From NCBI RefSeq assembly GCF_001677475.2, contig NZ_CP015229.1: a stretch of DNA of 64,000 nucleotides. The stretch is one strand, 5' to 3'. Source of the stretch: Escherichia coli. Its GTDB lineage: Bacteria; Pseudomonadota; Gammaproteobacteria; Enterobacterales; Enterobacteriaceae. Of the stretch, positions 1-64,000 are shown piece by piece. A program made the position numbers and the translations under genes. Numbering within the stretch: the first letter of the stretch is position 1; each line of letters begins with the position of its first letter. The notes beneath the pieces are model-generated. The model had not been told where the DNA came from and searched no databases. It was given only the letters and a program-made list of their open reading frames with translations.

Positions 1-684
1 GCTTCGCCGCGGATCCCGCAAGCGCGTAATTTGTGGCTGATTTCACTTAAGCTCTGGAGTTGCGAAGGCGAGATTATTGATGAACAAACATTTCGTCGTA
101 GCTTCAGCGATCCGGCACTTAGCCATGCTCTTGACCGACGGGTATTCCACGAATTTTTCCAGCAGGCCGCAAAAGCGGTTGCCAGTAAAGGCATAAGCAT
201 CGCCCTCCCCCTTTCCGTTGCTGGTTTGAGTAGCGCCACACTGGTGAATGAACTGCTTGAGCAGCTGGAAAATAGCCCTCTACCACCACGGTTATTGCAT
301 CTGATTATTCCGGCAGACGCGATTTTAGATCACGCAGAAAGCGTGCAAAAACTGCGACTGGCGGGATGTCGGATCGTATTCAGTCAGGTGGGCCGCGATC
401 TGCAAATCTTCAACTCGCTGAAAGCGAATATGGCAGATTACCTGCTACTTGATGGTGAGTTATGCGCCAACGTGCAGGGAAATTTGATGGATGAGATGCT
501 GATTACGATCATTCAGGGGCACGCTCAGCGGCTCGGGATGAAGACCATCGCCGGGCCAGTAGTTTTACCCCTGGTGATGGATACGCTTTCTGGCATCGGC
601 GTCGATCTGATTTATGGCGATGTGATTGCCGATGCCCAACCGCTGGATTTGCTGGTGAATAGCAGTTATTTCGCGATTAACTAA
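1..684 (+). CDS. dgcE: C-terminal EAL-domain portion of a large GGDEF/EAL c-di-GMP protein (5' end outside window)
   Basis: Frame 1 is open from position 1 to the stop at 684 (track ORF 31..684 is the tail). Position upstream of convergent alkA matches the yegE/dgcE-alkA arrangement known from E. coli. Confidence 0.65.
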   Translation, partial: ASPRIPQARNLWLISLKLWSCEGEIIDEQTFRRSFSDPALSHALDRRVFHEFFQQAAKAVASKGISIALPLSVAGLSSATLVNELLEQLENSPLPPRLLHLIIPADAILDHAESVQKLRLAGCRIVFSQVGRDLQIFNSLKANMADYLLLDGELCANVQGNLMDEMLITIIQGHAQRLGMKTIAGPVVLPLVMDTLSGIGVDLIYGDVIADAQPLDLLVNSSYFAIN

Positions 685-721
685 GGCGTGATTCCCCATC
701 GACTGATGCGGCGTATCAGGC

Positions 722-1579
722 CTACAATTCGTCCGTTCCGTCTGGTTGCCAGCCTTCCGTATACCAGATATGCAACAGCGCATAAGAACGCCAGGGCTTC
801 CAGCGTTCGGCATAACGGCGGATTTGTGCCGGTGTCATTCCCGGAAATCGCTGTTTAATCAGATAATCATCCGGCAGGAAAACATCTTTCGCCTGCCAGC
901 CACGTAAGGCGAAATAATTCGCCGTCCAGCGCCCGATACCCGGAAAAGTTTGCAGCGTTTTCATCGCTTGCTCTACGTCGCCCGGAATTGTCATTGATAA
1001 GGTGCCCTCCAGCGCCGCATTTGCCAGATGAATCAGTGCCTCTGCCCGTTTCAACGGCATACCTAACGCTTTTAATGCCTGCGGGTCGGCTGCTGCCAGC
1101 CGCTGAGGCGTGGGGAAGCAGACATAATCCGGAAAATCATCCAGCCGTTCGCCATAAAGCTGTGCCACTCTGGCGGTCAATTTTGCCGCCATCGCCACGC
1201 TCACCAGTTGGCCTAAAATCGCCCGCACGCCCTGCTCAAAAGCATCAACACTGCCGGGTAAACGCAATCCGGGCCGCGCCGCGCCTAACTTGCCCAACGC
1301 ACCGTTAACAATCTGCGGGTTACATTGCAGATCAAACAGGCGGCTCATTTTCGCCAGACACTCTGCGGCAACAGGTTCTAAACCTGCACTTAAATTTATG
1401 TGCAGAGTATGGCGGGCTATATCCGGAATAGCAGTCACCACGCCGCGATATTCGCCCACCGCCAGACTACGGGCATAATAATCGTCAGCGACCGTTTCCA
1501 CACCGTTCACCGCACGGGCGGCAAGAAATCCCAACATCCACGACCAGTCATACGGCGGCTGCCAGTTCAGGGTATACAT
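722..1579 (-). CDS. alkA: 3-methyladenine DNA glycosylase II
   Basis: 285-aa ORF beginning MYTLNWQPPYDWSWMLGFLAARAVNGVETV, recognised as AlkA; HhH-GPD fold region present. Confidence 0.85.
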   Translation of the reverse strand: MYTLNWQPPYDWSWMLGFLAARAVNGVETVADDYYARSLAVGEYRGVVTAIPDIARHTLHINLSAGLEPVAAECLAKMSRLFDLQCNPQIVNGALGKLGAARPGLRLPGSVDAFEQGVRAILGQLVSVAMAAKLTARVAQLYGERLDDFPDYVCFPTPQRLAAADPQALKALGMPLKRAEALIHLANAALEGTLSMTIPGDVEQAMKTLQTFPGIGRWTANYFALRGWQAKDVFLPDDYLIKQRFPGMTPAQIRRYAERWKPWRSYALLHIWYTEGWQPDGTDEL

Positions 1580-1712
1580 CGCATCTCCTTGTTAATCCGC
1601 TTTCAGCATAAACGTTATTCAGACGCTACGCTTTGCTTTCATATTCCGGTTGTCGCGACGGCAACATTTCGCTAAAGTCACGCCCCTTCTTCACCGGCAT
1701 GGGGATTATTTC

Positions 1713-3065
1713 GTGTTTATTGGTTTTGATTACGGTACAGCAAACTGTTCAGTGGCGGTCATGCGCGACGGTAAGCCGCAATTACTGAAAATGGAAAACG
1801 ACAGCACGCTGCTGCCTTCAATGCTTTGCGCGCCAACGCGTGAAGCGGTAAGCGAATGGCTGTACCGCCATCATGATGTTCCGGCAGACGACGATGAAAC
1901 GCAGGCGCTGTTGCGTCGGGCGATTCGTTATAACCGCGAAGAAGATATCGATGTTACGGCGAAAAGCGTGCAGTTCGGTCTTTCCTCACTGGCACAGTAC
2001 ATTGATGATCCAGAAGAAGTGTGGTTTGTGAAATCACCAAAATCGTTCCTCGGTGCCAGCGGCTTAAAACCGCAGCAGGTAGCGCTGTTTGAGGATCTGG
2101 TCTGCGCAATGATGTTACACATTCGCCAACAGGCGCAGGCGCAGCTGCCGGAGGCAATTACTCAGGCGGTGATTGGTCGCCCGATCAACTTCCAGGGGCT
2201 GGGCGGTGATGAAGCAAACACCCAGGCGCAAGGGATTCTGGAACGCGCGGCGAAGCGTGCCGGGTTTAAGGATGTGGTATTCCAGTACGAGCCGGTCGCG
2301 GCCGGGCTGGATTACGAAGCCACCTTACAGGAAGAAAAACGGGTGCTGGTGGTGGATATCGGCGGTGGTACGACTGACTGTTCATTGCTGCTGATGGGGC
2401 CGCAGTGGCGTTCGCGTCTCGATCGTGAAGCCAGCCTGCTGGGTCACAGTGGTTGCCGTATTGGCGGTAACGATCTGGATATCGCACTGGCGTTTAAAAA
2501 CCTGATGCCGTTACTGGGCATGGGTGGCGAAACCGAAAAAGGCATCGCCCTGCCGATTCTGCCGTGGTGGAATGCGGTTGCCATCAACGACGTACCTGCG
2601 CAAAGTGATTTCTACAGTAGTGCCAACGGTCGTCTGCTTAACGATCTGGTACGCGATGCCCGCGAACCGGATAAAGTGGCCCTGTTACAGAAAGTCTGGC
2701 GTCAGCGTTTAAGCTATCGCCTGGTACGTAGCGCAGAAGAGAGCAAAATTGCGCTTTCAAGCGTAGCGGAAACCCGCGCCTCACTGCCGTTTATCAGCGA
2801 TGAACTGGCTACGCTGATTAGCCAGCAAGGGCTGGAAAGCGCCCTCAACCAGCCACTGGCGCGGATTCTGGAACAGGTGCAACTGGCGCTGGATAACGCC
2901 CAGGAAAAACCGGATGTTATCTATCTGACCGGCGGTAGCGCCCGTTCACCGCTGATTAAAAAAGCGCTGACAGAACAGTTGCCGGGCATTCCGATTGCAG
3001 GTGGCGATGACTTTGGCTCCGTCACCGCCGGGCTGGCACGCTGGGCGGAAGTGGTGTTTCGTTAA
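1713..3065 (+). CDS. yegD: Hsp70/actin-fold ATPase YegD
   Basis: Track ORF 1650..3065; GTG at 1713 gives a 450-aa product starting FIGFDYGTANCSVAV (DnaK-like phosphate-1 motif) with later DIGGGTTD motif. Start codon choice is inferred. Confidence 0.8.
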   Translation: MFIGFDYGTANCSVAVMRDGKPQLLKMENDSTLLPSMLCAPTREAVSEWLYRHHDVPADDDETQALLRRAIRYNREEDIDVTAKSVQFGLSSLAQYIDDPEEVWFVKSPKSFLGASGLKPQQVALFEDLVCAMMLHIRQQAQAQLPEAITQAVIGRPINFQGLGGDEANTQAQGILERAAKRAGFKDVVFQYEPVAAGLDYEATLQEEKRVLVVDIGGGTTDCSLLLMGPQWRSRLDREASLLGHSGCRIGGNDLDIALAFKNLMPLLGMGGETEKGIALPILPWWNAVAINDVPAQSDFYSSANGRLLNDLVRDAREPDKVALLQKVWRQRLSYRLVRSAEESKIALSSVAETRASLPFISDELATLISQQGLESALNQPLARILEQVQLALDNAQEKPDVIYLTGGSARSPLIKKALTEQLPGIPIAGGDDFGSVTAGLARWAEVVFR

Positions 3066-3077
3066 TTGAAAACTGGC

Positions 3078-5027
3078 TCAGCAGCGGCTTAAATCAGCCT
3101 GCGCCTGAGCCAGTTTTTCTGCCGCCTGACGTAACGGTTCCATCAACGGCATGGTCCGTGCTGGAGCATGAAGGCGGAATCGCTGCAACTCTGTCGCGCC
3201 GACTGTCAACGCCGATTCCAGCCGATGTCGTTTGGCGGCCATTTTTGCCATTACCGCTTGTCTGTCTGCAGGCGTTATCGCTTCATTCGGCCTGAACACA
3301 AAACGGCGTTCACAGCTCGCTTTCCAGTCGATAACCGCCTGGGTCAGATGGTCGCCAAACCCTTTCACTTGCTTAACACCACGACGGGTAACATCCGCTG
3401 CTGTTTCAATACCAAAGGACCGTAACGCCGCTTTACGCGCAGGGCCAACGCCGGGAATAGAGGCAACATCAATAAAAAATCCCTCCAGAAACTTCTGCTT
3501 CTGCCGTTCCCTTGCAGTGTCATGAAGTGCTGCCAGAGCGCGTTTCTCTTCTTCCGGTAACCCGAGAATTTCGTTCTTCATTTTTTCGAGCATCGTCCGT
3601 TTGGCGATAAAACCTTCCAGCCCGCCCAACTGTTGGATCTGGCTGACTAAATGGTCATAGTCCATTTTTGCGCGATTAAAAGCCTCTCTTCGTCGCTGGA
3701 CTTCTGCTTTGTACGCTTTGCTTGTCAGGCTGCCAATAATCCAGATAGCCGCCAGCACGGGAACCAAAATGATATAACGCGGTTCTACCTGAAGGCCGCA
3801 AAGCAGCAGCGATAATGCTGACAGTGCGATCTCAATCAGAATGATGTATTCACGCCGTAACAGGCCTAAAGGAAGCGGCCTGCCAGTCGGTTGGAAATGA
3901 TCGGGTAATGGTAATTGCAATGCTGGCGGTGCTACTGACGCCATCACCATCGCCCAGACTTTCGCCAGCACAAAATCACCACTGGTGGTAATGACCTCTT
4001 CGCCGAGATCAATAAAATAGATAACGCCTTGATTATCCAGCGCACACCACGGGCAGTCAGTCAAATGACCGGGGTAAACATGCATTGCCGAAACGGTACA
4101 TTTCTTTAACTGTTGGCGTAGTAAATCAAGTGCCGCTACCCACGCTTTTGCCGTCGGACGCGCGGTTGCCACGCCACTTTCCGTGAATGCCTGCTGAAAC
4201 ATGGCTTCAACATCGCCCGGTAACATCGACAGCGGAATAGATCGTGGCGGCGGTTTTAAACCACGCCGCTGATTATCTGACGCGTAGGCATAACGGAAAT
4301 GAGCAATATCCGTCTCCAGCGCATTCCCCGCATCAGAGATAAGCGGTACACCGGAATAAGGATGCCGACCACCAAACAAGACGTGAAAAATCAGCAACGC
4401 AAGGCCAAAATTATCGTGATTCGCGGTGCGTTCAAAGCCGACAAATGATGGCAATGTTTGCAGCTCTGGCGGCGTAAAATGCGACACGCCGACTTCGCAT
4501 AAATGCAGCGTGCCATTGGCGTTAATCTGAAAGGAGTCGCTATCAATCAACACCACTTTGCTGTCGCGACCTACCATAAAGCTGTTCTGGTTTACGTCCC
4601 CCACGACGTGCCCGTGCTCGTGAACCGTAGCAAAAGATGAAGCAATATTGCGCGCAACATAGAGTAGAAAATCCCACGCACAATGAGGGTAACTCTGGCG
4701 ACGATGTGCCGGGCTATAGATCATATGAATCGGTTCTTTACCAGAAACTTTTGGCATCATAAAACCGATAACTTTTCCGCCTCGTCCACCGTGAAGCGTT
4801 GCCTGCGGCCAGGCGACATAATTCAGCAACTGCGCGTCAGCTGTCGCAGCCATAAAGGCAAGTTTGTCCTGTTTTAATGCGGGTGGCGGCGTGTGATAAA
4901 TCTTGGCGACGCTATCGACAAACTCCTCGATATCATAAACCGCGCCTTCGCCACCTTTGCCCAGTTCACGGCCTGGCGTAACGCACTCACCAGTAGCAGT
5001 ATATAAAGTGTGTTTCATGGTAACCAC
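3078..5027 (-). CDS. yegI: Atypical Ser/Thr protein kinase with predicted TM hairpin and C-terminal helix-hairpin-helix region
   Basis: 649-aa ORF; Gly-rich GKGGEGAVY, VAKIY lysine, HVVGDVNQNSF catalytic-loop-like and DSDSF (DFG-like) motifs; hydrophobic stretch ~aa 395-440; VASIPGVGPARKAAL HhH-like motif. Confidence 0.8.
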   Translation of the reverse strand: MVTMKHTLYTATGECVTPGRELGKGGEGAVYDIEEFVDSVAKIYHTPPPALKQDKLAFMAATADAQLLNYVAWPQATLHGGRGGKVIGFMMPKVSGKEPIHMIYSPAHRRQSYPHCAWDFLLYVARNIASSFATVHEHGHVVGDVNQNSFMVGRDSKVVLIDSDSFQINANGTLHLCEVGVSHFTPPELQTLPSFVGFERTANHDNFGLALLIFHVLFGGRHPYSGVPLISDAGNALETDIAHFRYAYASDNQRRGLKPPPRSIPLSMLPGDVEAMFQQAFTESGVATARPTAKAWVAALDLLRQQLKKCTVSAMHVYPGHLTDCPWCALDNQGVIYFIDLGEEVITTSGDFVLAKVWAMVMASVAPPALQLPLPDHFQPTGRPLPLGLLRREYIILIEIALSALSLLLCGLQVEPRYIILVPVLAAIWIIGSLTSKAYKAEVQRRREAFNRAKMDYDHLVSQIQQLGGLEGFIAKRTMLEKMKNEILGLPEEEKRALAALHDTARERQKQKFLEGFFIDVASIPGVGPARKAALRSFGIETAADVTRRGVKQVKGFGDHLTQAVIDWKASCERRFVFRPNEAITPADRQAVMAKMAAKRHRLESALTVGATELQRFRLHAPARTMPLMEPLRQAAEKLAQAQADLSRC

Positions 5028-5776
5028 AGCGCCAGTGCCAACGTTTTATCATCATCGGTACGCTCGTTTACCGCCGGGCTGGACAAAAACTGCTTTAACA
5101 ATTCAGGTAATAAATCGAGTTGTTCCTGCGTTGCTGACACCAGCCCATTGAAAAACGGGGTAAAGAAAGGCACATGGGGAGAATTATCCAGCATATTTAA
5201 CGCCAGCCGCTGGATACCATCCGTAAATGCTGCAACTTTGTGCGCACGCTCAGTGCTGGTGAAAGTTTCCAGTCTGGAAACCGCATCTTCATCGGTAATG
5301 AAGTGCGTCATGTTGGCATATTCACCCACCATCGGCGTGAGCGGCAGTTGCAGACCGTGCCCCAAATCTACCACCACACCGCCGTCGCCAATCTGCATAA
5401 TCAGGGTGCCATTAGCTGATGAAATCAATCCCAGAAACGTGCAGGCAAAATCGCGAACAGCTAATTCTTTGGCTTCCGCCTCGGCAAAAAGTCGCTGACG
5501 AACGGTCAGCACAATATCCGTTGCGAGGACATCATTGAGCCCCAATTCCCCGCCCTGCACTTTTTGCATCATATAAGCCATCGCTTCATTGACGGCGAGC
5601 ATCGCGCCTTCGCCACCCTGCGAGACGCTACCTGCGCCATCGGCGACAAATACCGACAATAATGGCTGCTGGTCATTTAGCCAGGCAACCTGCATCTGGC
5701 AGGCATCCTGGCAAGGCAAGTCCGCGCTGATGTGCGACGTTCCAACGGTTGATGCATAGACCAGACGCCAGCTCAC
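5015..5776 (-). CDS. pphC: PP2C-family Ser/Thr protein phosphatase
   Basis: 253-aa ORF with VADGAGS and IGDGG metal-binding motifs typical of PP2C; its stop overlaps the yegI start by 13 nt. Confidence 0.8.
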
Positions 5777-6432
5777 ACTGACGTCCAGCCTTTTGGCGCT
5801 TCCAGCACAACTTCCGTTCCCGGCGTGGAGCGGGAAACCGAACGCAGCGAACTGGATAACCAGCTAAACAGTTCACGGAATTGTAATCCCTGCAGTGGCA
5901 AAGGCTGACGAACGCTGATTTGTGCCAGCGTCTTCATATCCGCCCCCTGAACGCCGATGGCAAAGAAGGCAAACTTCTTACCTTCTTCCCCCTGAAACAC
6001 TTTGTTGGCGGCTGCCTGCCACTCATCGGTTGGTGCACCATCAGTGATCATGAAAATCCACGGACGATAATAGGAAATACCATTGGCGCGATACTCACGT
6101 TTGCGCTCCTCAACCATATCCAGGGCTTTGGTAATGGCGGCCCCCATTGGTGTATCGCCCTGGGCAAACAGGATGGGCGGGAAAAAGTTAGCGGCGCTGG
6201 TAAAGGGTTGTTCCACATGCACTGGGCCGAACGTCACAATACCAAGTTCCACTCTTTTTAAGGCCAGCGGGTCGGCAAGCAGCTCATCGCGAAAGGTAAC
6301 CAATCCGGCGTTAAGTTCATTAATGGGTCTACCGTTCATCGAACCAGAAACATCCAGCAGCAAAATGCAGGGGCAACGTGGTTCCGGGTTACTGGCAAAA
6401 TCGCTGGTGGCAAACGTGATTTGTTCGCTCAT
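5773..6432 (-). CDS. yegL: von Willebrand factor A (VWA) domain protein
   Basis: 219-aa ORF with MIDAS motif [11 protein letters not shown]; its stop overlaps the pphC start (4-nt overlap), indicating translational coupling. Confidence 0.8.
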
Positions 6433-6613
6433 AAGAAATCCTTTCTTAGAGAATTATTGAGGTCCGGTATCATACCGATTGCAATAATGAAATAAGAGCA
6501 AACGAAGAAACTTTCAGAATTAGTCCCGGCGGCGCAGAAAATTTTGCTATTCGCCTCGCAAGAACGGAGAGCCGTCGATTGACACTAAGGGCGGAGTGAC
6601 ATAATTTCAGGAG

Positions 6614-6758
6614 TGAGGGTTAGGGAGAGGTTTCCCCCTCCCCCTGGTGTTCTTAGTAAGCCTGGAAGCTAATCACTAAGAGTATCACCAGTATGATGAC
6701 GTGCTTCATCATAACCCTTTCCTTATTAAAAGCCCTCTTCTCCGGGAGAGGCTTTCCC
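6614..6758 (+). ncRNA. sibA: Sib antitoxin sRNA antisense to ibs copy 1 (ends approximate)
   Basis: Sigma70-like promoter TTGACA (6579-6584), 17-nt spacer, TAATTT (6602-6607) on the plus strand; imperfect GC-rich hairpin plus short T-run at ~6731-6758; fully antisense to the ibs ORF. Confidence 0.6.
6653..6712 (-). CDS. ibsA: Ibs type I toxin, 19 aa (MMKHVIILVILLVISFQAY)
   Basis: Reverse complement of 6653..6712 translates to MMKHVIILVILLVISFQAY plus TAA; this matches the IbsA peptide as I recall it. Below the 60-aa track cutoff. Confidence 0.8.
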   Translation of the reverse strand: MMKHVIILVILLVISFQAY

Positions 6759-6948
6759 GTTTCAGCGTCCCGCTGAAATCGTCGGCTTACCTCCTTTCGC
6801 CCTGAATGCAGTCTATCGCTAACGCGTGAACAAAATAGTTTCCTCTGTGATTATTGCGTAACGACTCGCAAAGAATATTTGCTGGCAGGATCGCAGACTG
6901 CAAAGCCTGCAGATTGACAATCTTATCGTGAAGGCATACTTTCAGGAG

Positions 6949-7092
6949 TGAGGGTAGAGCGGGGGTTCCCCCGCCCTGGTAGTCTTAGTAAGCCGGGAAG
7001 CTTATGACTAAGAGCACCACGATGATGATCCACTTCATCATGACCCTTTCCTTATTTAAGGCCCCTTCCTCGGGAGGGGCTTTCCCGTTTCA
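6949..7092 (+). ncRNA. sibB: Sib antitoxin sRNA antisense to ibs copy 2 (ends approximate)
   Basis: Promoter TTGACA (6914-6919), 17 nt, TACTTT (6937-6942); hairpin gcccct/aggggc at ~7061-7080 followed by cttt. Confidence 0.6.
6985..7041 (-). CDS. ibsB: Ibs type I toxin, 18 aa (MMKWIIIVVLLVISFPAY)
   Basis: Reverse complement translates to MMKWIIIVVLLVISFPAY plus TAA; close to IbsB as I recall it. Confidence 0.75.
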   Translation of the reverse strand: MMKWIIIVVLLVISFPAY

Positions 7093-7276
7093 GCGTCCCG
7101 CTGAAATCATCGGCTTACCTCCTTTCGCCCTGAATGCAGTCTATCGCTGACTTGCGGATAAAATAGTTTCACATGTGATTATTGCGTAGCGTCTCGCAAA
7201 GAATATTTGCTGGCAGGATCGCAGACTGCAAAGCCTGCAGATTGACAATCTTATCGTGAAGGCATACTTTCAGGAG

Positions 7277-7416
7277 TGAGGGTAGAGCGGGGTTTCCCCC
7301 GCCCTGGTAGTCTTAGTAAGCTGGCCAGCTAATGACTAAGAGCACCACGATGATGAGTATCTTCATCATGACCCTTTCCTTATTTAAGACCCCTTCCTCG
7401 GGAGGGGCTTTCCCGT
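7277..7416 (+). ncRNA. Sib antitoxin sRNA antisense to ibs copy 3 (ends approximate)
   Basis: Promoter TTGACA (7242-7247), 17 nt, TACTTT (7265-7270); hairpin ccccttcctcgggagggg at ~7390-7408 followed by ctttcccgttt. Confidence 0.55.
7313..7369 (-). CDS. Ibs type I toxin, 18 aa (MMKILIIVVLLVISWPAY), third copy
   Basis: Reverse complement translates to MMKILIIVVLLVISWPAY plus TAA. Confidence 0.75.
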   Translation of the reverse strand: MMKILIIVVLLVISWPAY

Positions 7417-7576
7417 TTCAGCGTCCCGCTGAAATCGTCGGCTTACCTCCTTTCGCCATGCAAGCAGTCTATCGCTAACGCGTAGATAAAATAGTTTCAT
7501 GTGTTATTACTGGATGCGTGCTCGCAAATGTGCCCGTCATTCAGACGATTCCCGACAGTGTTTCATAATTCCTCCA

Positions 7577-7594
7577 TTTTTCTCCCTTATTGGC
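7577..7594 (+). promoter_or_regulatory. BaeR box upstream of mdtA
   Basis: tttttctcccttattggc closely matches the published BaeR consensus TTTTTCTCCATDATTGGC as I recall it; lies ~55 nt upstream of the mdtA start. Confidence 0.55.
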
Positions 7595-7647
7595 TGGCTA
7601 CACTAGTATCATTCCGCGAAACGTTTCAGGAAGAGAAACTCTTAACG

Positions 7648-8895
7648 ATGAAAGGCAGTTATAAATCCCGTTGGGTAATCGTAATCGTGGTGGTTATCGC
7701 CGCCATCGCCGCATTCTGGTTCTGGCAAGGCCGCAATGACTCCCGGAGTGCAGCCCCAGGGGCGACGAAACAAGCGCAGCAATCGCCAGCGGGTGGTCGC
7801 CGTGGTATGCGTTCCGGCCCATTAGCCCCGGTTCAGGCGGCGACCGCCGTAGAACAGGCAGTTCCGCGTTACCTCACCGGGCTTGGCACCATTACCGCCG
7901 CTAATACTGTTACGGTGCGCAGCCGCGTGGACGGTCAACTGATGGCGTTGCATTTCCAGGAAGGCCAGCAGGTCAAAGCAGGCGATTTATTGGCAGAAAT
8001 TGACCCCAGCCAGTTCAAAGTTGCATTAGCACAAGCCCAGGGCCAACTGGCAAAAGATAAAGCCACGCTTGCCAACGCCCGCCGTGACCTGGCGCGTTAT
8101 CAACAACTGGTAAAAACCAATCTCGTCTCCCGCCAGGAGCTGGATGCCCAACAAGCGCTGGTCAGTGAAACCGAAGGCACCATTAAGGCTGATGAAGCAA
8201 GCGTCGCCAGCGCACAGCTGCAACTCGACTGGAGCCGTATTACCGCACCAGTCGATGGTCGCGTTGGTCTCAAGCAGGTTGATGTTGGTAACCAAATCTC
8301 CAGTGGTGATACCACCGGGATTGTGGTGATCACCCAGACGCATCCTATCGATTTGCTCTTTACCCTGCCGGAAAGCGATATCGCTACCGTCGTGCAGGCG
8401 CAAAAAGCCGGGAAACCGCTGGTGGTAGAAGCCTGGGATCGCACCAATTCAAAGAAATTAAGCGAAGGCACGCTGTTAAGTCTCGATAACCAAATCGATG
8501 CCACAACCGGTACGATTAAAGTGAAAGCACGCTTTAATAATCAGGATGATGCGCTGTTTCCCAATCAGTTTGTTAACGCGCGCATGTTAGTCGACACCGA
8601 ACAAAACGCCGTAGTGATCCCAACAGCCGCCCTGCAAATGGGCAATGAAGGCCATTTTGTCTGGGTGCTGAATAGCGAAAACAAGGTCAGCAAACATCTG
8701 GTGACGCCGGGCATTCAGGACAGTCAGAAAGTGGTGATCCGTGCAGGTATTTCTGCGGGCGATCGCGTGGTGACAGACGGCATTGATCGCCTGACCGAAG
8801 GGGCGAAAGTGGAAGTGGTGGAAGCCCAGAGCGCCACTACTCCGGAAGAGAAAGCCACCAGCCGCGAATACGCGAAAAAAGGAGCACGCTCCTGA
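7648..8895 (+). CDS. mdtA: RND efflux membrane fusion protein
   Basis: Track ORF 7501..8895; ATG at 7648 gives 415 aa starting [26 protein letters not shown] (signal anchor). Stop overlaps the mdtB start. Confidence 0.9.
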
Positions 8896-11800
8896 TGCAG
8901 GTGTTACCCCCGAGCAGCACAGGCGGCCCGTCGCGCCTGTTTATTATGCGTCCTGTCGCCACCACGCTGCTGATGGTGGCGATCTTACTCGCCGGGATTA
9001 TCGGTTATCGCGCCCTGCCCGTTTCGGCGCTGCCGGAAGTGGACTATCCGACCATTCAGGTGGTCACGCTCTACCCAGGTGCCAGCCCGGATGTCATGAC
9101 CTCTGCCGTTACCGCGCCGCTCGAACGCCAGTTCGGGCAGATGTCCGGCCTGAAACAGATGTCGTCGCAAAGTTCCGGCGGTGCGTCAGTTATCACTTTG
9201 CAGTTCCAGCTAACATTACCGCTCGATGTCGCCGAGCAGGAAGTGCAGGCCGCGATTAACGCTGCGACCAACTTGTTGCCGAGCGATCTGCCTAACCCGC
9301 CGGTTTACAGCAAAGTGAACCCGGCAGATCCGCCGATCATGACGCTCGCCGTCACCTCAACCGCCATGCCGATGACGCAAGTGGAAGATATGGTGGAAAC
9401 CCGCGTCGCGCAGAAAATCTCGCAGATTTCCGGTGTCGGCCTGGTGACGCTTTCCGGCGGGCAGCGTCCGGCTGTTCGCGTCAAACTTAACGCTCAGGCG
9501 ATTGCCGCCCTCGGCCTGACCAGCGAAACCGTGCGCACCGCCATTACCGGCGCTAACGTCAACTCGGCAAAAGGTAGCCTCGACGGCCCTTCCCGTGCGG
9601 TCACGCTTTCCGCGAACGACCAGATGCAATCCGCCGAAGAGTATCGCCAGCTGATCATCGCCTACCAGAACGGCGCACCGATTCGTCTGGGCGATGTCGC
9701 AACTGTAGAGCAAGGTGCAGAAAACAGCTGGCTCGGCGCGTGGGCGAACAAAGAACAGGCCATTGTGATGAATGTTCAGCGCCAGCCCAGTGCTAACATT
9801 ATCTCCACCGCCGACAGCATCCGGCAGATGCTGCCACAGCTCACCGAAAGTCTGCCGAAATCGGTGAAGGTAACGGTACTTTCTGACCGCACCACCAATA
9901 TTCGCGCATCCGTCGATGATACTCAGTTTGAATTGATGATGGCTATCGCGCTGGTAGTCATGATTATCTACCTGTTTTTACGCAATATTCCGGCGACCAT
10001 CATTCCCGGTGTTGCCGTGCCGCTGTCGTTAATCGGCACTTTTGCGGTTATGGTGTTTCTCGATTTTTCAATCAATAACCTGACGCTGATGGCGTTAACT
10101 ATCGCCACCGGATTCGTGGTCGATGACGCCATCGTGGTGATCGAAAACATTTCCCGCTATATCGAAAAAGGCGAAAAACCGCTGGCGGCGGCGCTCAAAG
10201 GCGCGGGTGAGATCGGCTTTACCATTATCTCGCTGACCTTCTCGCTGATTGCGGTGTTGATCCCACTGCTGTTTATGGGCGATATCGTCGGGCGATTGTT
10301 CCGCGAATTTGCTATTACTCTGGCGGTAGCGATTTTGATCTCAGCGGTGGTGTCGCTGACCCTGACACCGATGATGTGCGCGCGGATGCTCAGCCAGGAG
10401 TCGTTGCGTAAACAGAACCGCTTCTCCCGTGCCTCGGAAAAAATGTTCGACAGGATAATCGCCGCCTATGGTCGTGGACTGGCGAAAGTGCTGAATCATC
10501 CGTGGCTGACCTTAAGCGTGGCGCTCAGCACGCTGCTGCTTAGCGTACTGCTGTGGGTGTTCATTCCGAAAGGTTTCTTCCCGGTACAGGACAACGGCAT
10601 TATTCAGGGCACCTTGCAGGCACCGCAATCCAGCTCCTTTGCCAATATGGCCCAGCGGCAACGCCAGGTCGCGGATGTGATTTTACAAGATCCGGCAGTG
10701 CAAAGCCTGACCTCATTTGTTGGCGTTGATGGCACTAACCCGTCGCTGAACAGTGCGCGTTTACAGATCAACCTCAAACCGTTGGATGAACGTGATGATC
10801 GGGTGCAAAAAGTCATCACCCGTCTGCAAACGGCGGTGGATAAAGTGCCGGGCGTCGATCTCTTCTTGCAACCAACGCAGGACCTGACCATCGATACTCA
10901 GGTCAGCCGCACCCAGTACCAGTTTACCTTGCAGGCCACGTCACTGGATGCGCTCAGTACCTGGGTGCCGCAGCTCATGGAAAAACTCCAGCAATTGCCA
11001 CAGCTTTCTGATGTCTCCAGCGACTGGCAGGACAAAGGGCTGGTGGCGTATGTCAATGTTGATCGCGACAGCGCCAGCCGTCTGGGGATCAGCATGGCGG
11101 ATGTCGATAACGCCCTGTACAACGCGTTTGGTCAGCGACTGATTTCCACTATTTATACTCAGGCTAACCAGTATCGCGTGGTGCTGGAACACAACACCGA
11201 AAATACCCCAGGCCTCGCGGCGCTGGATACCATTCGCCTGACCAGCAGCGACGGTGGCGTGGTGCCGTTAAGCTCAATTGCCAAAATTGAGCAGCGTTTT
11301 GCGCCACTTTCCATCAACCATCTGGATCAGTTCCCGGTAACGACCATCTCCTTTAACGTGCCGGATAACTATTCGCTGGGCGATGCGGTGCAGGCGATTA
11401 TGGACACCGAAAAGACGCTGAATCTACCGGTGGATATCACCACGCAGTTCCAGGGCAGCACCCTCGCCTTCCAGTCGGCGCTTGGCAGCACTGTCTGGCT
11501 GATTGTCGCGGCGGTGGTGGCGATGTATATCGTGCTCGGCATTCTGTACGAGAGCTTTATTCACCCGATCACCATTCTCTCGACGCTACCCACCGCAGGG
11601 GTCGGCGCGCTGCTGGCATTAATGATTGCCGGTAGCGAACTGGATGTGATTGCGATTATCGGCATTATTTTGCTGATCGGTATCGTGAAGAAGAACGCCA
11701 TCATGATGATCGACTTCGCGCTGGCTGCTGAGCGTGAGCAAGGCATGTCGCCGCGCGATGCAATCTACCAGGCTTGTCTGTTGCGTTTTCGTCCGATCCT

Positions 11801-12017
11801 GATGACCACTCTGGCGGCACTGCTTGGCGCGCTGCCGCTGATGTTGAGTACCGGGGTCGGCGCGGAACTGCGTCGTCCGTTAGGTATCGGCATGGTCGGC
11901 GGTCTGATTGTCAGCCAGGTGCTGACGCTGTTTACCACGCCGGTGATTTATTTGCTGTTCGACCGCCTGGCATTGTGGACCAAAAGCCGCTTTGCCCGTC
12001 ATGAAGAGGAGGCGTAA
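8895..12017 (+). CDS. mdtB: RND multidrug efflux transporter subunit
   Basis: 1040-aa ORF with 12-TM RND architecture; follows mdtA with ATGA-type overlap. Confidence 0.9.
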
Positions 12018-15000
12018 GTGAAGTTTTTTGCCCTCTTCATTTACCGCCCGGTGGCGACGATTTTACTGTCGGTCGCCATTACCCTTTGCGGCATACTGGG
12101 CTTCCGTATGCTGCCGGTCGCCCCGCTGCCGCAGGTCGATTTTCCGGTGATTATGGTCAGCGCCTCGCTGCCCGGTGCGTCACCTGAAACAATGGCGTCT
12201 TCCGTTGCCACGCCGCTGGAGCGCTCACTTGGGCGCATTGCCGGAGTCAGCGAAATGACCTCCAGCAGTTCGCTCGGCAGCACGCGGATTATTTTGCAGT
12301 TTGATTTTGACCGGGATATCAACGGCGCAGCGCGTGATGTGCAGGCGGCGATCAACGCTGCACAAAGTTTGCTGCCCAGCGGGATGCCAAGCCGTCCGAC
12401 CTATCGCAAAGCGAACCCGTCGGATGCGCCAATTATGATCCTGACGCTAACCTCCGATACTTATTCGCAAGGTGAACTGTACGATTTCGCCTCAACACAG
12501 CTTGCCCCGACGATTGCGCAAATCGACGGTGTCGGTGATGTCGATGTTGGCGGCAGCTCGCTGCCCGCCGTGCGCGTCGGGCTGAATCCGCAGGCGCTGT
12601 TTAATCAGGGCGTATCGCTGGACGACGTACGCACTGCCATCAGCAATGCCAACGTGCGTAAACCGCAGGGGGCGCTGGAAGATGGCACTCACCGCTGGCA
12701 GATCCAGACCAATGATGAGCTAAAAACCGCCGCTGAATATCAGCCGTTGATTATTCATTACAACAACGGCGGCGCGGTTCGTCTGGGTGATGTGGCGACG
12801 GTGACAGACTCGGTGCAGGATGTGCGCAACGCCGGGATGACCAACGCCAAACCGGCTATTTTGCTGATGATCCGCAAGCTGCCGGAAGCCAATATTATCC
12901 AGACGGTTGACAGCATCCGGGCAAAATTACCGGAGTTGCAGGAGACCATTCCGGCGGCGATTGATCTGCAAATTGCCCAGGATCGCTCCCCCACCATTCG
13001 CGCCTCGCTGGAAGAAGTCGAGCAAACGCTGATTATCTCGGTGGCGCTGGTGATTCTGGTGGTGTTTTTATTCCTGCGCTCGGGTCGCGCCACTATTATT
13101 CCCGCCGTTGCGGTGCCGGTTTCGCTGATTGGTACGTTTGCGGCGATGTACCTGTGCGGTTTCAGTCTCAATAATCTTTCGTTAATGGCGCTCACCATCG
13201 CTACTGGTTTCGTGGTGGATGACGCCATCGTAGTGCTGGAAAACATTGCCCGTCATCTGGAAGCGGGGATGAAACCGCTACAGGCCGCGCTGCAAGGCAC
13301 CCGTGAAGTCGGATTTACGGTGCTGTCGATGAGTCTGTCACTGGTGGCGGTGTTCCTGCCGCTGCTGTTGATGGGCGGATTGCCGGGCCGACTGTTACGC
13401 GAATTTGCCGTGACGCTTTCAGTCGCCATTGGGATTTCGTTGCTGGTTTCCCTCACGCTAACGCCGATGATGTGCGGCTGGATGCTAAAAGCCAGCAAGC
13501 CGCGCGAGCAAAAGCGACTGCGTGGTTTTGGTCGCATGTTGGTAGCCCTGCAACAAGGCTATGGCAAGTCGCTGAAATGGGTGCTCAATCATACCCGTCT
13601 GGTTGGCGTGGTGCTGCTTGGCACCATTGCGCTGAATATCTGGCTATATATCTCGATCCCGAAAACCTTCTTCCCGGAGCAGGACACCGGCGTGTTGATG
13701 GGCGGGATACAGGCGGATCAGAGTATTTCGTTTCAGGCAATGCGCGGCAAATTGCAGGATTTCATGAAAATTATCCGTGACGATCCGGCAGTGGATAATG
13801 TCACCGGATTTACCGGCGGTTCGCGAGTGAACAGCGGGATGATGTTTATCACCCTCAAGCCACGCGACGAACGCAGCGAAACGGCGCAGCAAATTATCGA
13901 CCGTCTGCGGGTGAAGCTGGCGAAAGAACCGGGGGCGAATCTGTTCCTGATGGCGGTACAGGATATTCGCGTTGGTGGGCGTCAGTCGAACGCCAGCTAC
14001 CAGTACACGTTGTTATCCGACGACCTGGCGGCACTGCGCGAATGGGAGCCGAAAATCCGCAAAAAACTGGCGACGTTGCCAGAATTGGCGGACGTGAACT
14101 CCGATCAGCAGGATAACGGCGCGGAGATGAATCTGGTTTACGATCGCGACACCATGGCGCGGCTGGGAATCGACGTGCAGGCCGCCAACAGCCTGTTAAA
14201 TAACGCCTTCGGTCAGCGGCAAATCTCGACCATTTACCAGCCGATGAACCAGTACAAAGTGGTGATGGAAGTGGATCCGCGCTATACCCAGGACATCAGC
14301 GCGCTGGAAAAAATGTTCGTTATCAATAACGAAGGAAAAGCGATCCCACTGTCGTATTTCGCTAAATGGCAACCGGCGAATGCCCCGCTGTCGGTGAATC
14401 ATCAGGGATTATCGGCGGCCTCGACCATCTCGTTCAACCTGCCGACCGGAAAATCGCTCTCGGACGCCAGTGCGGCGATCGATCGCGCAATGACCCAGCT
14501 TGGTGTGCCTTCGACGGTGCGCGGCAGTTTTGCCGGAACAGCGCAGGTGTTCCAGGAGACGATGAACTCACAGGTGATCCTGATTATCGCCGCCATCGCC
14601 ACGGTCTATATCGTGCTGGGTATCCTTTACGAGAGTTACGTACATCCGTTGACGATTCTCTCCACCCTGCCCTCGGCGGGCGTTGGGGCGCTGTTGGCGC
14701 TGGAGCTGTTCAATGCCCCGTTCAGCCTAATCGCCCTAATAGGGATCATGCTATTAATCGGCATCGTGAAGAAAAACGCCATTATGATGGTCGATTTTGC
14801 GCTTGAAGCCCAACGGCACGGTAACCTCACGCCGCAGGAAGCTATTTTCCAGGCCTGTCTGCTGCGTTTTCGCCCGATTATGATGACTACCCTGGCGGCG
14901 CTGTTTGGCGCGCTGCCGCTGGTATTGTCGGGCGGTGACGGTTCGGAGCTGCGGCAACCCCTGGGGATCACCATTGTCGGCGGTCTGGTAATGAGCCAGC

Positions 15001-15095
15001 TTCTGACGCTGTATACCACACCGGTGGTGTATCTCTTTTTCGACCGTCTGCGGCTGCGTTTTTCGCGTAAACCTAAACAAACGGTAACCGAGTAA
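12018..15095 (+). CDS. mdtC: RND multidrug efflux transporter subunit
   Basis: 1025-aa ORF, paralogous to mdtB, immediately adjacent (GTG start at 12018). Confidence 0.9.
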
Positions 15096-16511
15096 ATGAC
15101 AGATCTTCCCGACAGCACCCGCTGGCAATTGTGGATTGTGGCTTTCGGCTTCTTTATGCAGTCGCTGGACACCACCATCGTAAACACTGCCCTTCCCTCA
15201 ATGGCACAAAGCCTCGGGGAAAGTCCGTTGCATATGCACATGGTCATTGTCTCTTATGTACTGACCGTGGCGGTGATGCTGCCCGCCAGCGGCTGGCTGG
15301 CGGACAAAGTCGGCGTGCGCAATATTTTCTTTACCGCCATCGTGCTGTTTACTCTCGGTTCACTGTTTTGCGCGCTTTCCGGCACGCTGAACGAACTGTT
15401 GCTGGCACGCGCGTTACAGGGCGTTGGCGGTGCGATGATGGTGCCGGTCGGCAGGTTAACGGTGATGAAAATCGTACCGCGCGAGCAATATATGGCGGCA
15501 ATGACCTTTGTCACGTTACCCGGTCAGGTCGGTCCGCTGCTCGGTCCGGCGCTCGGCGGTCTGCTGGTGGAATACGCGTCGTGGCACTGGATCTTTTTGA
15601 TCAACATTCCGGTGGGAATTATCGGTGCGATCGCCACATTGATGTTAATGCCGAACTACACCATGCAGACGCGGCGCTTTGATCTTTCCGGCTTTTTATT
15701 GCTGGCGGTTGGCATGGCGGTATTAACCCTGGCGCTGGACGGCAGTAAAGGTACAGGTTTATCGCCGCTGGCGATTGCTGGCCTGGTCGCAGTTGGCGTG
15801 GTGGCACTGGTGCTTTATCTGCTGCACGCCAGAAATAACAACCGCGCCCTGTTCAGTCTGAAACTGTTCCGTACTCGTTCCTTTTCGCTGGGCCTGGCGG
15901 GGAGTTTTGCCGGACGTATTGGCAGTGGCATGTTGCCCTTTATGACACCGGTTTTCCTGCAAATTGGCCTTGGCTTCTCACCGTTTCATGCCGGACTGAT
16001 GATGATCCCGATGGTGCTTGGCAGCATGGGAATGAAGCGAATTGTTGTTCAGGTGGTGAATCGCTTTGGCTACCGTCGGGTACTGGTAGCGACCACGCTG
16101 GGTCTGTCGCTGGTCACCCTGTTGTTTATGACTACCGCTCTGTTGGGCTGGTACTACGTTTTGCCGTTCGTCCTGTTTTTACAAGGGATGGTCAACTCGA
16201 CCCGTTTCTCCTCCATGAACACCCTGACGCTGAAAGATCTCCCGGACAATCTGGCGAGCAGCGGCAACAGTCTGCTGTCGATGATTATGCAATTGTCGAT
16301 GAGTATCGGCGTCACAATCGCCGGGCTGTTGCTGGGACTTTTTGGTTCGCAGCATGTCAGCGTCGACAGCGGCACCACACAAACCGTCTTTATGTACACC
16401 TGGCTTAGCATGGCGTTTATCATCGCCCTTCCGGCGTTCATCTTTGCCAGAGTGCCGAACGATACGCATCAAAATGTAGCTATTTCGCGGCGAAAAAGGA
16501 GCGCGCAATGA
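15096..16511 (+). CDS. mdtD: MFS-family transporter
   Basis: 471-aa ORF with multiple hydrophobic segments, directly downstream of mdtC. Confidence 0.85.
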
Positions 16512-17911
16512 AGTTTTGGCGACCCGGTATTACCGGCAAACTGTTTCTGGCGATTTTCGCCACCTGCATTGTCTTGCTGATCAGTATGCACTGGGCGGTG
16601 CGTATCAGTTTTGAGCGTGGCTTTATTGATTACATCAAGCATGGTAATGAACAGCGATTACAACTGTTAAGTGATGCGCTTGGCGAGCAGTATGCGCAAC
16701 ATGGCAACTGGCGCTTCCTGCGCAACAATGATCGCTTTGTCTTTCAGATCCTGCGTTCATTTGAACACGATAATTCGGAAGATAAACCCGGCCCGGGTAT
16801 GCCACCACACGGCTGGCGTACTCAGTTCTGGGTGGTTGATCAAAACAACAAAGTGCTGGTTGGTCCGCGAGCGCCGATTCCACCTGACGGTACACGGCGA
16901 CCCATTCTGGTCAACGGTGCGGAAGTGGGCGCGGTGATTGCCTCCCCCGTTGAGCGGCTGACCCGCAATACTGATATCAATTTCGATAAACAACAACGGC
17001 AAACCAGCTGGCTGATTGTCGCCCTGGCAACGTTACTCGCGGCACTCGCCACTTTTCTGCTGGCGCGCGGTTTGCTGGCACCGGTAAAACGACTTGTCGA
17101 TGGCACGCACAAACTGGCGGCAGGCGATTTCACTACCCGCGTAACGCCCACCAGTGAAGATGAACTGGGCAAACTGGCGCAAGACTTCAACCAGCTTGCC
17201 AGCACGCTGGAGAAAAACCAGCAAATGCGGCGCGATTTTATGGCCGATATTTCTCACGAACTGCGTACGCCATTAGCGGTGCTGCGCGGTGAACTGGAAG
17301 CCATTCAGGATGGCGTGCGCAAATTCACGCCGGAGACGGTGGCGTCTTTACAGGCGGAGGTCGGTACACTGACCAAACTGGTTGACGATCTTCATCAGTT
17401 GTCGATGTCTGATGAAGGCGCTCTCGCCTATCAAAAAGCACCGGTAGATTTGATCCCACTGCTGGAAGTGGCGGGCGGCGCATTTCGCGAACGATTTGCC
17501 AGCCGTGGCCTGAAACTGCAATTTTCCCTGCCAGACAGTATCACCGTATTTGGCGATCGCGACCGTTTAATGCAGTTATTCAATAACTTACTTGAAAACA
17601 GCCTGCGCTACACTGACAGCGGCGGCAGCCTGAAAATCTCTGCCGAGCAGCACGACAAAACGGTGCGCCTGACCTTTGCCGACAGTGCGCCAGGTGTCAG
17701 TGACGATCAGCTACAAAAATTGTTTGAACGTTTTTATCGCACCGAAGGTTCCCGCAACCGCGCCAGCGGCGGTTCCGGGCTGGGGCTGGCGATTTGCCTG
17801 AACATTGTTGAAGCACATAATGGCCGCATTATTGCTGCCCATTCGCCTTTTGGCGGGGTAAGCATTACAGTAGAGTTACCGCTGGAACGGGATTTACAGA
17901 GAGAAGTATGA
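16508..17911 (+). CDS. baeS: Envelope-stress sensor histidine kinase
   Basis: 467-aa ORF with H-box [13 protein letters not shown] region and GSGLGLAI G2 box; overlaps mdtD stop. Confidence 0.9.
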
Positions 17912-18630
17912 CCGAGTTACCAATCGACGAAAACACACCGCGTATTTTGATCGTGGAAGATGAACCGAAGCTGGGGCAGTTGCTCATTGATTATCTGCGT
18001 GCTGCGAGCTATGCGCCGACGCTTATCAGCCACGGCGATCAGGTACTGCCGTATGTGCGCCAGACACCACCGGATCTGATCCTGTTGGATCTGATGCTCC
18101 CTGGCACCGATGGCTTGACGCTGTGCCGGGAAATTCGTCGTTTTTCTGACATTCCTATCGTGATGGTGACGGCAAAAATCGAAGAGATCGACCGCCTGCT
18201 CGGACTGGAGATTGGCGCAGATGATTATATCTGTAAGCCGTACAGCCCACGGGAAGTGGTAGCGCGCGTCAAAACCATTTTGCGCCGTTGCAAACCGCAG
18301 CGCGAGTTGCAGCAACAGGATGCTGAAAGCCCGTTGATTATCGACGAAGGTCGTTTTCAGGCTTCATGGCGTGGTAAAATGCTTGACCTGACGCCTGCGG
18401 AATTTCGTCTGCTGAAAACGCTCTCTCATGAACCAGGAAAAGTGTTCTCCCGCGAGCAATTGCTCAATCATCTTTATGACGACTACCGCGTAGTAACCGA
18501 CCGCACCATCGACAGCCACATTAAAAACCTGCGCCGCAAGCTGGAATCTCTCGACGCCGAACAGTCATTTATCCGCGCCGTTTACGGCGTTGGTTACCGC
18601 TGGGAAGCCGACGCCTGCCGCATCGTTTAG
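17908..18630 (+). CDS. baeR: OmpR-family response regulator
   Basis: 240-aa ORF with receiver domain ([18 protein letters not shown]) and winged-helix C-terminus; overlaps baeS stop. Confidence 0.9.
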
Positions 18631-18820
18631 TTTTAGCGACATTACTTTGTTAGCCGGAGATGGCGTTCAGACCAGATCCGGCAACATTATCCCACGCATG
18701 GTCAGCAAACTGACATTATCTCTCCGCCCTGGCAGGTATCAGAAAATCGCTCATACTTTAATCGGTAAACAGCACCTTTAGATGCTGTTTTCGATACGCA
18801 ATTTCAATCAAGGAGTCATT

Positions 18821-19153
18821 ATGGCTGGTTGGTTTGAACTCAGTAAGAGCAGTGATAATCAGTTCCGGTTTGTGCTAAAAGCGGGCAATGGTGAGACTAT
18901 CCTCACCAGCGAGCTGTATACCTCAAAAGCCTCTGCGGAAAAGGGCATTGCGTCGGTGCGTAGCAACAGCCCGCAAGAAGAACGCTATGAGAAAAAAACG
19001 GCAAGCAACGGCAAATTCTATTTCAATCTGAAAGCCGCCAATCATCAAATTATCGGCTCCAGCCAGATGTACGCCACCGCGCAATCTCGTGAAACCGGAA
19101 TTGCCTCCGTTAAAGCCAATGGCACAAGCCAGACGGTGAAAGACAATACGTAA
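18821..19153 (+). CDS. yegP: Small duplicated-domain protein (DUF1508/UPF0339 family)
   Basis: Track ORF 18782..19153; ATG at 18821 preceded by AGGAG gives 110 aa starting MAGWFELSK; internal duplication (KASAEKGIASV / RETGIASV). Confidence 0.75.
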   Translation: MAGWFELSKSSDNQFRFVLKAGNGETILTSELYTSKASAEKGIASVRSNSPQEERYEKKTASNGKFYFNLKAANHQIIGSSQMYATAQSRETGIASVKANGTSQTVKDNT

Positions 19154-19299
19154 TTACGATGCCGGGCGTGGGTTGTTGGCGTCCGGCGCTTTACCAGATA
19201 CCCCCACAGCGCTACAATGCCCGCCCTTAAAGTGGGGGCACTCCCCTAACCGCTTCATCAGGTGAAGCGGATCTGACCTGTCATCAGAACGAGAGAATT

Positions 19300-20661
19300 A
19301 TGTTTAAACCGGAACTCCTTTCCCCGGCGGGAACGCTGAAAAATATGCGTTACGCTTTCGCTTATGGCGCAGATGCTGTTTATGCGGGCCAGCCGCGTTA
19401 CTCCCTGCGTGTGCGCAACAACGAATTCAACCACGAAAATCTTCAGCTCGGCATCAATGAAGCCCACGCGCTGGGGAAAAAGTTTTATGTCGTGGTCAAC
19501 ATTGCACCGCACAACGCCAAGCTGAAAACTTTTATCCGTGACCTGAAACCGGTGGTGGAAATGGGGCCGGATGCGCTGATTATGTCCGATCCAGGGCTGA
19601 TTATGCTGGTGCGTGAGCACTTCCCTGAAATGCCGATCCATCTCTCGGTACAGGCTAACGCCGTGAACTGGGCGACGGTGAAATTCTGGCAGCAAATGGG
19701 CCTGACCCGCGTGATCCTCTCTCGCGAGCTGTCGCTGGAAGAGATTGAAGAGATCCGCAATCAGGTGCCAGATATGGAGATCGAAATCTTCGTTCACGGC
19801 GCGCTGTGCATGGCCTACTCCGGTCGCTGCCTGCTCTCTGGCTATATCAACAAGCGCGACCCGAACCAGGGCACCTGCACCAACGCCTGCCGCTGGGAGT
19901 ACAACGTCCAGGAAGGGAAAGAAGATGACGTTGGCAACATCGTACACAAGTACGAGCCGATTCCGGTGCAAAATGTTGAGCCGACGCTGGGTATCGGCGC
20001 GCCAACCGACAAAGTGTTTATGATCGAAGAAGCCCAGCGTCCGGGCGAGTATATGACCGCGTTTGAAGATGAGCACGGCACTTACATCATGAACTCGAAA
20101 GATCTGCGCGCCATCGCCCATGTAGAACGCCTGACCAAAATGGGCGTGCATTCGCTGAAAATCGAAGGTCGTACCAAATCTTTCTACTATTGCGCACGCA
20201 CCGCGCAGGTTTACCGTAAAGCTATCGATGACGCCGCTGCGGGCAAACCGTTCGATACCAGCCTGCTGGAAACTCTGGAAGGTCTGGCGCATCGTGGCTA
20301 TACCGAAGGTTTCCTGCGTCGTCATACTCACGACGATTATCAGAACTACGAATACGGTTATTCAGTTTCTGACCGCCAGCAGTTTGTTGGTGAGTTTACC
20401 GGTGAGCGCAAGGGGGACCTCGCGGCGGTAGCGGTGAAAAATAAATTCTCCGTTGGCGACAGCCTGGAGCTGATGACGCCGCAAGGCAACATTAACTTTA
20501 CCCTTGAGCACATGGAAAACGCCAAAGGCGAAGCTATGCCGGTAGCACCAGGCGATGGTTATACTGTGTGGCTCCCGGTGCCGCAGGATCTTGAGCTAAA
20601 TTACGCGCTGCTGATGCGTAATTTCTCCGGGGAAACCACGCGTAACCCCCACGGTAAGTGA
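19300..20661 (+). CDS. yegQ: Peptidase U32-family protein (YegQ; TrhP tRNA U34 hydroxylation factor)
   Basis: 453-aa ORF; U32 family recognised by sequence and by position after yegP. Confidence 0.8.
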   Translation: MFKPELLSPAGTLKNMRYAFAYGADAVYAGQPRYSLRVRNNEFNHENLQLGINEAHALGKKFYVVVNIAPHNAKLKTFIRDLKPVVEMGPDALIMSDPGLIMLVREHFPEMPIHLSVQANAVNWATVKFWQQMGLTRVILSRELSLEEIEEIRNQVPDMEIEIFVHGALCMAYSGRCLLSGYINKRDPNQGTCTNACRWEYNVQEGKEDDVGNIVHKYEPIPVQNVEPTLGIGAPTDKVFMIEEAQRPGEYMTAFEDEHGTYIMNSKDLRAIAHVERLTKMGVHSLKIEGRTKSFYYCARTAQVYRKAIDDAAAGKPFDTSLLETLEGLAHRGYTEGFLRRHTHDDYQNYEYGYSVSDRQQFVGEFTGERKGDLAAVAVKNKFSVGDSLELMTPQGNINFTLEHMENAKGEAMPVAPGDGYTVWLPVPQDLELNYALLMRNFSGETTRNPHGK

Positions 20662-20695
20662 TTAATTTCGATTATTTTTCCCGGATGGAAAATTC

Positions 20696-20711
20696 TTAGA
20701 AACCGATCACA
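20696..20711 (+). promoter_or_regulatory. Putative CRP site upstream of cyaR
   Basis: TTAGAaaccgaTCACA resembles the CRP consensus TGTGA-N6-TCACA and is centred ~42 nt upstream of the cyaR 5' end; candidate -10 tatcat at 20733-20738. Weak left half-site. Confidence 0.4.
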
Positions 20712-20745
20712 TACAGCTGCATTTATTAAGGTTATCATCCGTTTC

Positions 20746-20832
20746 GCTGAAAAACATAACCCATAAAATGCTAGCTGTACCAGGAACCACCTCCTTAGCC
20801 TGTGTAATCTCCCTTACACGGGCTTATTTTTT
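20746..20832 (+). ncRNA. cyaR: CyaR (RyeE) Hfq-dependent sRNA
   Basis: gctgaaaaacataacccataaaatgctagctgtaccaggaaccacctccttagcctgtgtaatctcccttacacgggcttatttttt matches the CyaR sequence as I recall it, including the terminal hairpin and U-tail. Confidence 0.85.
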
Positions 20833-21160
20833 ATGCATAAGCCCTATCCCTGATAACCGTCTTCCATTGACCACATCGATAGAATCCCCCTTCATAGCAC
20901 GATGCCTTTCACTTAACGGCATCGTGCTCGCCCAGGTTCCGGCTACGCACGGCCAGAACGCGCATGTTTGACGCTTACCAAAAAATGAACCTAAAGCATT
21001 GGAATATTTTTGACATCATTTTCTGATGGCGGCATAGAATAAAAATTCTGCTTTAGTTTCATCTATCTGTTTGTCATTATTACTCACATTCAATAATGGT
21101 GTTGAAGAACATCTATCAGAGATAAAAATGAATGTGTCCATGGTAGTCTTGAATCTATTC

Positions 21161-21478
21161 TCACTCTCCACATTTGAATGTCAGACGAGCGACGCCATGT
21201 AATCCTGCACCTTCTGTCTTCAGGTCAACTATCTGCATTTTTTTGCCCTGAGTAACACAGAAATGGGCTGCATCATTTTTTACTATATTTTCTGCACCAG
21301 AAATTCTGCCCCTGGCTAAAGAAGCTTCGGCTTCGGTGTAGTATTGGTTATCGAGTTTACGCTGAATATTACTTTTATATGCAAGGCCAAATTTACCGAT
21401 ACTTGTCTCATCATTATGCACAGCACAACCAGACATAAGAAAAACACTAATTAATGATATAGCAGCTATCTTGTTCAC
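21161..21478 (-). CDS. yegR: Small lipoprotein YegR
   Basis: Track ORF 21161..21538; GTG at 21478 gives 105 aa starting VNKIAAISLISVFLMSGC (lipobox LMSGC). Start codon choice is inferred. Confidence 0.6.
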   Translation of the reverse strand: MNKIAAISLISVFLMSGCAVHNDETSIGKFGLAYKSNIQRKLDNQYYTEAEASLARGRISGAENIVKNDAAHFCVTQGKKMQIVDLKTEGAGLHGVARLTFKCGE

Positions 21479-21894
21479 CTCACCTTCCCCCATTAAATAC
21501 CAACGACACTCTCTAGTGTTTAAATATAATAATGGCATGATTATTATAATTGAATAGGATTATAATAAATATTCTGTACAACATTTCCTACATAAGTAGG
21601 AATTACGGACATGGAGGCCCTTCCGGGTAACTCCATGGGGGGCTTTAATATATTTTGAATAGTATATTGAAGATGCCACTGTTTAGTTGAATTATTAGGT
21701 ATATGCTCTTTTTTGAAATTTATCGGTAGCTGCCGTTAGTATTCGCTGTCCCCATTGCAAGCTCCTGGTGGTAACCACTGAATCCTCCATACTTGAACTG
21801 ACTTTTTATCCTCCGACTTTCATCCTGTTCTGACTCCACCTTTTCTTTTCTGCTCTACACTATCTACAGACCAATCATAAAGGCACATACGATC

Positions 21895-22794
21895 ATGGCA
21901 GAATTTCCCGCCAGCTTACTGATTCTTAATGGCAAAAGTACTGACAATTTACCATTGCGCGAAGCAATTATGCTTTTGCGTGAGGAAGGAATGACGATCC
22001 ATGTGCGGGTCACCTGGGAGAAAGGTGATGCCGCACGATTTGTAGAGGAGGCCCGGAAGTTGGGCGTCGCAACGGTGATTGCCGGTGGTGGCGATGGCAC
22101 CATTAATGAAGTTTCTACGGCGTTGATTCAGTGTGAGGGGGATGACATACCCGCGCTGGGAATTTTGCCATTAGGAACCGCCAATGATTTTGCCACCAGT
22201 GTAGGGATTCCTGAGGCACTGGATAAGGCACTGAAACTGGCAATTGCCGGTAACGCCATTGCAATAGATATGGCGCAGGTCAACAAACAAACCTGTTTTA
22301 TTAATATGGCGACAGGCGGGTTTGGGACGCGTATTACCACAGAAACGCCGGAAAAATTAAAAGCCGCGCTGGGTGGCGTCTCTTACATCATTCATGGCTT
22401 AATGCGTATGGATACTCTGCAACCGGACCGTTGTGAAATCCGCGGTGAAAACTTTCACTGGCAAGGTGACGCCCTGGTCATTGGTATTGGTAACGGGCGT
22501 CAGGCCGGTGGCGGTCAACAATTGTGCCCGAACGCGTTAATTAACGATGGCTTGCTGCAACTGCGCATTTTTACCGGCGATGAAATTCTTCCGGCTCTCG
22601 TATCAACCTTAAAATCTGACGAAGATAACCCGAATATTATCGAAGGCGCTTCGTCGTGGTTTGATATACAAGCCCCACACGAAATCACTTTTAATCTTGA
22701 TGGCGAACCGTTGAGTGGGCAAAACTTCCATATTGAAATACTTCCGGCGGCGTTACGTTGTCGATTACCACCAGATTGTCCATTATTGCGTTAA
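21895..22794 (+). CDS. yegS: Lipid kinase YegS (DAG-kinase catalytic domain family)
   Basis: 299-aa ORF with GGDGT motif ([13 protein letters not shown]). Confidence 0.85.
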
Positions 22795-22828
22795 TCAAAC
22801 TATTCTTTCTTGAACCAGGGAGAATCCG

Positions 22829-22863
22829 TAATGCCGGATGCGGTGTAAACACCTTATCCGGCA
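22829..22863. repeat. REP-like palindromic element
   Basis: gccggatgcggtgtaaacaccttatccggc palindrome between convergent yegS and gatR. Confidence 0.5.
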
Positions 22864-22875
22864 TACAGAACAATA

Positions 22876-23655
22876 CTACACCGTAATTAATTTTACCCGT
22901 GTCTTCTGCAATGCCAGTTTATCCACCTCTGACACAGCATCATCGGTAATAATAATGTCGATTTTTTCGATTGGCAGTACCTGATTAAAACCACGACGGT
23001 TAAATTTCGATGAATCGAGAACGGCAATCACTTTATTAGCGGCGGTGACCATCGCCCCGCTAATCGAATAACCTTCATTAAAGGTCGTAATACCATTAAC
23101 CGCATCAATACCATCAGCACCGACAAACATTAAATCGGCATTAATATCCTGCAATGAACGCTCGGCAATGGAACCATGCATCGAGCGCGTTTTATGGCGG
23201 ACGGTGCCACCACAGACGACCAGAGTAATGTCTTTATTTTCGGAAAGGGCAAACGCTGCCGGGAGACTATTGGTAATCACCGTGATATTTTTGGCGGTCA
23301 TTAATCCTTCAGCGATAAGCATCGTCGTACTTCCGCTGTCGAGAATAACGGTCATCCCTTCGTGGATCATTTTGACTGCCGCCTGCGCTATTCTGTTTTT
23401 TGGCGCGCTGGCGAGCTGAAATCGCTCTTTAAACCCGACTTCCTGGGTCTCGATTTCACTATTACCAGACATTATTTTCGCCGCACCGCCATGAAAGCGC
23501 GTAACCACGCCTTTTTGTTCGAGAAAGCGCAAATCGGCACGGATTGTCGCTTCCGAGGCAGCAAATACTCCCGCCAGATCCTGAACAAGCACGGTTCCCT
23601 GTTCATTCACTAATTGGATGATCTTATTCCTTCGCTCGAATGAATTCATCGTCAT
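22876..23655 (-). CDS. gatR: DeoR-family repressor of the galactitol operon (intact)
   Basis: 259-aa uninterrupted ORF with N-terminal HTH and C-terminal sugar-phosphate-binding domain; last gene of the gat cluster. Confidence 0.8.
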   Translation of the reverse strand: MTMNSFERRNKIIQLVNEQGTVLVQDLAGVFAASEATIRADLRFLEQKGVVTRFHGGAAKIMSGNSEIETQEVGFKERFQLASAPKNRIAQAAVKMIHEGMTVILDSGSTTMLIAEGLMTAKNITVITNSLPAAFALSENKDITLVVCGGTVRHKTRSMHGSIAERSLQDINADLMFVGADGIDAVNGITTFNEGYSISGAMVTAANKVIAVLDSSKFNRRGFNQVLPIEKIDIIITDDAVSEVDKLALQKTRVKLITV

Positions 23656-23754
23656 TTACCCATATTCAATTGTGGCTAGTGTAAACGAAGGGGGACCATT
23701 GGTGAATGATCTGTTTTGCACAATACCGGGCCAGCATCACGCTGGCCCGCGGTT

Positions 23755-24795
23755 TCAGGGAATGAGCAACACTTTGCCCGGCATAGCATTACGAGCGATG
23801 TCACGCACCGCCTGGGCGAAGCATTCAAAGCTTCCACTGTGAGCGATTAATGGCTCCAGGCTTAACTTACGCTCTGTCAGCAACCGGCTCGCCGTTTCCC
23901 ACTCCTGCCCCGGCCAAGGGCTGGAGTAGTTCATCCAACTGCCGATAACCGTCAGCTCTTTACGCAATATTTTGCCAAACGTTGCCGATGTTAAATGCAG
24001 ATCCTGATGCAATGTGCCCACCAGCGCCAGTTGGGCATGAGGACCGGCAATCTCTACCGCCAGTTCGACGGTTTGCGGGACGCCAGCCGTCTCGAGGATA
24101 AGCTGATTAAAGCGCAGCTCGCGTAAAACGCCCTGCATTTGCGGCGCGCTCATTTCGCTACTGTTAAATGTTTGCATCGCACCGAAAGATTTTGCCAGTG
24201 CCAGTTTTTCTGAGCTAATGTCGATAGCCGTCACACTCTTTGCTCCCAGCGCGACAGCGCACTGAATGGCCAGCAGGCCAATGGTTCCGGCACCAATAAT
24301 AATAACGTTTTTATTCTCACAACCTTGCGCTAAATGAAAAGCATGCAGGCCAACGGTAATCGGTTCAATAAAAGCCCCATCCTCAATAGGCATGTCCGCA
24401 GGTAGAGCAAAGACATTTTTCCGCTTAACGACAATATATTCGGCAAATCCACCATCACGCCGTGAGCCAATAAAATCATATTTTGCGCACTGGGAATAAA
24501 ACCCTTTCAGACACTCTGGACAAGTAAAACAGGGTAATAACGGTACACAGGCAACCGCATCGCCAGGGTGTAAATCATCAACACCGGATCCCACCGCATC
24601 AATATAGCCGCTAAATTCATGGCCTAACGTTATTGGATAATAATGTGCACCATTTTTAAATATCCTGGGTAAATCGGAACCACATAAGCCCGAGCTGGCA
24701 ATTTTTACCCGCACCTCATCCTGATGTTTAATTTCAGGAATGACGCTTTCTGCAACGCGCACGATACCATCAGTATCATTCACCACTGATTTCAT
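23755..24795 (-). CDS. gatD: Galactitol-1-phosphate 5-dehydrogenase (Zn-dependent ADH family)
   Basis: 346-aa ORF with GHEFSG zinc-ADH motif and GAGTIG Rossmann motif. Confidence 0.9.
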   Translation of the reverse strand: MKSVVNDTDGIVRVAESVIPEIKHQDEVRVKIASSGLCGSDLPRIFKNGAHYYPITLGHEFSGYIDAVGSGVDDLHPGDAVACVPLLPCFTCPECLKGFYSQCAKYDFIGSRRDGGFAEYIVVKRKNVFALPADMPIEDGAFIEPITVGLHAFHLAQGCENKNVIIIGAGTIGLLAIQCAVALGAKSVTAIDISSEKLALAKSFGAMQTFNSSEMSAPQMQGVLRELRFNQLILETAGVPQTVELAVEIAGPHAQLALVGTLHQDLHLTSATFGKILRKELTVIGSWMNYSSPWPGQEWETASRLLTERKLSLEPLIAHSGSFECFAQAVRDIARNAMPGKVLLIP

Positions 24796-24842
24796 AAAAA
24801 CTCCTGATTGTTAAGGGGGATAACCTCCCCCTCAGGTAAAAA

Positions 24843-26198
24843 TTATTCTGCGAGAACGGCTTTCTCTTGTTTAATAAAACCACGCGCTCTACGCCAGGTC
24901 ATGAAAATACCGGTCAGATAAATTGCGCCGATAATAATGAAACCGGGAATATTTTGCGGGGAGAAAACCTGAATCAGTAACCAGGTAATGGGAGAACCGC
25001 CCTGATCCATTGAAGCCACCATACCCCCGGCTTTTAACGCCCCAGCATTAGCCGCCAGTTGGGTGTGCAAACCAATAGTTTGCGTCGCGATCCACAGAGT
25101 GATGCTCATGATGATGACACCCGAGATTAAGGTGCGGAACAGATTTCCACGATGCACCGCGACCGCCATCGCCACGAAGAAGCCGATGGTGGCAAGGTCG
25201 CCAAACGGCAGCACCTGATTACCCGGCACACAAACAGCAATTAAAATGGTGAGTGGAATAAAAATCAGGCTTGCCGATACCACCGCCGTATGTCCCAGCA
25301 GCAACGCCGGATCAAGTCCAATCAGGAACTCCTGACCGCCGAACTTCGCCTGTAAACGGCTACGCGCCTGCTTAGCGATGGGCGTTAAACCATCCATGAT
25401 GGGTTTAATCACCCGCGGCATCAGCAGCATAACTGCCGCCGTTTTTACCGCCAGTTGCAATACACCTTTGACATCGTAACCCGCGAGGATGCCGATAATC
25501 AGCCCCATCACAAAACCCACGGTGACCGGTTCGCCAAAAGGACCAAATTTGCGCTGAATATCATCGGCGCTAAATTTAATTCGGTTAACGCCTGGAATTT
25601 TCTCGATGATAGCATCGACCAGCACCGCGATTGGCCCCATATACGCCGACGTACCGTGCGGAATGGCAATGCCTTCCAGCTCAAAGAAATTTCGGGTATC
25701 GCGGGCAAACCAGTCGCCGAGCTTATAAACAAACGCCGCGTGAATTACCACACCCACCATCCCTATCATCCATGAACCGGTTGCCAGATGCAGCAACGCG
25801 CCGGTGAAGGTCATATGCCAGATATTCCAGATATCAACATTTACCACCCGCGTCATACGGGTCAGTAACATCGCCACGTTAACCAGAATCGCAATCGGAA
25901 TCGCCACCAGCGCAATTTGCGACGCCCAGGTCATTGGTGAAGAGCCCGGCCAGCCGACATCGACCACATGCAGATTCAGGTCGAAATTTTCCGCCATCGC
26001 TTTCGCCGCAGGGCCAATGGAATCCAGCATTAAGCCAATCACAAGGCCAATGCCAACAAAGCCAATCCCGATATGCAGACCCGCTTTAAAGCAATCGCCT
26101 GCCTTCATGCCTAATATTTTAGAAAAAATAATGATGACAATCGGCAGCATCACCGTAGGGCCGAGGTCGAGAATATAACGCATGACTTCTGAAAACAT
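24843..26198 (-). CDS. gatC: Galactitol PTS EIIC component
   Basis: 451-aa polytopic membrane ORF within the gat operon. Confidence 0.9.
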   Translation of the reverse strand: MFSEVMRYILDLGPTVMLPIVIIIFSKILGMKAGDCFKAGLHIGIGFVGIGLVIGLMLDSIGPAAKAMAENFDLNLHVVDVGWPGSSPMTWASQIALVAIPIAILVNVAMLLTRMTRVVNVDIWNIWHMTFTGALLHLATGSWMIGMVGVVIHAAFVYKLGDWFARDTRNFFELEGIAIPHGTSAYMGPIAVLVDAIIEKIPGVNRIKFSADDIQRKFGPFGEPVTVGFVMGLIIGILAGYDVKGVLQLAVKTAAVMLLMPRVIKPIMDGLTPIAKQARSRLQAKFGGQEFLIGLDPALLLGHTAVVSASLIFIPLTILIAVCVPGNQVLPFGDLATIGFFVAMAVAVHRGNLFRTLISGVIIMSITLWIATQTIGLHTQLAANAGALKAGGMVASMDQGGSPITWLLIQVFSPQNIPGFIIIGAIYLTGIFMTWRRARGFIKQEKAVLAE

Positions 26199-26201
26199 AG
26201 G

Positions 26202-26486
26202 TCACCCCTGTAAGATAGTCAGAATTTTATTTTGTAATGCTTCGATACCGACACCAGAAACAAAAGGCATGCCGTGAACTAACGGAATATCGCCAAAACT
26301 ACGGTCAACTTTGGCGGTAGTACATATCAAATGCACGCCATCCATATAGGTCTCTATTTCATTAACCCGACACTGGATTAATTCAACAGGAATATTATGA
26401 CTCTGACACAACTCTTTAATTTCTTCCGCCGCCATCGTGGAGGTCGCAACCGCGCCTCCGCAAGCGACAATAATCTTGCGTTTCAT
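26202..26486 (-). CDS. gatB: Galactitol PTS EIIB component
   Basis: 94-aa ORF with active-site Cys motif [11 protein letters not shown]. Confidence 0.9.
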
Positions 26487-26516
26487 AAATAGTCCTTTTT
26501 ATTGTTACAGAGGGAT

Positions 26517-26969
26517 TTATTCGTCTGAATCTAAAACATACTTTGTGAAGTATTCCTTTAACTGGGTTTCAGGAAGAGTGATTAGTGTCTCGACGATATC
26601 GGGCTGTTGTAACTTGCCAAATAAACAGCGTAAAAGTTTCAATTGCTGCTGCGGATTTTCCACAATTAACGCAATAACCAACGATACCGCCACGTCGTTA
26701 TCATCATCCGCTTGCTGAAAATGAACTTTATTTGTTGGCCTTAACAGATAAATGGCTGACGACTTAGCATGAATCGCCTCACAATGCGGTATTGCAATGG
26801 CGTGCTGCTCAAGCATTATCCCGGTAGGGAATTCTGCTTCTCTGGCAATTAATGCCTGTGGCCAGGTATCATGAACCACACCTTTCGCGAGCATCTCATT
26901 ACCAATATGGGTTAAAACTTCGCTACGATCGGCAAAAGAAATTCCGCTACGAACAAACAGGTTAGTCAT
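26517..26969 (-). CDS. gatA: Galactitol PTS EIIA component
   Basis: 150-aa ORF, position and size match gatA. Confidence 0.9.
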   Translation of the reverse strand: MTNLFVRSGISFADRSEVLTHIGNEMLAKGVVHDTWPQALIAREAEFPTGIMLEQHAIAIPHCEAIHAKSSAIYLLRPTNKVHFQQADDDNDVAVSLVIALIVENPQQQLKLLRCLFGKLQQPDIVETLITLPETQLKEYFTKYVLDSDE

Positions 26970-26978
26970 ATACCATCC

Positions 26979-28241
26979 TTATTCCGCACAGCCGTAGCAA
27001 TAGGCGCGCAAAACATCATAAATTTTATCCATAATCAGCTGATGCGGTATTGCTGATAATTCCCCGGACTGAATGCGTTCAAATTGTTTGGGAAGATACT
27101 GACTAATCATGCCCAGTGGGATGTCCACGCCTTGCAGATTCACCATCATCGTTTCAACGCTATTTTTAATCCGACTATGCGGCCAGTAATAACGAATACG
27201 ATCCGACAGGCTGTAACGAATATCCAGTAATGAATCGTTAAAACCCGTACGATAATATTTTTTCCAGTATTGCGGTTCGTCGAGCATCACTTCTTCAATT
27301 ACCGCCAGGCAACCGCTGCGATTTTCGGGGGCGATAAGTTCCTGCTCAATTTGTGCCAGCGCAAATATCGCCTCACGTAAAGCAAAGGTTAATGCTGGCC
27401 CTACTTTCAAAATTGCAAAGTGATCGCGGACTAATTCCCAATAAGCCGTCCGGGTCTGGTAATCGGTGGAATGTGCTTCATAAACCATTTTGCTGTTTTC
27501 TATCCATTGCGCCAGCGCCTGCGCTTCTTGCGGCTGATAATGGATAATATTGCTGTGATCAAATTCAACGCCAGGCTGTACCACTATCGCAATCACGCGC
27601 GTTAACGCCTCTGTCAGGCCACGGGCAATAAACGCTTTTTGATGTGTGCGTAAAGTATTGGCAGCATCTTCTACCTTTGTGATGTGCACCGACTGAATGG
27701 CGCTGGCCTCACCGCCCGGAACCGGAACTTCGGTGCCAATCACATAAGTCAGTTGTTCACGCTGGTCATCTGTCGCCACGCTTTCCGCAGCAAAGCAAAG
27801 TACAGCGGCACGTTCAGCTACCGTTTCTGGCGCTAACGGTACAGGATCACCCGCACAGGACATTGACGCATCAAGATGAATTTTACTGAAACCGGCACGA
27901 ACATATGCCTTTACCAGCTCGACGGATTTTTCCATCGCCGCATCCGCATTTTCTTGCTGCCAGCAGTTTGGCCCCAGATGATCACCGCCGAGAATAATGC
28001 GCTCGCGCGCAAACCCAACTCTATCGGCAATCGCAAAAACAAATTCGCGAAAATCTGCCGGTGTCATTCCGGTATAACCGCCAAATTGATTGACCTGGTT
28101 TGACGTTGCTTCAATCAGCACTTTGCGTGTGCTGTTGAGATCGAAAGCCAGCGCCGCTTCAATAACCAACGGATGCGCCGAACAGACTGAACAAATTCCG
28201 ATATGTTCACCGGCTTTATGCCGGGCAATTAACGTTTTCAT
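26979..28241 (-). CDS. gatZ: Tagatose-bisphosphate aldolase non-catalytic subunit
   Basis: 420-aa ORF between gatA and gatY. Confidence 0.9.
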
Positions 28242-28269
28242 GGTTTTTCCTTGTTAAATGGCAGATGCG

Positions 28270-29178
<909 letters not shown>

Positions 29179-29285
29179 TTAAATGTCGAGGTAACGATCA
29201 CAAAAACGACAATTCGAAAATTAATCAGAATGACAGGCAAAAAAACGGCCTCCCGATAGGGAAGCCGTAGCAAAGTGCGCGTGTT

Positions 29286-29432
<147 letters not shown>

Positions 29433-29441
29433 TAAAACGTA

Positions 29442-30494
29442 TCAGGCGATAGTAATTTTGCTATCAAGATAAACGTCCTGCACGGCGTTAATCAGTTTCA
29501 CGCCGTCGGCCATCGATTTCTTGAACGCTTTACGTCCGAGGATCAGCCCCATTCCGCCTGCGCGTTTGTTGATAACCGCAGTACGCACCGCATCGCTAAG
29601 GTCAGTTTCACCGCCCGCAGCACCACCGGAGTTAATCAACCCTGCGCGCCCCATATAGCAGTTAGCTAACTGATAACGCACCAGATCAATCGGGTTTTCG
29701 CTGGTCAGCTTGCTGTACACGCGATCGTCGGTGTAGCCGTAATTAATCGCTTTATAGCCACCGTTATTTTCCGCCATTTTCTGTTTGACGATGTCCGCGC
29801 CAATGGTCGCCGCCAGATGGTTCGCCTGACCGGTCAGGTCGGCGGAAACGTGGTAATCAACGCCCTCTTTCTTAAAGGCGGAATTACGCAAATAGGCCCA
29901 CAGCACGGTCACCATGCCCAGTTCATGCGCACGTTCAAAGGCCGCAGAAATTTCTTCAATCTGGCGACGTGACTCTTCCGAGCCAAAATAGATAGTCGCA
30001 CCAACCGCCACCGCGCCCATGTTGAACGCCTGCTCCACGCTGGCATACAGCGTTTGATCGTAGGTATTCGGGTAACTTAGCGTCTCGTTGTGATTAAGTT
30101 TGACGAGGAATGGAATGCGATGCGCGTAACGCCGCGATACCGACGCCAGCACGCCGTAAGTTGACGCCACACAGTTACAGCCCGCTTCGATCGCCAATTC
30201 AACAATGTTTTTCGGGTCAAAGTAGAGCGGGTTAGCGGCAAATGAAGCTCCGGCAGAGTGCTCAACGCCCTGGTCAACGGGCAGAATAGAAAGATATCCT
30301 GTGCCAGCCAGACGCCCGGTGTTGTACAACGTCTGCATATTACGTAACACCGCAGGCGGGCGATTATTGTCAATCATCACGCGGTCTACGTAGTCATGTC
30401 CGGGGAGATAAAGCTGGTCAGAAGGAATAGTCATACAACGGTGCTGTAAAAGGTTGTCGGCGTCTTTGCCAAGCAACTGCGCAATATCTGTCAT
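29442..30494 (-). CDS. fbaB: Fructose-bisphosphate aldolase class I
   Basis: Track ORF 29442..30566; ATG at 30494 gives 350 aa starting [16 protein letters not shown]. Confidence 0.85.
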
Positions 30495-30750
30495 TACTAT
30501 GCTCCCGTAAATTCCGATTGGATATCGGCTATGGATTGTCCTGGCCCGCCTTTTGCGGGCAATCATAATCCTGGTCGTTACAGGCGAGTTTTTCCATCTT
30601 TTGGATGTTTTTTCAGCGTTTTCTGTTGGCTCGATTCATCAGAAAAAATGTTACCGCGGTCAAGTATTCACCGCAAAGGTATTTAAAAGGTATTATTAAA
30701 TGGTATTGTCATCGCGTACCTTACATTACCTGTCATGAAGGAATTAAAAG

Positions 30751-32028
30751 ATGAAAACAACAGCAAAGCTGTCGTTCATGATGTTTGTTGAATGGTTTAT
30801 CTGGGGCGCGTGGTTTGTGCCATTGTGGTTGTGGTTAAGTAAAAGCGGTTTTAGTGCCGGAGAAATTGGCTGGTCGTATGCCTGTACCGCCATTGCGGCG
30901 ATCCTGTCGCCAATTCTGGTTGGCTCCATCACTGACCGCTTTTTCTCGGCGCAGAAAGTGCTGGCGGTATTGATGTTCGCTGGTGCGGCGCTGATGTATT
31001 TCGCTGCGCAACAGACCACTTTTGCCGGGTTCTTCCCGTTACTGCTGGCCTACTCGCTAACCTATATGCCGACCATTGCGCTGACTAACAGCATCGCTTT
31101 TGCCAACGTGCCGGATGTGGAGCGTGATTTCCCACGCATTCGTGTGATGGGCACTATCGGCTGGATTGCCTCCGGTCTGGCATGTGGATTTTTGCCGCAA
31201 ATGCTGGGGTATGCCGATATCTCACCGACTAACATCCCGCTGCTGATTACCGCCGGAAGTTCTGCTCTGCTCGGTGTGTTTGCGTTTTTCCTGCCCGACA
31301 CGCCGCCAAAAAGCACCGGCAAAATGGACATTAAAGTCATGCTCGGCCTGGATGCGCTGATCCTGCTGCGCGATAAAAACTTCCTCGTCTTTTTCTTCTG
31401 TTCATTCTTGTTTGCGATGCCACTGGCGTTCTATTACATCTTTGCCAACGGTTATCTGACCGAAGTCGGCATGAAAAACGCCACCGGCTGGATGACGCTC
31501 GGCCAGTTCTCTGAAATCTTCTTTATGCTGGCATTGCCGTTTTTCACTAAACGCTTTGGTATCAAAAAGGTATTATTGCTTGGTCTGGTCACCGCTGCGA
31601 TCCGCTATGGCTTCTTTATTTACGGTAGTGCGGATGAATATTTCACCTACGCGTTACTGTTCCTCGGTATTTTGCTGCACGGCGTAAGTTACGATTTTTA
31701 CTATGTTACCGCTTACATCTATGTCGATAAAAAAGCCCCCGAGCATATGCGTACCGCTGCGCAGGGGCTGATCACGCTCTGCTGCCAGGGCTTCGGCAGT
31801 TTGCTCGGCTATCGTCTTGGCGGTGTGATGATGGAAAAGATGTTCGCTTATCCGGAACCGGTAAACGGACTGACTTTCAACTGGGCCGGGATGTGGACTT
31901 TTGGCGCGGTGATGATTGCCATTATCGCCGTGCTGTTCATGATTTTTTTCCGCGAATCCGACAACGAAATTACGGCTATCAAGGTCGATGATCGCGATAT
32001 TGCGTTGACACAAGGGGAAGTTAAATGA
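30751..32028 (+). CDS. yegT: Nucleoside:H+ symporter-family (NupG/XapB-like) transporter
   Basis: 425-aa polytopic membrane ORF; family recognised by sequence. Confidence 0.8.
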   Translation: MKTTAKLSFMMFVEWFIWGAWFVPLWLWLSKSGFSAGEIGWSYACTAIAAILSPILVGSITDRFFSAQKVLAVLMFAGAALMYFAAQQTTFAGFFPLLLAYSLTYMPTIALTNSIAFANVPDVERDFPRIRVMGTIGWIASGLACGFLPQMLGYADISPTNIPLLITAGSSALLGVFAFFLPDTPPKSTGKMDIKVMLGLDALILLRDKNFLVFFFCSFLFAMPLAFYYIFANGYLTEVGMKNATGWMTLGQFSEIFFMLALPFFTKRFGIKKVLLLGLVTAAIRYGFFIYGSADEYFTYALLFLGILLHGVSYDFYYVTAYIYVDKKAPEHMRTAAQGLITLCCQGFGSLLGYRLGGVMMEKMFAYPEPVNGLTFNWAGMWTFGAVMIAIIAVLFMIFFRESDNEITAIKVDDRDIALTQGEVK

Positions 32029-33029
32029 AAACAGAACGTATTCTCGGTGCTCTTTATGGGCAGGCGTTAGGGGATGCGATGGGGATGCCCTCCGAGCTTT
32101 GGCCACGCAGCCGCGTTAAAGCACACTTTGGCTGGATTGACCGTTTTCTGCCTGGACCAAAAGAGAATAACGCGGCCTGTTATTTTAACCGCGCCGAATT
32201 CACCGACGATACCTCGATGGCACTGTGTCTGGCGGATGCGTTACTGGAACGTGAAGGCAAGATCGATCCGAATCTGATTGGGCGTAATATTCTCGACTGG
32301 GCGCTGCGTTTCGACGCCTTTAACAAAAACGTACTAGGTCCGACCTCGAAGATTGCTCTCAACGCCATTCGCGACGGTAAACCCGTTGCTGAACTGGAAA
32401 ACAACGGCGTGACCAACGGCGCAGCGATGCGCGTCTCGCCATTAGGCTGTTTGCTTCCGGCGCGTGATGTTGATTCCTTTATTGATGATGTGGCGCTGGC
32501 GTCCAGCCCGACCCATAAATCCGATCTGGCAGTTGCAGGTGCGGTAGTCATCGCATGGGCGATTTCTCGTGCCATTGACGGAGAAAGCTGGTCAGCGATT
32601 GTTGATTCACTGCCTTCAATTGCGCGACATGCACAGCAAAAACGCATCACTACCTTCAGCGCATCACTGGCAGCACGTCTGGAGATTGCGCTGAAAATTG
32701 TGCGCAATGCCGACGGCACTGAATCCGCCAGCGAACAGCTTTACCAGGTCGTTGGCGCAGGTACCAGCACTATTGAGTCCGTTCCGTGCGCCATTGCGCT
32801 GGTTGAACTGGCACAAACCGACCCGAATCGCTGCGCCGTCCTGTGCGCTAACCTTGGCGGCGACACAGACACCATCGGTGCTATGGCGACGGCGATTTGC
32901 GGCGCGTTGCATGGCGTTAAGGCTATCGATCCTACGTTAAAGGCGGAACTGGATGCGGTAAATCAGCTTGATTTCAACCGCTATGCCACAGCGTTGGCGA
33001 AATATCGTCAACAACGGGAGGCGGTATGA
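32025..33029 (+). CDS. yegU: ADP-ribosylglycohydrolase-family protein
   Basis: 334-aa ORF overlapping yegT stop; N-terminal GALYGQALGDAMGMP and C-terminal GGDTDTIGAMA motifs typical of the ARH/DraG family. Confidence 0.75.
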   Translation: MKTERILGALYGQALGDAMGMPSELWPRSRVKAHFGWIDRFLPGPKENNAACYFNRAEFTDDTSMALCLADALLEREGKIDPNLIGRNILDWALRFDAFNKNVLGPTSKIALNAIRDGKPVAELENNGVTNGAAMRVSPLGCLLPARDVDSFIDDVALASSPTHKSDLAVAGAVVIAWAISRAIDGESWSAIVDSLPSIARHAQQKRITTFSASLAARLEIALKIVRNADGTESASEQLYQVVGAGTSTIESVPCAIALVELAQTDPNRCAVLCANLGGDTDTIGAMATAICGALHGVKAIDPTLKAELDAVNQLDFNRYATALAKYRQQREAV

Positions 33030-33991
33030 GCGGCGCTCGATTACACACGCTGCTGCCTGAATTAACCACGCGTCAGCCAGTTATGGTGATTGGCGCGGCG
33101 GTCATTGATGTGATCGCCGACGCTTATGCCCTCCCCTGGCGTGGGTGCGATATCGAACTGAAACAGCAGAGCGTTAACGTTGGCGGCTGCGCCCTGAATA
33201 TTGCCGTGGCGTTAAAACGCCTCGGCATCGAAGCGGGTAACGCCTTGCCGCTCGGTCAGGGCGTGTGGGCGGAGATTATTCGCAACCGGATGGCAAAAGA
33301 GGGCTTAATCAGCCTGATCGATAACGCCGAAGGTGATAACGGCTGGTGTCTGGCGCTGGTTGAGCCGGATGGCGAACGCACTTTTATGTCATTCAGCGGT
33401 GTGGAAAATCAGTGGAATCTCCAGTGGCTGGCGCGATTAACCGTTGCGCCTGGCAGCCTGCTCTATTTTTCCGGTTATCAACTGGCCTCGCCCTGCGGCG
33501 AATTGTTAGTGGAATGGCTGGAAGAGCTGCAAGACGTGACGCTGTTTATCGATTTTGGCCCACGTATTGGCGATATCCCGGATGCATTACTGGCGCGGCT
33601 CATGGCCTGTCGACCTTTAGTGTCACTTAATCGTCAGGAGGCTGAGATTGCCGCCGAACGTTTTGCTTTATCCGCAGAGATAACAACACTTGGCAAGCAA
33701 TGGCAGGAGAAATTTGCCGCGCCGTTGATCGTTCGTCTCGATAAAGAAGGCGCATGGTATTTCAGCAACGACGCTTCTGGCTGCATTCCGGCATTTCCAA
33801 CGCAAGTTGTAGACACCATTGGGGCGGGCGACAGTCATGCAGGTGGCGTACTTGCCGGGCTGGCCTCTGGTCTGCCACTGGCGGATGCCGTATTACTGGG
33901 CAATGCAGTGGCGTCGTGGGTTGTCGGGCATCGGGGCGGTGATTGTGCGCCAACGCGCGAGGAACTACTCCTCGCACACAAAAACGTATAG
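33026..33991 (+). CDS. yegV: PfkB-family sugar/nucleoside kinase
   Basis: 321-aa ORF overlapping yegU stop; DTIGAGDSHAGG motif near the C-terminus typical of ribokinase-family kinases. Confidence 0.75.
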   Translation: MSGARLHTLLPELTTRQPVMVIGAAVIDVIADAYALPWRGCDIELKQQSVNVGGCALNIAVALKRLGIEAGNALPLGQGVWAEIIRNRMAKEGLISLIDNAEGDNGWCLALVEPDGERTFMSFSGVENQWNLQWLARLTVAPGSLLYFSGYQLASPCGELLVEWLEELQDVTLFIDFGPRIGDIPDALLARLMACRPLVSLNRQEAEIAAERFALSAEITTLGKQWQEKFAAPLIVRLDKEGAWYFSNDASGCIPAFPTQVVDTIGAGDSHAGGVLAGLASGLPLADAVLLGNAVASWVVGHRGGDCAPTREELLLAHKNV

Positions 33992-34711
33992 ATCGCTGCG
34001 ACAGTGGCTAATGCTGTACTCAATAGGCCGTTGCTGTTGGTCAAGCGCCACTTGCTTGATCACCAGCACCGGTATTTTGCTATCTAACTGAATATGTGAC
34101 TGAAACTCGGCATCCGGCATCCGGGCGCTAACGCGGGAACGCGTACGTTGTGGGTAAATGTGCTGGCTGCGGAAATAGTCATAAAGAGAAATTCCGATGG
34201 CATCAACATCATGAATTAAATGCGCCGGAACCCACGATTCCTCAATCGATACCGCTTCTTCATCGACATAGCGAATACGCTTAAGCAAAAAGACATCACT
34301 TCCCGCTTCGACCGCCAGCTGCTGCGCGACTTCTTCGGGACATTTCACGACACGCTTGTTAACCCATAACGTATCGGGCTTTTTCCCGCGCAATACCACC
34401 TGCTGAGAAAAACCTCGCGCTTCTTTCAACGAGTATTCGAAGATGTTGTTGATCTGCGTGCCGTAACCACGCGAACGCGTCACCACACCCTCTTCTTCCA
34501 GCACCTGCATCGCCTTGCGCACCGTAATGCGCGAAACGCCGGTTAACTGACTTAAATCACGCTCACCGGGCAAAATATTGCCATGCTCCAGCACCCCGCT
34601 GCGCACGGCATTTTTTACCGTTTCGGCAAACTTGATATAAAGCGGCGTGTTATCCGTCGCTAAAATACGCTCGTTCAGTTGGGCAATCAGCTGGGTATGC
34701 GCTTGTTCCAT
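33965..34711 (-). CDS. yegW: GntR-family transcriptional regulator (UTRA effector domain)
   Basis: 248-aa ORF with N-terminal winged HTH (LPGERDLSQLTGVSRITVRKA); 3' end overlaps convergent yegV by 27 nt. Confidence 0.8.
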   Translation of the reverse strand: MEQAHTQLIAQLNERILATDNTPLYIKFAETVKNAVRSGVLEHGNILPGERDLSQLTGVSRITVRKAMQVLEEEGVVTRSRGYGTQINNIFEYSLKEARGFSQQVVLRGKKPDTLWVNKRVVKCPEEVAQQLAVEAGSDVFLLKRIRYVDEEAVSIEESWVPAHLIHDVDAIGISLYDYFRSQHIYPQRTRSRVSARMPDAEFQSHIQLDSKIPVLVIKQVALDQQQRPIEYSISHCRSDLYVFVCEE

Positions 34712-34762
34712 TTGTCTTTTTCCTGCCGGGGAGTCTGGTGGGAGTATATCACTGCTTCTTAT

Positions 34763-35581
34763 TTAAGGCGTTTCTTTAATCCCATCAACGAATGCCTGCA
34801 ACTCCTCCGCCGTGCCATTAAACACATTAAAATCCACCGGACCATTGATGCCATCTACCTGTCCACGGTCGGAATGCTGCCAGAAGCGCCAGGCCATTCC
34901 GTCATTGTCCGGACGACGTTGATAATAGTGAGCCACCCACCACGGATATTCATTGAAATAGCCCGCCAGATTCGAGTGATAAAAAACGGCTCCTGAGTAA
35001 ATAATCGGCTTTTTTCCCGTGCGTTTTTCGACCATTTTTAGCCACTGACTTACCCGCTTGCGTAATTCTTTTGCCGATAATTTTCCCCGTTCTTCTACGT
35101 CCAGCACGGCAGGGAGATCGCCGTGGGCAAAATCCACCGTTTGCAGAAATAATCGCGCCTGAACTGAAGCGGATACCGACGGGGACAAATAATGATACGC
35201 CCCGCGCAGCAGGCCATTTTCGCGGCTTAGTTGCCAGTTACGCGAAAAATAGGGGTCCACCAGCTTTTCGCCTTCCGTCGCCTTGATAAAGGCAAACTGC
35301 AAGCGAATACCGTTATCGCGCATTTTTGCCACCCGCTGCCAGTCGATTCGCTCCTGCCAGCGTGAAACATCAATACCATGAATGGTGTAACTGGCAGGAA
35401 TGCGAATAGCAAAAGATTTGACCGGACGATAACCGTAGAAGTGGATGTAGTCTTTAATCTGAATTGCTGTCGAGTAGAAAAAATTCACCGTCTGACGCGG
35501 ATAAATTGCAACGATGGAAATTAGCCCAAGAGCGCATAATAAAGCGGTGAATTTTTTTCGACTGGTGATTCTTAGCTGCAT
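34763..35581 (-). CDS. yegX: Glycoside hydrolase family 25 (lysozyme-like) protein
   Basis: Track ORF 34763..35590; GH25-like sequence with N-terminal signal/anchor. Start codon uncertain (35581 or 35590). Confidence 0.7.
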   Translation of the reverse strand: MQLRITSRKKFTALLCALGLISIVAIYPRQTVNFFYSTAIQIKDYIHFYGYRPVKSFAIRIPASYTIHGIDVSRWQERIDWQRVAKMRDNGIRLQFAFIKATEGEKLVDPYFSRNWQLSRENGLLRGAYHYLSPSVSASVQARLFLQTVDFAHGDLPAVLDVEERGKLSAKELRKRVSQWLKMVEKRTGKKPIIYSGAVFYHSNLAGYFNEYPWWVAHYYQRRPDNDGMAWRFWQHSDRGQVDGINGPVDFNVFNGTAEELQAFVDGIKETP

Positions 35582-35645
35582 TGGTTTCATCCCTGAATGT
35601 CAGCGCCAAAGACTGACAATAACCAAAGCAGCTATAGTAAGGTGC

Positions 35646-36446
35646 TCACCACCACGCGTGGAAGTGGTGAACCGGACCAATACCGTGACCAACTTCCAGC
35701 GTGTCGGCCTGGGCTAACGCCGATGAAAGCCAGCTTTTTGCCTCCTGTACGGTGTCAGCCCAGTTTGTATGGCGCGGGCGTAGTGCAGCCAACGCCGCAG
35801 AGAGCGTACAACCAGTGCCGTGGGTGTTTTTGGTCATAATGCGCGGTGCAGTAAATCGTTGTTCCCCCTCACGAGTAAACAGCCAGTCCGGGCTTTGCTC
35901 ATCATCCAGATGACCACCTTTCATTAGCACTGCGCCACAGCCCATCGCCAACAGCGATCGCCCTTGTTCCAGCATTTCCTGTTCGGTGCGCGCGTGTGGC
36001 GCGTCGAGCAAGGCGGCAGCTTCGGGCAAGTTTGGCGTTATTAATGAAACCTGTGGCAATAATCGACTGCGCAGCGTAGCAACCGCCGAAGGTGAAAGCA
36101 GCGGGTCGCCGCTTTTTGCCAGCATAACGGTATCAAGTACCACGTTTTTGATCTGATAACGTTGCAACCTTTCTGCCACCGCTTCAACAATATCGGTTTC
36201 CGCCAACATACCGATTTTAGTGGTGTCGATTCGCACATCGCTGAACACCGAATCGAGCTGGGCGGCGACAAAATCAGGCTCAATGCGATACACCGACTGT
36301 ACGCCACGGGTATTTTGCGCCACTAGTGCAGTAATAACTGAGCAACCATAAGCGCCAAGTGCCGAGAAGGTTTTAAGATCGGCCTGAATCCCCGCACCAC
36401 CACTCGGATCAGTACCGGCAATCGTCAGAGCGTTAATTCGTTTCAT
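35646..36446 (-). CDS. thiD: Hydroxymethylpyrimidine/phosphomethylpyrimidine kinase
   Basis: 266-aa ORF, ribokinase-like fold motifs ([12 protein letters not shown]); overlaps thiM stop. Confidence 0.9.
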
Positions 36447-37231
36447 GCCTGCACCTCCGGCGTCAATTGCCAGAGCGCATCAAGGAAATGTGGAACAAAA
36501 CTGCCTGGCCCCTCGCTTCTGGCGACTGCGCGTTCTCCGGCTTGTTTCATCCAGTGACAGGCAGATGCGGCATTTCCCAGCGTATCGCCTGGTAACGCAC
36601 TACAGGCAGCGACAACCGCCGATAATGCACAGCCAGTTCCCACCACTTTGGTCATTAACGGATCGCCGCCGTGAATGCCAACGGTGCGACGACCATCGGT
36701 AACATAATCCACCTCGCCAGTGACCACGACGATTGCGCCAGTTTCCCGTGCCAGTGTTTGTGCAGCGGGTATCGCATTAGCTACGGCGTCAGTGGTATCC
36801 ACTCCCCGTCCACCATTAGCAACGCCAGCTAATGCCATGATTTCCGAAGCATTACCACGTATGGCGGTTGGCTTATGAGACAGAAGTTCCAGACAAAAAC
36901 GGCGGCGATAGTCGAGTGCACCAACCGCAACCGGATCAAGCGTCCAGGGTGTTTGAGAGCTTTTTGCTTGCTCAACGGCGGCACGCATCGCCTGTGCGCG
37001 TGGCTGCGTCAGTGTGCCAACGTTAATCAGCAACGCACTGGCGATGGCCGCAAACTGACTGGCCTCTTCGGTTTCGATAACCATCGCTGGCGATGCACCA
37101 AGCGCCAGCAAGGTATTAGCAGTAAAGGTTTGCACCACATCGTTGGTCATGCAGTGCACAAGAGGGGAATGTTGGTGAAAAAGGTGTAACGTGTGCGCAG
37201 ATTGCGCGGAACTCAGCAGGTCGACTTGCAT
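36443..37231 (-). CDS. thiM: Hydroxyethylthiazole kinase
   Basis: 262-aa ORF immediately downstream of a TPP riboswitch. Confidence 0.9.
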
Positions 37232-37239
37232 AGTTTGCT

Positions 37240-37400
37240 CCTGCCATAACGTGAAGAAGCAATGACCTGGTGGTCCGTGACTTCCCTACGCTGGCATTAT
37301 CCAGATCAGGTGATACGGGTATTTCTCAGCCTTCACGCAGAAGGGCACCCCGAGTCGTTTGGTTGCGATGATAAATCGCAGAGGAGGATGGTAATGTCCA
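37240..37400 (-). promoter_or_regulatory. TPP (THI-box) riboswitch in the thiM leader
   Basis: Minus-strand sequence ...ggggtgcccttctgcgtgaaggctgagaaatacccgtatcacctgatctggataatgccagcgtagggaag... matches the thiM TPP aptamer (CUGAGA and conserved helices), at ~37281-37357. Confidence 0.85.
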
Positions 37401-37453
37401 GCGCACGCGTTGTAAACGAGGAAAAACCGCAGTTTTACAATCGCGTTAATAAA

Positions 37454-37726
37454 TTATTTGATATATGAATCCAGCACCTTCAGAACGACATCCAGATCTT
37501 CTTCACGTTTTAGCTCATCCCCCTGGTGAACGATGTGTTCCGTCAGATGACCTTTAATCACTTCCCGCATCAGACCGTTTACCGCGCCACGGATAGCTGC
37601 AATCTGTTGTAAAACTGCAGCGCATTCGTGCGGCTCGTCGAGCATTTTCTTGAGCGCCACGACCTGGCCCTGAATCTTACTGGCACGCGCTTTCAGTTTC
37701 TGTTTATCACGGATTGTATGAGACAT
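37454..37726 (-). CDS. rcnR: Ni/Co-responsive transcriptional repressor (CsoR/RcnR family)
   Basis: 90-aa ORF, divergent from rcnA. Confidence 0.85.
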
Positions 37727-37774
37727 GGCAACACCTGGTTAACAAGAACATGAAAAATCATAGCACTATTAATC

Positions 37775-37809
37775 TACTGGGGGGTAGTATCAGGTACTGG
37801 GGGGGAGTA
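37775..37809. promoter_or_regulatory. Tandem RcnR operator sites (TACT-G6/7-N-AGTA)
   Basis: tactggggggtagta (37775-37789) and tactgggggggagta (37795-37809) in the rcnR-rcnA intergenic region match the G-tract RcnR site pattern. Confidence 0.7.
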
Positions 37810-37846
37810 GAATCAGATTGCCGAATTAATACTAAGAATTATTATC

Positions 37847-38683
37847 ATGACCGAATTTACAACTCTTCTTCAGCAAGGAAACGCCTGGTTCTTCATCCCC
37901 AGCGCCATCTTACTTGGTGCGCTTCATGGCCTGGAACCAGGGCACTCAAAAACGATGATGGCGGCGTTTATCATCGCCATCAAAGGCACCATTAAACAGG
38001 CGGTGATGCTCGGACTGGCAGCAACTATTTCGCATACCGCAGTGGTCTGGTTGATTGCCTTTGGCGGGATGGTGATCAGCAAGCGTTTTACTGCTCAATC
38101 AGCAGAACCGTGGCTTCAGTTGATTTCCGCGGTGATCATTATTAGCACCGCGTTCTGGATGTTCTGGCGTACCTGGCGCGGCGAACGCAACTGGCTGGAG
38201 AATATGCACGGGCATGATCATGAGCATCATCACCATCATCACGAACATCATCAAGACCACGAACATCACCACGACCATGGACACCATCACGAACATGGCG
38301 AGTATCAGGATGCCCATGCACGAGCCCATGCCAATGACATTAAACGACGCTTTGATGGTAGAGAGGTCACCAACTGGCAAATTTTGTTATTTGGCTTAAC
38401 CGGTGGCCTTATCCCCTGCCCGGCAGCAATTACCGTGCTGTTGATTTGCATTCAGTTGAAAGCCCTGACACTGGGCGCAACACTGGTCGTCAGTTTCAGC
38501 ATTGGCCTGGCGTTAACGCTGGTCACCGTAGGCGTTGGCGCAGCAATCAGCGTTCAGCAGGTCGCAAAACGCTGGAGCGGATTTAACACTCTCGCTAAAC
38601 GCGCCCCCTATTTTTCCAGTCTGTTGATTGGCTTAGTTGGTGTGTATATGGGCGTACATGGCTTCATGGGCATAATGCGATAA
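37847..38683 (+). CDS. rcnA: Ni/Co efflux permease with His-rich loop
   Basis: 278-aa membrane ORF with extended His-rich loop HGHDHEHHHHHHEHHQDHEHHHDHGHHHEHGEYQDAH. Confidence 0.85.
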   Translation: MTEFTTLLQQGNAWFFIPSAILLGALHGLEPGHSKTMMAAFIIAIKGTIKQAVMLGLAATISHTAVVWLIAFGGMVISKRFTAQSAEPWLQLISAVIIISTAFWMFWRTWRGERNWLENMHGHDHEHHHHHHEHHQDHEHHHDHGHHHEHGEYQDAHARAHANDIKRRFDGREVTNWQILLFGLTGGLIPCPAAITVLLICIQLKALTLGATLVVSFSIGLALTLVTVGVGAAISVQQVAKRWSGFNTLAKRAPYFSSLLIGLVGVYMGVHGFMGIMR

Positions 38684-38901
38684 CTCAATCCTTTAGGCTT
38701 GCATGTTATCTTCAGCCCAGGATGATTCTTAAATCAGCTATTTCCGCTGACTCTCTGCTCGCTAAGGATGCTTTTAGGGCATCCTTTCATTTACACTTTT
38801 TACGAAATCATGGGATCACTAACAAAATATCGCTTGTCAGTTATATTGTATGGCAGGAAAGATATGCGACTGATATTACAGATCCCCAAAGTGGAGAGTT
38901 T

Positions 38902-39240
38902 ATGACCATTAAAAATAAGATGTTGCTGGGTGCGCTTTTGCTGGTTACCAGTGCCGCCTGGGCCGCACCAGCCACCGCGGGTTCGACCAATACCTCGGGA
39001 ATTTCTAAGTATGAGTTAAGCAGTTTCATTGCTGACTTTAAGCATTTCAAACCAGGCGATACCGTCCCAGAGATGTACCGCACCGATGAGTACAACATTA
39101 AGCAGTGGCAGTTACGTAACCTGCCCGCGCCTGATGCCGGGACGCACTGGACCTATATGGGTGGCGCGTACGTGTTGATCAGCGACACCGACGGTAAAAT
39201 CATTAAAGCCTACGACGGTGAGATTTTTTATCATCGCTAA
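38902..39240 (+). CDS. rcnB: Periplasmic Ni/Co homeostasis protein
   Basis: Track ORF 38722..39240; ATG at 38902 gives 112 aa starting MTIKNKMLLGALLLVTSAAWA (signal peptide). Confidence 0.8.
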   Translation: MTIKNKMLLGALLLVTSAAWAAPATAGSTNTSGISKYELSSFIADFKHFKPGDTVPEMYRTDEYNIKQWQLRNLPAPDAGTHWTYMGGAYVLISDTDGKIIKAYDGEIFYHR

Positions 39241-39246
39241 AAAAAG

Positions 39247-39265
39247 CCCCCTCATCATGAGGGGG
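39247..39265. terminator. Palindromic hairpin between convergent rcnB and yehA
   Basis: ccccctcatcatgaggggg palindrome flanked by aaaaa upstream (T-run on the minus strand) and a T-rich stretch downstream. Confidence 0.5.
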
Positions 39266-39321
39266 AAATGCAGACACCTTGTTATTTTTTATTATTAGCC
39301 ACTTGCTCGTCTTGCTTGTTA

Positions 39322-40356
39322 TTAGTCGTATTTCACGTTGATTAATGCGGTTGCCTCCAGTGCGCCAGATTTAACTTTGTTTGTATCGTAGACGTAGTAA
39401 CTGGCTGTTATCGGAATTGAAACCGTTGTATCTGTAAGTTTTGACTTTGCCGCAATTTCTTTTAAATTTGTGTATCCTTTACTGCTGTTAGTGATATTTA
39501 AAAGTGTGACTGGCGAACCATTACTTTCAAGAATAAATCCTACGCCATTATCTTCCGCACCTTTCAGTATTGTGTTGCTGTTGGTTAACAAGTCAGAACT
39601 TGATAAATACACCTGCATTTTCCGTGATGTTTGATTTTGTTGACCTAATAAATTTTTACAACGCAGAATAATATCCCCTTTTTTACTATTTATTGTTGCT
39701 TTGTTACCTGTGGCTGGTAATTGTGAAACGGGAATACTGTCTAAAGTAATTAATAAATCGTCCGGTTTGCAGGTTGTGGTTATCGGGTTGTATGACAATG
39801 TCAGATTAAAGGAATAGACACCTGCATTTTGTGCCAATGCATTTCTGTAGCTATTTACACATGCATCCCATGACTTGCCACCTAATAAACACAGTAGAAA
39901 TTGTACTGCGGCACTCCCGCGTGTCGATGATGAAGCACTGGATAATGTCGCAACTCCATTAATCATCACTGAACCGCCGCCTCCCGCAGAAACATTTACT
40001 TTTGCATTACTGGACGCAGGTGTCACCGTTACCGAATAACCACTGGTGAAACTGGTCTGATTATTTGACAACGTGATGTTGTTTTTATTGGTCCATTCAA
40101 AATGTAAATTTAATTTAATGGTATCGTTATAAAGTCCAACAATAATATCCGACGGGCTCATAGGGGTGATAGTATTTGTACTCACGCATGACGAATCATT
40201 AAAATTATGCTCATAGGTCGCCATTTGTGTTTGAGTAAGTGCAAAATCCCCCTGAACAACCAAATTGTGCTGAACAGATAACTCACTATAACATGCCGCA
40301 TAGCTCACAGGCATAACCATCATCATTAATATAAATAGCATTATGCGAATTTCCAT
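39322..40356 (-). CDS. yehA: Fimbrial adhesin-like subunit
   Basis: 344-aa ORF with N-terminal signal peptide; last gene of a chaperone-usher cluster. Confidence 0.7.
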   Translation of the reverse strand: MEIRIMLFILMMMVMPVSYAACYSELSVQHNLVVQGDFALTQTQMATYEHNFNDSSCVSTNTITPMSPSDIIVGLYNDTIKLNLHFEWTNKNNITLSNNQTSFTSGYSVTVTPASSNAKVNVSAGGGGSVMINGVATLSSASSSTRGSAAVQFLLCLLGGKSWDACVNSYRNALAQNAGVYSFNLTLSYNPITTTCKPDDLLITLDSIPVSQLPATGNKATINSKKGDIILRCKNLLGQQNQTSRKMQVYLSSSDLLTNSNTILKGAEDNGVGFILESNGSPVTLLNITNSSKGYTNLKEIAAKSKLTDTTVSIPITASYYVYDTNKVKSGALEATALINVKYD

Positions 40357-40371
40357 AGAACCACCTGACTA

Positions 40372-42852
40372 TTACTGGCAAATATAATTTCTACTTTCAT
40401 CAATCTCTTTACCGAAGGTGATTGTGCATGAAAGTCCTTGTTGCTTATCAATTGCTACATTAACCGATGGCGGTACTTCATTGGTGCGAATAAATAACTG
40501 GCTTCCCTGGCCGACAACGCCAATATTATGACCATGGATATCATTGACTTCATAACCAAACGTTAATGGTTGACCATCCGCTCTTAACGCTTTTATAAAC
40601 CAGGGCTTGCGCTGATCGGTATCAAAATTAACCAGTACAACCGCGCCGCGAAAAGGGGCGGCAATTTTCCGGTTGCCACGTAATTCTGCTTCGCTATCGC
40701 TTTGCGACACATCCAGCATCAGGTGATTTTCCCGATAAGGTGTCATTCCGTCGTATACCACCACTCCATTATGGTTTGTTGTGCGATATTTTTGCCCATT
40801 GACATAAGCATCTTTAATTCCTGGCGCATTCATCACAGCAAACGTTTCGGAAAGACGGTTCGCCAGATTAACGCCACCCGACCAGGCGACAATGCCCCCT
40901 GAAACACTGGCTCCAGCCTGTCGATAAGTACTCGACTGACTATAACTGCCATTCACCGTTGCCACCGGCGCGTTCCAGGTTAAATTCGCTCCAGCTGTCG
41001 TTTCATTTCCCTGATGCTGATGACTCAGGTTGACCCCATAGTTAAATTGATCCCGGCTTCCAACGGTTCCCGATAATCCCGTATTATTTGAGGCAAAACC
41101 CTGATCATCAAACGTCGTTGAGTTAGACATATATATTTGCCGACGAGGCGTCGTAACGTCATCACCCCAATCAAAGGGAATCGATATAAAAATATTAAAA
41201 CGTTTCTCTTCATGATGATTCTCGTCATAAGCCTGGCTTGCCGCGAGGGTATAGCTTATCCGTCGCAGGTTGTTGGAATAACTCAACTGATAATCCTTAC
41301 TGCTGCCGCTACGCCCCCAGTAATCTCGCCATAACGTACTTAAGGACACAGAACCCCAGCCTTCTGGCAATGACTGGCTCATATTGGCAGAAAAGCTATT
41401 TTTACGGCCAAAATCGTTCTGGTAATAATCGGCAATGTCATAGATATCGTTTTCATCACGGCGATAATTATCTTTATTGTTTGCCCAAACGTGATCGTTA
41501 AATGTCCGGTAATCACGCGACGAATAACGCCAGGCCGCCAGACCAAAACGCGTCGACGTTTGGCTCACAAATTTGTTGTAGGCAATTTGATAACTTTGCC
41601 CGTCAAACACATCGCCGTTGTCTTGTTTACTATGCGACTTCGTGGCATCGACGGAAATGGCACCAATGCGTGTATTCCAGCCAGTCCCCAAAGTGAACGC
41701 GTAATAATTATTCGCGACCATCGATCCGCCATACAGCGTCAATAAGTTATTAAAACCATACTGATAACCCGCCTGGACAAAATCACTTTGTTTGCTCGCC
41801 CCTTCAATATGGCTACGACCCGCCGCAAAATCATATTTCGACACGCCAGGTTGCAGCATATTCGGCACCGCTGAATAAGGCACCAGATAGGTGGTTACCG
41901 AACCGTCCGCCTCTTTCACGCTGACATCAAGATCTGCTCCACCACCGGCCAACTGCAAATCTGTAATCGCAAACGGGCCAGGAGGAACCTCTTTCTGATA
42001 AACGACAAAACCATTCTGTTCAATAGTTACCAACGCGTTACTCTGAGCAATCCCCTGCACCCGTGGCGTAAAATTTTGTTTCGAGTTAGGCAACATCTGC
42101 ATATCACGAAACAACCGCACACCTCTGAAGCGAACAGAATCAAAAATATCGCTTGATGTATACATATCACCCACGCGAAGCGTGCCGAGAAGTTGGACAA
42201 ATCCACGTTCCAGATACAGGGTATTGCTTTTCCACACCCCTGGATTGTTATTTGTTTTACTGAAACTTGCATCAGAATGCAGTTGCCACCCCAGTAAATT
42301 TAACCCGCTGTTAAAACGTACATATGTACTCTTACTGTTACCCGACGCTTTATAGTCACTGTAATACTGACTCACATAATAAGAGGTATAAACCGCATTA
42401 ATACCCCGCTCCCAGTTTTCCGGTGGAACATAGCCACTTTCCAGTTCTTCCACCCAGGCCTGCGGGACACTGAAATCGAGACGAAAAACCCCGATATCCC
42501 AGGTATAGCTCCCACCCTGAACAAGTTGCTCAAATGTTAAACATTGCTTACCGCTGGCGAAGTTATCGCTATTAATGCCTAACCGCTTGATAACTTCTCT
42601 TGATAAACATGTTTCTTGCGGGTTGTCTTTAACAATAATCTCATATTTCCCGCGCCATTGCTTATTGACATAAATATCGATGTCATACTGCCCCGGCAAG
42701 GGTTGATTATCATCAAGACGAATATTTGCAACCTGCTGGTCTTTCATTCCACCTATCATAAAATGGGTATCAAAGGTTTCTTCAGCTGCATAAGCTTCAA
42801 TGCCGAGCAATAACGCTACGATTGCTGATGCAAGTGGGGTCATTCTCAACAT
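40372..42852 (-). CDS. yehB: Fimbrial outer-membrane usher
   Basis: Track ORF 40372..42867; ~826-831 aa, usher-sized with signal peptide. Start codon uncertain. Confidence 0.8.
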   Translation of the reverse strand: MLRMTPLASAIVALLLGIEAYAAEETFDTHFMIGGMKDQQVANIRLDDNQPLPGQYDIDIYVNKQWRGKYEIIVKDNPQETCLSREVIKRLGINSDNFASGKQCLTFEQLVQGGSYTWDIGVFRLDFSVPQAWVEELESGYVPPENWERGINAVYTSYYVSQYYSDYKASGNSKSTYVRFNSGLNLLGWQLHSDASFSKTNNNPGVWKSNTLYLERGFVQLLGTLRVGDMYTSSDIFDSVRFRGVRLFRDMQMLPNSKQNFTPRVQGIAQSNALVTIEQNGFVVYQKEVPPGPFAITDLQLAGGGADLDVSVKEADGSVTTYLVPYSAVPNMLQPGVSKYDFAAGRSHIEGASKQSDFVQAGYQYGFNNLLTLYGGSMVANNYYAFTLGTGWNTRIGAISVDATKSHSKQDNGDVFDGQSYQIAYNKFVSQTSTRFGLAAWRYSSRDYRTFNDHVWANNKDNYRRDENDIYDIADYYQNDFGRKNSFSANMSQSLPEGWGSVSLSTLWRDYWGRSGSSKDYQLSYSNNLRRISYTLAASQAYDENHHEEKRFNIFISIPFDWGDDVTTPRRQIYMSNSTTFDDQGFASNNTGLSGTVGSRDQFNYGVNLSHQHQGNETTAGANLTWNAPVATVNGSYSQSSTYRQAGASVSGGIVAWSGGVNLANRLSETFAVMNAPGIKDAYVNGQKYRTTNHNGVVVYDGMTPYRENHLMLDVSQSDSEAELRGNRKIAAPFRGAVVLVNFDTDQRKPWFIKALRADGQPLTFGYEVNDIHGHNIGVVGQGSQLFIRTNEVPPSVNVAIDKQQGLSCTITFGKEIDESRNYICQ

Positions 42853-42867
42853 AGGCAGCTCCTGCAA

Positions 42868-43542
42868 TTAAATTTTGTCACTAATATAGTTGCCGTGGTC
42901 ATCGATAATGGTCAGATACCAGTTATTTGCATTATTACTTTTGACATTAACACTCTGACTTTCTAAGGGGGCAATCATAATAGTTTCATAATTGACTTTG
43001 ATATTATTCGCTTTTACATCGGAAATCGTCACCCAGTTCGGCGAATCATTTTTTATCACCAGCCCATTGCCGCTACGATTTACCAGCAATTTCTTAAACG
43101 TTGCTTTATTAACCGGAGCAATACCCGCCGGTCGGTAAAACAATTTGATTCTGTTTTGCATCGCAAACTTCAGTGCATTCTTGCCTTCTTGTTCTGGACT
43201 ATTTGGTGGAATATCCAGAACATTAAGATAAAAAATGCTCTCTTTATTACTGGGCAACTTATTCGGCATGATTTTAATTTTTACTTGCTGTCCGGAGTTA
43301 GCCCCTATTTTTGCCACTGGTGGCGTTAGCATGAAAGGAACCTGAATCTTTTCCGGCGGCAGTGATGTGTCGCCATCATCAATCCACGCCTGAAGTAATG
43401 AAGATCGGTTTCCCTGATTCATCAACTGCACCATAACTTCTTTATTTTCTGCCGGGTAAATAATGCGCGTCCCGTAGATAACAATTCCGGCATGTGCAGG
43501 AAGGACTATAGAAAAAATGAGTAAAGATAATAATCCTTTCAT
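42868..43542 (-). CDS. yehC: Periplasmic fimbrial chaperone (PapD-like)
   Basis: 224-aa ORF with signal peptide, between usher and major subunit. Confidence 0.8.
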   Translation of the reverse strand: MKGLLSLLIFSIVLPAHAGIVIYGTRIIYPAENKEVMVQLMNQGNRSSLLQAWIDDGDTSLPPEKIQVPFMLTPPVAKIGANSGQQVKIKIMPNKLPSNKESIFYLNVLDIPPNSPEQEGKNALKFAMQNRIKLFYRPAGIAPVNKATFKKLLVNRSGNGLVIKNDSPNWVTISDVKANNIKVNYETIMIAPLESQSVNVKSNNANNWYLTIIDDHGNYISDKI

Positions 43543-43622
43543 CTTAATGCCTCTTAAATTAAAAAGCCGCCATGGGGATAGCGGCCATGTTTATTACCTG
43601 GAGAAACTTGCAATTTTATTTA

Positions 43623-44165
43623 TTAATCCTGCGCCACACGCATAACCAGAGAAGATAACACATCACCTGATTGCACTGAGTTATCTGTCAGTTTCAGGTA
43701 TTTTGCTTTAAACGGAATAGCATATTGACCTTCCGCTGTTTTATAACTCTCAATGTTAAAAGGTGCAGAAACATCCAGGACATCGCTGTTATCACCTAAA
43801 TAGAGATAGTACCCCACGGTATCGTTGCTACTGGCTATCGCCTTATCGTTTCCGGTTATTTTATCGTTGGTAATCAACGAGAGTTTCACACCAGCAACTT
43901 CTTTCGGACAGCTAATTTTTAACATGCTGCTGGTTACACCGACTGCATCATCATAGGTCGAGTATTTAGCTTTACCTTCAAAGACAGTGGTTGGTACAGT
44001 TGGCATATTAATACTTACTGAATCACCACCCGCTTCGAATTTACACGGAGATTCTGCAATATTCCCTTTAATAGTTAATGTTCCGGTATCAACGTCTGCA
44101 GCAAATACTCCAGCGCTCATAAAAAAAGAAGAAAAGACAGCGGCAGCAATAATTGAACGTTTCAT
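43623..44165 (-). CDS. yehD: Fimbrial major subunit-like protein
   Basis: 180-aa ORF with signal peptide MKRSIIAAAVFSSFFMSAGVFA and fimbrin-like C-terminus. Confidence 0.75.
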   Translation of the reverse strand: MKRSIIAAAVFSSFFMSAGVFAADVDTGTLTIKGNIAESPCKFEAGGDSVSINMPTVPTTVFEGKAKYSTYDDAVGVTSSMLKISCPKEVAGVKLSLITNDKITGNDKAIASSNDTVGYYLYLGDNSDVLDVSAPFNIESYKTAEGQYAIPFKAKYLKLTDNSVQSGDVLSSLVMRVAQD

Positions 44166-44458
44166 AATATGTTCCTTAATAAAATTTATTTTTGGTTGTT
44201 AAGAGTCTGTATCTCTTGGAAACAAATTTCTCACATCAAAAAAGTTGCCGCAATGTAAACATATTGTTTTATTGATTTAAAACAAATTAACCATTGCAAT
44301 ATAAATACAACAAATACTTAAGAGTATTAAATATTTATCGCATCTATTAATTAATGTAGATTTATGTAAATGGTATTGTTGATATCAATAAAAAAAGCCG
44401 AAATCATTTATATAAATGATTTCGGCTTTCTAAATGCAATTAAAACCAGGGTGGCAAA

Positions 44459-44740
44459 TTAATCGTAGCGATTTAACACGATTCGACGTTTGCTATCGCT
44501 ACCTGCAACAACCACTTCTGTCGTCACACCTTTGACTGGCGAAGAAACCTGATGACGGGTATCAACATCATACGTTAACTGACCACAATGCTGTTGAGGT
44601 TGACCATTAACCATAGCCATACTGCATGTTGGGGGACTGATCCTGCCATTAATCGTTAATGTGGCAGTCTGTGAAGAGAACGCGGGAGAAGCCATTCCAT
44701 AGGCAAGAAAAATAATTCCTGACAGCCAGTACTTATTCAT
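44459..44740 (-). CDS. yehE: Small secreted protein YehE
   Basis: 93-aa ORF with signal peptide, upstream of yehD on the same strand. Confidence 0.6.
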   Translation of the reverse strand: MNKYWLSGIIFLAYGMASPAFSSQTATLTINGRISPPTCSMAMVNGQPQQHCGQLTYDVDTRHQVSSPVKGVTTEVVVAGSDSKRRIVLNRYD

Positions 44741-44929
44741 TGAACGTTATCCCTGTAGTAAAGGTTATGCCTGGATAGAATGAGTGCATAACAAACTATA
44801 GCTGTACATCCACTACACAGCCACGAAGGATGATAATGAAGCATTGCCTGTACGATCAATCGACTTTATAGAGTTTCGGACGAAGGTCCGCAGAATATTC
44901 GCAGCATTAAATAAGTGTTCATTAATGCG

Positions 44930-44973
44930 GCAAAAACAAATACACCGCATCAATGTTACATCTCTGCGGTGTA
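44930..44973 (-). terminator. Rho-independent terminator downstream of apbC
   Basis: Stem tacaccgca/tgcggtgta (44941-44973) followed on the minus strand by a T-rich run (ttgtttttgcc). Confidence 0.5.
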
Positions 44974-45002
44974 TGAAAAACAACCAAAAAGGTTAATGCG
45001 CG

Positions 45003-46112
45003 TTAGACCGCGCGGAAGGAAATCTCGCCAGGAATGACTTCACCCTGCCAATAAAGCTGGGCAGCAACGCGGTCAGCCAGCTGGCGGTAGATAGCGGTAA
45101 ATTCGCTCTCCGGACGGCTGATAACCGTTGGCGTGCCTTTATCGAGATCTTCACGTAAGGAGATGTGTAACGGCATCTGCCCCAGCAACTGCGTGTGGTA
45201 TTTCTCGGCCAGTTTCTCTGCACCACCGGTACCGAAAATCGGTTCATGGTGACCACAGTTACTGCAAATGTGCACACTCATGTTCTCGACAATACCGAGC
45301 ACCGGAACCTCGACTTTCTCGAACATCACAATGCCTTTTTTCGCATCGATCAACGCGATGTCCTGCGGGGTGGTGACCACGACCGCACCAGTTACTGGAA
45401 TGTTTTGTGCCAGTGTCAATTGAATGTCACCGGTGCCTGGCGGCATATCAAGCACCAGATAGTCGAGATCCGGCCACAAGGTTTCCTGCAACATCTGCAT
45501 TAACGCCTTGCTCGCCATCGGACCACGCCACACCATCGCATTGTCGTCAGTGACCAGATAACCAATTGAATTGGTTGCCAGTCCATGAGACATAATCGGT
45601 GCCATATGGGTACCGTCCGGCGAAGTTGGACGCTGATTTTCTGCGCCCAGCATGGTGGGAATTGATGGGCCGTAGATATCGGCGTCCAGAATGCCGACTT
45701 TCGCCCCTTCCGCCGCCAGTGCCAGCGCCAGGTTTACCGCCGTGGAGGATTTACCCACGCCGCCTTTACCTGAGCTGACCGCAATGATGTTCTTCACGCC
45801 GTTAATTCCCGGCTGATTCTTCACGCGTTTTAAGGTGGCGATATTATGCGACAGTTTCCAGTCAATAGCTTTCGCCCCGGTGATACGCAGCAGTTCGGCG
45901 CTACATTGCTCTTTTAACTCTTCGAACGCGCTATGCCAGACGAATGGCATAACCAGTTCCACATGCAACGTGTCGTCCATCCAGGCGACATGGTGCAACG
46001 CTTTCAGCGTGGTGAGGTTATGCTTCAGGGTTGGGTGCTGAAAATTGGCCAGTGTCCCGGCGACCATTGCGCGCAAGGCTTCTGGTGATTTGGCCTGGGA
46101 TTGTTCGTTCAT
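45003..46112 (-). CDS. apbC: Fe-S cluster carrier P-loop ATPase (Mrp/ApbC)
   Basis: Track ORF 45003..46142; ATG at 46112 gives 369 aa starting MNEQSQAKSPEAL; Walker A VSSGKGGVGKSST and CxxC motif. Confidence 0.9.
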   Translation of the reverse strand: MNEQSQAKSPEALRAMVAGTLANFQHPTLKHNLTTLKALHHVAWMDDTLHVELVMPFVWHSAFEELKEQCSAELLRITGAKAIDWKLSHNIATLKRVKNQPGINGVKNIIAVSSGKGGVGKSSTAVNLALALAAEGAKVGILDADIYGPSIPTMLGAENQRPTSPDGTHMAPIMSHGLATNSIGYLVTDDNAMVWRGPMASKALMQMLQETLWPDLDYLVLDMPPGTGDIQLTLAQNIPVTGAVVVTTPQDIALIDAKKGIVMFEKVEVPVLGIVENMSVHICSNCGHHEPIFGTGGAEKLAEKYHTQLLGQMPLHISLREDLDKGTPTVISRPESEFTAIYRQLADRVAAQLYWQGEVIPGEISFRAV

Positions 46113-46243
46113 CCCGACTCCTTTTTTGTATAGATAAACCATCAGCTGATAGTTTACCTGAAGAATATAGAGAAGTACTTACTTAACATTTTCCCATTTG
46201 GTACTATCTAACCCCTTTTCACTATTAAGAAGTAATGCCTACT

Positions 46244-48277
46244 ATGACTCAAGTCGCGAAGAAAATTCTGGTGACGTGCGCACTGCCGTACGCTAACGGC
46301 TCAATCCACCTCGGCCATATGCTGGAGCACATCCAGGCTGATGTCTGGGTCCGTTACCAGCGAATGCGCGGCCACGAGGTCAACTTCATCTGCGCCGACG
46401 ATGCCCACGGCACACCGATCATGCTGAAAGCTCAGCAGCTTGGTATCACTCCGGAGCAGATGATTGGCGAAATGAGTCAGGAGCATCAGACTGATTTCGC
46501 AGGCTTTAACATCAGCTATGACAACTATCACTCAACGCACAGCGAAGAGAACCGCCAGTTGTCAGAACTTATTTATTCTCGCCTGAAAGAAAACGGTTTT
46601 ATTAAAAACCGCACCATCTCTCAGCTGTACGATCCGGAAAAAGGCATGTTCCTGCCGGACCGTTTTGTGAAAGGCACCTGCCCGAAATGTAAATCCCCGG
46701 ATCAATACGGCGATAACTGTGAAGTCTGCGGCGCGACCTACAGCCCGACTGAGCTGATCGAGCCTAAATCGGTGGTTTCTGGTGCTACGCCGGTAATGCG
46801 TGATTCTGAACACTTCTTCTTTGATCTGCCCTCTTTCAGCGAAATGCTGCAGGCATGGACCCGCAGCGGCGCGTTGCAGGAGCAAGTGGCAAACAAAATG
46901 CAGGAGTGGTTTGAATCTGGCCTGCAACAGTGGGATATCTCCCGCGATGCGCCGTACTTCGGTTTTGAAATTCCGAACGCACCGGGCAAATATTTCTACG
47001 TCTGGCTGGATGCGCCGATTGGCTACATGGGTTCTTTCAAGAATCTGTGCGACAAACGCGGCGACACCACCAGCTTCGATGAATACTGGAAGAAAGATTC
47101 CACCGCCGAGCTGTACCACTTCATCGGTAAAGATATCGTTTACTTCCACAGCCTGTTCTGGCCTGCCATGCTGGAAGGCAGCAACTTCCGCAAGCCGACC
47201 AACCTGTTTGTTCATGGCTATGTGACGGTGAACGGCGCGAAGATGTCCAAGTCTCGCGGCACCTTTATTAAAGCCAGCACCTGGCTGAATCATTTTGACG
47301 CTGACAGCCTGCGTTACTACTACACTGCGAAACTCTCTTCGCGCATTGATGATATCGATCTCAACCTGGAAGATTTCGTTCAGCGTGTGAATGCCGATAT
47401 CGTGAATAAAGTGGTTAACCTGGCCTCCCGTAACGCTGGCTTTATCAACAAGCGTTTTGACGGCGTGCTGGCAAGCGAACTGGCTGACCCGCAGTTGTAC
47501 AAAACCTTCACGGATGCCGCTGAAGTGATTGGTGAAGCATGGGAAAGCCGCGAATTTGGTAAAGCAGTGCGCGAAATTATGGCGCTGGCTGATCTGGCTA
47601 ACCGCTATGTCGATGAACAGGCTCCGTGGGTGGTGGCGAAACAGGAAGGCCGCGATGCCGACCTGCAGGCAATTTGTTCGATGGGCATCAACCTGTTCCG
47701 CGTGCTGATGACTTACCTGAAGCCGGTACTGCCGAAACTGACCGAGCGTGCAGAAGCATTCCTCAATACAGAACTGACCTGGCATGGTATCCAGCAACCG
47801 CTGCTGGCGCATAAAGTGAATCCGTTCAAGGCACTGTATAACCGTATCGATATGAAACAGGTGGAAGCACTGGTGGAAGCATCCAAAGAAGAAGTGAAAG
47901 CCACAGCCGCACCGGTAACTGGCCCACTGGCTGACGACCCGATTCAGGAAACCATCACCTTTGACGACTTCGCCAAAGTTGACCTGCGTGTGGCGCTGAT
48001 TGAAAACGCGGAGTTTGTTGAAGGCTCTGACAAACTGCTGCGTCTGACACTGGATCTCGGTGGTGAAAAGCGTAATGTCTTCTCAGGCATCCGTTCTGCT
48101 TATCCAGACCCACAGGCACTGATTGGTCGTCACACCATTATGGTGGCCAACCTGGCACCACGTAAAATGCGCTTCGGTATCTCCGAAGGCATGGTGATGG
48201 CTGCCGGTCCTGGCGGGAAAGATATCTTCCTGCTAAGCCCGGATGCCGGTGCTAAACCGGGTCATCAGGTGAAATAA
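46244..48277 (+). CDS. metG: Methionyl-tRNA synthetase
   Basis: Track ORF 46235..48277; ATG at 46244 gives 677 aa starting [19 protein letters not shown] with HIGH (HLGH) and KMSKS motifs. Confidence 0.95.
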
Positions 48278-48287
48278 TCTCCTTTCA

Positions 48288-48316
48288 AGGCGCTGTATCG
48301 ACAGCGCCTTTTCTTT
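48288..48316 (+). terminator. Rho-independent terminator of metG
   Basis: Stem aggcgctg/cagcgcct with 6-nt loop followed by tttctttat, immediately after the metG stop. Confidence 0.7.
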
Positions 48317-48417
48317 ATAAATTCCTAAAGTTGTTTTCTTGCGATTTTGTCTCTCTCTAACCCGCATAAATACTGGTAGCATCTGCATTCAACTGGATAA
48401 AATTACAGGGATGCAGA

Positions 48418-51400
48418 ATGAGACACTTTATCTTTCAGGACGAAAAATCACATAAATTCTGGGCGGTGGAGCAGCAGGGAAACGAGCTGCATATCAACTG
48501 GGGAAAAGTCGGCACCAACGGGCAAAGTCAGGTAAAAAGCTTTGCTGATGCTGCGGCGGCGGAAAAAGCGGAACTGAAGTTGATTGCGGAGAAGATTAAG
48601 AAGGGGTATGTGGATGATGGTTCGCCAGAAACCATCATAAACTCTCCGATATCAAGCACAGTTTCAGTACAAGAGTTAGCAATATCAACAGGAAACTTCA
48701 CAACGACTGAAACGGCACAGCCACAAGCGATGCCCACGTTGGAAACGCCGCCCTGGCTGAAGAACGGTGAGTCAATTGTTATTTTTGCCAATGCTGAACC
48801 CGCGCCGTTTAGCCATCGTCACTTGATTAATGATCCTCTGGACATTGTTGATAAAGATGGCTTCTTCTGGATACAACTAAAAGAGTACCCATATTGGGCA
48901 GCATTTTACCTTGCCTGTCTGCAAAAGTTCGATGTCAGCCAATGCCAGTCAGAATGGCAATTGGCGTTACAGGAAACTATTTCGCGCATCCAGAAATTAC
49001 AGCAAGACGGATCGTTGCTTTCCGACGTCATATTGACACTGACAAGATTAATTATCGGCCGCCCCGGTCGCCCTCATACATGGCTGGATAGCATAGTGCA
49101 ACTGCGAGGCCTTGAGTATGCCACTGAGTTAGTTATCGCTATGCAGCATGTACAAATGACTGACGACGCAAATACCGATCCTACAAAAAATGCCACTTTA
49201 AAACTTCATTACAATAGTCTTTTTAGTGCGCTGAGAAGAGGGGAAATGGCAGACAATTATTATCTACCTGTAGTAAGCCTTAGCCACGATATTTCCGACA
49301 TGCGCTACAAATATGGATTCAGCGACGAAATAGAGTTACGTTTACGAGAACACCTTTCGCACACAGATGAGGAAACCTGGCAACGCTGTGCTAATAAACT
49401 CATAGATGCTCTCCCTTCACTGCCTCCCCGCAAACGCCCATTAATTGCTTTTTTGCTACCAGAAAAACCAGATATTGCCAATCAGATAGCCCTGGAAATT
49501 GCCCCTATGCATGATTACCCAGAGATTGAGTGGCTTTCCCTTGTCACAACTGACCCGCAAGCAACGTGTCTGCTGAAGAATTTCCATCAACTTGAACTCA
49601 CAACGGGATGGGGAGGCGATATGACGAATCGTTGTATTAAAACCCTACTGCGTGAACAAGGTCTTAATGCCCTGTCACGTCTGCAAGAGGGAGTTAACGA
49701 TAGTTATCCTGTCAGACACGCACTTCAGGAAATTAACCATCCTGATGTCGTTACGTTGTTTATCAAAGAGGAATGTGCCATAGGTGTCGAAATTTCGGCT
49801 TCGAAGTACCCAGAATCGGCGCTTTATGCCCTTACTGCAGCTTTGCTTAGTGCTAAAAATCTGAGGTATTCTCGCCTGATGGAACGAATTGTATTAGGTA
49901 ATGCTCAAACCTTGCGTAATACAATGCCCTGGTTGAGTGAGGAACAGAAACAACTTTTATTCAGTTATTTTCCTCAACTTCATGCTAAAGAAGAGATAGC
50001 CAATGCTTGTGAGTTACCCGGTATATTAACTAATCCAATTTGGCTGAAGAAAAAGAATAAATCCGCCACGACGATATTTACATTACCCGTATTGCCTCTG
50101 GAGTCCATTGGCCCCAACCCTCAGCCACAACCCGAAGCAGAAATACCTTCTACTGCTGAAGTCTTACGCCACCTGGGATTCAGTAGTGGAGCATTTGAAG
50201 AGAATAATCCTGATCCAGAAAGATTCGATATTAAATGGGGCGTAACCAAAACGGCCATTCGTCTTCTGGAAACGGAAGATTATGAATCGTTGTTAAATAC
50301 CCGACCAAAGTATGATTATGAAGGTTTTATTACCTTTTATGTATCCATACTCACTCGTCTACCAGCAGAGAAAGCGCTCTCAATCTGGAATGGACTCTCA
50401 CACATGCACCTCGTGGGTGCTGAGAAAGTGGTTGAGCGATTTGGTCTATCTACGGTACCGGGTCTGTTGCGTTATGCCCTGGTAAACCCTAAGGAGGCGG
50501 TTCCCCTGGCAGCACAATTCGGTGCAACTGAAGTTGCCCTGCTGATGGCCCGCGCATTTTGCCAGTTAAAATCCGTACGAGATGTCGCCGAATATTGGCT
50601 CACCACCTACCCGGAACATGCCATTACCGGGCTGCTGCCTATTGCGCTGGGTAAACCAGTTAAAGAACAACAAGATGCCCGGATGACATTACGCTACCTG
50701 GTCAATAATGGTCATCTCGCGTTGCTGAAAAAAATTGCCAGCCGTTACCAACAACCTGAGGTAATAACTGCACTTACCGACTTTTTAGCAGCAGATCCGC
50801 TGGAAAACTATCCACAGAAAATCGCCAAACTCCCTGGGTGGTGTTCACCAGAAGTATGGCACCGCCCGCTTCTGCGCAGTAACGGCAAGGCACTTTCAGA
50901 TTCAGCCATCCTGCACCTGTGCACCATGCTCTCTTTTCCCCGCGAAGCCACCCTTTACCCAGGGATAACACAGGTAATCAAGGCCTGTACTCCGCAATCT
51001 CTTGCCGATTTCGCCTGGGATCTCTTCCTCAGTTGGGAATCTGCCAGTGGCTCCGCTAAAGATAACTGGGCATTTACCGCACTGGGGATTCTGGGCAACG
51101 ATGACACCGCCCGCAAACTCACCCCGCTCATCCGCGCCTGGCCGGGGGAATCTCAGCATAAACGCGCCACTGTCGGGCTGGATATTCTTGCTGCTATCGG
51201 CAGCGATATCGCCCTGATGCAGCTTAACGGCATCGCGCAAAAGCTAAAATTTAAAGCCTTGCAGGATCAGGCAAGAGTTAAAATCGCCCAGATTGCCGAA
51301 AGCCGCCAACTCACCGTCGCAGAAATGGAAGACCGGTTAGCGCCGGATCTCGGACTGGATGATAACGGCTCACTACTGCTGGATTTCGGCCCACGCCAGT

Positions 51401-52254
51401 TCACCGTCAGCTTTGATGAATCCTTAAAACCGTTTGTGCGCGATGCTTCCGGCAGCCGCCTGAAAGACCTGCCCAAACCGAACAAAAGCGATGATGAAAC
51501 ACTGGCTGAGGAAGCGGTAAATCGCTACAAGTTGTTGAAAAAAGATGTCCGCACGGTGGCAGCGCAACAAATTTCGCGTCTGGAAGCCGCCATGTGTCAG
51601 CGTCGCCGCTGGACAGCAGAACAGTTCCGCCTGTTTCTGGTTGAGCATCCCCTGGTACGTCATATCACCCAACGTCTGATGTGGGGCGTATACGATGCAG
51701 ATAATCAGCTTATCACCTGTTTTCGCGTGGCGGAGGATGGCAGTTTTAGCGACGGTCAGGATAACCCGTTAACCCCTGCGCAGGGTAGCATCGGTATCCC
51801 GCATGTGCTGGAAATCCCGGCCCCGCAGGCGGCTGAATTTGCTCAACTGTTTTCTGACTACGAACTCCTGCCACCGTTCCGTCAACTCGATCGCCCCTGG
51901 TCTCAGCTCTCTGATTCAGAAAAAAACAGCAACGATTTGCAGCGCTGGGCTGGTCGCCAGGCACCAAGTGGGCGCGTCGCCGGGCTGATGAATAAAGGCT
52001 GGCAACGGGGCGATGTGCTGGATGGTGGCGGCTATTACTCATTTTATAAAGCTGTGGATGATGGCTACGTCGAACTGAGTGTGACACCCGGCTTCAGTGT
52101 TGGATTACCCGTCACCGAAATCAGCGCCAGCCAAAAAATTGAGCACATTCAGTTGTGCAAACTGACGCCGCACAAATCGGTTTATCCCTTCTCCGTGCTC
52201 GACGACATCACCGCCAGCGAACTCATTAACGATATTGAATCACTGTTTGATTAA
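48418..52254 (+). CDS. molR: Giant WGR-domain/DUF4132-type protein, paralog 1 (molR-like), 1278 aa
   Basis: Uninterrupted 1278-aa ORF; N-terminal ~60 aa has WGR-domain character (KFWAVEQQGNELHINWGKVGTNGQSQ); C-terminal ~350 aa conserved with paralogs 2 and 3. Symbol from memory of the K-12 locus after metG. Confidence 0.75.
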   Translation: MRHFIFQDEKSHKFWAVEQQGNELHINWGKVGTNGQSQVKSFADAAAAEKAELKLIAEKIKKGYVDDGSPETIINSPISSTVSVQELAISTGNFTTTETAQPQAMPTLETPPWLKNGESIVIFANAEPAPFSHRHLINDPLDIVDKDGFFWIQLKEYPYWAAFYLACLQKFDVSQCQSEWQLALQETISRIQKLQQDGSLLSDVILTLTRLIIGRPGRPHTWLDSIVQLRGLEYATELVIAMQHVQMTDDANTDPTKNATLKLHYNSLFSALRRGEMADNYYLPVVSLSHDISDMRYKYGFSDEIELRLREHLSHTDEETWQRCANKLIDALPSLPPRKRPLIAFLLPEKPDIANQIALEIAPMHDYPEIEWLSLVTTDPQATCLLKNFHQLELTTGWGGDMTNRCIKTLLREQGLNALSRLQEGVNDSYPVRHALQEINHPDVVTLFIKEECAIGVEISASKYPESALYALTAALLSAKNLRYSRLMERIVLGNAQTLRNTMPWLSEEQKQLLFSYFPQLHAKEEIANACELPGILTNPIWLKKKNKSATTIFTLPVLPLESIGPNPQPQPEAEIPSTAEVLRHLGFSSGAFEENNPDPERFDIKWGVTKTAIRLLETEDYESLLNTRPKYDYEGFITFYVSILTRLPAEKALSIWNGLSHMHLVGAEKVVERFGLSTVPGLLRYALVNPKEAVPLAAQFGATEVALLMARAFCQLKSVRDVAEYWLTTYPEHAITGLLPIALGKPVKEQQDARMTLRYLVNNGHLALLKKIASRYQQPEVITALTDFLAADPLENYPQKIAKLPGWCSPEVWHRPLLRSNGKALSDSAILHLCTMLSFPREATLYPGITQVIKACTPQSLADFAWDLFLSWESASGSAKDNWAFTALGILGNDDTARKLTPLIRAWPGESQHKRATVGLDILAAIGSDIALMQLNGIAQKLKFKALQDQARVKIAQIAESRQLTVAEMEDRLAPDLGLDDNGSLLLDFGPRQFTVSFDESLKPFVRDASGSRLKDLPKPNKSDDETLAEEAVNRYKLLKKDVRTVAAQQISRLEAAMCQRRRWTAEQFRLFLVEHPLVRHITQRLMWGVYDADNQLITCFRVAEDGSFSDGQDNPLTPAQGSIGIPHVLEIPAPQAAEFAQLFSDYELLPPFRQLDRPWSQLSDSEKNSNDLQRWAGRQAPSGRVAGLMNKGWQRGDVLDGGGYYSFYKAVDDGYVELSVTPGFSVGLPVTEISASQKIEHIQLCKLTPHKSVYPFSVLDDITASELINDIESLFD

Positions 52255-52266
52255 AAGGATTTAGCA

Positions 52267-55200
52267 ATGAAAACCTATATTTATCAGGACGAAAAATCAC
52301 ATAAATTCTGGGCGGTGGAGCAGCAAGACAACGAGCTGCATATTAGCTGGGGTAAAGTCGGTACTAACGGGCAAAGTCAGGTAAAAAGCTTTGCTGATGC
52401 TGCGGCGGCGGAAAAAGCGGAACTGAAGTTGATTGCGGAGAAAACAAAAAAGGGCTACGTAGAAGAAGTATCCGTGATAACACCGACATCTGTCCCCGTC
52501 CAGGTTATCGAATGCCCCGAAATAGCCCCTTTGCCACAAGACAAACCAGTATTTGTTGGAGACAACCTCCCCTGGCTGGCAGACGACGCCCAAATCATTT
52601 TACCGACAGAGGTTGCGCCAACCACACTAAGTCATCGACGCTGGCCTGGCGATCCTGTGCCACAGGAGAATGAATTAACTCTGCTACGCTCCGTCGCCGC
52701 GAATACTCACCGACGTTTTAAAAAGGTGATCACCTTCGATTACAGCACCTGTTCACTGGACTGGCAGCAGGCGATAACACAAGCAGTGGGCCTTATCGAC
52801 TCGCCGATTAGCACCACGCTACCACCGATGGTTCTGGCGGTACTGGTTGCGCTGGAACAAGGCTTCAATCGTAACGATCACGAAGAGTTAATGGATCAAA
52901 TTGTCCAGGAAGGTGGTCTGGAATATGCCACTGAGGTTGTCATTGCACTACAATTCATCCGCTTCGACTGGGATTATGATGCCCATCTTATTACGTTCAC
53001 CCCGGATGACAGGCAGCCTGGCTATCTGTTGCGCTTTGCCTCGGTTGAAATGCGCCTGCGCAAGCATTTCTCACTTGCAAATGACGATGTATGGCAGCGC
53101 TGCGCCGACAAACTGATTGCCGCTCTCGGAAACATGCCCGCCTGGCACCAGCCGCTGGTTGCACTATTGTTGCCGGAAAAACCAGAAGTAGCTCATGAGA
53201 TTGCCAGACATTTTTGCGGGCAAAAAGGGTTATATGCGCTGGAATGGCTAAAACTGACGGTCACCGATGCTCAGGTATTAGCAGACCTGGAAAAATACTA
53301 TCCAGGACAGCCTGGGCAGGTATTTGATGATTACTATGGCGGTAACATCTGGTGTGCGACAGCACTCCAGGAGCAAGGAGTCACTGCGCTGGCCCGTTTT
53401 GCCCATTACGCTACTGGTGACACATGTGGTGAAGTGTTGATGCATATCAACCACCCGCAGGCACTTACACTACTTATCCATGCAAGCGAGCAAGGAAAGC
53501 GTTGCCACGATCGCATGACAAAGGCTTTCGTTCGCTTCCCACACGCAGCGCTGGCGGCATTAGCAGAACTTCTGGCACAAAAAGATGAAAAGCGCTGGCG
53601 CATGATGCTAATGACGATGCTTATCTCGCAACCGGCACTAGCAGAACAGGTCACTCCCTGGCTCTCAACCCCCGCAGTTGCAGTGCTGAAATCATGCCAG
53701 CAACAACTGACACAGCCCTCAAACCATGCCAGCGCCGATCTACTGCCAGCCATATTAGTCTCACCGCCCTGGCTTTCGAAAAAGAAAAAATCTGTAATGC
53801 CGGTATTGGATTTAACGCCATTACCGCTGGAGTCATGCTGCACATTGACCGAGACGGCAGAAAAAGAGATTCATGCAAGGCATCGCTGGCACGCACATCA
53901 AATAGACGTCGGCCAAAAAGAGGATATTCAGAACTACCTGACACGTCTGGGTTTCAATCGCTGGAATAATGGCCAGTATATGAAAGCGTCTGATGCTGTT
54001 GTAGAACTCTGGCAGAGGGGAGATTATTCTGCGCTAATCAGCGAATTTAAAACCTTCTGGCACTCCTATCAACGGGAATGGCAGCTTTACATGTTAGCCG
54101 CCCTGCCTATCGAAAAAACAGCGCAGGCGTGGAATGTCCTCAGTAAAGAGCCACACGTCGGTGTCGAGTTTGTCATGACGCACCTGCAACTCGCTGGGTT
54201 ACAGGGTTTTATTCACTCCTTTTCACGCTATCCACAAGAAGCTCTGCCTGTAGCACAATATTTTGCGGCTATCGAATTAGCGCCACTGATCGCCCGCGCC
54301 TTCAACAAACTCAAAACCCTACGACAAGACGCCCGCACCTGGCTGCTGAAATACCCGGAACACGCCATTACCGGCCTGCTACCTTCGGCGCTCGGCAAAG
54401 CCGGTGAAGCACAGGATAACGCCCGCGCTGCCTTGCGTATGCTTACCGAAAACGGTCATCAGCCATTACTGCAAGAAATCGCCCGGCGTTATAACCAGCC
54501 GGAAGTAACAGATGCGGTGAACGCTCTGCTTGCGCTCGATCCCTTAGATAATCACCCGACAAAAATCCCCACTCTTCCGGCCTTTTATCAGCCATCGCTC
54601 TGGACGCGCCCGGTATTAAAAGCAAATGCCCAATCACTGCCAGATAGCGCCCTCCTACGCCTCGGCGAAATGCTCCGCTTCCCTCAGGAAGAGGCACTGT
54701 ATCCGGGATTATTGCAGGTGAAAGCCGCCTGTACCGCCGACTCACTGGCTGAATTTGCCTGGGATCTGTTTACCGCCTGGCAGACCGCTGGCGCACCGTC
54801 GAAAGAAAGCTGGGCGTTCACTGCGTTAGGTGTTCTCGGCAACGATGACACCGCCCGCAAACTGACGCCTTTGATTCGCGCCTGGCCTGGTGAATCCCAG
54901 CATAAACGCGCCACCGTCGGGCTGGATATTCTCGCTGCTATCGGTAGTGATATCGCCCTGATGCAGCTTAACGGGATCGCCCAGAAACTGAAATTCAAAG
55001 CATTACAGGAGCGGGCAAAAGAAAAAATTGCCGACATTGCCGAGAGTCGCGAACTGACGGTAGCGGAGCTTGAAGATCGGTTAGCACCGGATCTCGGTCT
55101 GGATGATAACGGTTCGCTGCTGCTGGATTTTGGCCCACGGCAGTTCGCCGTCAGCTTTGATGAAACCTTAAAACCGTTTGTGCGCGATGTTTCCGGCAGC

Positions 55201-56028
55201 CGCCTGAAAGACTTACCTAAACCCAATAAAAGCGATGATGAATCACAGGCGAACGATGCTGTTAACCGCTACAAATTGCTGAAAAAAGATGCGCGTACCG
55301 TCGCCGCCCAGCAGGTAGCAAGGCTGGAATCCGCCATGTGCCTGCGCCGCCGCTGGTCGCCGGAAAACTTTCAGCTCTTCCTGGTTGAGCATCCGCTGGT
55401 TCGTCACTTAACCCGCCGTCTGATTTGGGGCGTTTATAGCGCCGAAAACGAGCTACTGGCTTGCTTTCGCGTGGCGGAAGATAACAGCTACAGCACCACA
55501 GACGATGATCTTTTCACCCTGCCGGAAGGCGATATCTCTGTTGGTATTCCTCACGTTCTGGAAATATCACCCACGGATGCCGCTGCCTTTGGTCAGCTTT
55601 TTGCCGACTACGAACTGTTACCGCCGTTCCGCCAGCTTGACCGCAACAGTTACGCGCTGACAGAAGCCGAACGCAACGCCAGTGAACTGTCCCGCTGGGC
55701 CGGCAGAAAATGTCCGAGCGGTCGAGTAATGGGGCTGGCGAATAAAGGCTGGATGCGTGGTGAACCGCAGGACGGTGGCTGGATCAGCTGGATGATCAAA
55801 CCTCTGGGCCGCTGGTCGTTAATTATGGAAATCGATGAAGGTTTTGCGGTCGGCATGTCGCCAGCCGAACTGAGTGCCGAGCAACTCTTAAGCAAGGTGT
55901 GGCTATGGAAAGGCAAAGCAGAAAACTATGGCTGGAGGAGTTATTCAACACAGGAAGCGCAGTTCTCCGTACTCGATGACATCACCGCCAGCGAGCTGAT
56001 TAGCGATATTGAATCTCTGTTTGAATAA
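52267..56028 (+). CDS. Giant WGR-domain/DUF4132-type protein, paralog 2, 1253 aa
   Basis: Uninterrupted 1253-aa ORF 12 nt downstream of paralog 1, with near-identical N-terminal WGR segment and conserved C-terminal region. Confidence 0.75.
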   Translation: MKTYIYQDEKSHKFWAVEQQDNELHISWGKVGTNGQSQVKSFADAAAAEKAELKLIAEKTKKGYVEEVSVITPTSVPVQVIECPEIAPLPQDKPVFVGDNLPWLADDAQIILPTEVAPTTLSHRRWPGDPVPQENELTLLRSVAANTHRRFKKVITFDYSTCSLDWQQAITQAVGLIDSPISTTLPPMVLAVLVALEQGFNRNDHEELMDQIVQEGGLEYATEVVIALQFIRFDWDYDAHLITFTPDDRQPGYLLRFASVEMRLRKHFSLANDDVWQRCADKLIAALGNMPAWHQPLVALLLPEKPEVAHEIARHFCGQKGLYALEWLKLTVTDAQVLADLEKYYPGQPGQVFDDYYGGNIWCATALQEQGVTALARFAHYATGDTCGEVLMHINHPQALTLLIHASEQGKRCHDRMTKAFVRFPHAALAALAELLAQKDEKRWRMMLMTMLISQPALAEQVTPWLSTPAVAVLKSCQQQLTQPSNHASADLLPAILVSPPWLSKKKKSVMPVLDLTPLPLESCCTLTETAEKEIHARHRWHAHQIDVGQKEDIQNYLTRLGFNRWNNGQYMKASDAVVELWQRGDYSALISEFKTFWHSYQREWQLYMLAALPIEKTAQAWNVLSKEPHVGVEFVMTHLQLAGLQGFIHSFSRYPQEALPVAQYFAAIELAPLIARAFNKLKTLRQDARTWLLKYPEHAITGLLPSALGKAGEAQDNARAALRMLTENGHQPLLQEIARRYNQPEVTDAVNALLALDPLDNHPTKIPTLPAFYQPSLWTRPVLKANAQSLPDSALLRLGEMLRFPQEEALYPGLLQVKAACTADSLAEFAWDLFTAWQTAGAPSKESWAFTALGVLGNDDTARKLTPLIRAWPGESQHKRATVGLDILAAIGSDIALMQLNGIAQKLKFKALQERAKEKIADIAESRELTVAELEDRLAPDLGLDDNGSLLLDFGPRQFAVSFDETLKPFVRDVSGSRLKDLPKPNKSDDESQANDAVNRYKLLKKDARTVAAQQVARLESAMCLRRRWSPENFQLFLVEHPLVRHLTRRLIWGVYSAENELLACFRVAEDNSYSTTDDDLFTLPEGDISVGIPHVLEISPTDAAAFGQLFADYELLPPFRQLDRNSYALTEAERNASELSRWAGRKCPSGRVMGLANKGWMRGEPQDGGWISWMIKPLGRWSLIMEIDEGFAVGMSPAELSAEQLLSKVWLWKGKAENYGWRSYSTQEAQFSVLDDITASELISDIESLFE

Positions 56029-56037
56029 GGAAATAAC

Positions 56038-59000
56038 ATGAACAAGGAATTACCGTGGCTGGCGGATAACGCACAACTGGAACTGAAATATAAAAAAGGC
56101 AAAACGCCGCTCAGCCATCGCAGTTGGCCGGGCGAACCGGTGCCTGTTATTACTGAAAGCCTCATCCAGACACTGGGTGATGAATTGCTACAAAAAGCTG
56201 AGAAGAAAAAAAACATTATCTGGCGTTATGAAAATTTTTCACTGGAGTAGCAGTCCGCCATCACGGAAGCCATCAACTTGATTGGCGAACACAAACCCTC
56301 AATTCCGGCACGGACAATGGCGGCGCTAGTCTGTATCGCGCAAAAGGACAGCCAACAGTTGCTCGACGAAATCGTCCAACAAGAGGGACTGGAATATGCG
56401 ACTGAGGTGGTGATTGCACGCCAGTTTATTACACGATGTTATGAGAGTGATCCTCTGCTAGTGACATTGCAGTATCAGAACGAGGACTATGGCTATGGTT
56501 ATCGCTCAGAAACCTATAACGAATTCGATCTGCGACTGCGTAAGCATCTCTCTCTGGCAGAGGAAAGCTGCTGGCAGCGTTGCGCCGACAAACTCATTGC
56601 CGCACTGCCAGGAATACCCAAAATTCGCCGTCCTTTTATTGCGCTGGTCCTCCCGGAAAAACCAGAAATAGCCAATGAGTTGGTAGGTCTTGAATGCCCG
56701 CGGACTCATTTTCATTCTAAGGAGTGGTTAAAAGCTGTTGCTACTGCCCCCCGGGCGGTGAGAAAACTCGAACACTACTGGAGCCAGGATATATTTAGCG
56801 ATCGCGAAGCCAGCTACATGTCGCATGAAAACCGCTTCGGGTACGCGGCCTGCGCCGCCCTTTTGCGTGAACAAGGACTGGCAGCCGTTCCGCGCCTGGC
56901 AATGTATGCCCATAGAGAGGATTGCGGAAGCCTGCTGGTACAAATTAACCATCCGCAGGTCATCCGCACCTTGCTGTTAGTTGCTGATAAAAACAAACCC
57001 AGCCTGCAACGTGTGGCTAAATACAGTAAAAATTTCCCCCACGCGACACTCGCCGCACTGGCAGAACTGCTGGCGCTAAAAGAACCACCTGCGCGTCCTG
57101 GTTATCCAATCATCGAAGACAAAAAGCTGCCTGCACAGCAAAAAGCACGTGATGAATACTGGCGTACGCTGTTACAAACGCTGATGGCATCGCAGCCACA
57201 ACTGGCAGAAGAGGTGATGCCGTGGTTAAGTACTCAAGCCCGGTCAGTGCTGAATAGTTATTTATCGGCACCGCCTAAAACGGTTATTGATAGCACCGAT
57301 AACAGCCAAATGCCTGAAATCCTCGTTTCACCACCGTGGCGTAGTAAGAAAAAAATGACAGTTCCACGTCTTGATTTGGCACCGTTCGAATTAACGCCGC
57401 AAGTTTACTGGAAACCAGGCGAACGAGAGAGGCTTGCCGCCACTGAGTCTGCCCGTTATTTCAGTACGGAATCTCTTGCGGAACGCATGGAACATAAAAG
57501 TGGACGAGTTGTACTACAGGAGCTGGGTTTTGGAGATGATGTATGGCTGTTTTTGAATTATATACTCCCCGGAAAACTGGATGCTGCACGCAATTCACTC
57601 ATTGTTCAGTGGCATTACTACCCAGGGCGGGTTGAAGAGATCATGAATGGCTGGAGCTCCCCGGAAGCTCAATTAGCAGAACAGGCGCTTCGCAGCGGTC
57701 ACGTAGAAGTGTTAATTAACATATGGGAAAATGACAGCTACTCACGCTATCGTCGGGAAAAGAGTATCTGGAACCTGTATTTATTGGCGCAGTTGCCGCG
57801 TGAGATGGCTTTGACTTTCTGGCTACGTATCAATGAGAAAAAGCATCTGTCTGCGGGTGAGGACTATTTTCTCAGTATCTTCGGATTGGATGCTCTACTA
57901 GGTCTGCTGTTGGCTTTTTCACATCGTCCAAAAGAAACATTTCCGTTAATTTTAAATTTCGGCGCAACCGAACTAGCCCTGCCCGTTGCCCGCGTCTGGC
58001 GACGTTTCGCGGCGCAGCGTGATCTGGCCCGCCAGTGGATTTTACAATGGCCGGAACATACGGCTACTGCACTTATCCCTCTTGTCTTCACCAAATCCAG
58101 CGATAATAGCGAAGCTGCATTACTTGCCCTGCGTTTACTTTACGAACAGGGACATGGCGAGTTACTGCAAACCGTGGCAAACCGCTGGCAGCGTACAGAT
58201 GTATGGCCTGCCCTGGAGCAATTACTTAAACAGAGTCCAATAGAGATTTACCCGACACGCATTCCAAAAGCCCCTGATTTCTGGCAGCCGGCAATGTGGT
58301 CCAGGCCGCGCCTTATCACGAATAATCAACCTGTTACTGATGACGCTCTGGAAATTATCGGCGAAATGCTGCGCTTTACCCAGGGCGGACGTTTTTATAG
58401 CGGACTGGAACAGCTGAAAACGTTTTGCCAGCCGCAAACGCTGGCAGCCTTTGCCTGGGATCTTTTCACCGCGTGGCAACAAGCTGGTGCTCCCGCAAAA
58501 GACAACTGGGCATTTCTGGCGTTAAGTCTCTTTGGCGACGAAAGCACGGCACGGGATCTGACGACACAGATCCTTGCCTGGCCACAGGAAGGCAAATCTG
58601 CCCGTGCTGTCAGTGGTCTGAATATACTTACTCAGATGAATAATGATATGGCACTGATACAGTTGCATCATATATCGCAACGGGCGAAATCCCGCCCCTT
58701 ACGTGATAACGCGGCGGAATTTCTTCAGGTGGTCGCAGAAAATCGCGGGCTAAGCCAGGAACAGTTAGCGGACAGATTAGTCCCAACACTGGGTCTTGAT
58801 GATCCGCAGGCGTTGATTTTTGATTTTGGTCCACGGCAATTTACCGTTCGCTTCGATGAAAACCTTAACCCGGTTATCTTTGATCAGCAAAACGTTCGCC
58901 AGAAAAGCGTTCCCCGGTTGCGCGCCGATGACGATCAACTGAAAGCACCCGAGGCACTGGCCCGACTAAAAGGGCTAAAAAAAGATGCCACTCAGGTGAG

Positions 59001-59670
59001 CAAAAACCTGCTCCCGCGTCTTGAAACTGCCCTGCGCACCACCCGACGCTGGTCGCTGGCAGATTTTCATTCTCTGTTTGTTAATCATCCCTTTACCCGC
59101 CTGGTTACTCGGCGATTGATATGGGGTGTTTATCCGGCAAATGAACCGCGTCGTTTACTCAACGCCTTTCGTGTGGCCGCTGAGGGGGAGTTCTGCAATG
59201 CGCAAGATGAGCCAATTGACCTGCCTGCCGATGCTCTGATTGGCATTGCCCACCCGTTAGAAATGGCAGCAGAAATGCGCAGTGAATTTGCACAGCTTTT
59301 TGCCGATTACGAAATTATGCCGCCTTTTCGCCAGTTGGCACGGCGCACAGTGCTGCTCACGCCTGACGAGTCAGCCAGTAATAGTTTGAATCGCTGGGAA
59401 GGTAAATCTGCTACCGTTGGGCAACTTATGGGAATGCGATACAAAGGCTGGGAGTCAGGCTATGAGAACGCATTTGTCTATGACCTGGGCGAGTACCGGC
59501 TGGTCCTTAAGTTTTCATCCGGTTTTAACCACTACAATGTTGATAGCAAAGCGCTAATGAGCTTCCGTTCTCTTCATGTATACCGTGAGAATAAATCTGT
59601 CACTTTTGCCGAACTTGATGTGTTTGATTTGAGTGAAGCGTTAAGCGCACCCGACGTTATTTTCCATTAA
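56038..59670 (+). pseudogene. yehI: yehI-like DUF4132 paralog 3 with in-frame amber codon at 56248..56250
   Basis: Track ORFs 56038..56250 and 56278..59670 are in the same frame, separated only by TAG (..ENFSLE*QSAITEAINLIGEH..). The full span is 1210 codons plus stop. Lacks the WGR N-terminal module of paralogs 1 and 2. Confidence 0.75.
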
Positions 59671-59730
59671 AACACAGCGGGCAGTGATGCGACTGCCCGT
59701 TATTAACACGACCTGCCACCGGGAAAAGCG

Positions 59731-60051
59731 ATGATCGTGCAAAAAGAGCTGGTCACTATTTACGATTATGAGGCCCCTGTACCTGAAGAGCCGTTTTCCT
59801 TCAGGCTTGAGATCCATAAACGCTCTGAATTATTTACAGGTTCCGTCTATCGACTGGAACGATTCCGGCTACGTCCAACATTTCATCAACGTGATCGAGA
59901 AGATGTCGACCCGCTAATAAATGATGCGTTGATTTATATAAGAGATGAGTTTATTGATGAGCGAAAATTACGAGGTGAATCACCTGAAACTGTAATAGCA
60001 ATTTTTAATCGCGAACTACAAAATATATTCAACCAACAAATAGAAAAATAG
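59731..60051 (+). CDS. yehK: Small protein YehK
   Basis: 106-aa ORF; position after yehI matches the gene order as I recall it. Confidence 0.7.
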   Translation: MIVQKELVTIYDYEAPVPEEPFSFRLEIHKRSELFTGSVYRLERFRLRPTFHQRDREDVDPLINDALIYIRDEFIDERKLRGESPETVIAIFNRELQNIFNQQIEK

Positions 60052-60104
60052 CTTTATTAAAGGGGGAAACGGTATTCCCCCTTAGATGCGTTTCAATTTG
60101 CCCG

Positions 60105-60194
60105 TTACTTCAACAAATCAATCAACCGTAACAGAGCCACTAATAGCTCCAGTACAGCAATGAGCACGGTTAACTTTTGTGTCAGCGTGTCCAT
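60105..60194 (-). CDS. Candidate 29-aa hydrophobic/amphipathic peptide (MDTLTQKLTVLIAVLELLVALLRLIDLLK)
   Basis: Minus-strand ATG at 60194 preceded by AAGGAG with 5-nt spacing; 29 codons then TAA. Not in the track (below 60 aa). Composition resembles small membrane peptides and type I toxins. Confidence 0.4.
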   Translation of the reverse strand: MDTLTQKLTVLIAVLELLVALLRLIDLLK

Positions 60195-60490
60195 CCGCTC
60201 TCCTTATTAAGGAGCGCAATACCAGCACCTTACCCTTACACTGCCTGTCGATACTGGTTTACGTATGTTGGACCACGATGTTGCACTCCGGATCAGGGCA
60301 CCACCTGCAGCACCACCCGTCCGGTAGCCAGGACTTAAAATTGGTCCGATCCGGCGCAACGTCCCAACCGTCTGGATTATAAATCTCATTATCTTAATTG
60401 CAACGGGGTCCACCGATGGTTATAATTCGTTCGTTGGAACACGATGTTGCACAGGCTGCGGTGTTGGGCCTGAAAATAGTAAATAAAAGA

Positions 60491-60516
60491 ACCTGCCTCA
60501 CCAGCAGGTTTTTTTA
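60491..60516 (+). terminator. Rho-independent terminator on the plus strand upstream of yehL
   Basis: Stem acctgc/gcaggt with 7-nt loop followed by ttttttt (60510-60516); implies a plus-strand transcript ending here with no annotated gene. Confidence 0.6.
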
Positions 60517-60626
60517 TTTACTGTGATCTGCTTTCCAGATATTTTTCGCTCAAACAACTAATGCGCAAAACATTTATTGCGCGTAAAATATCGTTTATTT
60601 CATTAATACATTTCAGGGATGAATAT

Positions 60627-61715
60627 ATGTCACCGCAGAATAATCATCTGCAGCGTCCGCCTGCCGCTGTGTTATACGCCGATGAACTGGCAAAATTAAA
60701 ACAAAATGATAACGCACCTTGCCCGCCAGGTTGGCAGTTAAGTTTGCCTGCGGCCCGCGCTTTTATCCTTGGCGACGAAGCGCAAAATATTAGCCGTAAA
60801 GTCGTGATCAGTCCCTCCGCTGTCGAACGCATGTTAGTCACTCTCGCTACCGGGCGCGGTTTGATGTTGGTGGGGGAACCTGGCACCGCAAAATCTCTCC
60901 TGTCTGAATTACTGGCGACCGCTATTAGCGGCGATGCCGGGTTAACCATCCAGGGCGGCGCATCTACCACCGAAGATCAAATCAAGTACGGCTGGAACTA
61001 CGCCCTGCTTATCAACCATGGTCCGTCAACGGAAGCGCTGGTCCCTGCCCCGCTTTACCAGGGAATGCGCGACGGCAAAATTGTCCGTTTTGAAGAGATA
61101 ACGCGTACACCGCTGGAAGTACAAGACTGTCTGTTAGGTATGCTTTCTGACAGGGTAATGACGGTGCCGGAACTCACTGGTGAAGCCAGTCAGCTCTATG
61201 CGCGGGAAGGCTTTAATATTATTGCCACTGCCAATACCCGCGATCGCGGCGTCAATGAAATGAGTGCTGCGCTAAAGCGTCGCTTCGATTTTGAAACTGT
61301 CTTTCCGATTATGGATTTCGCCCAGGAGCTGGAACTGGTCGCCAGTGCTTCCGCGCGTTTGCTGGCCCATAGCGGTATTCCGCATAAAGTGCCTGACGCG
61401 GTACTGGAATTACTGGTGCGCACGTTCCGCGATCTGCGTGCCAACGGCGAAAAGAAAACGTCAATGGATACACTGACAGCGATTATGTCCACCGCTGAAG
61501 CCGTTAACGTGGCCCATGCTGTGGGTGTCCGCGCCTGGTTTTTAGCGAATCGCGCGGGGGAGCCTGCCGACCTGGTGGATTGTATTGCCGGAACCATCGT
61601 CAAAGATAACGAAGAAGATCGCGCGCGTCTGCGCCGTTACTTCGAACAGCGCGTCGCCACACATAAAGAAGCTCACTGGCAGGCTTATTATCAAGCTCGC
61701 CACCGCCTGCCGTGA
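60627..61715 (+). CDS. yehL: AAA+ ATPase (MoxR-like)
   Basis: Track ORF 60561..61715; ATG at 60627 gives 362 aa starting MSPQNNHLQRPPAAVLYADELAKL; Walker A LVGEPGTAKS. Confidence 0.8.
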   Translation: MSPQNNHLQRPPAAVLYADELAKLKQNDNAPCPPGWQLSLPAARAFILGDEAQNISRKVVISPSAVERMLVTLATGRGLMLVGEPGTAKSLLSELLATAISGDAGLTIQGGASTTEDQIKYGWNYALLINHGPSTEALVPAPLYQGMRDGKIVRFEEITRTPLEVQDCLLGMLSDRVMTVPELTGEASQLYAREGFNIIATANTRDRGVNEMSAALKRRFDFETVFPIMDFAQELELVASASARLLAHSGIPHKVPDAVLELLVRTFRDLRANGEKKTSMDTLTAIMSTAEAVNVAHAVGVRAWFLANRAGEPADLVDCIAGTIVKDNEEDRARLRRYFEQRVATHKEAHWQAYYQARHRLP

Positions 61716-61725
61716 GGAAAGATGC

Positions 61726-64000
61726 ATGAGCGAGCCGTTAATTGTCGGCATCCGGCATCATAGTCCGGCCTGCGCCCGGCTGGTGAAATCGTTAATCGAA
61801 AGCCAGCGGCCACGATACGTGTTGATTGAAGGCCCGGCTGATTTTAATGACCGGGTAGACGAACTGTTGTTAGCCCACCAGCTTCCGGTAGCTATTTACA
61901 GTTATTGCCAGTATCAGGACGGTGCGGCCCCCGGGTGTGGTGCCTGGACGCCATTTGCTGAATTTTCGCCAGAGTGGCAGGCGCTACAAGCCGCACGTCG
62001 TATTCAGGCACAAACTTACTTCATCGATTTGCCTTGCTGGGCACAGAGTGAAGAAGAGGACGATTCGCCTGATACGCAAGAGGAAAGCCAGACCTTGCTG
62101 CTGCGTGCCACCCGCATGGATAACAGCGATACCCTGTGGGATCACTTGTTCGAAGATGAAAGCCAGCAAACTGCATTACCCTCTGCGCTGGTGCACTATT
62201 TTGCCCAACTGCGGGGCGACTCCCCCGGAGATGCTCTCAATCGTCAGCGTGAAGCCTTTATGGCCCGCTGGATTTCATGGGCGATGCAGCAAAATAATGG
62301 CGACGTGTTAGTTGTCTGCGGAGGCTGGCACGCTCCGGCACTGGCAAAAATGTGGCGCGAATGCCCGCAGGAAATTAACACGCCAGAATTGCCCTCGCTG
62401 GCAGATGCCGTTACAGGTTGTTATCTCACACCCTACAGTGAAAAGCGCCTTGATGTGCTGGCAGGATACCTTTCAGGAATGCCTGCCCCGGTCTGGCAAA
62501 ACTGGTGCTGGCGGTGGGGCTTGCAGCAGGCAGGTGAACAACTGCTGAAAACGGTTCTTACCCATTTGCGCCAGCACCACTTGCCTGCTTCAACAGCGGA
62601 TATGGCTGCCGCTCATCTACATGCGATGGCACTGGCACAGTTGCGTGGTCATACACTACCGTTACGCACTGACTGGCTGGATGCCATAGCAGGCTCGCTG
62701 ATTAAAGAAGCCCTGAATGCGCCGTTGCCGTGGAGCTATCGCGGCGTTATTCATCCCGATACCGATCCGATTCTGCTAACGTTGATAGACACATTAGCGG
62801 GTGACGGATTCGGTAAACTTGCCCCTTCTACGCCACAACCGCCTCTGCCAAAAGATGTCACCTGCGAACTGGAACGTACAGGAATCTCTTTTCCGGCGGA
62901 GCTTACCTTAAATCGCTTTACCCCCGATGGACTGGCGCAAAGTCAGGTGTTACATCGGCTGGCAATACTGGAGATCCCAGGGATTGTGCGCCAGCAGGGA
63001 AGTACACTGACACTTGCAGGCAACGGTGAAGAACACTGGAAATTAACCCGCCCGCTTAGCCAGCATGCGGCATTGATTGAGGCCGCATGCTTTGGTGCCA
63101 CACTCCAGGAAGCCGCACGCCATAAATTAGAAGCCGATATGCTGGACGCGGGTGGAATCGGCAGTATCACCACATGTCTTAGCCAGGCGGCGTTAGCGGG
63201 TCTGGCGTCCTTCAGTCAACAATTACTGGAGCAACTCACATTATTAATCGCCCAGGAAAATCAATTTGCCGAAATGGGCCAGGCGCTGGAAGTGCTATAT
63301 GCCTTATGGCGGCTGGATGAAATTAGCGGTATGCAAGGCGCGCAGATATTACAAACGACGTTATGCGCGGCTATCGATCGCACGCTGTGGCTGTGTGAAT
63401 CTAACGGCAGACCAGATGAAAAGGAGTTTCACGCTCACCTGCATAGCTGGCAGGCGCTTTGCCATATCCTGCGCGATCTACATAGCGGCGTTAATTTACC
63501 CGGCGTTTCTCTTTCTGCGGCGGTAGCCTTACTGGAGCGCCGCAGTCAGGCGATTCATGCCCCGGCGCTGGATCGCGGCGCGGCTCTTGGCGCACTGATG
63601 CGTCTGGAACATCCCAACGCCAGTGCCGAAGCGGCGCTGACGATGCTGGCGCAGTTATCCCCGACACAGTCCGGCGAGGCGCTGCACGGTTTGCTGGCAT
63701 TAGCCCGTCATCAACTGGCCTGTCAGCCGGCATTTATCGCCGGTTTCAGTAGTCATTTAAATCAACGGAGTGACGACGATTTTATTAACGCCCTGCCCGA
63801 TTTACGCGCGGCGATGGCCTGGCTACCACCACGAGAACGCGGGACGCTGGCGCATCAGGTGCTTGAGCATTACCAGCTCGCACAGCTTCCCGTTTCAGCG
63901 CTGCAAATGCCGTTGCATTGTCCACCGCAAGCCATTGCACATCATCAACAACTCGAACAGCAGGCACTGGCATCGCTGCAACACTGGGGAGTTTTCCATG
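61726..64000 (+). CDS. yehM: Large uncharacterised protein YehM (3' end beyond window)
   Basis: ATG at 61726, 11 nt after the yehL stop; frame 1 is open to the window end, so the gene is absent from the track. Begins MSEPLIVGIRHHSPACARLVKSLIE. Confidence 0.7.
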   Translation, partial: MSEPLIVGIRHHSPACARLVKSLIESQRPRYVLIEGPADFNDRVDELLLAHQLPVAIYSYCQYQDGAAPGCGAWTPFAEFSPEWQALQAARRIQAQTYFIDLPCWAQSEEEDDSPDTQEESQTLLLRATRMDNSDTLWDHLFEDESQQTALPSALVHYFAQLRGDSPGDALNRQREAFMARWISWAMQQNNGDVLVVCGGWHAPALAKMWRECPQEINTPELPSLADAVTGCYLTPYSEKRLDVLAGYLSGMPAPVWQNWCWRWGLQQAGEQLLKTVLTHLRQHHLPASTADMAAAHLHAMALAQLRGHTLPLRTDWLDAIAGSLIKEALNAPLPWSYRGVIHPDTDPILLTLIDTLAGDGFGKLAPSTPQPPLPKDVTCELERTGISFPAELTLNRFTPDGLAQSQVLHRLAILEIPGIVRQQGSTLTLAGNGEEHWKLTRPLSQHAALIEAACFGATLQEAARHKLEADMLDAGGIGSITTCLSQAALAGLASFSQQLLEQLTLLIAQENQFAEMGQALEVLYALWRLDEISGMQGAQILQTTLCAAIDRTLWLCESNGRPDEKEFHAHLHSWQALCHILRDLHSGVNLPGVSLSAAVALLERRSQAIHAPALDRGAALGALMRLEHPNASAEAALTMLAQLSPTQSGEALHGLLALARHQLACQPAFIAGFSSHLNQRSDDDFINALPDLRAAMAWLPPRERGTLAHQVLEHYQLAQLPVSALQMPLHCPPQAIAHHQQLEQQALASLQHWGVFH

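Follow-up and report, generated by a model that had tools for sequence, protein, structure and literature searches.

The 3' ends of two convergent genes, yegV and yegW, share coding nucleotides in the Escherichia coli DNA analysed here (referred to as the window, a stretch of 64,000 nucleotides), and the question raised by this locus is whether the shared nucleotides serve to couple the expression of a repressor to that of the operon it controls, or whether they are kept for the two proteins that they encode. An earlier note on this DNA had described a 27-nt overlap between a regulator and its likely target operon, had argued that the two transcripts must be mutually antisense at their 3' ends, and had suggested transcriptional interference or RNase III-dependent coupling as a possible consequence. 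The best-supported answer, to which we assign a probability of roughly 0.7, is that this is a genuine and ancient dual-coding tail-to-tail overlap, kept by purifying selection at the protein level and not by any demonstrated regulatory need.

The gene yegV (33026..33991, plus strand) encodes a 321-aa sugar kinase of the PfkB family and is the last gene of yegTUV, as judged from the open reading frame, Pfam and RefSeq. The convergent gene yegW, also named ggaR (33965..34711, minus strand), encodes a 248-aa GntR/HutC-type repressor of yegTUV, as judged from the open reading frame, Pfam, protein structures and published work (PMC10819704). The two upstream operon genes, yegT (30751-32028) and yegU (32025-33029), are both on the plus strand and their transcription converges on ggaR, and yegX (34763..35590, minus strand) is the next gene upstream of ggaR, in the same orientation, with a 51-nt gap between the two. 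The dual-coding segment occupies 33965..33991 on both strands, and its length and position as first described are exact according to the list of open reading frames and both stop codons in the sequence. It contains the yegV codons L314-V321 plus stop and the yegW codons L241-E248 plus stop. The TAG stop codon of yegV (33989..33991) is the reverse complement of the Leu241 codon CTA of yegW, and the TAG stop codon of yegW (33965..33967, read as cta on the plus strand) is the reverse complement of the Leu314 codon CTA of yegV. Codon boundaries coincide throughout the overlap, with yegV positions 1, 2 and 3 opposite yegW positions 3, 2 and 1, an arrangement denoted phase (123:321) in the notation of PMC2174442.

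The same 27-nt overlap is present in the RefSeq annotation of E. coli strain JNE151685 and likewise in that of K-12 MG1655 (yegV 2181096-2182061, yegW 2182035-2182781); over a stretch of 107 nt spanning the overlap, the window does not differ from K-12. Of 5426 complete E. coli genomes, 5423 carry the 161-nt junction region, 5206 of them with at least 99% identity. Outside the junction, the identity of the window to complete E. coli genomes is no more than about 97%. The yegV-yegW overlap, being already annotated in the reference genome and catalogued as an excludon, is real, ancient, ordinary and known.

Given that long convergent overlaps in databases are often misannotations caused by 3' extension (PMC2478687), the overlap could in principle be an annotation artefact in which one of the two tails is untranslated and no true coding overlap exists. 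The choice of start codon is irrelevant to a 3' overlap, however, and both stops are fixed by the sequence. Both proteins are also recognizable up to or into the shared segment. YegW matches the Pfam families GntR and UTRA (E=2.3e-36 for the latter), and the UTRA match extends to residue 242 of 248, which places the YegW tail within this domain. The NagR/YvoA structures align with YegW as far as residue 245 (RSDLYVFV versus RGDRYTFV), so that the effector domain takes its final strand from five of the eight YegW codons in the overlap; the complete tail, LYVFVCEE, is nearly invariant and contains this last beta-strand of the UTRA effector domain. YegV matches PfkB at residues 19-309 (E=1.6e-55) and the ribokinase and KDG-kinase structures align with it as far as residues 313-316, indicating that residues 314-321 comprise the last part of the C-terminal helix followed by a short tail. 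This YegV tail, LLLAHKNV, is outside the PfkB core, and its length equals that in orthologues whose genes do not overlap. Both tails are furthermore kept as protein over 76 loci, with signatures of selection in both frames as described below. Conservation, selection in two frames, placement within UTRA and tail length together rule out the artefact, which we consider to have almost no chance of being true.

To what extent the overlap is conserved was determined by taking one genome per species and locating both stop codons at each of 80 loci encoding YegW relatives. One further locus, on a short Trabulsiella contig that ends within yegW, was left unscored. The exact 27-nt overlap was present in 76 of the 80 species-representative Enterobacterales loci, including members of Escherichia, Citrobacter, Klebsiella, Enterobacter, Kluyvera, Raoultella, Pectobacterium, Cedecea and Leminorella (family Budviciaceae) as well as Salmonella diarizonae. 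The four exceptions are all different. In Citrobacter amalonaticus S646 a duplication of about 107 nt includes the overlap together with the yegW 3' end, so that one duplicate ends yegV and the other ends yegW with a resulting gap of 56 nt, and in C. sedlakii a hairpin-bearing insertion of about 96 nt results in a gap of 69 nt. Salmonella arizonae carries a deletion from within yegT to within yegV that leaves yegW intact, and in Yokenella a 1-nt deletion in the overlap causes a frameshift of both genes at once.

Selection on the two reading frames was examined in an ungapped alignment of 77 sequences, using the mean minor-allele fraction per column as the measure of variability. Within the 27 nt, variation is restricted to codon position 3 of yegW, which is position 1 of yegV. 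The variability at yegV wobble positions falls from 0.411 just upstream (19/19 columns variable) to 0.035 in the overlap (1/9), and that at yegW wobble positions from 0.264 outside (18/19 columns variable) to 0.175 inside (6/9). The substitutions observed in the YegV tail (K/E, N/D/H, H/D/Y/N, V/I and A/T) are exactly those that arise from synonymous changes in yegW. In the opposite direction, the codons for E247 and E248 of yegW are GAG in 75 of the 77 sequences, and they are held at GAG because GAA would convert a leucine of YegV to phenylalanine. The stop codons behave in the same manner. The yegV stop is TAG in 55 and TAA in 22 of the sequences and never TGA, the yegW stop is TAA in 44 and TAG in 33, and this alternation between TAG and TAA corresponds to a synonymous CTA/TTA change in the partner gene. 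No TGA stop was found among the 77 aligned sequences; such a stop would put a serine in the partner protein. Both frames are thus under purifying selection, with yegW dominant, and the dual-coding constraint fully accounts for the coding overlap itself.

How surprising the overlap is can be estimated from codon usage. A stop codon in phase (123:321) can arise only opposite a TTA, CTA or TCA codon of the partner gene, and such sense codons make up 8 of the 248 codons of yegW and 13 of the 321 codons of yegV. Simple arithmetic from these counts gives a probability of about 0.77 for an 8-codon overlap once the genes abut, and since only 8 of the 248 yegW codons provide a stop, a run-on of eight codons is unremarkable under that condition. 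In the 50-kb neighbourhood of the locus in K-12, one of six convergent pairs overlaps. What exceeds chance is the conservation of exactly 27 nt in 76 of 80 loci and not the length of the overlap.

More distant orthologous cassettes, obtained by protein search and contig look-ups, all retain the convergent yegTUV/yegW arrangement and differ at the junction. Spacers of +32 nt (Providencia, carrying an A6-stem-loop-T6 element), +67 nt (Yersinia intermedia, carrying a 12-bp hairpin, in a cassette that adjoins an integrase gene) and +242 nt (assembly GCA_000307305.1) were found, as was a long spacer in Budviciaceae BWR-B9, a 14-nt overlap in Pantoea dispersa and, in Aeromonas jandaei, an IS110-flanked copy with a 27-nt overlap. 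The overlap is dispensable, as seen from the spacers of +32, +67 and +242 nt, the 14-nt overlap and the two Citrobacter lineages in which the genes have become un-overlapped.

The orthologues without overlap also suggest how the shared segment may have arisen. In these, YegW likewise has 248 aa and ends in MYVFVSEE where the window has LYVFVCEE, and YegV has the same count of 12 residues after DCAP with a tail of a different type (xxLxxYLxxY). A mutated stop codon followed by 3' extension is not favoured, given that the tail lengths of both proteins equal those of the non-overlapping orthologues. A better fit, as far as can be judged by comparing the sequences, is that an operon and its regulator, already convergent, lost the spacer that separated them, upon which the yegV frame would have run into yegW in antisense up to the first CTA or TTA codon, and a new YegV tail of unchanged length would have been overprinted. 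The yegTUVW cassette is patchily distributed and horizontally mobile, and for this reason the direction of change (loss or gain of the spacer) is uncertain.

With their coding ends shared, the two genes would probably have transcripts that end inside each other. No terminator-like site was predicted in or near the overlap by a terminator scan, no promoter-like site was predicted around the junction, and no Rfam match was found there, the sole match between 30000 and 38500 being the thiM TPP riboswitch. The one structural feature at the junction is a perfect 7-bp inverted repeat, GCGAGGA-actac-TCCTCGC (33957..33975), with the yegW stop codon in its loop. It is more stable than shuffled sequence (fold z -3.0 on the plus strand and -2.2 on the minus strand), and the minus-strand stem-loop has a folding energy of -18.6 kcal/mol in a 51-nt context. 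The hairpin is followed by ACACAAAAACG on the plus strand and GCGUUGGCG on the minus strand, neither of which is a U-tract. An intrinsic or bidirectional terminator at the junction was rejected on these grounds, the scan being empty and the A-run of the hairpin lying on the wrong side for both directions.

Base composition points to another mode of termination. Immediately past the yegW stop, on the strand antisense to yegV, is a C-rich and G-poor candidate Rho-loading region (33887..33964, minus strand) whose 78 nt contain 42% C and 22% G, a C/G ratio of 1.94 compared with a background 95th percentile of 1.73. On the plus strand the first approximately 180 nt past the yegV stop are neutral in composition, and the first strongly C-rich tract (34226..34316, antisense to yegW) is found at +235 to +325 past that stop, where C/G is 2.27-2.45, the highest value being reached at +248 to +325, compared with a 99th percentile of 2.2; this is a candidate Rho-loading site for yegTUV read-through. 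Since no intrinsic terminator fits between the two stops, RNA polymerase from each side would enter the partner gene and would probably be released by Rho once the ribosome has left, as composition suggests. Release would be quick for ggaR, which has its C-rich tract right past its stop, and for yegTUV it would occur some 200-350 nt past the stop. Termination is thus predicted to take place inside the partner gene on both strands, probably in a Rho-dependent manner, and both mRNAs would be obligatorily antisense at their 3' ends. The mutual antisense character proposed in the earlier note holds to this extent, that any transcript reaching its own stop is complementary to the other over 27 nt or more.

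In this setting the inverted repeat at 33957-33975 might act as a protective 3' stem-loop that sets the steady-state end of a Rho-terminated ggaR mRNA. Its stability relative to shuffled sequence (z -2.2 to -3.0) and the lack of U residues after it, with RNA of 42% C and 22% G next on the minus strand, correspond to the layout reported for those E. coli 3' ends that depend on Rho (PMC6061677). The comparative data speak against it, however. No more than 23-24 of the 77 sequences keep all seven pairs, while 50-54 keep at least six of the seven, and in none of the 77 sequences has any pair changed on both sides. Both arms are constrained by coding, the right arm being frozen by yegW and the left arm by the YegV residues R-E-E, and the free wobble position 33961 varies (G47, A16, C9, T5) while its partner remains unchanged. 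In addition, the supplements of a 3'-end map (PMC7815308) list no yegV or yegW 3' end. A selected RNA structure is not favoured, given that no covariation is seen in arms constrained by coding and that full pairing occurs in fewer than a third of the sequences, and the protective stem-loop is kept as a low-confidence rival that we consider doubtful.

Another alternative concerns regulation. That the regulator faces its own target operon, as the earlier note supposed, is borne out by experiment, YegW having been renamed GgaR and identified as a single-target repressor of yegTUV whose repression is released by ADP-glucose (PMC10819704). In that study yegTUV was described as a single 3.3-kb mRNA that was undetectable by Northern blot in the wild type, rose approximately 3-fold with glucose while GgaR remained constant at about 20-30 molecules per cell, and rose approximately 30-fold only when ggaR was deleted (PMC10819704). 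A regulatory excludon with positive feedback can be conceived, in which ADP-glucose inactivates GgaR and strong yegTUV read-through into ggaR then lowers the expression of the repressor (through polymerase collision and/or cleavage of the 3' duplex by RNase III), so that derepression is reinforced.

Several observations are compatible with such feedback. The published catalogue of convergent excludons for E. coli MG1655 has 165 entries, one of them yegV-yegW, which was called from RNA-seq coverage in no fewer than 50% of 58 MG1655 samples (PMC12288877). GgaR is the only repressor of the operon and yegTUV the only target of GgaR, no terminator separates the genes, the first strongly C-rich Rho tract on the yegTUV strand is about 235-325 nt inside ggaR, and the convergent arrangement was kept in all cassettes examined. 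The near-universal presence of the overlap in Enterobacteriaceae may alternatively reflect selection for coupled expression as opposed to the mere difficulty of undoing an overlap. Independently of this feedback, transcription may enter ggaR from further upstream: scans of 33000-35000 and 34600-37600 predicted no sigma-70-like promoter near the ggaR start on the minus strand, no convincing terminators were predicted between thiD, yegX and ggaR, and yegX is a possible source of such transcription.

Against the feedback, the amount of GgaR protein stays constant under the very conditions where yegTUV mRNA rises approximately 3-fold, and with an mRNA that is undetectable in the wild type, collisions should be rare when the operon is repressed. 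The excludon call is based on coverage only and is automatic for overlapping coding sequences, since any coverage of both genes suffices, and according to its authors validation by p19 capture of dsRNA was not feasible for convergent excludons in general (PMC12288877). Neither yegV nor yegW is listed in the supplements of a p19 dsRNA study (PMC7373196); absence from these and from the 3'-end supplements carries little weight, since expression of both genes is low. Moreover, orthologues have spacers of 32-242 nt with hairpins, and two Citrobacter lineages have dropped the overlap. On balance we find the regulatory excludon unlikely. Its furthest extension would be that GgaR and yegTUV form a self-reinforcing switch, in which, after relief of repression by ADP-glucose, yegTUV transcription 200-350 nt into ggaR suppresses production of the repressor (roughly 20 molecules per cell) by collision or RNase III and confers hysteresis or bistability on the commitment to glycogen storage, and this appears unlikely. 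Given that yegTUV is tightly repressed and GgaR is present in only about 20-30 molecules per cell, the mutually antisense 3' ends are most likely a tolerated by-product.

The importance of these findings is limited, the locus being a textbook example, clean and well conserved, of dual coding at overlapping 3' ends. It illustrates how a constrained domain end, the UTRA strand of YegW, dictates which amino-acid changes are permitted in the tail of the partner protein and how the choice of stop codon is narrowed to TAG or TAA, and the Citrobacter duplication and insertion provide natural 'un-overlapping' experiments. A practical consequence is that edits or deletions at the 3' end of either gene affect both. 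In one recoding study the TAG-to-TAA edit of yegV was overwritten by the yegW oligonucleotide (PMC3458525), and a standard ggaR deletion probably also alters the C-terminus of YegV. Were the excludon reading correct, the control of glycogen accumulation would gain an extra layer of feedback, a hypothesis that has already been published in generic terms.

Among known systems, bidirectional intrinsic terminators occupy the same position, at the junction of convergent units, and the spacer of the Providencia orthologue with its A6-stem-loop-T6 shows such an arrangement. The hairpin in the window differs in having no U-tract on either strand and in having an A-run 3' of the stem on the plus strand, so that the combination of a GC-rich hairpin with an upstream A-tract and a downstream U-tract does not occur at the junction. 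The ggaR strand resembles Rho-dependent 3' ends with a protective stem-loop (Dar and Sorek 2018, PMC6061677), in that a stable stem-loop lacking a U-tract is followed by C-rich RNA. In contrast to the ends described there, the ggaR stem shows no covariation and can be explained by the codons of both genes. The features that define such ends at the sequence level, a stem-loop without a U-tract and a C-rich, G-poor tract immediately after it, are found on the minus strand.

The excludon concept is said to originate with Lasa and Cossart, and the mechanism proposed in the earlier note is this published idea. With the excludons mapped by ExcludonFinder (PMC12288877), where the pair itself is listed, yegV-yegW has in common that neighbouring, opposed genes have overlapping transcripts. 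The defining outcomes of an excludon are mutually exclusive expression and processing by RNase III, whereas yegV-yegW was assigned by topology and coverage and the level of GgaR is constant. The overlap is also located in coding sequence, in contrast to excludons that overlap only in their untranslated regions. Adjacent genes on opposite strands are thus present, and none of the functional properties of excludons that could be assessed was observed.

The closest likeness is to conserved convergent overlapping gene pairs in prokaryotes, which Rogozin et al. (2002) are reported to have analysed. As in the pairs described in two surveys (Lillo and Krakauer 2007, PMC2174442; Palleja et al. 2008, PMC2478687), the 3' coding ends are shared, the stop codons derive from TTA/CTA-type codons on the partner strand and both frames are under purifying selection. 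Among convergent overlaps longer than 4 nt in E. coli, about 32% are in phase (123:321) (PMC2174442), and convergent overlaps make up about 7% of overlaps among well-characterised genes (PMC2478687). The long real convergent overlaps that have been surveyed are mostly conserved among very close species only (PMC2478687), whereas the yegV-yegW overlap is short and fixed at 27 nt across several families of Enterobacterales. It further differs from the surveyed overlaps in that the length-matched orthologues without overlap suggest loss of a spacer and overprinting, not mutation of a stop codon. In all features that were examined, yegV and yegW agree with such pairs: both are genuine genes, each stop is located inside the coding sequence of the partner, the overlap is conserved in multiple species and both reading frames are under selection.

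The 107 nt around the 27-nt overlap shared by the 3' coding ends of yegV and yegW (ggaR) at 33965-33991 are identical in the window and in K-12, despite divergence elsewhere. The identity of the window to the best match among 5,426 complete E. coli genomes was about 96.8-97.6% (measured on 20000-32000 and 30001-37300), so that the window belongs to a somewhat divergent Escherichia lineage; for the yegV-yegW stretch the identity to the best complete E. coli genome was 98.9%. Within the yegTUV operon, yegT and yegU overlap by 4 nt (32025-32028) and so do yegU and yegV (33026-33029), both with an ATGA-type stop/start, as is typical of translationally coupled genes inside an operon.

The standard Keio deletion of ggaR (JW2088) presumably leaves no more than the final 21 nt of ggaR in place, and therefore yegV codon 321 and the yegV stop codon should be lost. 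The C-terminus of YegV should thus be altered or extended in JW2088, and this change would be present in the very strain that defined the GgaR phenotypes.

Upstream of ggaR on the minus strand, no convincing terminator was predicted from thiD through yegX to yegW, and because of this read-through into ggaR from the upstream units is conceivable. The minus-strand segment 37266-37362, upstream of thiM, is a TPP riboswitch (Rfam RF00059, 71 bits). The longest yegX ORF (34763-35590, minus strand) encodes 275 aa beginning MKPMQLR, versus 272 aa (819 nt) in RefSeq, and the difference is one of start-codon choice.

The overlap is absent from two Citrobacter loci. In Citrobacter amalonaticus S646 (locus L023, 5151-5450) a duplication of about 107 nt, spanning the overlap and the neighbouring 3' end of yegW, has created a gap of 56 nt between the genes, with the yegV end (REELLFAHGDIQVAATRTQ and stop) in one copy and the yegW end (LYVFVCEE and stop) in the other; here the overlap is resolved naturally through duplication. 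In Citrobacter sedlakii (locus L012, 5151-5450) an insertion of about 96 nt, containing two hairpin-forming repeats, lies between yegV and the yegW stop, giving a 69-nt spacer and a new YegV tail ending in REQLLVSLKR.

In Salmonella enterica subsp. arizonae (locus L026, 5151-5450) a deletion has fused the middle of yegT to yegV at codon ~255 and the yegV remnant carries a frameshift; despite this deletion yegW is intact (90% identity), and a repressor whose only known target is the yegTUV operon thus persists. In Yokenella regensburgei (locus L064, ~5225-5245) a 1-base deletion within the overlap (CTCGCAACAAAAACG versus CTCGCACACAAAAACG) frameshifts the ends of yegV and yegW simultaneously, and could be either a genuine mutation or a sequencing error.

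In Aeromonas jandaei (locus L085) the yegTUV-yegW cassette, with the 27-nt overlap kept, is flanked by IS110-family transposase genes, and in Yersinia intermedia (locus L083) the cassette has a 67-nt spacer and lies near a phage-type integrase gene. These settings suggest that the cassette has moved horizontally.

In Providencia (locus L082, 5248-5279) the 32-nt yegW-yegV spacer contains AGAGAAAAAAGAGgcctagtCTCTTTTTTACTCT. A simple terminator scan made no call on this element; its order of A-tract, stem-loop and T-tract is similar in layout to a bidirectional intrinsic terminator.

Follow-up and report, generated by a model that had tools for sequence, protein, structure and literature searches.

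Is the longer histidine-rich loop encoded by the nickel/cobalt efflux gene rcnA of one E. coli strain a difference of its own, or one allele of a tract already known to vary? The locus was studied within a 64,000-nucleotide stretch of E. coli DNA (contig NZ_CP015229.1; the window). The original prediction had set an RcnA of 278 aa against 274 aa for K-12, and had placed the difference in a His/Asp/Glu loop built from repetitive codons. Both lengths proved right: the open reading frame list gives rcnA (yohM) at 37847..38683 on the plus strand with 278 aa, and the K-12 MG1655 gene is 825 nt and encodes 274 aa. Window RcnA was matched over its full length by curated family profiles and well above their cutoffs, with Pfam PF03824 (NicO) scoring 237.5 bits (cutoff 27.7, aa 13-277) and NCBIfam NF007454 (nickel/cobalt efflux) scoring 560.4 bits (cutoff 195, aa 1-278). 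All matching E. coli records carry the annotation name rcnA. By these matches window RcnA is predicted to be a NicO-family protein of the inner membrane that exports Ni/Co; for K-12 RcnA, Ni/Co efflux or resistance was demonstrated by Rodrigue et al. 2005, as cited in PMC11445613 and in an experimental-evolution paper.

The surroundings are those of the standard E. coli rcn locus, with a divergent rcnR, a downstream rcnB, and paired boxes between rcnR and rcnA. rcnR (37454..37726, minus strand), encoding the Ni(II)/Co(II)-responsive repressor, was identified by the NCBIfam equivalog NF011613 (197.3 bits, cutoff 138). A pattern search of the 120-nt rcnR-rcnA intergenic region located two TACT-G6-N-AGTA boxes on the plus strand (37775-37789 and 37795-37809) against none expected by chance; the second contains a run of seven Gs. 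This motif has the form that Iwig and Chivers reportedly described for RcnR operators. Across five diverse E. coli strains the intergenic region hardly varied, and both boxes were invariant in spite of their homopolymeric G, so that regulation of rcnA looks unchanged. rcnB (yohN; 38902..39240, plus strand), which encodes an accessory subunit, lies 3' of rcnA in the position that it has in annotated genomes; NCBIfam gave no match to it in the window profile search, and Pfam RcnB was matched on the identical locus L010. Further upstream, a TPP riboswitch precedes thiM at 37266-37362 on the minus strand (Rfam RF00059, 71.2 bits) and is annotated likewise in K-12. Beyond rcnR, most strains carry thiM and thiD. 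The O157-lineage loci L004 and L008 (327-998) carry genes for a hypothetical protein and an outer membrane protein there, and L011 (193-2354), from an assembly encoding the exact window RcnA, carries a phage-type integrase and an HNH gene. The region upstream of rcnR may be an insertion hotspot.

The length-variable tract itself was delimited at 38207..38302 on the plus strand (gene nt 361-456, aa 121-152), where it encodes HGHDHEHHHHHHEHHQDHEHHHDHGHHHEHGE between conserved ENM and YQDA flanks. Of the 26 His of window RcnA (278 aa), 20 fall within the 30-residue His-rich core of the tract (aa 121-150, 38207..38296; hypergeometric P ~4e-18). The 32 codons of the tract comprise 12 CAT, 8 CAC, 3 GAA, 2 GAG, 2 GAC, 1 GAT and 4 others, in keeping with the repetitive codons that had been described; NAY codons (His, Asp), which are decoded by queuosine-modified tRNAs, account for about 23 of them. 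The interval first given for the loop, 38214-38330, was roughly right but misplaced at both ends. Its start is the middle base of codon 123, where a spurious out-of-frame ORF also starts, and its end overshoots the tract by 28 nt, into conserved sequence. Spurious ORFs of 59-93 aa cross the tract in other frames and on both strands (38214-38399, plus; 38099-38380 and 38142-38321, minus) because the CAT/CAC codons are repetitive.

At the DNA level the tract consists of degenerate 6-nt (His-Asp or His-Glu), 9-nt and 18-nt repeats. Tandem Repeats Finder returned overlapping arrays with periods of 9, 12, 18 and 21 nt and 71-90% matches, the period-18 array having 3.0-3.6 copies, and a repeat search of the tract gave 9 copies, all in register and spaced 9 or 12 nt apart. 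The longest perfect tandem repeat of the window allele is short, being two copies of the 9-nt unit CATCATCAC at 38234..38251 on the plus strand (offset 27 in an extract of the loop taken from gene nt 352 onward).

Comparison with K-12 MG1655 showed that the entire difference between 278 and 274 aa (four residues, net +12 nt) falls inside the His/Asp/Glu tract, as had been claimed. Reading codon by codon, the window has one added 18-nt unit, CAT CAT CAA GAC CAC GAA (HHQDHE), its last His run is 6 nt shorter (HHH in place of HHHHH), and it has a few substitutions, Tyr to His and Asp to His among them. The window allele is not simply the K-12 allele made longer. The most economical account of the alignment is a gain of one 18-nt unit, a loss of 6 nt from the last His run and the substitutions, and this describes the alignment rather than a reconstructed history.

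The prevalence of such differences was then examined by megablast of rcnA against 5,426 complete E. coli genomes. The gene was matched in 5,365 of these, and a match was absent from the other 61; one match lay on a plasmid, and some genomes had two matching places. The window allele was found in none of the complete genomes searched, the nearest being 97.9% identical over 840 nt, and for the 8 kb at 34000-42000 the best match among the 5,426 complete RefSeq genomes was 98.1%. As far as the rcn locus shows, the lineage of the window strain seems to be without a near relation in the complete-genome set. Gene lengths were read from match coordinates in two even-step samples taken down the ranked match lists. 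The K-12 length of 825 nt was found in 85 of 98 full-length sampled rows, or ~87%, an approximate percentage since both samples were drawn from the same population. The remaining rows had lengths of 786, 803, 804, 810, 824, 840, 846, 849, 852 and 858 nt. Short BLAST queries covering only the loop were avoided for allele counts, as local alignments clipped at an indel inflate the identity bands.

For a direct comparison of alleles, 14 complete-genome loci were fetched, and 13 intact alleles, the window included, were aligned. The alignment of rcnA across strains that had been proposed for quantifying length polymorphism was thereby carried out, and loop length was far from uniform. No two of the 13 alleles shared a loop sequence; measured from the ENM to the YQD flank, the loops had 10 different lengths, from 45 to 117 nt, and the encoded proteins were of 261-285 aa. 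All length differences lay inside the tract and were multiples of 3. The flanking 741 nt of coding sequence contained 55 variable nucleotides and only 6 variable amino acid positions. Every allele remained His-rich, with 9-22 His in the loop; the lowest count was that of LF82, whose intact rcnA encodes a core of 15 residues with 9 His. Substitutions between loops included Tyr/His, Gly/Glu, Asp/His, Glu/Lys and Gln/His. One further route to a 278-aa protein was seen in E. coli DA33133 (L009, 2335-3840), where the last RcnA codon (Arg) has become a stop; the rcnB gene of this strain is truncated by an IS3-family ISSen4 element.

The clearest view of how the lengths change came from the O157 lineage. 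PNUSAE147328, YB14-1, TW14588 and SS52 have zero differences in their flanks and carry (GACCAC)3, (GACCAC)4, (GACCAC)5 and (GACCAC)6, encoding RcnA proteins of 279, 281, 283 and 285 aa, respectively, and one CATGAG (His-Glu) unit separates two further genomes. Such unit-sized stepwise changes have the signature of textbook slippage. Replication slippage, or unequal exchange between repeat units, would add or remove whole units. Because unit changes are always in frame, they would leave RcnA whole and alter nothing but how many metal-binding side chains its loop offers. Many amino acid substitutions are found in the loop, so point mutation probably contributes beside slippage, as possibly does recombination. 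The expectation of a slippage-type length difference between E. coli strains was therefore borne out by the 10 lengths among 13 alleles and by the (GACCAC)3-6 series.

The tract had also been described as prone to slippage, and this holds for the locus, with its 6-nt steps in O157, but less well for the allele that gave rise to the statement. The window loop DNA was found unchanged in three backgrounds in which the gene differs at 1-2 synonymous sites and the 3-kb downstream flank at 4-44 sites. Because its longest perfect repeat is only 2 × 9 nt and its loop is the same in all three backgrounds, the window allele is probably fairly stable and unlikely to be highly mutable. High mutability belongs to the O157 and Salmonella arrays and is not demonstrated by the window allele, although the locus as a whole is slippage-prone. 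A phase-variable on/off contingency locus was also considered and rejected. Length differences in the loop are all multiples of 3, so that the frame is never shifted; the long perfect tract expected of such a locus is lacking in the window, with its 2 × 9 nt repeat and its loop identical in three backgrounds, and the O157 alleles would fit better. Among the fetched records, the two whose lengths are not multiples of 3 are annotated as pseudogenes, and the loop is not where they are frameshifted: M37H (L006) has lost 22 nt near codon 225, and 1912D004 (L007) 1 nt near codon 36. Loss of rcnA is therefore occasional in natural isolates.

Primer mapping identified the tract with typing loci in established use. 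CVN007 reportedly belongs to the generic E. coli MLVA scheme of Lindstedt et al. 2007 and to the 7- and 10-locus GECM schemes, and VNTR-19, or O157-19 or TR7, is said to be used in the E. coli O157:H7 MLVA schemes of Noller 2003, Keys 2005 and PulseNet. The CVN007 primers (PMC8143711) map to 38107..38127 on the plus strand with 1 mismatch and to 38467..38487 on the minus strand with 0 mismatches, giving an amplicon of 381 bp in the window. By the published formula, (product − 314)/18, the window scores (381 − 314)/18 = 3.7 and hence allele 4, and K-12 scores allele 3. Of the isolates reported on in PMC3407997, 87% had allele 3, in agreement with the ~87% of sampled genes that are 825 nt long. 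The window is in this respect a plain CVN007 allele of ~3.7 units with no difference in kind. No CVN primer other than those of CVN007 maps in the window; CVN014, which had been a candidate for the generic MLVA locus in rcnA, was discarded since its primers map nowhere in the window.

The VNTR-19 primers (PMC8461963) likewise bracket the rcnA tract, at 38129..38164 on the plus strand with 2 mismatches and at 38394..38422 on the minus strand with 3 mismatches, and the amplicon computed for the window is 294 bp, within the published range of 283-357 bp (PMC8461963). On the O157-lineage loci L004 and L008 the forward primer matched exactly and the two primers had 0 and 1 mismatches, with amplicons of 297 and 309 bp that also lie within 283-357 bp. 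The published repeat units are 18 bp for CVN007 (PMC8143711) and 6 bp for VNTR-19, also called O157-19 or TR7 (PMC3768571), and both match repeats of the tract, namely the period of 18 found by Tandem Repeats Finder and the 6-nt GACCAC array of the O157 lineage. In O157 the VNTR-19 unit is GACCAC (Asp-His) in 3-6 copies, whereas the window, which is not of the O157 lineage, is without a perfect (GACCAC)n array and ends its loop in EHGEYQD where the O157 lineage has EHGDNEEYQD. The marks of a VNTR locus are all present at the tract: primers that bracket it, repeats of the published unit sizes, and copy number that differs from strain to strain between conserved flanks.

Counterparts of the tract were also found in the literature on related genera. 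In Salmonella, the typing locus STTR5 is a CACGAC repeat in yohM (rcnA) between two protein domains (PMC5183578, PMC1781188, PMC3391293), and in one of these three papers STTR5 alleles of 12,112 isolates concentrate in the middle of the range, at 8-14 units. Passage of Salmonella in chickens was accompanied by a 54-nt deletion at gene position 367 that removed (HD)9 (PMC6760104). The Salmonella gene is orthologous, its hexanucleotide encodes His-Asp, and the deletion site (gene nt 367, aa 123) falls at the position of the window tract (gene nt 361-456, aa 121-152). Judged through the published descriptions, the two differ in that Salmonella has a long perfect array, commonly of 8-14 units, whose length shifts in the course of outbreaks and passage, whereas the window tract is short and interrupted. 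In Klebsiella pneumoniae, MLVA locus 27 is a 6-bp repeat in rcnA with 0-19 units (PMC3948817), although both the species and the motif, CATGGT as printed, differ from those of the window. His/Asp insertions in the RcnA loop have been described between Klebsiella clinical isolates, and their link to carbapenem resistance is speculative (PMC11445613). A more distant RcnA homologue, in cable bacteria, has a loop enlarged to 100-123 aa, 33-53 of them His (PMC11247825). It shares the NicO membrane helices and a central loop, predicted to be cytoplasmic, of varying length and His count, but this variation is much larger, lies between distant taxa and is not described as a within-species repeat polymorphism. 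The polymorphism in rcnA loop length is thus already known, as the established typing locus CVN007 and VNTR-19/O157-19/TR7 and as the orthologue of STTR5, and the loop-length difference does not stand as a new lead.

Two other accounts of the window allele were weighed. An artefact of assembly or sequencing in a repetitive tract was worth considering, given that some long-read pipelines can miscall short repeats and that frameshifted rcnA records exist. The difference is in frame, however, and the exact 278-aa RcnA of the window is already public (for example, ANO89881.1, 'nickel/cobalt efflux protein RcnA [Escherichia coli]') and recorded on 47 contigs from several sources. It was found again on 24 contigs, which include a 6,837-nt stretch of the draft assembly GCA_016118575.1 without a single difference from the window, as well as two further backgrounds in which the loop DNA is the same. 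These independent assemblies effectively refute an artefact, and we give it next to no credence.

An origin by homologous recombination between existing rcnA alleles, with the 278-aa allele acquired whole or as a mosaic rather than generated by local slippage, has more to recommend it. The window loop joins the (CATCATCAC)2 start found in M19 with the CAT CAT CAA GAC CAC GAA unit found in DA33133 and E203449. The same loop occurs, in genes 1-2 synonymous sites apart, in three flank contexts, one of which has an integrase/HNH island upstream of rcnR. In its 3' flank, moreover, the O157-lineage gene shows 24 differences where the other alleles show 2-5, which suggests imported segments. The same motifs could nevertheless recur by slippage within so repetitive a tract, and 13 alleles cannot separate recombination from convergent slippage; we therefore regard a recombinational origin as possible but somewhat doubtful. 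It bears on how one allele arose and does not conflict with the tract being a VNTR. Taken together, it is highly likely that the rcnA tract is a known VNTR, identical with CVN007/VNTR-19, in which in-frame slippage or unequal exchange changes the length of a loop in a NicO protein; the loop would bind Ni/Co in the cytoplasm, and the changes would be nearly neutral.

The placement of the loop bears on its possible function. The tract forms a central, hydrophilic, His-rich loop between membrane domains, with hydrophobic segments at aa 88-108 and 179-220 on either side, and would sit between the third and fourth hydrophobic segments of RcnA. Its borders are rich in Arg and Lys (WRTWRGERNW and NDIKRRFDGRE), with 8 Lys/Arg in aa 105-185 next to the hydrophobic segments. 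Under the positive-inside rule, these Lys/Arg borders point to a cytoplasmic loop. For the cable-bacteria homologue, which is described as having canonical RcnA architecture, the central His-rich loop is also predicted to be cytoplasmic (PMC11247825). Cytoplasmic Ni/Co is probably captured or buffered by the loop where it enters the efflux path, and the view that RcnA may act partly as a chelator through its loop is cited in a passage of PMC11247825. A PDB sequence search with RcnA yielded no NicO-family structure; its matches were to histidine tags and to tails rich in His.

In CDF and ZIP transporters, loops rich in His modulate selectivity or sensing, and the length and composition of the RcnA loop might also be adaptive, with more or fewer His/Asp/Glu ligands selected to set Ni/Co buffering capacity, the rate or threshold of efflux, or selectivity for Ni versus Co, making the tract an evolvable tuning knob. 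In-frame addition or removal of His-Asp/His-Glu units would then alter the amount of Ni/Co that a cytoplasmic loop takes up. Some constraint is indicated by the fact that the loop is strongly His-rich (9-22 His) and in frame in every allele, and the preference for mid-range STTR5 alleles of 8-14 units among the 12,112 Salmonella isolates could reflect selection on length. The 100-123-aa loop with 33-53 His of the cable bacteria, which are heavy users of nickel, points the same way (PMC11247825). Large changes are tolerated, however, as seen in the 15-residue core with 9 His of LF82 and in the loss of (HD)9 by Salmonella in passage, and one length is shared by ~87% of E. coli across very different niches. 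The conserved rcnR gene and operator region, furthermore, give no sign of regulatory co-adaptation. The papers found, including PMC11445613 and PMC6760104, only speculate that repeat number affects metal resistance, with no experimental test among them, and the literature search found no experiment on the RcnA loop itself or on loop length against metal capacity or selectivity. An experimental-evolution paper reports a single SNV in rcnA and nothing on the loop, and the 'rcnA' of a DNA-repair review is another acronym, for replication-coupled nucleosome assembly. We therefore consider adaptive tuning improbable, and assume instead that most length variants are functionally tolerated and near neutral. 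As a weaker variant of the tuning idea, RcnA translation could be unusually sensitive to the state of tRNA modification, given that about 23 of 32 loop codons are NAY. A queuosine-less tgt mutant of E. coli is more resistant to Ni/Co, an effect that its authors credit to repression of nikABCDE and not to RcnA (PMC9508795).

The difference in the window is real and ordinary. The tract has been in use since the mid-2000s for subtyping E. coli, O157:H7, Salmonella and Klebsiella, and as a discovery it therefore matters little. Its value is practical: the window strain scores CVN007 allele 4 (381 bp) and would give a VNTR-19 product of 294 bp if the primers anneal despite 2-3 mismatches. Allele formulas that assume fixed units, such as the whole 18-bp units of CVN007, blur distinct sequences, because real alleles differ by 3, 6, 9 and 18 nt. 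Should the loop prove to be a tuning knob after all, lineages whose environments differ in metals would be selected for different rcnA alleles.

Follow-up and report, generated by a model that had tools for sequence, protein, structure and literature searches.

Five minus-strand genes at positions 39322-44740 of the window (the whole 64,000-nucleotide stretch of Escherichia coli DNA analyzed here) raise the question of whether they form a single operon, and of what the palindrome in the AT-rich spacer between yehE and yehD does. The initial annotation had described a five-gene yehABCDE operon in which this hairpin belonged to an H-NS-silenced cryptic fimbrial promoter. All the coordinates that it gives hold, those of the spacer (44166-44458) included, and the observation itself is confirmed, while the interpretation placed on it is partly supported. 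It appears highly probable that the locus comprises two adjacent, co-oriented but separate units, yehE with its own terminator and yehDCBA expressed from the yehD-proximal part of the spacer.

The four genes yehD, yehC, yehB, and yehA are the known Yeh chaperone-usher pilus operon, yehDCBA, part of a well-studied and already known adhesive-pilus gene cluster of Escherichia. Domains were assigned for all five genes with Pfam and NCBIfam, and these assignments agree with the initial description of a complete subunit, chaperone, usher, and adhesin set. The major pilus subunit is encoded by yehD (43623-44165, minus strand), whose product scores 31.2 bits on PF00419 (cut-off 25.6) and has as its top NCBIfam match the "fimbrial protein YehD" model, at 112.7 bits and thus under the 136-bit cut-off of that model. 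It is followed by yehC (42868-43542, minus strand), encoding a PapD-like periplasmic chaperone (PF00345, 3.9e-41; PF02753, 7.7e-9), and by yehB (40372-42852, minus strand), encoding an outer-membrane usher with PapC_N, Usher, and PapC_C domains that scores 1750.8 bits on the subfamily model NF011763 (cut-off 933) and is 826 aa long with the RefSeq start, the longest ORF extending to 42867 with a TTG start. The last gene, yehA (39322-40356, minus strand), encodes a two-domain tip adhesin (equivalog NF011788, 688.6 bits, cut-off 395 bits) with a pilin domain at residues 184-344 in Pfam. The initial wording of "adhesin-like" was too weak, as the receptor-binding domain of the Yeh adhesin has been solved (PDB 9N4G) and YehA residues 21-193 are identical to it at 172/173 positions; a contribution of the adhesin to pectin adherence is reported in the literature. 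The K-12 and UPEC gene names run in reversed order (yehDCBA vs. yehABCD), so that yehD is YehA and yehA is YehD in the UPEC convention, which carries a risk of confusion. The locus, of the Salmonella Stc type (gamma-4), occupies the same place, between apbC/metG and rcnB, as the Yeh operon of E. coli and its Salmonella relative stcABCD, shares with them the four types of gene and their order, and shows no structural difference. Against the closest complete E. coli genome, both the yeh genes and the flanking housekeeping genes show only 97.6-97.9% identity, which places this lineage slightly outside sampled E. coli.

The palindrome in the spacer is real: a mismatch-free inverted repeat (18+18 nt; 44394-44429) whose RNA fold reaches -22.9 kcal/mol (z = -6.9), with 0/200 shuffles as stable. 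On the coding strand, it begins 27 nt past the yehE stop and is followed by a T7 run. The position of the hairpin is kept in 11 loci from three genera (Escherichia, Salmonella, and Citrobacter), across which 96% of cells in the stem are paired (shuffles, 84.6%; slid controls, 35-51%), and compensatory changes affect 5 pairs and 15 cells. Because of its position after the stop codon, the T-run, the conserved placement, and these compensatory changes, the hairpin is best read, on sequence grounds, as the predicted intrinsic terminator of yehE (44385-44431, minus strand; 18-bp stem, 4-nt loop, T7 run) rather than as the silenced-promoter feature initially proposed. It shares with intrinsic terminators in general a stable stem-loop with a U-run just past a stop codon and covariation of the stem, and differs from the usual ones in having a stem of unusual length (18 bp), rich in A/U (5 G-C pairs), whose loop-proximal half is sequence-invariant across genera. 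The invariance of this inner stem is more than a terminator strictly requires.

An alternative reading, in which the palindrome would work chiefly as DNA, either bound by a dimeric protein or forming a cruciform, draws on its being perfect as DNA and on the invariance of its loop-proximal 6 bp per arm (ATCATT...AATGAT) in three genera. We give this very little probability, as substitutions in the outer stem, including ones that form G-U pairs, preserve pairing rather than sequence, G-U pairs make sense only in RNA, the T-run is restricted to the coding-strand side, and the hairpin lies right behind a stop codon.

The sequence upstream of yehE (44459-44740, minus strand) also points to a separate unit. 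A hairpin at 44940-44974 (minus strand), beginning 29 nt past the stop codon of apbC (mrp) and followed by UUUGUUUUUG, folds at -22.6 kcal/mol (z -3.9) and is predicted to insulate yehE from apbC transcription; the palindrome is kept in 11/11 aligned loci, some of which have both arms changed from G-C to A-U. Between this hairpin and yehE, a consensus scan yielded a candidate sigma-70 promoter at 44830-44859 (minus strand; TTGATC - 18 nt - TATCAT, 9/12), which in Citrobacter and Salmonella reads TTGATC-18-TACAAT, TATAAT, or TACCAT at the same position (alignment A7, by eye), and the 100 nt upstream of yehE are the conservation peak of the locus, at about 0.94. Moreover, loci L011-L013, which lie in another genomic neighborhood, carry the DUF2574 gene in divergent orientation relative to the four-gene pilus operon, with a hairpin of its own. 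The conserved promoter-like site, the conserved terminator, and this divergent orientation in one lineage together argue that yehE is a transcription unit separate from the pilus operon.

A single yehE-yehD-yehC-yehB-yehA operon, with the hairpin forming part of the structure of a cryptic promoter silenced by H-NS, would fit the co-orientation and synteny of the five genes in most loci and a spacer that is AT-rich and bound by H-NS in K-12. We nonetheless regard it as highly improbable, given not only the terminator anatomy and covariation of the hairpin and the divergent yehE of L011-L013, but also that the least conserved DNA of the locus (44320-44391, minus strand; mean pairwise identity 0.634 across 8 Escherichia loci) separates the hairpin from the conserved block next to yehD. 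In the literature, too, the pilus operon consists of four genes on one transcript starting at yehD, and the work in EHEC describes a single yeh transcript with yehD named as the first gene (PMC11287998).

Separate units need not be strictly isolated. Intrinsic terminators can leak, and some read-through from yehE into yehD is therefore possible. The hairpin could go further and serve as a conditional attenuator through which the yehE promoter provides a regulated share of yehDCBA transcription, a reading compatible with the two-unit explanation as a refinement of it. Silencing by H-NS is known to be relieved when transcription enters the bound region, yehE and yehD are co-oriented in 10/11 of the lineage types examined, and the invariant inner stem hints at an extra constraint. 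Even so, we consider this unlikely, since a perfect 18-bp stem followed by T7 predicts efficient termination, the operon in the divergent arrangement of L011 works without upstream yehE transcription, and in Citrobacter MGH106 the hairpin is degenerate while the gene order is unchanged.

What the separate gene encodes is a predicted exported DUF2574 protein of 93 aa (PF10836, 172.7 bits, cut-off 27.5) with a pilin-like signal peptide and a donor-strand-like N-terminus. Residues 1-42 of YehE align with residues 1-44 of YehD (hhalign, 97% probability, E 1.2e-10) and the likeness is limited to that segment, so that the two proteins have in common only the signal peptide and the donor-strand segment, where TLTI-G-x-[IV] of YehE is homologous to the N-terminal donor strand of YehD. 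The C-terminal strand carries a penultimate Tyr, and mature YehE, at ~70 aa, is roughly half a pilin domain. No member of the DUF2574 family matches the Fimbrial Pfam model, and AlphaFold models gave no docking of YehE to YehC or YehD. PapH is an example of the pilus assembly terminator or adaptor subunits with a donor strand, and YehE resembles these, as a functional analogy only, in its signal peptide, donor-strand-like segment, and C-terminal strand; unlike PapH-type subunits, it is only about half a domain in size and encoded outside the pilus operon.

Such limited pilin likeness could mean that yehE descends from a duplicated pilin gene and is now decaying and without function, as might its evolution, ~3x faster than that of yehD and yehC, its truncation or frameshift in certain lineages of E. 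coli and Shigella, and the existence of an orphan DUF2574 copy without a pilus operon. However, yehE is under purifying selection (median dN/dS 0.22, range 0.10-0.41, in 43/43 pairs), its ORF stays intact at ~90 aa in Escherichia, Citrobacter, and Salmonella as well as in lineages further removed, and it is found in 5409/5426 complete E. coli genomes. Conservation extends to its promoter-like site, its ribosome-binding region, its terminator, and the C-terminal motif R-x-I-x-L-x-x-Y-D, which is invariant or nearly so. A functionless remnant seems quite improbable.

The spacer itself is as AT-rich as initially described. Over its 293 bp, the GC content is 0.246, the lowest of the 64-kb window; 0.08% of 293-bp windows are equally low, all of them overlapping the spacer, and the second-lowest locus stands at 0.317. 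In K-12, it is among 78 promoter islands, is linked to genes gained by horizontal transfer, and is bound by H-NS, with occupancy taken from the ChIP-chip data of Kahramanoglou and Oshima (PMC3661553, Table 1). H-NS occupancy thus finds support in K-12, while "cryptic" does not stand as a general label: in EHEC 86-24 the native promoter drives yeh expression, under the control of CsrA and with induction by ethanolamine (PMC11287998), and the status is therefore strain dependent. We found no enrichment of the published high-affinity H-NS motif at the spacer and no demonstration of hns-dependent yeh expression in the accessible literature. In H-NS binding and extreme AT content, the spacer is like other promoter islands and H-NS-silenced fimbrial promoters (e.g., the regions upstream of fimE/fimA, sfmA, and yadN); unlike those, half of it is strongly conserved across genera and contains a palindrome at a fixed position, and a generic AT-rich H-NS platform is consequently insufficient as an explanation.

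The conserved half, 154 bp at 44166-44319 (minus strand), is the candidate regulatory region of the pilus operon, with a putative promoter, and its 5' leader. Its mean pairwise identity across the 8 Escherichia loci is 0.898, vs. 0.857 for yehD coding and 0.835 for yehE coding sequence, and blocks of it are shared also by Citrobacter, Salmonella, and two relocated loci, L011 and L014. An operator-like perfect inverted repeat, TTGTTTTA-AATCAA-TAAAACAA (8-6-8), lies at 44264-44285, with no strand assigned. The 16-nt palindrome core TTAAATCAATAAAACA has 0-2 mismatches in 14/18 loci and is placed 95-100 nt upstream of the pilin ATG in every locus where the distance was worked out, the relocated divergent L011-L013 among them; it was not found at orphan DUF2574 loci. 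A second block, GTTTACATTGCGGCAAC (44244-44260, minus strand), contains TT[T/C]ACATTG...AAC, which does not vary across the 10 loci of alignment A8. The yehD Shine-Dalgarno sequence AAGGAA (44172-44177, minus strand), of which AAGGA is invariant in A8, holds the sole GGA near the start codon and is likely the site of the GG-dependent CsrA binding reported for the yeh 5' UTR in EHEC (PMC11287998), although the full CsrA SELEX motif had no match at ≤3 mismatches in the yehD 5' UTR. A consensus scan of the coding strand of the conserved block returned no yehD promoter hexamers at ≥9/12, and an RNA structure for the region is unsupported (RNAalifold -4.4 kcal/mol, covariation term +0.61).

Two further elements lie within and after the pilus operon. 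Intercistronic stem-loops follow the major-subunit gene in chaperone-usher operons such as pap and fim, and yeh likewise has a G+C-rich hairpin between yehD and the chaperone gene in 11/11 loci, with differing stem sequences. At 43565-43586 (minus strand), this stem-loop is terminator-like and may be an attenuator or an mRNA-stabilizing hairpin. A T-run follows it only in E. coli-type loci, other lineages having a bare stem-loop, which makes a stability or attenuation element more likely than a strict terminator. Past yehA, between it and the convergent rcnB, a predicted operon terminator at 39247-39265 (minus strand; CCCCCTCATGATGAGGGGG then CTTTTTTT) is seen in the orthologous loci of E. coli and E. 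albertii.

We propose that a monocistronic yehE would be bounded by the apbC terminator upstream and its own strong intrinsic terminator at the end, and transcribed from the sigma-70-like promoter, whereas yehDCBA would be driven from the 154-bp yehD-proximal part of the spacer and end at a terminator that it has in common with the convergent rcnB, with the stem-loop after yehD probably raising the message for the major subunit relative to that of the downstream genes. H-NS polymerizing on the AT-rich spacer would keep yehDCBA expression low, a dimeric regulator may act at the conserved palindrome at 44264-44285, and the yehE terminator would stop yehE transcription from entering the silenced promoter region.

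The Yeh pilus operon, which is already known, makes up this locus together with a neighbour gene, yehE; all of the genes are on the minus strand, flanked on one side by rcnR-rcnA-rcnB and on the other by apbC-metG, and an annotated E. coli genome carries the identical yeh gene order and names. The first gene of the pilus unit, yehD (43623-44165), encodes the fimbrial major subunit (31.2 bits against PF00419, cut-off 25.6) and is followed by yehC (42868-43542), encoding a two-domain PapD-like periplasmic chaperone whose N- and C-terminal domains both score over the cut-offs (PF00345, 140.4 bits; PF02753, 36.2 bits). Next comes yehB (40372-42852), encoding an usher with PapC_N, Usher, and PapC_C domains, all above cut-offs, and a score of 1750.8 bits against NF011763 (cut-off 933), and last yehA (39322-40356), encoding a two-domain tip adhesin in which the only domain detected by search is a fimbrial pilin domain (residues 184-344). 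Residues 21-193 of YehA are identical at 172 of 173 positions to PDB 9N4G, the solved structure of the Yeh tip-adhesin receptor-binding domain, which was deposited as 'YehD' (PMC12778044) since UPEC gene names follow the order of transcription. The domain searches and this identity bear out the complete subunit, chaperone, usher, and adhesin set recognized in the initial annotation, and with a chaperone, an usher, a first-encoded major subunit, and a two-domain adhesin all present, the locus is a classical chaperone-usher pilus operon of the Yeh/Stc type. Usher phylogeny has assigned the Yeh usher to the gamma-4 clade, and the same structural study describes Yeh as a minimal four-gene operon, with yehE going unmentioned (PMC12778044). 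The latter gene (44459-44740) encodes a DUF2574 protein.

The 39000-45000 segment aligns to 5,423 of 5,426 complete E. coli genomes, with a top identity of only 97.6%, and the flanking apbC-metG segment (45003-48277) reaches a top identity of 97.9% among the same 5,426. The yeh genes and their housekeeping flanks are thus equally diverged, which indicates a divergent lineage rather than an unusual yeh allele, and the window probably derives from an Escherichia lineage that borders on, or falls slightly beyond, RefSeq-sampled E. coli. Several variants of the locus were encountered in the comparison. The adhesin at the position orthologous to 39322-40356 is only 45 to 47% identical in Escherichia sp. 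MOD1-EC7003 (L002:8863-9453) and E1V33 (L005:11826-12416), with the similarity confined to the C-terminal pilin domain, while the usher there is 93 to 96% identical. This difference looks, from the sequences, like allelic replacement of the adhesin gene, and the locus in these two strains may be the 'Yhl' sister pilus of PMC12778044. In E. coli PSS-08-1 (NZ_AP027676.1 1710362-1711748), an IS1-family element lies inside the yehE-to-yehD segment. YehE is truncated (51-55 aa) or internally frameshifted in several E. coli lineages, including O104:H4, and truncated in some Shigella, and a Shigella flexneri YehD variant of 174 aa has no recorded Pfam Fimbrial match; therefore, both genes have been lost in some pathovars. 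Beyond the operon, the TPP riboswitch that precedes thiM in the annotation of the orthologous E. coli region (L001:779-875, corresponding to ~37260-37360 of the window) and the long His-rich loop encoded by rcnA (37847-38683) are ordinary, already known features.

The spacer between yehE and yehD (293 bp, 44166-44458) has a GC content of 0.246, compared with a window mean of 0.508, and is the lowest in the 64 kb (next-lowest locus, 0.317). It contains a perfect 18+18 nt inverted repeat (44394-44429), so the description of this spacer as very AT-rich with a palindromic hairpin holds. The same cannot be said for the attribution of the hairpin to a promoter. Folded as RNA, the palindrome yields -22.9 kcal/mol (z = -6.9), and in the coding (minus) strand orientation, the hairpin (44392-44431) starts 27 nt past the yehE stop codon and consists of an 18-bp stem and a 4-nt loop followed directly by T7, making it the top-scoring terminator-like site of the locus in a consensus scan. 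A hairpin is found at the same position in Escherichia sp. MOD1-EC7003, two other E. coli, Escherichia albertii, Escherichia sp. E1V33, and Escherichia whittamii, as well as in Salmonella enterica subsp. arizonae and Citrobacter youngae, and a weaker one in Citrobacter sp. MGH106. Across yehE loci taken from species-level genomes, the stem varies by compensatory substitution (GCCGAAATC, GCCTAAATC, GCCAAAATC, GCCTCTATC, and CCATATATC). In the 11 sequences on which covariation was counted, 96% of cells pair compared with 84.6% in column shuffles, sliding the partner by 1-3 columns lowers pairing to 35-51%, and two-sided changes affect 5 of the 16 stem pairs (15 cells); none of 500 shuffles reached the observed covariation score. 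The pairs include G-U, which is sensible only at the RNA level. Judged from this comparison of sequences, the hairpin is the intrinsic terminator of yehE and not a promoter structure. A separate feature of the stem is that its six loop-proximal base pairs (ATCATT/AATGAT; inner stem, 44400-44423) do not vary across Escherichia, Salmonella, and Citrobacter, while covariation in the outer stem is unrestrained, a constraint exceeding the needs of a terminator.

The other end of yehE also has the appearance of a transcription unit boundary. A second conserved hairpin (44974-44940; -22.6 kcal/mol, z -3.9), located 29 nt past the apbC stop codon and followed by a U-run, is the predicted terminator of apbC. 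Downstream of it, the consensus scan places a promoter-like site, TTGATC-18-TATCAT (44859-44830), that is kept in position in Citrobacter and Salmonella as TTGATC-18-TACAAT, TATAAT, or TACCAT, and among Escherichia loci the 100 nt upstream of the yehE start show the highest conservation of the region (~0.94). Two further observations concern this leader. The candidate -35 element holds a GATC (Dam) site (44854-44857), one of only two in 44100-45010, and TTGATC with its GATC is retained in the Citrobacter and Salmonella loci. The best match of the locus to the CsrA consensus RUACARGGAUGU, CTACAGGGATAA (44747-44758, minus strand), lies 7 nt upstream of the yehE ATG rather than before yehD, and its ACAGG core is kept in Citrobacter and Salmonella, although the window-wide search for this motif is statistically non-significant.

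The strongest evidence for yehE as its own unit comes, at the level of gene arrangement, from L011-L013, a distant lineage with a relocated pilus operon. Here, the DUF2574 gene adjoins a four-gene pilin-chaperone-usher-adhesin operon in a wholly different neighbourhood but is divergent to it and carries its own hairpin, so co-transcription of yehE with the operon would be unnecessary. The conserved terminator, the promoter-like site, and this divergence together argue against a single yehEDCBA operon with yehE-yehD co-transcription, and the five-gene yehABCDE operon originally proposed is better described as a four-gene one. Previous work in EHEC likewise names yehD as the first gene and reports one transcript for the four-gene locus, with yehE unmentioned (PMC11287998).

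Two other hairpins lie within or at the end of the pilus operon. The yehD-yehC gap contains a G+C-rich hairpin in all 11 loci, with differing stem sequences and with a T-run following it only in E. coli-type loci. Other pilus operons carry stem-loops after their major-subunit genes, and by analogy the yehD-yehC hairpin would fit this pattern. A predicted operon terminator (39265-39247, minus strand) closes the operon opposite the convergent rcnB.

With the terminator assigned to yehE, the remainder of the spacer shows a bipartite pattern of conservation, in which the 72 bp past the terminator are the minimum of the locus (0.634) and the 154 bp beside yehD (44166-44319) reach 0.898, above both flanking coding sequences. 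This 154-bp region keeps several invariant blocks in alignment with the Citrobacter, Salmonella, and relocated loci, the most striking being a perfect inverted repeat, TTGTTTTA-AATCAA-TAAAACAA (44285-44264). Of 18 loci, 14 contain its 16-nt core (0-2 mismatches), which the orphan DUF2574 loci lack, and wherever checked, the palindrome sits 95-100 nt upstream of the pilin ATG by our own arithmetic. It is followed in order by GTTTACATTGCGGCAAC, TGTGAG-AATTT, and the ribosome-binding AAGGAA. An RNA structure in this conserved leader was considered and rejected, as the RNAalifold energy was just -4.4 kcal/mol and its covariation term unfavourable, and an Rfam scan of 39000-45300 at permissive thresholds returned only generic hairpin noise far under gathering scores. 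Given that no RNA fold is supported, the blocks are presumed to be DNA-level elements, that is, a promoter and one or more operators. Weak -35/-10 candidates for yehD were picked by eye in a 10-locus alignment of this region (TTGTTT-16-TATGTT; TATATT at 44298-44303), none of them conserved enough to be assigned. The exactly conserved palindrome, present ~100 nt upstream of the pilin gene in all Yeh/Stc-type loci that were examined, points to a dedicated putative regulator, and this fixed-position element is a modest lead.

The view that this spacer is typical of an H-NS-silenced promoter is only partly upheld. In its favour, the spacer is as AT-rich as such a promoter would be, and the operon genes have a GC content of 0.38-0.46 compared with 0.52-0.54 in the flanks. 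In K-12, the yehD/yehE spacer belongs to a set of 78 'promoter islands' and is flagged both as tied to horizontally acquired genes and as bound by H-NS (column H = 'K' in Table 1 of PMC3661553, from the Kahramanoglou and Oshima ChIP-chip data). The spacer holds only 2-mismatch matches to the high-affinity nucleation motif TCGATAAATT, which is not enriched window-wide (78 matches compared with 66.8 +/- 8.4 expected), and we found no report of hns-dependent yeh expression in the accessible literature. The label 'cryptic' fares similarly, applying only in some strains. The original study describing yeh as 'cryptic but functional' is reportedly that of Korea et al. in 2010.

In EHEC 86-24, all yeh genes are expressed from the native promoter, CsrA binds the yeh leader in a GG-dependent manner, and the YehD level rises with ethanolamine (PMC11287998). 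Elsewhere, yehD and yehC are induced by BolA overexpression in K-12, yehD is raised by ompR deletion in Salmonella, and Yeh is not induced by human serum in ExPEC. Collectively, these results count against a simple 'cryptic' label. As for a CsrA site, no match to the SELEX motif RUACARGGAUGU at ≤3 mismatches occurs in the yehD 5'UTR; the motif search is uninformative, with 93 matches window-wide compared with 112 expected.

YehE scores 172.7 bits against PF10836 (cut-off 27.5), with residues 1-93 covering the whole 93-position profile, and belongs to a small family: searching 1.84 billion representative proteins with its profile yielded 30 clusters, nearly all ~90 aa or fragments, with no full-length pilin among them. 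Common to the members are a signal peptide, the conserved segment TATLTI-G-x-V-x-x-PTC, two cysteines spaced as Cys-X12-Cys, and a C-terminus, R-x-I-x-L-x-x-Y-D, that varies little or not at all and has tyrosine as its penultimate residue. The dN/dS of yehE (median 0.22, range 0.10-0.41, 43 pairs) indicates purifying selection, with faster evolution than yehD (0.081), yehC (0.075), or apbC (0.012). Literature searches for yehE or DUF2574 returned no published function, only author-name noise and reference-list matches.

Family-to-family comparison with hhalign places YehE residues 1-42 on YehD residues 1-44 (97% probability, E 1.2e-10), a span comprising the signal peptide, the donor-strand segment, and the first cysteine, with zero alignment past residue 42. 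The DUF2574 model in turn matches YehD residues 1-44 (E 7.9e-4), and weak Pfam and NCBIfam cross-matches concur. YehE thus has the signal peptide and N-terminal donor-strand segment of a pilin but not the complete ~140-aa incomplete-Ig domain, as PF00419 matches none of 18 members at E up to 10, and mature YehE, at ~70 aa, amounts to about half a pilin domain. Matches of the YehE profile to the PDB were at chance level (E 0.28 or worse). The AlphaFold model of YehE alone, built on an 18-sequence alignment, is too poor for a fold search (pLDDT 61, pTM 0.31), and in an AlphaFold2 fusion of YehC-linker-YehE-linker-YehD(delta-Nte), paired by locus on a shallow alignment, YehE has a pLDDT of 25-46 and its N-terminal strand is absent, which lends docking no support, though not decisively.

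YehE adjoins Yeh/Stc-type operons both in syntenic loci and after relocation, and an orphan copy also exists. The orphan homologue (L016; also L017 and L018) is 43% identical to YehE and is encoded in a ~6.2 Mb genome with no pilus operon adjacent; the 5.8 kb before the gene (L016:1186-7000) lacks listed genes, has hardly any long ORFs, and is possibly an rRNA operon. In two long repetitive proteins, P0059 (1811 aa) and P0066 (774 aa), positions ~9-48 of the YehE profile are matched in 10-11 stretches each, with residues 21-48 recurring, which suggests that the donor-strand-like motif is also a repeat unit in large surface proteins.

Taken together, YehE is probably a functional exported protein that arose from the 5' part of a pilin gene and is associated with the Yeh pilus, and it may act via its donor-strand-like end. 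One specific, and in our estimation unlikely, version of this is that YehE is a periplasmic donor-strand accessory that sits in the YehD acceptor groove and caps, terminates, or throttles Yeh/Stc polymerisation. In such a mechanism, the TLTI-G-x-[IV] strand of YehE, which equals that of YehD at the groove-facing positions, would fill the YehD acceptor groove, and the separate yehE promoter would set the YehE dose independently of the pilus operon. If true, groove-capping by YehE would represent a new class of half-pilin assembly regulator.

The chief value of these results is corrective: they reassign the hairpin to yehE and place the functional control region of yehD in the 154 conserved bp adjoining that gene. 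The half-pilin nature of the YehE family, which is present in nearly all E. coli and follows its pilus type on relocation in one lineage, with an orphan in existence, also offers a modest lead. Yeh pili are reported to be important in colonisation of the gut, in adherence to pectin, and in the expression of EHEC virulence genes, so understanding what turns them on is of some practical interest.

Follow-up and report, generated by a model that had tools for sequence, protein, structure and literature searches.

Chaperone pairs of a MoxR-family ATPase and a VWA protein, including RavA-ViaA, CbbQ-CbbO, NorQ-NorD and CoxD-CoxE, are characterised in metal or cofactor insertion or in complex assembly, and the known pairs adjoin their client genes. 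YehL gives its name to one of seven recognised MoxR subfamilies (PMC3893208). A MoxR AAA+/vWA pair also lies at the core of the VMAP systems, in which the VMAP proteins begin with an N-terminal module, continue in a highly variable, all-alpha-helical middle and end in a conserved alpha+beta domain that has conserved polar residues and no clear enzymatic function (Kaur, Burroughs, Iyer & Aravind 2020, PMC7159879). That paper makes no mention of SWIM, WGR or YehL, nor is it among the literature naming DUF4132.

The region described here occupies the final part of a 64,000-nucleotide stretch of Escherichia coli DNA, which is hereafter called the window. It opens with a plus-strand array of large genes. 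P1 (positions 48418 to 52254, 1278 aa) consists of a WGR domain (Pfam, 1.1e-17), a variable helical middle and a DUF4132 domain (3.5e-48), and fills the molR-type slot with a rare allele that just 2 of 5426 E. coli genomes carry at a coverage of at least 80%. After a spacing of 12 nt follows P2 (52267 to 56028, 1253 aa), a second WGR-DUF4132 paralog whose allele is present in 689 of the 5426 genomes. The third member, yehI (56038 to 59670, a frame of 1210 codons), is a DUF4132 paralog (Pfam, 2.1e-47) in which no WGR domain was found by Pfam; of the 5426 E. coli genomes, 5222 carry it, again at a coverage of at least 80%.

An earlier note on this DNA had described three same-strand paralogs of about 1210 to 1278 aa, the first two with WGR at the N-terminus. 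The WGR assignment is borne out by the Pfam matches and by a profile match of P2 to PDB 2ra8 (1.5e-23), accompanied by one to the PARP3 WGR domain (0.002), and P1 and P2 are intact and in tandem. However, yehI is broken by an in-frame TAG at 56248-56250 (TGG at the same codon in E. coli), which leaves an open frame of only 1130 aa from a TTG at 56278, so that in the window the gene is either a pseudogene or truncated at its N-terminus. Conservation had also been placed in the C-terminal ~350 aa, which is too narrow a description; the paralogy is full-length (P1 and P2, 47% identity over 1312 columns; P2 and YehI, 39%) and forms a mosaic, with identity of ~90% in the WGR domain, 85-100% at P1 residues 880-1060 and 20-40% in mid-protein. 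A divergent middle and tail with a retained WGR and DUF4132 core is seen among paralogs both here and in other arrays. The WGR match covers the N-terminal 65-80 aa, as in bacterial WGR proteins such as 2ra8, where WGR is a short, stand-alone N-terminal module fused to repeats and a predicted DNA binder; unlike PARP, these proteins have no PARP catalytic domain.

The MoxR-family AAA+ ATPase gene yehL is located at 60627 to 61715 on the plus strand (362 aa), with a start set by homology; the start in the list of open reading frames, 60561, is an upstream ATG. As had been noticed earlier, YehL carries the Walker A motif GEPGTAKS. This motif is invariant among 30 homologs, as is FEE at the Walker B position, which sets YehL apart from the characterised chaperone pairs; the usual Walker B is an acidic pair. 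Mean column identity of YehL across phyla is 73%, and Pfam AAA_5 is recorded for its ortholog in an enterobacterial locus (L003). Next comes the expected large gene yehM (61726 to 64000, plus strand), which matches DUF5682 at 3.6e-97 and is truncated at the end of the window, where 758 of its 759 codons are included. Beyond it, E. coli synteny (L001) continues with yehP (VWA) and then yehQ (SWIM), as the earlier note had expected. YehP (378 aa) has an intact and invariant MIDAS motif (DQSGS), a mean column identity of 67% across phyla and no fused effector domain, and the residues CxC...CxH of YehQ are likewise invariant.

Newly seen here is that the N-terminus of YehM has a TIKI-superfamily fold with invariant His and Glu residues. 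This TIKI/TraB/ChaN/HopBA1-like fold precedes an alpha-helical solenoid of ~500 aa, and its invariant positions are H11 after strand 1, E35 after strand 2, GGxH (H202) and also an Asp. H11, E35 and H202 resemble the catalytic His/Glu set of the TIKI/TraB/PrgY/erythromycin esterase/ChaN/HopBA1/RRSP superfamily, and hydrolase activity is predicted for YehM from the fold and these residues. However, some members of the superfamily are not enzymes, as with ChaN, which is a heme binder, and YehM differs from the superfamily in its fused solenoid and in having no sequence-level match to it, its only Pfam match being DUF5682 and the PDB profile search being empty. The catalytic motif of the superfamily is 2His/2Glu (PMC6254334).

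Linkage of the WGR/DUF4132 genes with yehLM and yehPQ, previously suggested by adjacency, is found well outside E. coli, which supports, at the level of gene order, a single multi-component system kept across distant phyla. Among 80 DUF4132 loci from GTDB species of Actinomycetota, Beta- and Gammaproteobacteria and Myxococcota, 44 have one to eight DUF4132 genes followed by yehL, yehM, yehP and yehQ in that order, and a partial form of the arrangement occurs in 12 more, mostly at contig ends. The gap between DUF4132 and yehL has a median of ~20 nt and is at most 100 nt in 47 of 56 cases, and the four core genes overlap one another in these loci. No other recurring gene family was found in the 80. 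At 24 loci, yehLMPQ are absent within 10 kb, and at least three of these orphans (in Massilia atriviolacea, M. frigida and M. rubra) share a genome with a complete locus. A reverse search from YehM recovered DUF4132 in six of the seven loci whose surroundings could be seen (Iodobacter, Sinorhizobium, Allorhizobium, Streptomyces and Proteus), and on two Rhizobiaceae plasmids the order is permuted so that DUF4132 lies inside the cassette, between DUF5682 and VWA. Only one viral contig carries YehM. Nearly all E. coli genomes carry yehI and yehLM, and the site of the module is fixed there between metG and yehR.

A LexA (SOS) box-like site, AACTGGATAAAATTACAGGG, is located at 48391 to 48410 on the plus strand, 8 nt upstream of the P1 start codon. 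Scored with a matrix built from 14 LexA sites, it reaches 16.9 bits, which is the bottom of the training range (16.9-26.5), and it outscores all of 400 random 143-bp windows. E. coli (L001) has the identical site and Klebsiella grimontii (L004) a related one, and among the sampled DUF4132 loci only those of Escherichia and Klebsiella showed LexA-type boxes. P1 is a homolog of K-12 molR, which is annotated as a ‘molybdate metabolism regulator’ and also as disrupted or a pseudogene. The same gene is counted among the members of the LexA regulon and credited with a ‘known SOS box’ (PMC6590174). The earlier view that no function had been assigned was therefore nearly right, save for these two entries. 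In Deinococcus radiodurans, DR2173 (WGR) and DRA0165-DRA0166 (DUF4132) are strongly induced on depletion of the DNA-damage repressor DdrO, with no accompanying response of molybdate-metabolism genes. In an hns/stpA mutant, yehL and yehM are up-regulated.

Our preferred explanation, to which we give a rough probability of 0.4 in its entirety, is that the region is one conserved module, composed of a constant core and a variable slot in a five-part YehLMPQ-DUF4132 arrangement, and that by analogy with VMAP it may act as a conflict-type system that senses invading or damaged DNA. The module is probably a sensor and hydrolase machine driven by ATP, and not a molybdate regulator. The core would consist of YehL (MoxR AAA+), YehP (VWA, MIDAS), YehM (TIKI/TraB-like domain plus solenoid) and YehQ (SWIM zinc finger), with the slot filled by one to many large proteins of WGR, helical middle and DUF4132. 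ATP use by a YehL ring with YehP as its MIDAS adaptor would restructure a complex built from YehM and YehQ, as in other MoxR-VWA pairs, and the WGR-DUF4132 paralogs would be swappable sensor or adaptor subunits. These could attach to nucleic acid and the core via their constant ends, namely WGR, which is related to the DNA-break-binding domain of PARP, and the DUF4132 alpha+beta domain, and the diverged helical middle and tail would set the target of each paralog. The output would be hydrolysis, most likely proteolysis, at the YehM His/Glu site, and DNA damage would turn the array on through the LexA box in Escherichia.

Several observations argue for this explanation. Aside from the 44 ordered loci, the tight gaps and the YehM-seeded and permuted loci with DUF4132, these include the invariant residues of YehL (Walker A), YehP (MIDAS), YehQ (CxC...CxH) and YehM (His/Glu/Asp), the divergence of the paralogs in middle and tail, and the contrast between near-universal yehI and yehLM and the sparse P2 and P1 alleles. 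The SOS box of molR, the DdrO-linked Deinococcus homologs and the hns/stpA response point the same way. The tripartite WGR-middle-DUF4132 build has the VMAP layout, and both systems share the MoxR AAA+/vWA pair, diversify paralogs within genomes and are enriched in actinomycetes, myxobacteria and proteobacteria. The yeh module departs from VMAP in its short YehP, which, unlike the vWA proteins of VMAP, carries no C-terminal effector domains, and in two extra invariant parts, the DUF5682 TIKI-like protein and the SWIM protein; effector-associated, caspase, TIR and cyclase domains were not found in it. Further points weigh against a conflict role: near-core status at a fixed site is unusual for defence systems, the conservation of YehL and YehP across phyla far exceeds that of typical defence proteins, PADLOC gave no match among eight proteins of the region, YehM is on only one viral contig, LexA-type boxes were seen in two genera only, and 24 DUF4132 loci are orphans. 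The parallel with MoxR/VWA conflict systems drawn in the earlier note is apt in architecture; overall, the note's observations are partly confirmed and its interpretation partly supported.

A less likely alternative is that the module is a DNA-damage response or repair machine and not a defence system. By analogy with the repair of DNA-protein crosslinks by a protease plus an AAA+ protein, WGR and SWIM would bind damaged DNA, the MoxR-VWA motor and YehM would clear DNA-stuck proteins, and each DUF4132 paralog would have its own lesions or clients. The LexA-regulon listing of molR and the SOS box kept in the window and in E. coli, the DdrO response of DR2173 and DRA0165-DRA0166, the match of PARP WGR domains to the WGR profile, the near-universal core and the conservation of YehL and YehP all fit such a machine. 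However, no LexA-type box was found upstream of DUF4132 in the sampled Betaproteobacteria, which use the same box type, and hypervariable alleles and arrays of eight or more paralogs are atypical of repair genes. Loss also seems to be tolerated, given the pseudogene state of the molR homolog in K-12 and the truncated yehI in the window, and DNA binding by bacterial WGR and by YehQ is a prediction.

We regard as more doubtful still a classical MoxR-VWA maturation chaperone, which would insert a metal or cofactor into a housekeeping enzyme or assemble it, with DUF4132 proteins as scaffolds or clients and molR aptly named. Such a role would suit a MoxR ATPase with its own subfamily, the intact Walker A of YehL adjoining a YehP with intact MIDAS, the Pfam VWA_CoxE match of the YehP ortholog (L003), the weak NCBIfam matches of YehL to GvpN, MadB and McrB, the high conservation of both proteins and the old ‘molybdate’ annotation. 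In contrast to the known pairs, no client enzyme operon is kept beside the cassette in the 80 loci, and three extra conserved partners are present. The slot is also hypervariable and tandemly diversified, SOS and H-NS control is indicated, the molybdate genes did not respond along with the Deinococcus homologs, and a literature search found no later work taking up the 1990 paper on molR. Finally, that the DUF4132 array, yehK and yehLMPQ are mere neighbours in Escherichia, with the array a decaying remnant, would accord with the spacer before yehL, the nonsense codon in yehI, the disrupted molR of K-12 and the orphan loci, and yet it is highly improbable and already contradicted by the co-occurrence data, namely order and tight spacing kept across phyla, DUF4132 inside the permuted cassette and in six of seven YehM-seeded loci, and orphans in Massilia genomes that have a complete locus as well.

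In the window, ~950 nt separate the array from yehLM, and the hairpin and toxin-antitoxin element in this gap indicate that they are probably separate transcription units here. Directly after the yehI stop lies a GC-rich hairpin (59678 to 59699, plus strand), a candidate terminator or boundary of the array transcript; the scan assigned it to the minus strand, and a weak T-run follows it on the plus strand. Two genes of the spacer had been proposed as parts of the system, and neither withstands comparison. The first, yehK (59731 to 60051, plus strand, 106 aa), is Escherichia-specific: an HMM search detected it in only one locus set among 83, the Escherichia loci, the enterobacterial locus L003 lacks it, and it has no matches in PDB, NCBIfam or PADLOC; its distribution places it outside the conserved cassette. 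The second, the small peptide ORF, encodes a ZorO-like type I toxin of 29 aa, MDTLTQKLTVLIAVLELLVALLRLIDLLK, on the minus strand (60105 to 60194), and is accompanied by the OrzO-P antitoxin small RNA (60440 to 60515, plus strand; a match to the whole length of the Rfam model RF02083 at 101.3 bits, E 3.2e-16, where the gathering score is 60) with promoter-like hexamers nearby at 60398-60426. The type I toxin-antitoxin ZorO/OrzO has been described in exactly the yehI-yehL spacer (PMC2887945), and by sequence the pair is an embedded, known element unrelated to the yeh module. The hydrophobic ORF and OrzO-P RNA occupy the same spacer as in E. coli O157:H7 (Fozo et al. 2010), with a single copy in the window versus a tandem pair in the known system.

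The yeh module is one unit of five parts in both composition and linkage, with a variable slot occupied by WGR-DUF4132 proteins and a core formed by YehL (MoxR AAA+), YehM (DUF5682), YehP (VWA) and YehQ (SWIM). A DUF4132 alignment was scanned over one genome per GTDB species, and the best 80 loci, which represent a best-scoring sample rather than a census, were kept with 10-kb flanks and their ORFs searched iteratively with HMMs derived from the Escherichia proteins. The ordered arrangement of DUF4132 genes (one to at least eight in tandem) followed by yehL, yehM, yehP and yehQ was present in 44 of these 80 loci, and a further 12 carry a partial set, mostly at contig ends, while DUF4132 stands alone in 24. 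The loci derive from many Actinomycetota, Burkholderiales, Xanthomonadales, Enterobacterales, Myxococcota and Desulfobacterota. An earlier note on this DNA had linked the WGR/DUF4132 genes with yehLM(PQ) and had suggested looking for their co-occurrence outside E. coli; the link is borne out in multiple phyla, including Actinomycetota, Myxococcota and others. The gap between the last DUF4132 gene and yehL has a median of about 20 nt and is no longer than 100 nt in 47 of 56 cases, the core genes overlap one another, and no further recurrent gene family was found in the best 80 loci. At least three orphan loci share a genome with a complete locus (Massilia atriviolacea, M. frigida and M. rubra). 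On one contig of M. rubra, at least eight DUF4132 genes lie in tandem upstream of a single yehLMPQ set (L063/L064).

A reverse test, in which plasmid records were searched starting from YehM, yielded seven loci. The full set was recovered on an Iodobacter plasmid, a Streptomyces linear plasmid and the Proteus mirabilis chromosome. On Sinorhizobium and Allorhizobium plasmids the genes are ordered AAA-DUF5682-[WGR-DUF4132]-VWA-SWIM, and the stop and start codons of neighbouring genes overlap (L086, 7872-18360; L087, 7872-18335). Given that DUF4132 remains inside the cassette even when the order is permuted, we regard this Rhizobiaceae arrangement as strong evidence for one functional unit. The sole YehM-found locus without a detectable DUF4132 or YehQ within 10 kb is that of Nocardia farcinica NCTC11134 (L090), where the YehL-YehM-YehP homologs are divergent; it may represent a trimmed version of the cassette or another variant. 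The Iodobacter fluviatilis plasmid pl1 (L085) is mobilizable and carries IS3, IS200 and IS630 elements near the cassette, whose yehQ is divided between two ORFs; a type I restriction-modification system comes directly after the cassette.

In the window, the array begins downstream of metG (46235-48277) with P1 (48418-52254, + strand), an ORF of 1278 aa in the molR-type slot, which is separated by 12 nt from P2 (52267-56028, + strand), an ORF of 1253 aa. The third paralog, yehI, occupies a frame at 56038-59670 (+ strand) that is interrupted by an in-frame TAG at 56248-56250. The corresponding codon is TGG in E. coli FCI17 (L001, 17213-17215), and therefore we consider the amber codon a strain-specific nonsense mutation. 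An open frame of 1130 aa is left from a TTG at 56278, and judged by its sequence the yehI of this strain is a pseudogene or a late-starting gene. Thus, of the three giant same-strand paralogs originally described here, P1 and P2 are intact and in tandem, and yehI is interrupted. A GC-rich hairpin (59678-59699) lies between yehI and yehK (59731-60051, + strand), and a spacer of 575 nt separates yehK from yehL (60627-61715, + strand), after which yehM (+ strand) runs from 61726 to the window end. The genes for YehP and YehQ, which the earlier note had placed downstream, do come next in E. coli synteny, together with yehR; as they fall outside the window, both were analysed in the E. coli ortholog.

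Two features between yehI and yehL that the earlier note had counted as components do not belong to the module. In the HMM search of DUF4132 loci, yehK is confined to those of Escherichia and is missing from one related enterobacterial locus, and a PDB profile search with YehK returned nothing. The small peptide ORF region is, from its sequence features, a ZorO-OrzO type I toxin-antitoxin system. It comprises a hydrophobic ZorO-like toxin ORF of 29 aa (60105-60194, - strand) between yehK and yehL, and a full-length match to the OrzO-P antitoxin RNA (60440-60515, + strand; Rfam RF02083, 101 bits versus a gathering score of 60). Divergent promoter-like sites at 60403-60376 (- strand) and 60398-60426 (+ strand) suit both transcripts and a toxin 5′ UTR of about 175 nt. 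Published work places a type I toxin-antitoxin system at exactly the yehI-yehL spacer in E. coli O157:H7 and reports its absence in K-12 (Fozo et al., PMC2887945). The ZorO/OrzO system, present here as a single copy, is an insertion unrelated to the module.

P1 carries a WGR domain (PF05406, 1.1e-17) and a C-terminal DUF4132 domain (PF13569, 3.5e-48), and both ends are common to P2, in agreement with the WGR-like N-terminus previously ascribed to the first two paralogs. YehI matches DUF4132 (2.1e-47) and no WGR, and the Pfam scan revealed no other domains in either P1 or YehI. The three proteins are indeed paralogs, and their similarity is not restricted to the C-terminal ~350 aa pointed out earlier but spans the full length, with identities of 47% for P1/P2 and 39% for P2/YehI. 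The P1-P2 comparison is a mosaic, with about 90% identity in WGR, 20-40% in the middle, and 85-100% over P1 residues 880-1060, where the DNA is 82-91% identical. Tandem paralogs of other taxa likewise have a middle region and a last 120 residues that are less conserved than the WGR domain and the DUF4132 core. A WGR alignment profile matches PDB 2ra8 (1.5e-23) and, more weakly, the WGR domain of PARP3 (0.002), and the middle region matches nothing other than designed helical repeats. No catalytic domain is recognisable in the DUF4132 proteins. The C-terminal 385 aa are confidently predicted (pLDDT 92) to adopt an alpha+beta fold, for which no informative relatives were found, and no domain common to DUF4132 and either YehQ or YehM emerged from profile-profile comparison. 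The family numbers 8127 representatives at 50% identity (E <= 0.001), and among the best 150 of these matches the domain is almost always C-terminal, in proteins mostly of about 1100-1300 aa. Unusually long DUF4132 proteins showed no effector fusions save for one histidine kinase case, a predicted protein of 1776 aa (P0150) that joins histidine kinase, WGR and DUF4132 and may be either a true fusion or a gene-call read-through artefact.

The Walker A motif GEPGTAKS of YehL, pointed out in the earlier note together with the MoxR-like nature of the protein, is invariant in homologs, whose mean column identity is 73% across phyla; an AAA_5 domain is recorded in the YehL ortholog, with a VWA gene downstream. 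YehL gives its name to one of seven MoxR AAA+ subfamilies (PMC3893208), and by sequence our protein is a MoxR AAA+ ATPase of this group. YehP has a mean column identity of 67% and a MIDAS site (D222, S224, S226, T281 and D307; DQSGS) that is invariant among 25 homologs, and nothing beyond VWA was found in its 378 aa. The SWIM signature of YehQ (C70, C72, C78 and H80; CxC...CxH) is invariant among 36 homologs; YehQ matches Pfam SWIM weakly (0.0013), with 4 of the 36 members at or below 0.001 and 22 at or below 0.1. The N-terminal domain of YehM has the parallel beta-sheet core fold common to the TIKI/TraB/EreA/ChaN superfamily. Its invariant residues are H11, E35 and H202, plus R10, D39, H51 and D101, and by alignment this set fits the His/Glu pattern described for the superfamily. 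YehM carries a putative TIKI-like hydrolase site. Searching PDB with profiles made from the YehM and the YehQ alignment gave nothing meaningful, and NCBIfam returned just the WGR part of one Leptospira family and, for YehL, weak matches to GvpN, MadB and McrB. Near-perfect PHROGs matches, all to tiny families of unknown function, are uninformative because they most likely stem from prophage calls that include chromosomal sequence of E. coli.

In nearly all E. coli genomes the module spans about 20 kb. At a cover of 80% or more, yehLM is found in 5211 of 5426 E. coli genomes and yehI in 5222, compared with 689 for the P2 allele and 2 for the P1 allele, and these counts reveal a conserved core adjoining a hypervariable slot beside metG. 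Losses are common: yehI carries an amber codon here, molR is disrupted in K-12, and Shigella dysenteriae has a yehI'-'yehM fusion. The S. dysenteriae ‘regulator’ (P0051/P0053, 401-456 aa) combines DUF5682 with a stretch that shares 98% identity with a portion of the C-terminal region of YehI, a composition consistent with a deletion joining yehI to yehM. In ST131 sublineage L1a, the blaCTX-M-15 transposon TnMB1860 is inserted in the metG/DUF4132 region (PMC9334617).

The closest described layout is that of the VMAP systems, which share the MoxR and vWA pair as their core. The third protein of these systems opens with an N-terminal module, continues through an all-alpha middle that varies greatly, and ends in a conserved alpha+beta domain with no evident catalytic function (Kaur et al. 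2020, PMC7159879); WGR-middle-DUF4132 matches this tripartite layout. VMAP systems have variable effector domains fused to the vWA C-terminus, or EADs or peptidases on the third protein, whereas YehP has no fused effector, P1 has just WGR and DUF4132 and YehI just DUF4132; the yeh module also holds two extra invariant proteins. The text of Kaur et al. does not mention SWIM, WGR or YehL, and our literature search on DUF4132 gave few papers, with theirs not among them. We therefore file the module, by analogy, under the MoxR-vWA multi-component kind. In terms of architecture, the likeness to conflict systems raised in the earlier note holds.

Judging from MoxR-VWA pairs that have been studied, YehL would form a ring that works with YehP, the MIDAS adaptor, and spends ATP on remodelling a complex in which YehM and YehQ would be constant partners. 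The WGR-DUF4132 proteins are uniform at both ends and divergent in between and may serve as interchangeable sensor or adaptor subunits, and the output would likely be the YehM His/Glu site. We favour a conflict-type role, with a probability of roughly 0.4, because of the hypervariable slot and tandem arrays, the plasmid and IS contexts with the type I restriction-modification neighbour in Iodobacter, and the H-NS control and VMAP-like layout; yehL and yehM are upregulated in an hns/stpA mutant (PMC3686432). Several observations speak against defence: PADLOC-DB 2.0.0 has no family match for any of the 8 proteins (E <= 0.01), the locus is nearly core in E. coli and its position there is fixed, conservation of YehL and of YehP is very high, and a viral-contig scan found a single contig with YehM, which is E. 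coli-like. The literature searched held no link between WGR and anti-phage activity, the sole match being the unrelated abbreviation wGRR, and no paper assigning a function to the module.

A role in DNA-damage repair is a serious rival, though on present evidence we think it somewhat unlikely. A LexA box-like site (AACTGGATAAAATTACAGGG, 48391-48410) lies 8 nt before the P1 start, with a matrix score that is indicative only; E. coli has an identical site, and Klebsiella grimontii a related one. P1 is the counterpart of K-12 molR, for which a review table of LexA-regulated genes gives a known SOS box (PMC6590174), and whose promoter is also activated by BglJ-RcsB (PMC3950696). In D. radiodurans, a WGR gene and a DUF4132 operon are strongly induced on depletion of the DNA-damage repressor DdrO (PMC8533742). 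The paralogs would be tied to DNA-damage regulons in two distant bacteria. No LexA-type boxes were found 5′ of DUF4132 in other Proteobacteria, and strict LexA or Cheo boxes were not enriched there in other phyla. A classical maturation-chaperone role, as would suit a MoxR-VWA pair, is improbable because no client operon is linked.

A more specific and speculative form of the conflict-type role, which we judge unlikely as a whole, is that the module constitutes a fifth, undescribed MoxR-vWA conflict class. Swappable WGR-DUF4132 sensors of DNA ends or DNA damage, the bacterial equivalent of PARP as a break sensor, would license the TIKI-family protease YehM via an ATP-driven MoxR-VWA-SWIM complex. 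If true, almost every E. coli and many actinomycetes and myxobacteria would possess an SOS-linked innate-immunity or abortive-response machine. Either an immune or a DNA-damage machine would extend the MoxR-vWA conflict class, give bacterial WGR a function and retire the ‘molybdate regulator’ annotation.

Identity to E. coli is 97-98% for yehLM, yehI and metG; the mean of 93%, which might suggest that the window is not E. coli, is pulled down by variable genes. At 43500-45000 the GC content falls to 0.35-0.37, compared with about 0.5 around it, and by E. coli synteny this stretch may be the yehD/yehE fimbrial region.

Follow-up and report, generated by a model that had tools for sequence, protein, structure and literature searches.

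How do two neighboring genes that have diverged to synonymous saturation over most of their length come to share a stretch of identical DNA near their 5' ends? This question is raised by two tandem paralogs, P1 and P2, in a 64,000-nt window of an Escherichia coli genome (GCF_001677475.2, NZ_CP015229.1). Both proteins contain a WGR domain (Pfam accession PF05406, 65.2 bits in P1 and 66.1 bits in P2, cutoff 22) that matches PDB entry 2ra8 at aa 2–71 (E = 8.5e-17). DUF4132 (Pfam accession PF13569, cutoff 27) is found in P1, P2 and a third paralog at 164.9, 177.4 and 163 bits, respectively. RefSeq names the orthologs 'WGR and DUF4132 domain-containing protein'. P1 and P2 sit between metG and yehK-yehLMPQ, as in K-12, and thus resemble the molR/YehI family in both domains and in their metG-yehK/yehL position. 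K-12 differs in having one hybrid pseudogene (molR, older names yehG/yehH) plus yehI. The features of the locus, all on the + strand, are:

48418–52254 (+), P1 (paralog 1), 1278 aa, WGR (aa 5–68) + alpha-solenoid + DUF4132 (aa 1012–1195), from ORF, Pfam and mosaic comparison
48418–48516 (+), type A ('first-copy') head of P1, which directly follows the metG-P1 intergenic region
48435–48476 (+), 42-nt exact identity with 52284–52325, where the WGR block varies least among all copies
48517–48593 (+), 77-nt tract without mismatch to P2 52366–52442
48594–50817 (+), type B variable body of P1 (alpha-solenoid region)
50818–52442 (+), junction repeat J2, composed of the P1 beta 3' module, a 12-nt spacer and the P2 WGR block
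51358–51477 (+), second low-dS patch, pairing with 55102–55221 and coding for LDFGPRQF, the core of the conserved C-terminal region
52189–52254 (+), terminal 66 nt of P1, sharing 89% identity with the P2 end (55963–56028)
52255–52266 (+), 12-nt spacer AAGGATTTAGCA with a ribosome-binding site (AAGGA)
52267–56028 (+), P2 (paralog 2), 1253 aa, type C cassette, from ORF and Pfam
52366–52442 (+), P2 partner of the 77-nt tract
56038–59670 (+), paralog 3 (yehI), lacking WGR, with Pfam DUF4132 only

The yehI ORF is broken by an in-frame TAG at 56248–56250, a position at which K-12 YehI has Trp.

The initial annotation, made from the sequence alone, had described an identical tract of about 76 nt within a highly similar start of about 190 nt. 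Both are real: the tract measures 77 nt, with its coordinates shifted by 1–2 nt, and the first 201 nt of P1 and P2 are 89% identical. The longest run of identical codons between the two genes is 25 (codons 34–58) among 590 aligned codons for the same degenerate amino acid, a length matched by 0 of 5000 shuffles in a chance test. Synonymous divergence (pS, sliding Nei-Gojobori) is non-uniform along the pair, at 0.22–0.27 in codons 1–59 (0.25–0.31 in the sliding scan of codons 1–60) versus a saturated 0.75–0.79 or so in codons 60–800 and about 0.75 over most of both genes. The claimed contrast with the C-terminal region likewise holds once the register is shifted from 54790 to 54802 (paired with 51058): identity there is 179 of 213 nt, and the differences comprise 28 synonymous and 6 non-synonymous changes (pS 0.55, pN 0.04). 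Low dS is not confined to the 5' end. The second patch has a pS of 0.27 between P1 and P2, versus 0.60–0.80 against Klebsiella and Erwinia, and the last 21 codons have a pS of 0.36.

Homologous recombination acting repeatedly on a block shared among members of a WGR-DUF4132 tandem array is the probable cause of the identity between P1 and P2. Sister arrays reveal the unit involved. A junction-spanning repeat of about 1.6 kb, with the WGR-coding block as its right arm, undergoes concerted evolution within genomes. In GF4-3 and MB53, the match between the D-to-B and B-to-C junctions starts at about -1400 and extends to +168/+176. Over positions -900 to -1 of the repeat, they differ at 9 and 7 sites within each genome versus 33–36 between genomes; over the WGR block, the same comparison gives 1 and 5 versus 8–12. 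Junction repeats cluster by genome, not by position. J2 is the unit homogenized in these sister arrays. The repeat unit consists of the first ~176 nt of an internal copy (the WGR domain), the 12-nt spacer (unchanged between all internal copies examined) and the final ~1.4 kb of the gene before it.

Comparisons of orthologs also implicate the 5' block in exchange. Orthologous cassettes have a dS of 0.27–0.60 in this block versus 0.03–0.40 in their bodies, and P1 and MB53 copy 1 differ in the same way (0.28 versus 0.055). The P1 orthologs of MB53 and GF4-3 are each 4 nt off the 77-nt tract. The orthologous B and C copies of GF4-3 are identical over nt 1–168, yet carry a haplotype different from that in the window. 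Finally, the WGR block fails the four-gamete test at 181 of 435 site pairs.

Homogenization is not uniform across the array. When all pairs of copies are considered, mean differences in the WGR block are alike within (14.6) and between (14.4) genomes because the blocks of first copies (type A) stay distinct, at 11–24 differences from internal copies of the same genome. The within-genome signal is thus restricted to internal copies and the junction repeat. Klebsiella oxytoca paralogs show little 5' homogenization (pS 0.61).

Two processes operate on the repeat. In the first, copies within one genome are homogenized by gene conversion, a form of concerted evolution. In the second, entire cassettes are lost or gained by unequal crossovers in the WGR block, with hybrid genes left behind. 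The pathway is presumably RecA-dependent. Chi sites, looked for as possible stimulators of recombination, are absent from 48418–59670. The initial annotation had proposed gene conversion on top of an older duplication. Recombination in the broad sense agrees with bodies that are saturated beside a WGR block that is not, with the greater divergence of orthologs at the 5' block and with the clustering of junction repeats by genome, while the picture of the tract as a simple, isolated conversion patch does not stand.

The WGR block is the place where unequal crossovers delete copies. Comparison of copy number and breakpoints across E. coli genomes, including the K-12 molR pseudogene, was a check suggested at the outset. 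The array between metG and yehK ranges from two to six genes in sampled genomes, corresponding to one to five WGR-bearing copies plus yehI, and hybrids are present in UTME-7, K-12, K_EC180 and, as P1, the window. UTME-7 is a clean unequal-crossover product of a 6EVA-like array: in its copy 1, 16 informative sites at nt 5–129 come from 6EVA copy 1 and the next 20, at nt 138–200, from 6EVA copy 2, placing the crossover at nt 130–137, and the two genomes encode identical MetG, YehI and YehK proteins. The K-12 molR pseudogene is also a crossover hybrid, which changes parent at about nt 162–164 (K-12/DH1).

P1 is a chimera that combines a first-copy head, a P2-like WGR tract, a type B body that is a rare allele and a beta 3' module. 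Its codons 1–6 encode MRHFIF, versus MKTYIY in internal copies. At informative sites in nt 5–96, P1 matches the first copies of Ecol_316 and K_EC180 over P2, with nt 57 against Ecol_316_1 as the sole exception, and the intergenic region together with nt 1–99 is 99.2% identical to K_EC180. The sequence switches from A-like (nt 5–96) to P2-like (nt 129–171). Positions 48594–50317 of the body are 99.7% identical to MB53 copy 1, and a full-length type B center is found in just 2 of 5426 complete E. coli genomes. P2 is 99.8% identical to Ecol_316 copy 2 over 52366–53566. The flanking metG is only 95–96.5% identical to sampled E. coli loci, and MB53 lacks metG at this locus.

We interpret the 77-nt tract as the remnant of an upstream junction repeat (J1), of which only the right end survives. 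On its left, the tract begins in keeping with the junction of an unequal crossover that made P1 chimeric; on its right, it stops where shared homology runs out. We infer the order and date of events in the window lineage as follows. The WGR block of a type B copy would first have been homogenized with that of its downstream neighbor P2, as is still the case in GF4-3 and MB53. A crossover between the first (type A) copy and the B copy within nt 97–128 would then have deleted the A body together with whatever copies lay between the two. The outcome would be an A-type head (nt 1 to ~99), a P2-identical tract (nt 100–176) and a B body, with P1/P2 identity stopping at nt 176 because homology stops there.

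The data point weakly to an exchange that was recent and took place in this genome. B-C pairs drawn from different genomes differ at 0–6 of 77 nt (mean 3.3), versus 0 for P1 and P2 in the window (Poisson P = 0.036), a within-versus-between comparison that has very little power, with the type B copy in only three genomes. Over nt 18–176, P1 and P2 differ at 8 nt, no better than the between-genome mean of 8.7. Internal-copy WGR blocks form a low-diversity pool across strains, and the 77-nt haplotype also occurs in the P2-type copy 2 of Ecol_316, which is as identical to the P1 tract as P2 is. Exact identity therefore gives only P ~0.04 for a genome-specific event. The 'recent' in the originally proposed conversion keeps that much, set against the Ecol_316 match and the similarity of unrelated B-C pairs.

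These same observations could be read to mean that the P1 and P2 tracts both represent a population-wide WGR haplotype imported between strains, without any P2-to-P1 exchange in this genome. Cassette bodies have clearly been swapped between strains, given their near identity to MB53 and Ecol_316 beside flanks of 95–97%. This reading nevertheless still requires recombination between paralogs somewhere, since the cassette bodies are saturated, and differs only in where and when it occurred. Homogenization of the junction repeat within a genome is, moreover, directly shown in GF4-3 and MB53. We therefore consider an origin from the shared pool alone unlikely and favor repeated recombination within the array.

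Could the tract instead be constrained as DNA, whether as an RNA or regulatory element or as a signal for translation initiation? The initial annotation had raised nucleotide-level constraint, and there is some low diversity to explain: just 6 of 42 sites in nt 18–59 are polymorphic among 21 E. coli copies, and one K. oxytoca copy has zero synonymous differences in codons 5–20, although that segment has only ~7 synonymous sites. In the 77-nt tract, however, 26 sites are polymorphic among E. coli copies, which differ at 0–14 of 77 nt. Conservation in single-copy orthologs, named in advance as evidence against conversion, is not seen in K-12, whose single copy differs at 11 of 77 nt. Codons 21–59 are synonymously saturated against Klebsiella and Erwinia (pS 0.75–0.86), and in codons 5–20 cross-genus pS lies anywhere between 0 and 0.82 without a consistent signal, which leaves constraint on that short piece near the start codon unsupported but conceivable. 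When 46000–62000 was scanned by E-value against Rfam, there was no match in P1 or P2 (only OrzO-P at 60440–60515), and RNA folds of the two identical tracts and the P1/P2 junction are unremarkable (z-scores -0.44, +0.72 and +0.36). A conserved RNA or regulatory element was rejected on the scan and fold scores, and nucleotide constraint on the 77-nt tract is rejected overall, leaving this explanation highly improbable.

It is similarly very improbable that strong purifying selection on the protein and codon bias alone, without recombination, produced the low 5' divergence. Only one part of the family is more conserved than the WGR domain, whose mean pairwise identity among 58 homologs is 53%. 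Purifying selection on protein sequence, however, leaves dS unreduced; a C-terminal block with 100% amino-acid identity still has a pS of 0.42–0.55, WGR pS is saturated across genera, and the 5' block is where orthologs diverge more than in the body. We give almost no credence to an assembly artefact, in which repeat collapse or chimeric assembly created the identical tract, as several independent complete genomes share this architecture and have even longer identical tracts (168 nt, and junction repeats of ~1.6 kb) and both the P1 and P2 ORFs are intact.

The divergent center of P1 and P2, flanked by conserved ends, had been likened to a diversifying paralog family. This profile turns out to be common to 58 homologs from many phyla. 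Pairwise dN/dS in the center (codons 60–800) of orthologous cassettes is 0.13–0.42, and pairwise dN/dS between cassettes is below 1 everywhere, giving no sign of positive selection; recent diversifying selection on the central region is thus not shown. An AF2 model of P2 aa 60–1253 is confident (pLDDT 88). A Foldseek search of the model against the PDB returned only generic HEAT/ARM solenoid matches (E at least 1e-3, TM about 0.1) and thus revealed no functional analog.

Concerted evolution by RecA-dependent gene conversion is known for duplicated bacterial genes, including tufA/tufB in Salmonella and E. coli and the rRNA operons. The array resembles these systems in that paralog segments within a genome are made or kept identical by homologous recombination, and in that copies from one genome cluster together to the exclusion of their orthologs, as the junction repeat does here. 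It differs in that only the ends are homogenized while a body of ~2 kb stays saturated; in that the copies are tandem, so that the same homology drives changes in copy number and the formation of hybrid genes; and in that homogenization is uneven and combined with inter-strain exchange. Rhs/CDI-type loci combine a conserved core with variable tips, and recombination within the core exchanges their orphan cassettes. As in those loci, conserved homology blocks flank diverged cassettes, strain arrays differ by recombination at the blocks, and pseudogenes and fragments are frequent. Unlike Rhs/CDI loci, the array has no toxin or immunity modules, shows no sign of a competitive role and consists entirely of full-length genes conserved at both ends, with a central alpha-solenoid as the variable part instead of a C-terminal toxin tip.

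Genes for YehL (AAA_5), YehM (DUF5682), YehP (vWA) and YehQ (SWIM) lie downstream of the DUF4132 gene(s). This synteny is kept across phyla, with YehL in 42 of 63 loci. DUF4132 loci resemble MoxR-type AAA+/vWA systems (MoxR-vWA ternary, Pfam accession PF20030) in encoding the YehL AAA_5 and YehP vWA proteins, but the YehL match to bpMoxR falls below threshold (E = 0.0013, 18 bits versus a cutoff of 27) and no PADLOC-DB model is matched by P1, P2, P3, YehK or YehL at E ≤ 0.01. NCBIfam yielded sub-threshold matches only. The literature searched contained nothing on DUF5682 and no published function for either DUF4132 or DUF5682, and mentioned DUF4132 only as a transposon insertion region in ST131.

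More tentatively, the WGR-DUF4132 array may be a cassette-exchange system, a possibility that we consider rather improbable. The conserved WGR block and 3' junction repeat would serve as recombination handles with which E. coli and, independently, Massilia and others gain, lose and swap ancient, highly diverged alpha-solenoid modules. These modules would be alternative target-recognition or adaptor subunits for a conserved YehL (MoxR AAA+)-YehM-YehP (vWA)-YehQ (SWIM) machine, which could be an uncharacterized conflict/defense or quality-control system.

The sequence pattern shared by P1 and P2 is one of ordinary recombination, not of a hidden element. A known kind of evolution, the recombining tandem array, is at work here in an uncharacterized gene family: recombination drives the gain, loss and exchange of gene copies in the 'DUF4132 region' between metG and yehK in E. 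coli. Annotators should expect hybrid and fragmentary copies between these two genes and should not take them as assembly errors. Gene content indicates a widespread, uncharacterized five-component system made up of WGR-DUF4132 protein(s), a MoxR-like AAA+ ATPase, and DUF5682, vWA and SWIM proteins. Within this system it is the DUF4132 component that expands and varies, which offers a concrete start for functional work.

The window carries three tandem paralogs (P1, P2 and P3, the last being yehI) downstream of metG, arranged as follows.

46235-48277: metG, upstream of the three tandem paralogs
48418-52254, plus strand: P1, 1278 aa, N-terminal WGR and C-terminal DUF4132
P1/P2 spacer, 12 nt: AAGGATTTAGCA
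52267-56028, plus strand: P2, 1253 aa, N-terminal WGR and C-terminal DUF4132
56038-59670, plus strand: P3 (yehI), DUF4132 only
60440-60515, plus strand: OrzO-P antitoxin RNA in the yehK-yehL gap (strong Rfam match, 101 bits, E = 3e-16)

The paralogs are followed by yehK, the OrzO-P antitoxin RNA, yehL and yehM. The OrzO-P match is the zorO/orzO type I toxin-antitoxin locus, which sits between yehI and yehL in O157:H7 (PMC2887945). The yehK-yehL gap ranges from ~0.3 to 1.5 kb depending on the strain, and the flanks reach a best identity of 97.5-97.7% with complete E. coli genomes. The yehI gene of the window contains an in-frame TAG at 56248-56250 (LEW to LE-stop), and the reading frame restarts at TTG 56278. 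The stop falls at a position that is Trp in K-12 YehI, and paralog 3 is thus probably a pseudogene in the window. A frameshift is also annotated in yehI of strains MB53, Ecol_316 and 8_140198, and pseudogenes occur among the array copies and yehL or yehM in several strains, including O157, K-12, K_EC180 and FDAARGOS_1276.

P1 and P2 had been noted in the initial annotation to share an identical tract of ~76 nt, and this tract is exact over 77 nt (48517-48593 = 52366-52442). It lies inside the WGR block (the first ~176 nt of the gene), and a further exact run spans 42 nt (48435-48476 = 52284-52325). Silent divergence, obtained from a codon alignment by Nei-Gojobori counting, is non-uniform along the genes: the first 60 codons have a pS of 0.25-0.31, versus ~0.75 (saturated) across most of the gene. 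Other low values were found in a patch at 51358-51477 = 55102-55221 (0.27) and in the final 21 codons (0.36). The reported synonymous contrast in the C-terminal region holds once the register is mended to 51058 opposite 54802 (pS 0.55; over 213 nt, 28 differences are synonymous and 6 are not). The 590 degenerate codons that specify the same residue in both genes include an unbroken stretch of 25 identical ones (codons 34-58), the longest present, and none of 5000 shuffles produced a stretch of that length. The P1/P2 identity is real and far beyond chance.

Across sampled genomes, the metG-yehK interval contains two to six genes, namely one to five WGR-bearing copies and yehI. We typed the copies by their central 2 kb into cassette types A (first after metG in each sampled array having it), B (P1), C (P2), C2 (a partly C-like intermediate, G3X16_2), D and E. 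The largest array seen, in strain GF4-3 (L002 2147-20983), has five WGR-DUF4132 copies plus yehI, with the listed order A, D, B, C, yehI; at their 3' ends its D and B copies agree exactly over 196 consecutive same-amino-acid codons. Type B is rare, with a full-length centre in 2 of 5426 complete E. coli genomes and the 3' module in 13.

The P1 body (48594-50317) shares 99.7% identity with MB53 copy 1 (poultry, Cuba) and the P2 body (52366-53566) shares 99.8% with Ecol_316 copy 2 (human, Puerto Rico), whereas metG and yehLM of the window share 95-97% with the sampled E. coli loci. This difference indicates that cassettes move between strains and have been exchanged recently. Breakpoints in cassette identity are sharp and coincide with the boundary of the WGR block. 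Mobile elements target the array itself or the DNA upstream of it: a copy in MB53 (L001 1617-5971) is truncated by IS4-like and IS1 insertions, and ST131 sublineage L1a has the blaCTX-M-15 transposon TnMB1860 in the 'metG/DUF4132/yeh region' (PMC9334617).

Within arrays, the repeated unit is the junction, made up of the 3' module of the preceding gene, the 12-nt spacer and the WGR block of the following gene. The D/B and B/C junctions are nearly identical in GF4-3 and in MB53. The match begins ~1.4 kb before the start codon, takes in the spacer and ends in the WGR block at nt 168-176. Differences within these two genomes number 9 and 7 over positions -900 to -1 (versus 33-36 between genomes) and 1 and 5 in the WGR block (versus 8-12). 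The four repeats thus cluster according to genome, not position, and show concerted evolution. Direct repeats of ~1.6 kb flank the B body, and the A-D-C-yehI arrays of 6EVA and USMARC-49610 look like the corresponding form without B.

UTME-7 (L077 8616-12355) and 6EVA (L076 4796-12355) are a product-parent pair. Their metG, yehI and yehK proteins are identical and UTME-7 has one copy fewer. In the first UTME-7 gene, 16 informative sites (nt 5-129) match 6EVA copy 1 and the next 20 (nt 138-200) match 6EVA copy 2, and the remainder of the gene is 99.6% identical to copy 2; the two arrays differ by a single 3.8-kb deletion, whose crossover lies within the WGR block at nt 130-137. The K-12/DH1 molR pseudogene (L005 7912-11707) is a crossover hybrid that has a type A WGR to ~nt 161 and a C2 body from ~nt 165, with the switch at ~nt 162-164. 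This structure is what loss of the first copy from a 2016C-3878-like array would be expected to give. K_EC180 is an additional hybrid. The head of P1 has the first-copy form (MRHFIF, not MKTYIY), and its informative sites are A-type at nt 5-96 and P2-like at nt 129-171, followed by the B body from nt 177 onward. No Chi site (GCTGGTGG) occurs in the 11-kb array (48418-59670); the whole 64-kb window has 11, versus a chance expectation of ~2.

The most likely history of the window is homogenisation followed by an A x B crossover. The WGR block of a B copy would first have been homogenised with that of P2, a state that GF4-3 still shows. An unequal A x B crossover within nt 97-128 would then have removed the A body plus anything between. 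The 77-nt tract would then be what is left of the upstream junction repeat at its right-hand end, bounded on the left by the crossover junction and on the right by the point where homology stops. Import of the shared WGR haplotype from other strains, instead of exchange inside this genome, seems unlikely to us, even with the evidence in its favor: internal-copy WGR blocks draw on a pool that varies little between strains, with an average of 3.3 differences per 77 nt in unrelated B-C pairs, and the P1 tract is matched exactly by Ecol_316 copy 2 as well. Given this pool and this match, the exact tract identity supports an event specific to this genome only at P of ~0.04.

The proposed nucleotide-level constraint at the 5' end is contradicted by variation of the tract at 0-14 of 77 nt in 23 WGR-bearing copies drawn from 11 arrays, by a pS of 0.75-0.86 in codons 21-59 against Klebsiella and Erwinia orthologs (equal to the remainder of the gene), by an Rfam scan of the tract that gave no match and by RNA folding of the tract that gave nothing unusual, and the single K-12 copy, with 11 differences, speaks against an RNA or regulatory element conserved in single-copy orthologs.

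Orthologous cassettes from different strains have diverged more in the 5' block than in the body (dS 0.28 and 0.055 for P1 versus MB53 copy 1; 0.60 and 0.11 for Ecol_316 copy 1 versus G3X16 copy 1). The 5' block is thus uncoupled from the body, and 181 of 435 site pairs in the WGR block fail the four-gamete test. The identical tract arose by homologous recombination within this variable tandem array and is not a product of nucleotide constraint. The suggestion of gene conversion over an older duplication is retained as recombination within the array, and is weakly supported as a recent event particular to this genome.

Homologs are present in Klebsiella, Erwinia, Massilia, Cupriavidus, myxobacteria, actinobacteria and other groups, where tandem arrays are common (five or more copies in Massilia). 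A same-strand YehL homolog comes next in 42 of 63 loci, mostly with YehM, YehP and YehQ. One or more DUF4132 genes (tandem copy number 1 to at least 5) together with YehL, YehM, YehP and YehQ form a cluster conserved in many phyla (L011-L073; for example, Massilia L019, L025 and L029-L037, Erwinia L016, and mycobacteria L038 and L054), and YehL is 55-76% identical across phyla. An AF2 model of P2 aa 60-1253 (pLDDT 88, pTM 0.74) predicts an alpha-solenoid followed by an alpha/beta domain, with PDB matches that are weak and limited to generic HEAT/ARM proteins. Defence models, NCBIfam equivalogs and the literature assigned no function.

The process is of a well-known kind, and our literature search found no published description of such array recombination in this family. 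The likeness to a diversifying paralog family is borne out in its layout: in 58 homologs from many phyla, the WGR domain and the C-terminal third are conserved and the stretch at ~aa 60-650 varies. It does not extend to diversifying selection, as central dN/dS is 0.13-0.42 between orthologous cassettes; the central diversity is thus old and under purifying selection. The source of variation is cassette presence and recombination, not demonstrable rapid point change, and the WGR block doubles as a crossover site for copy loss.
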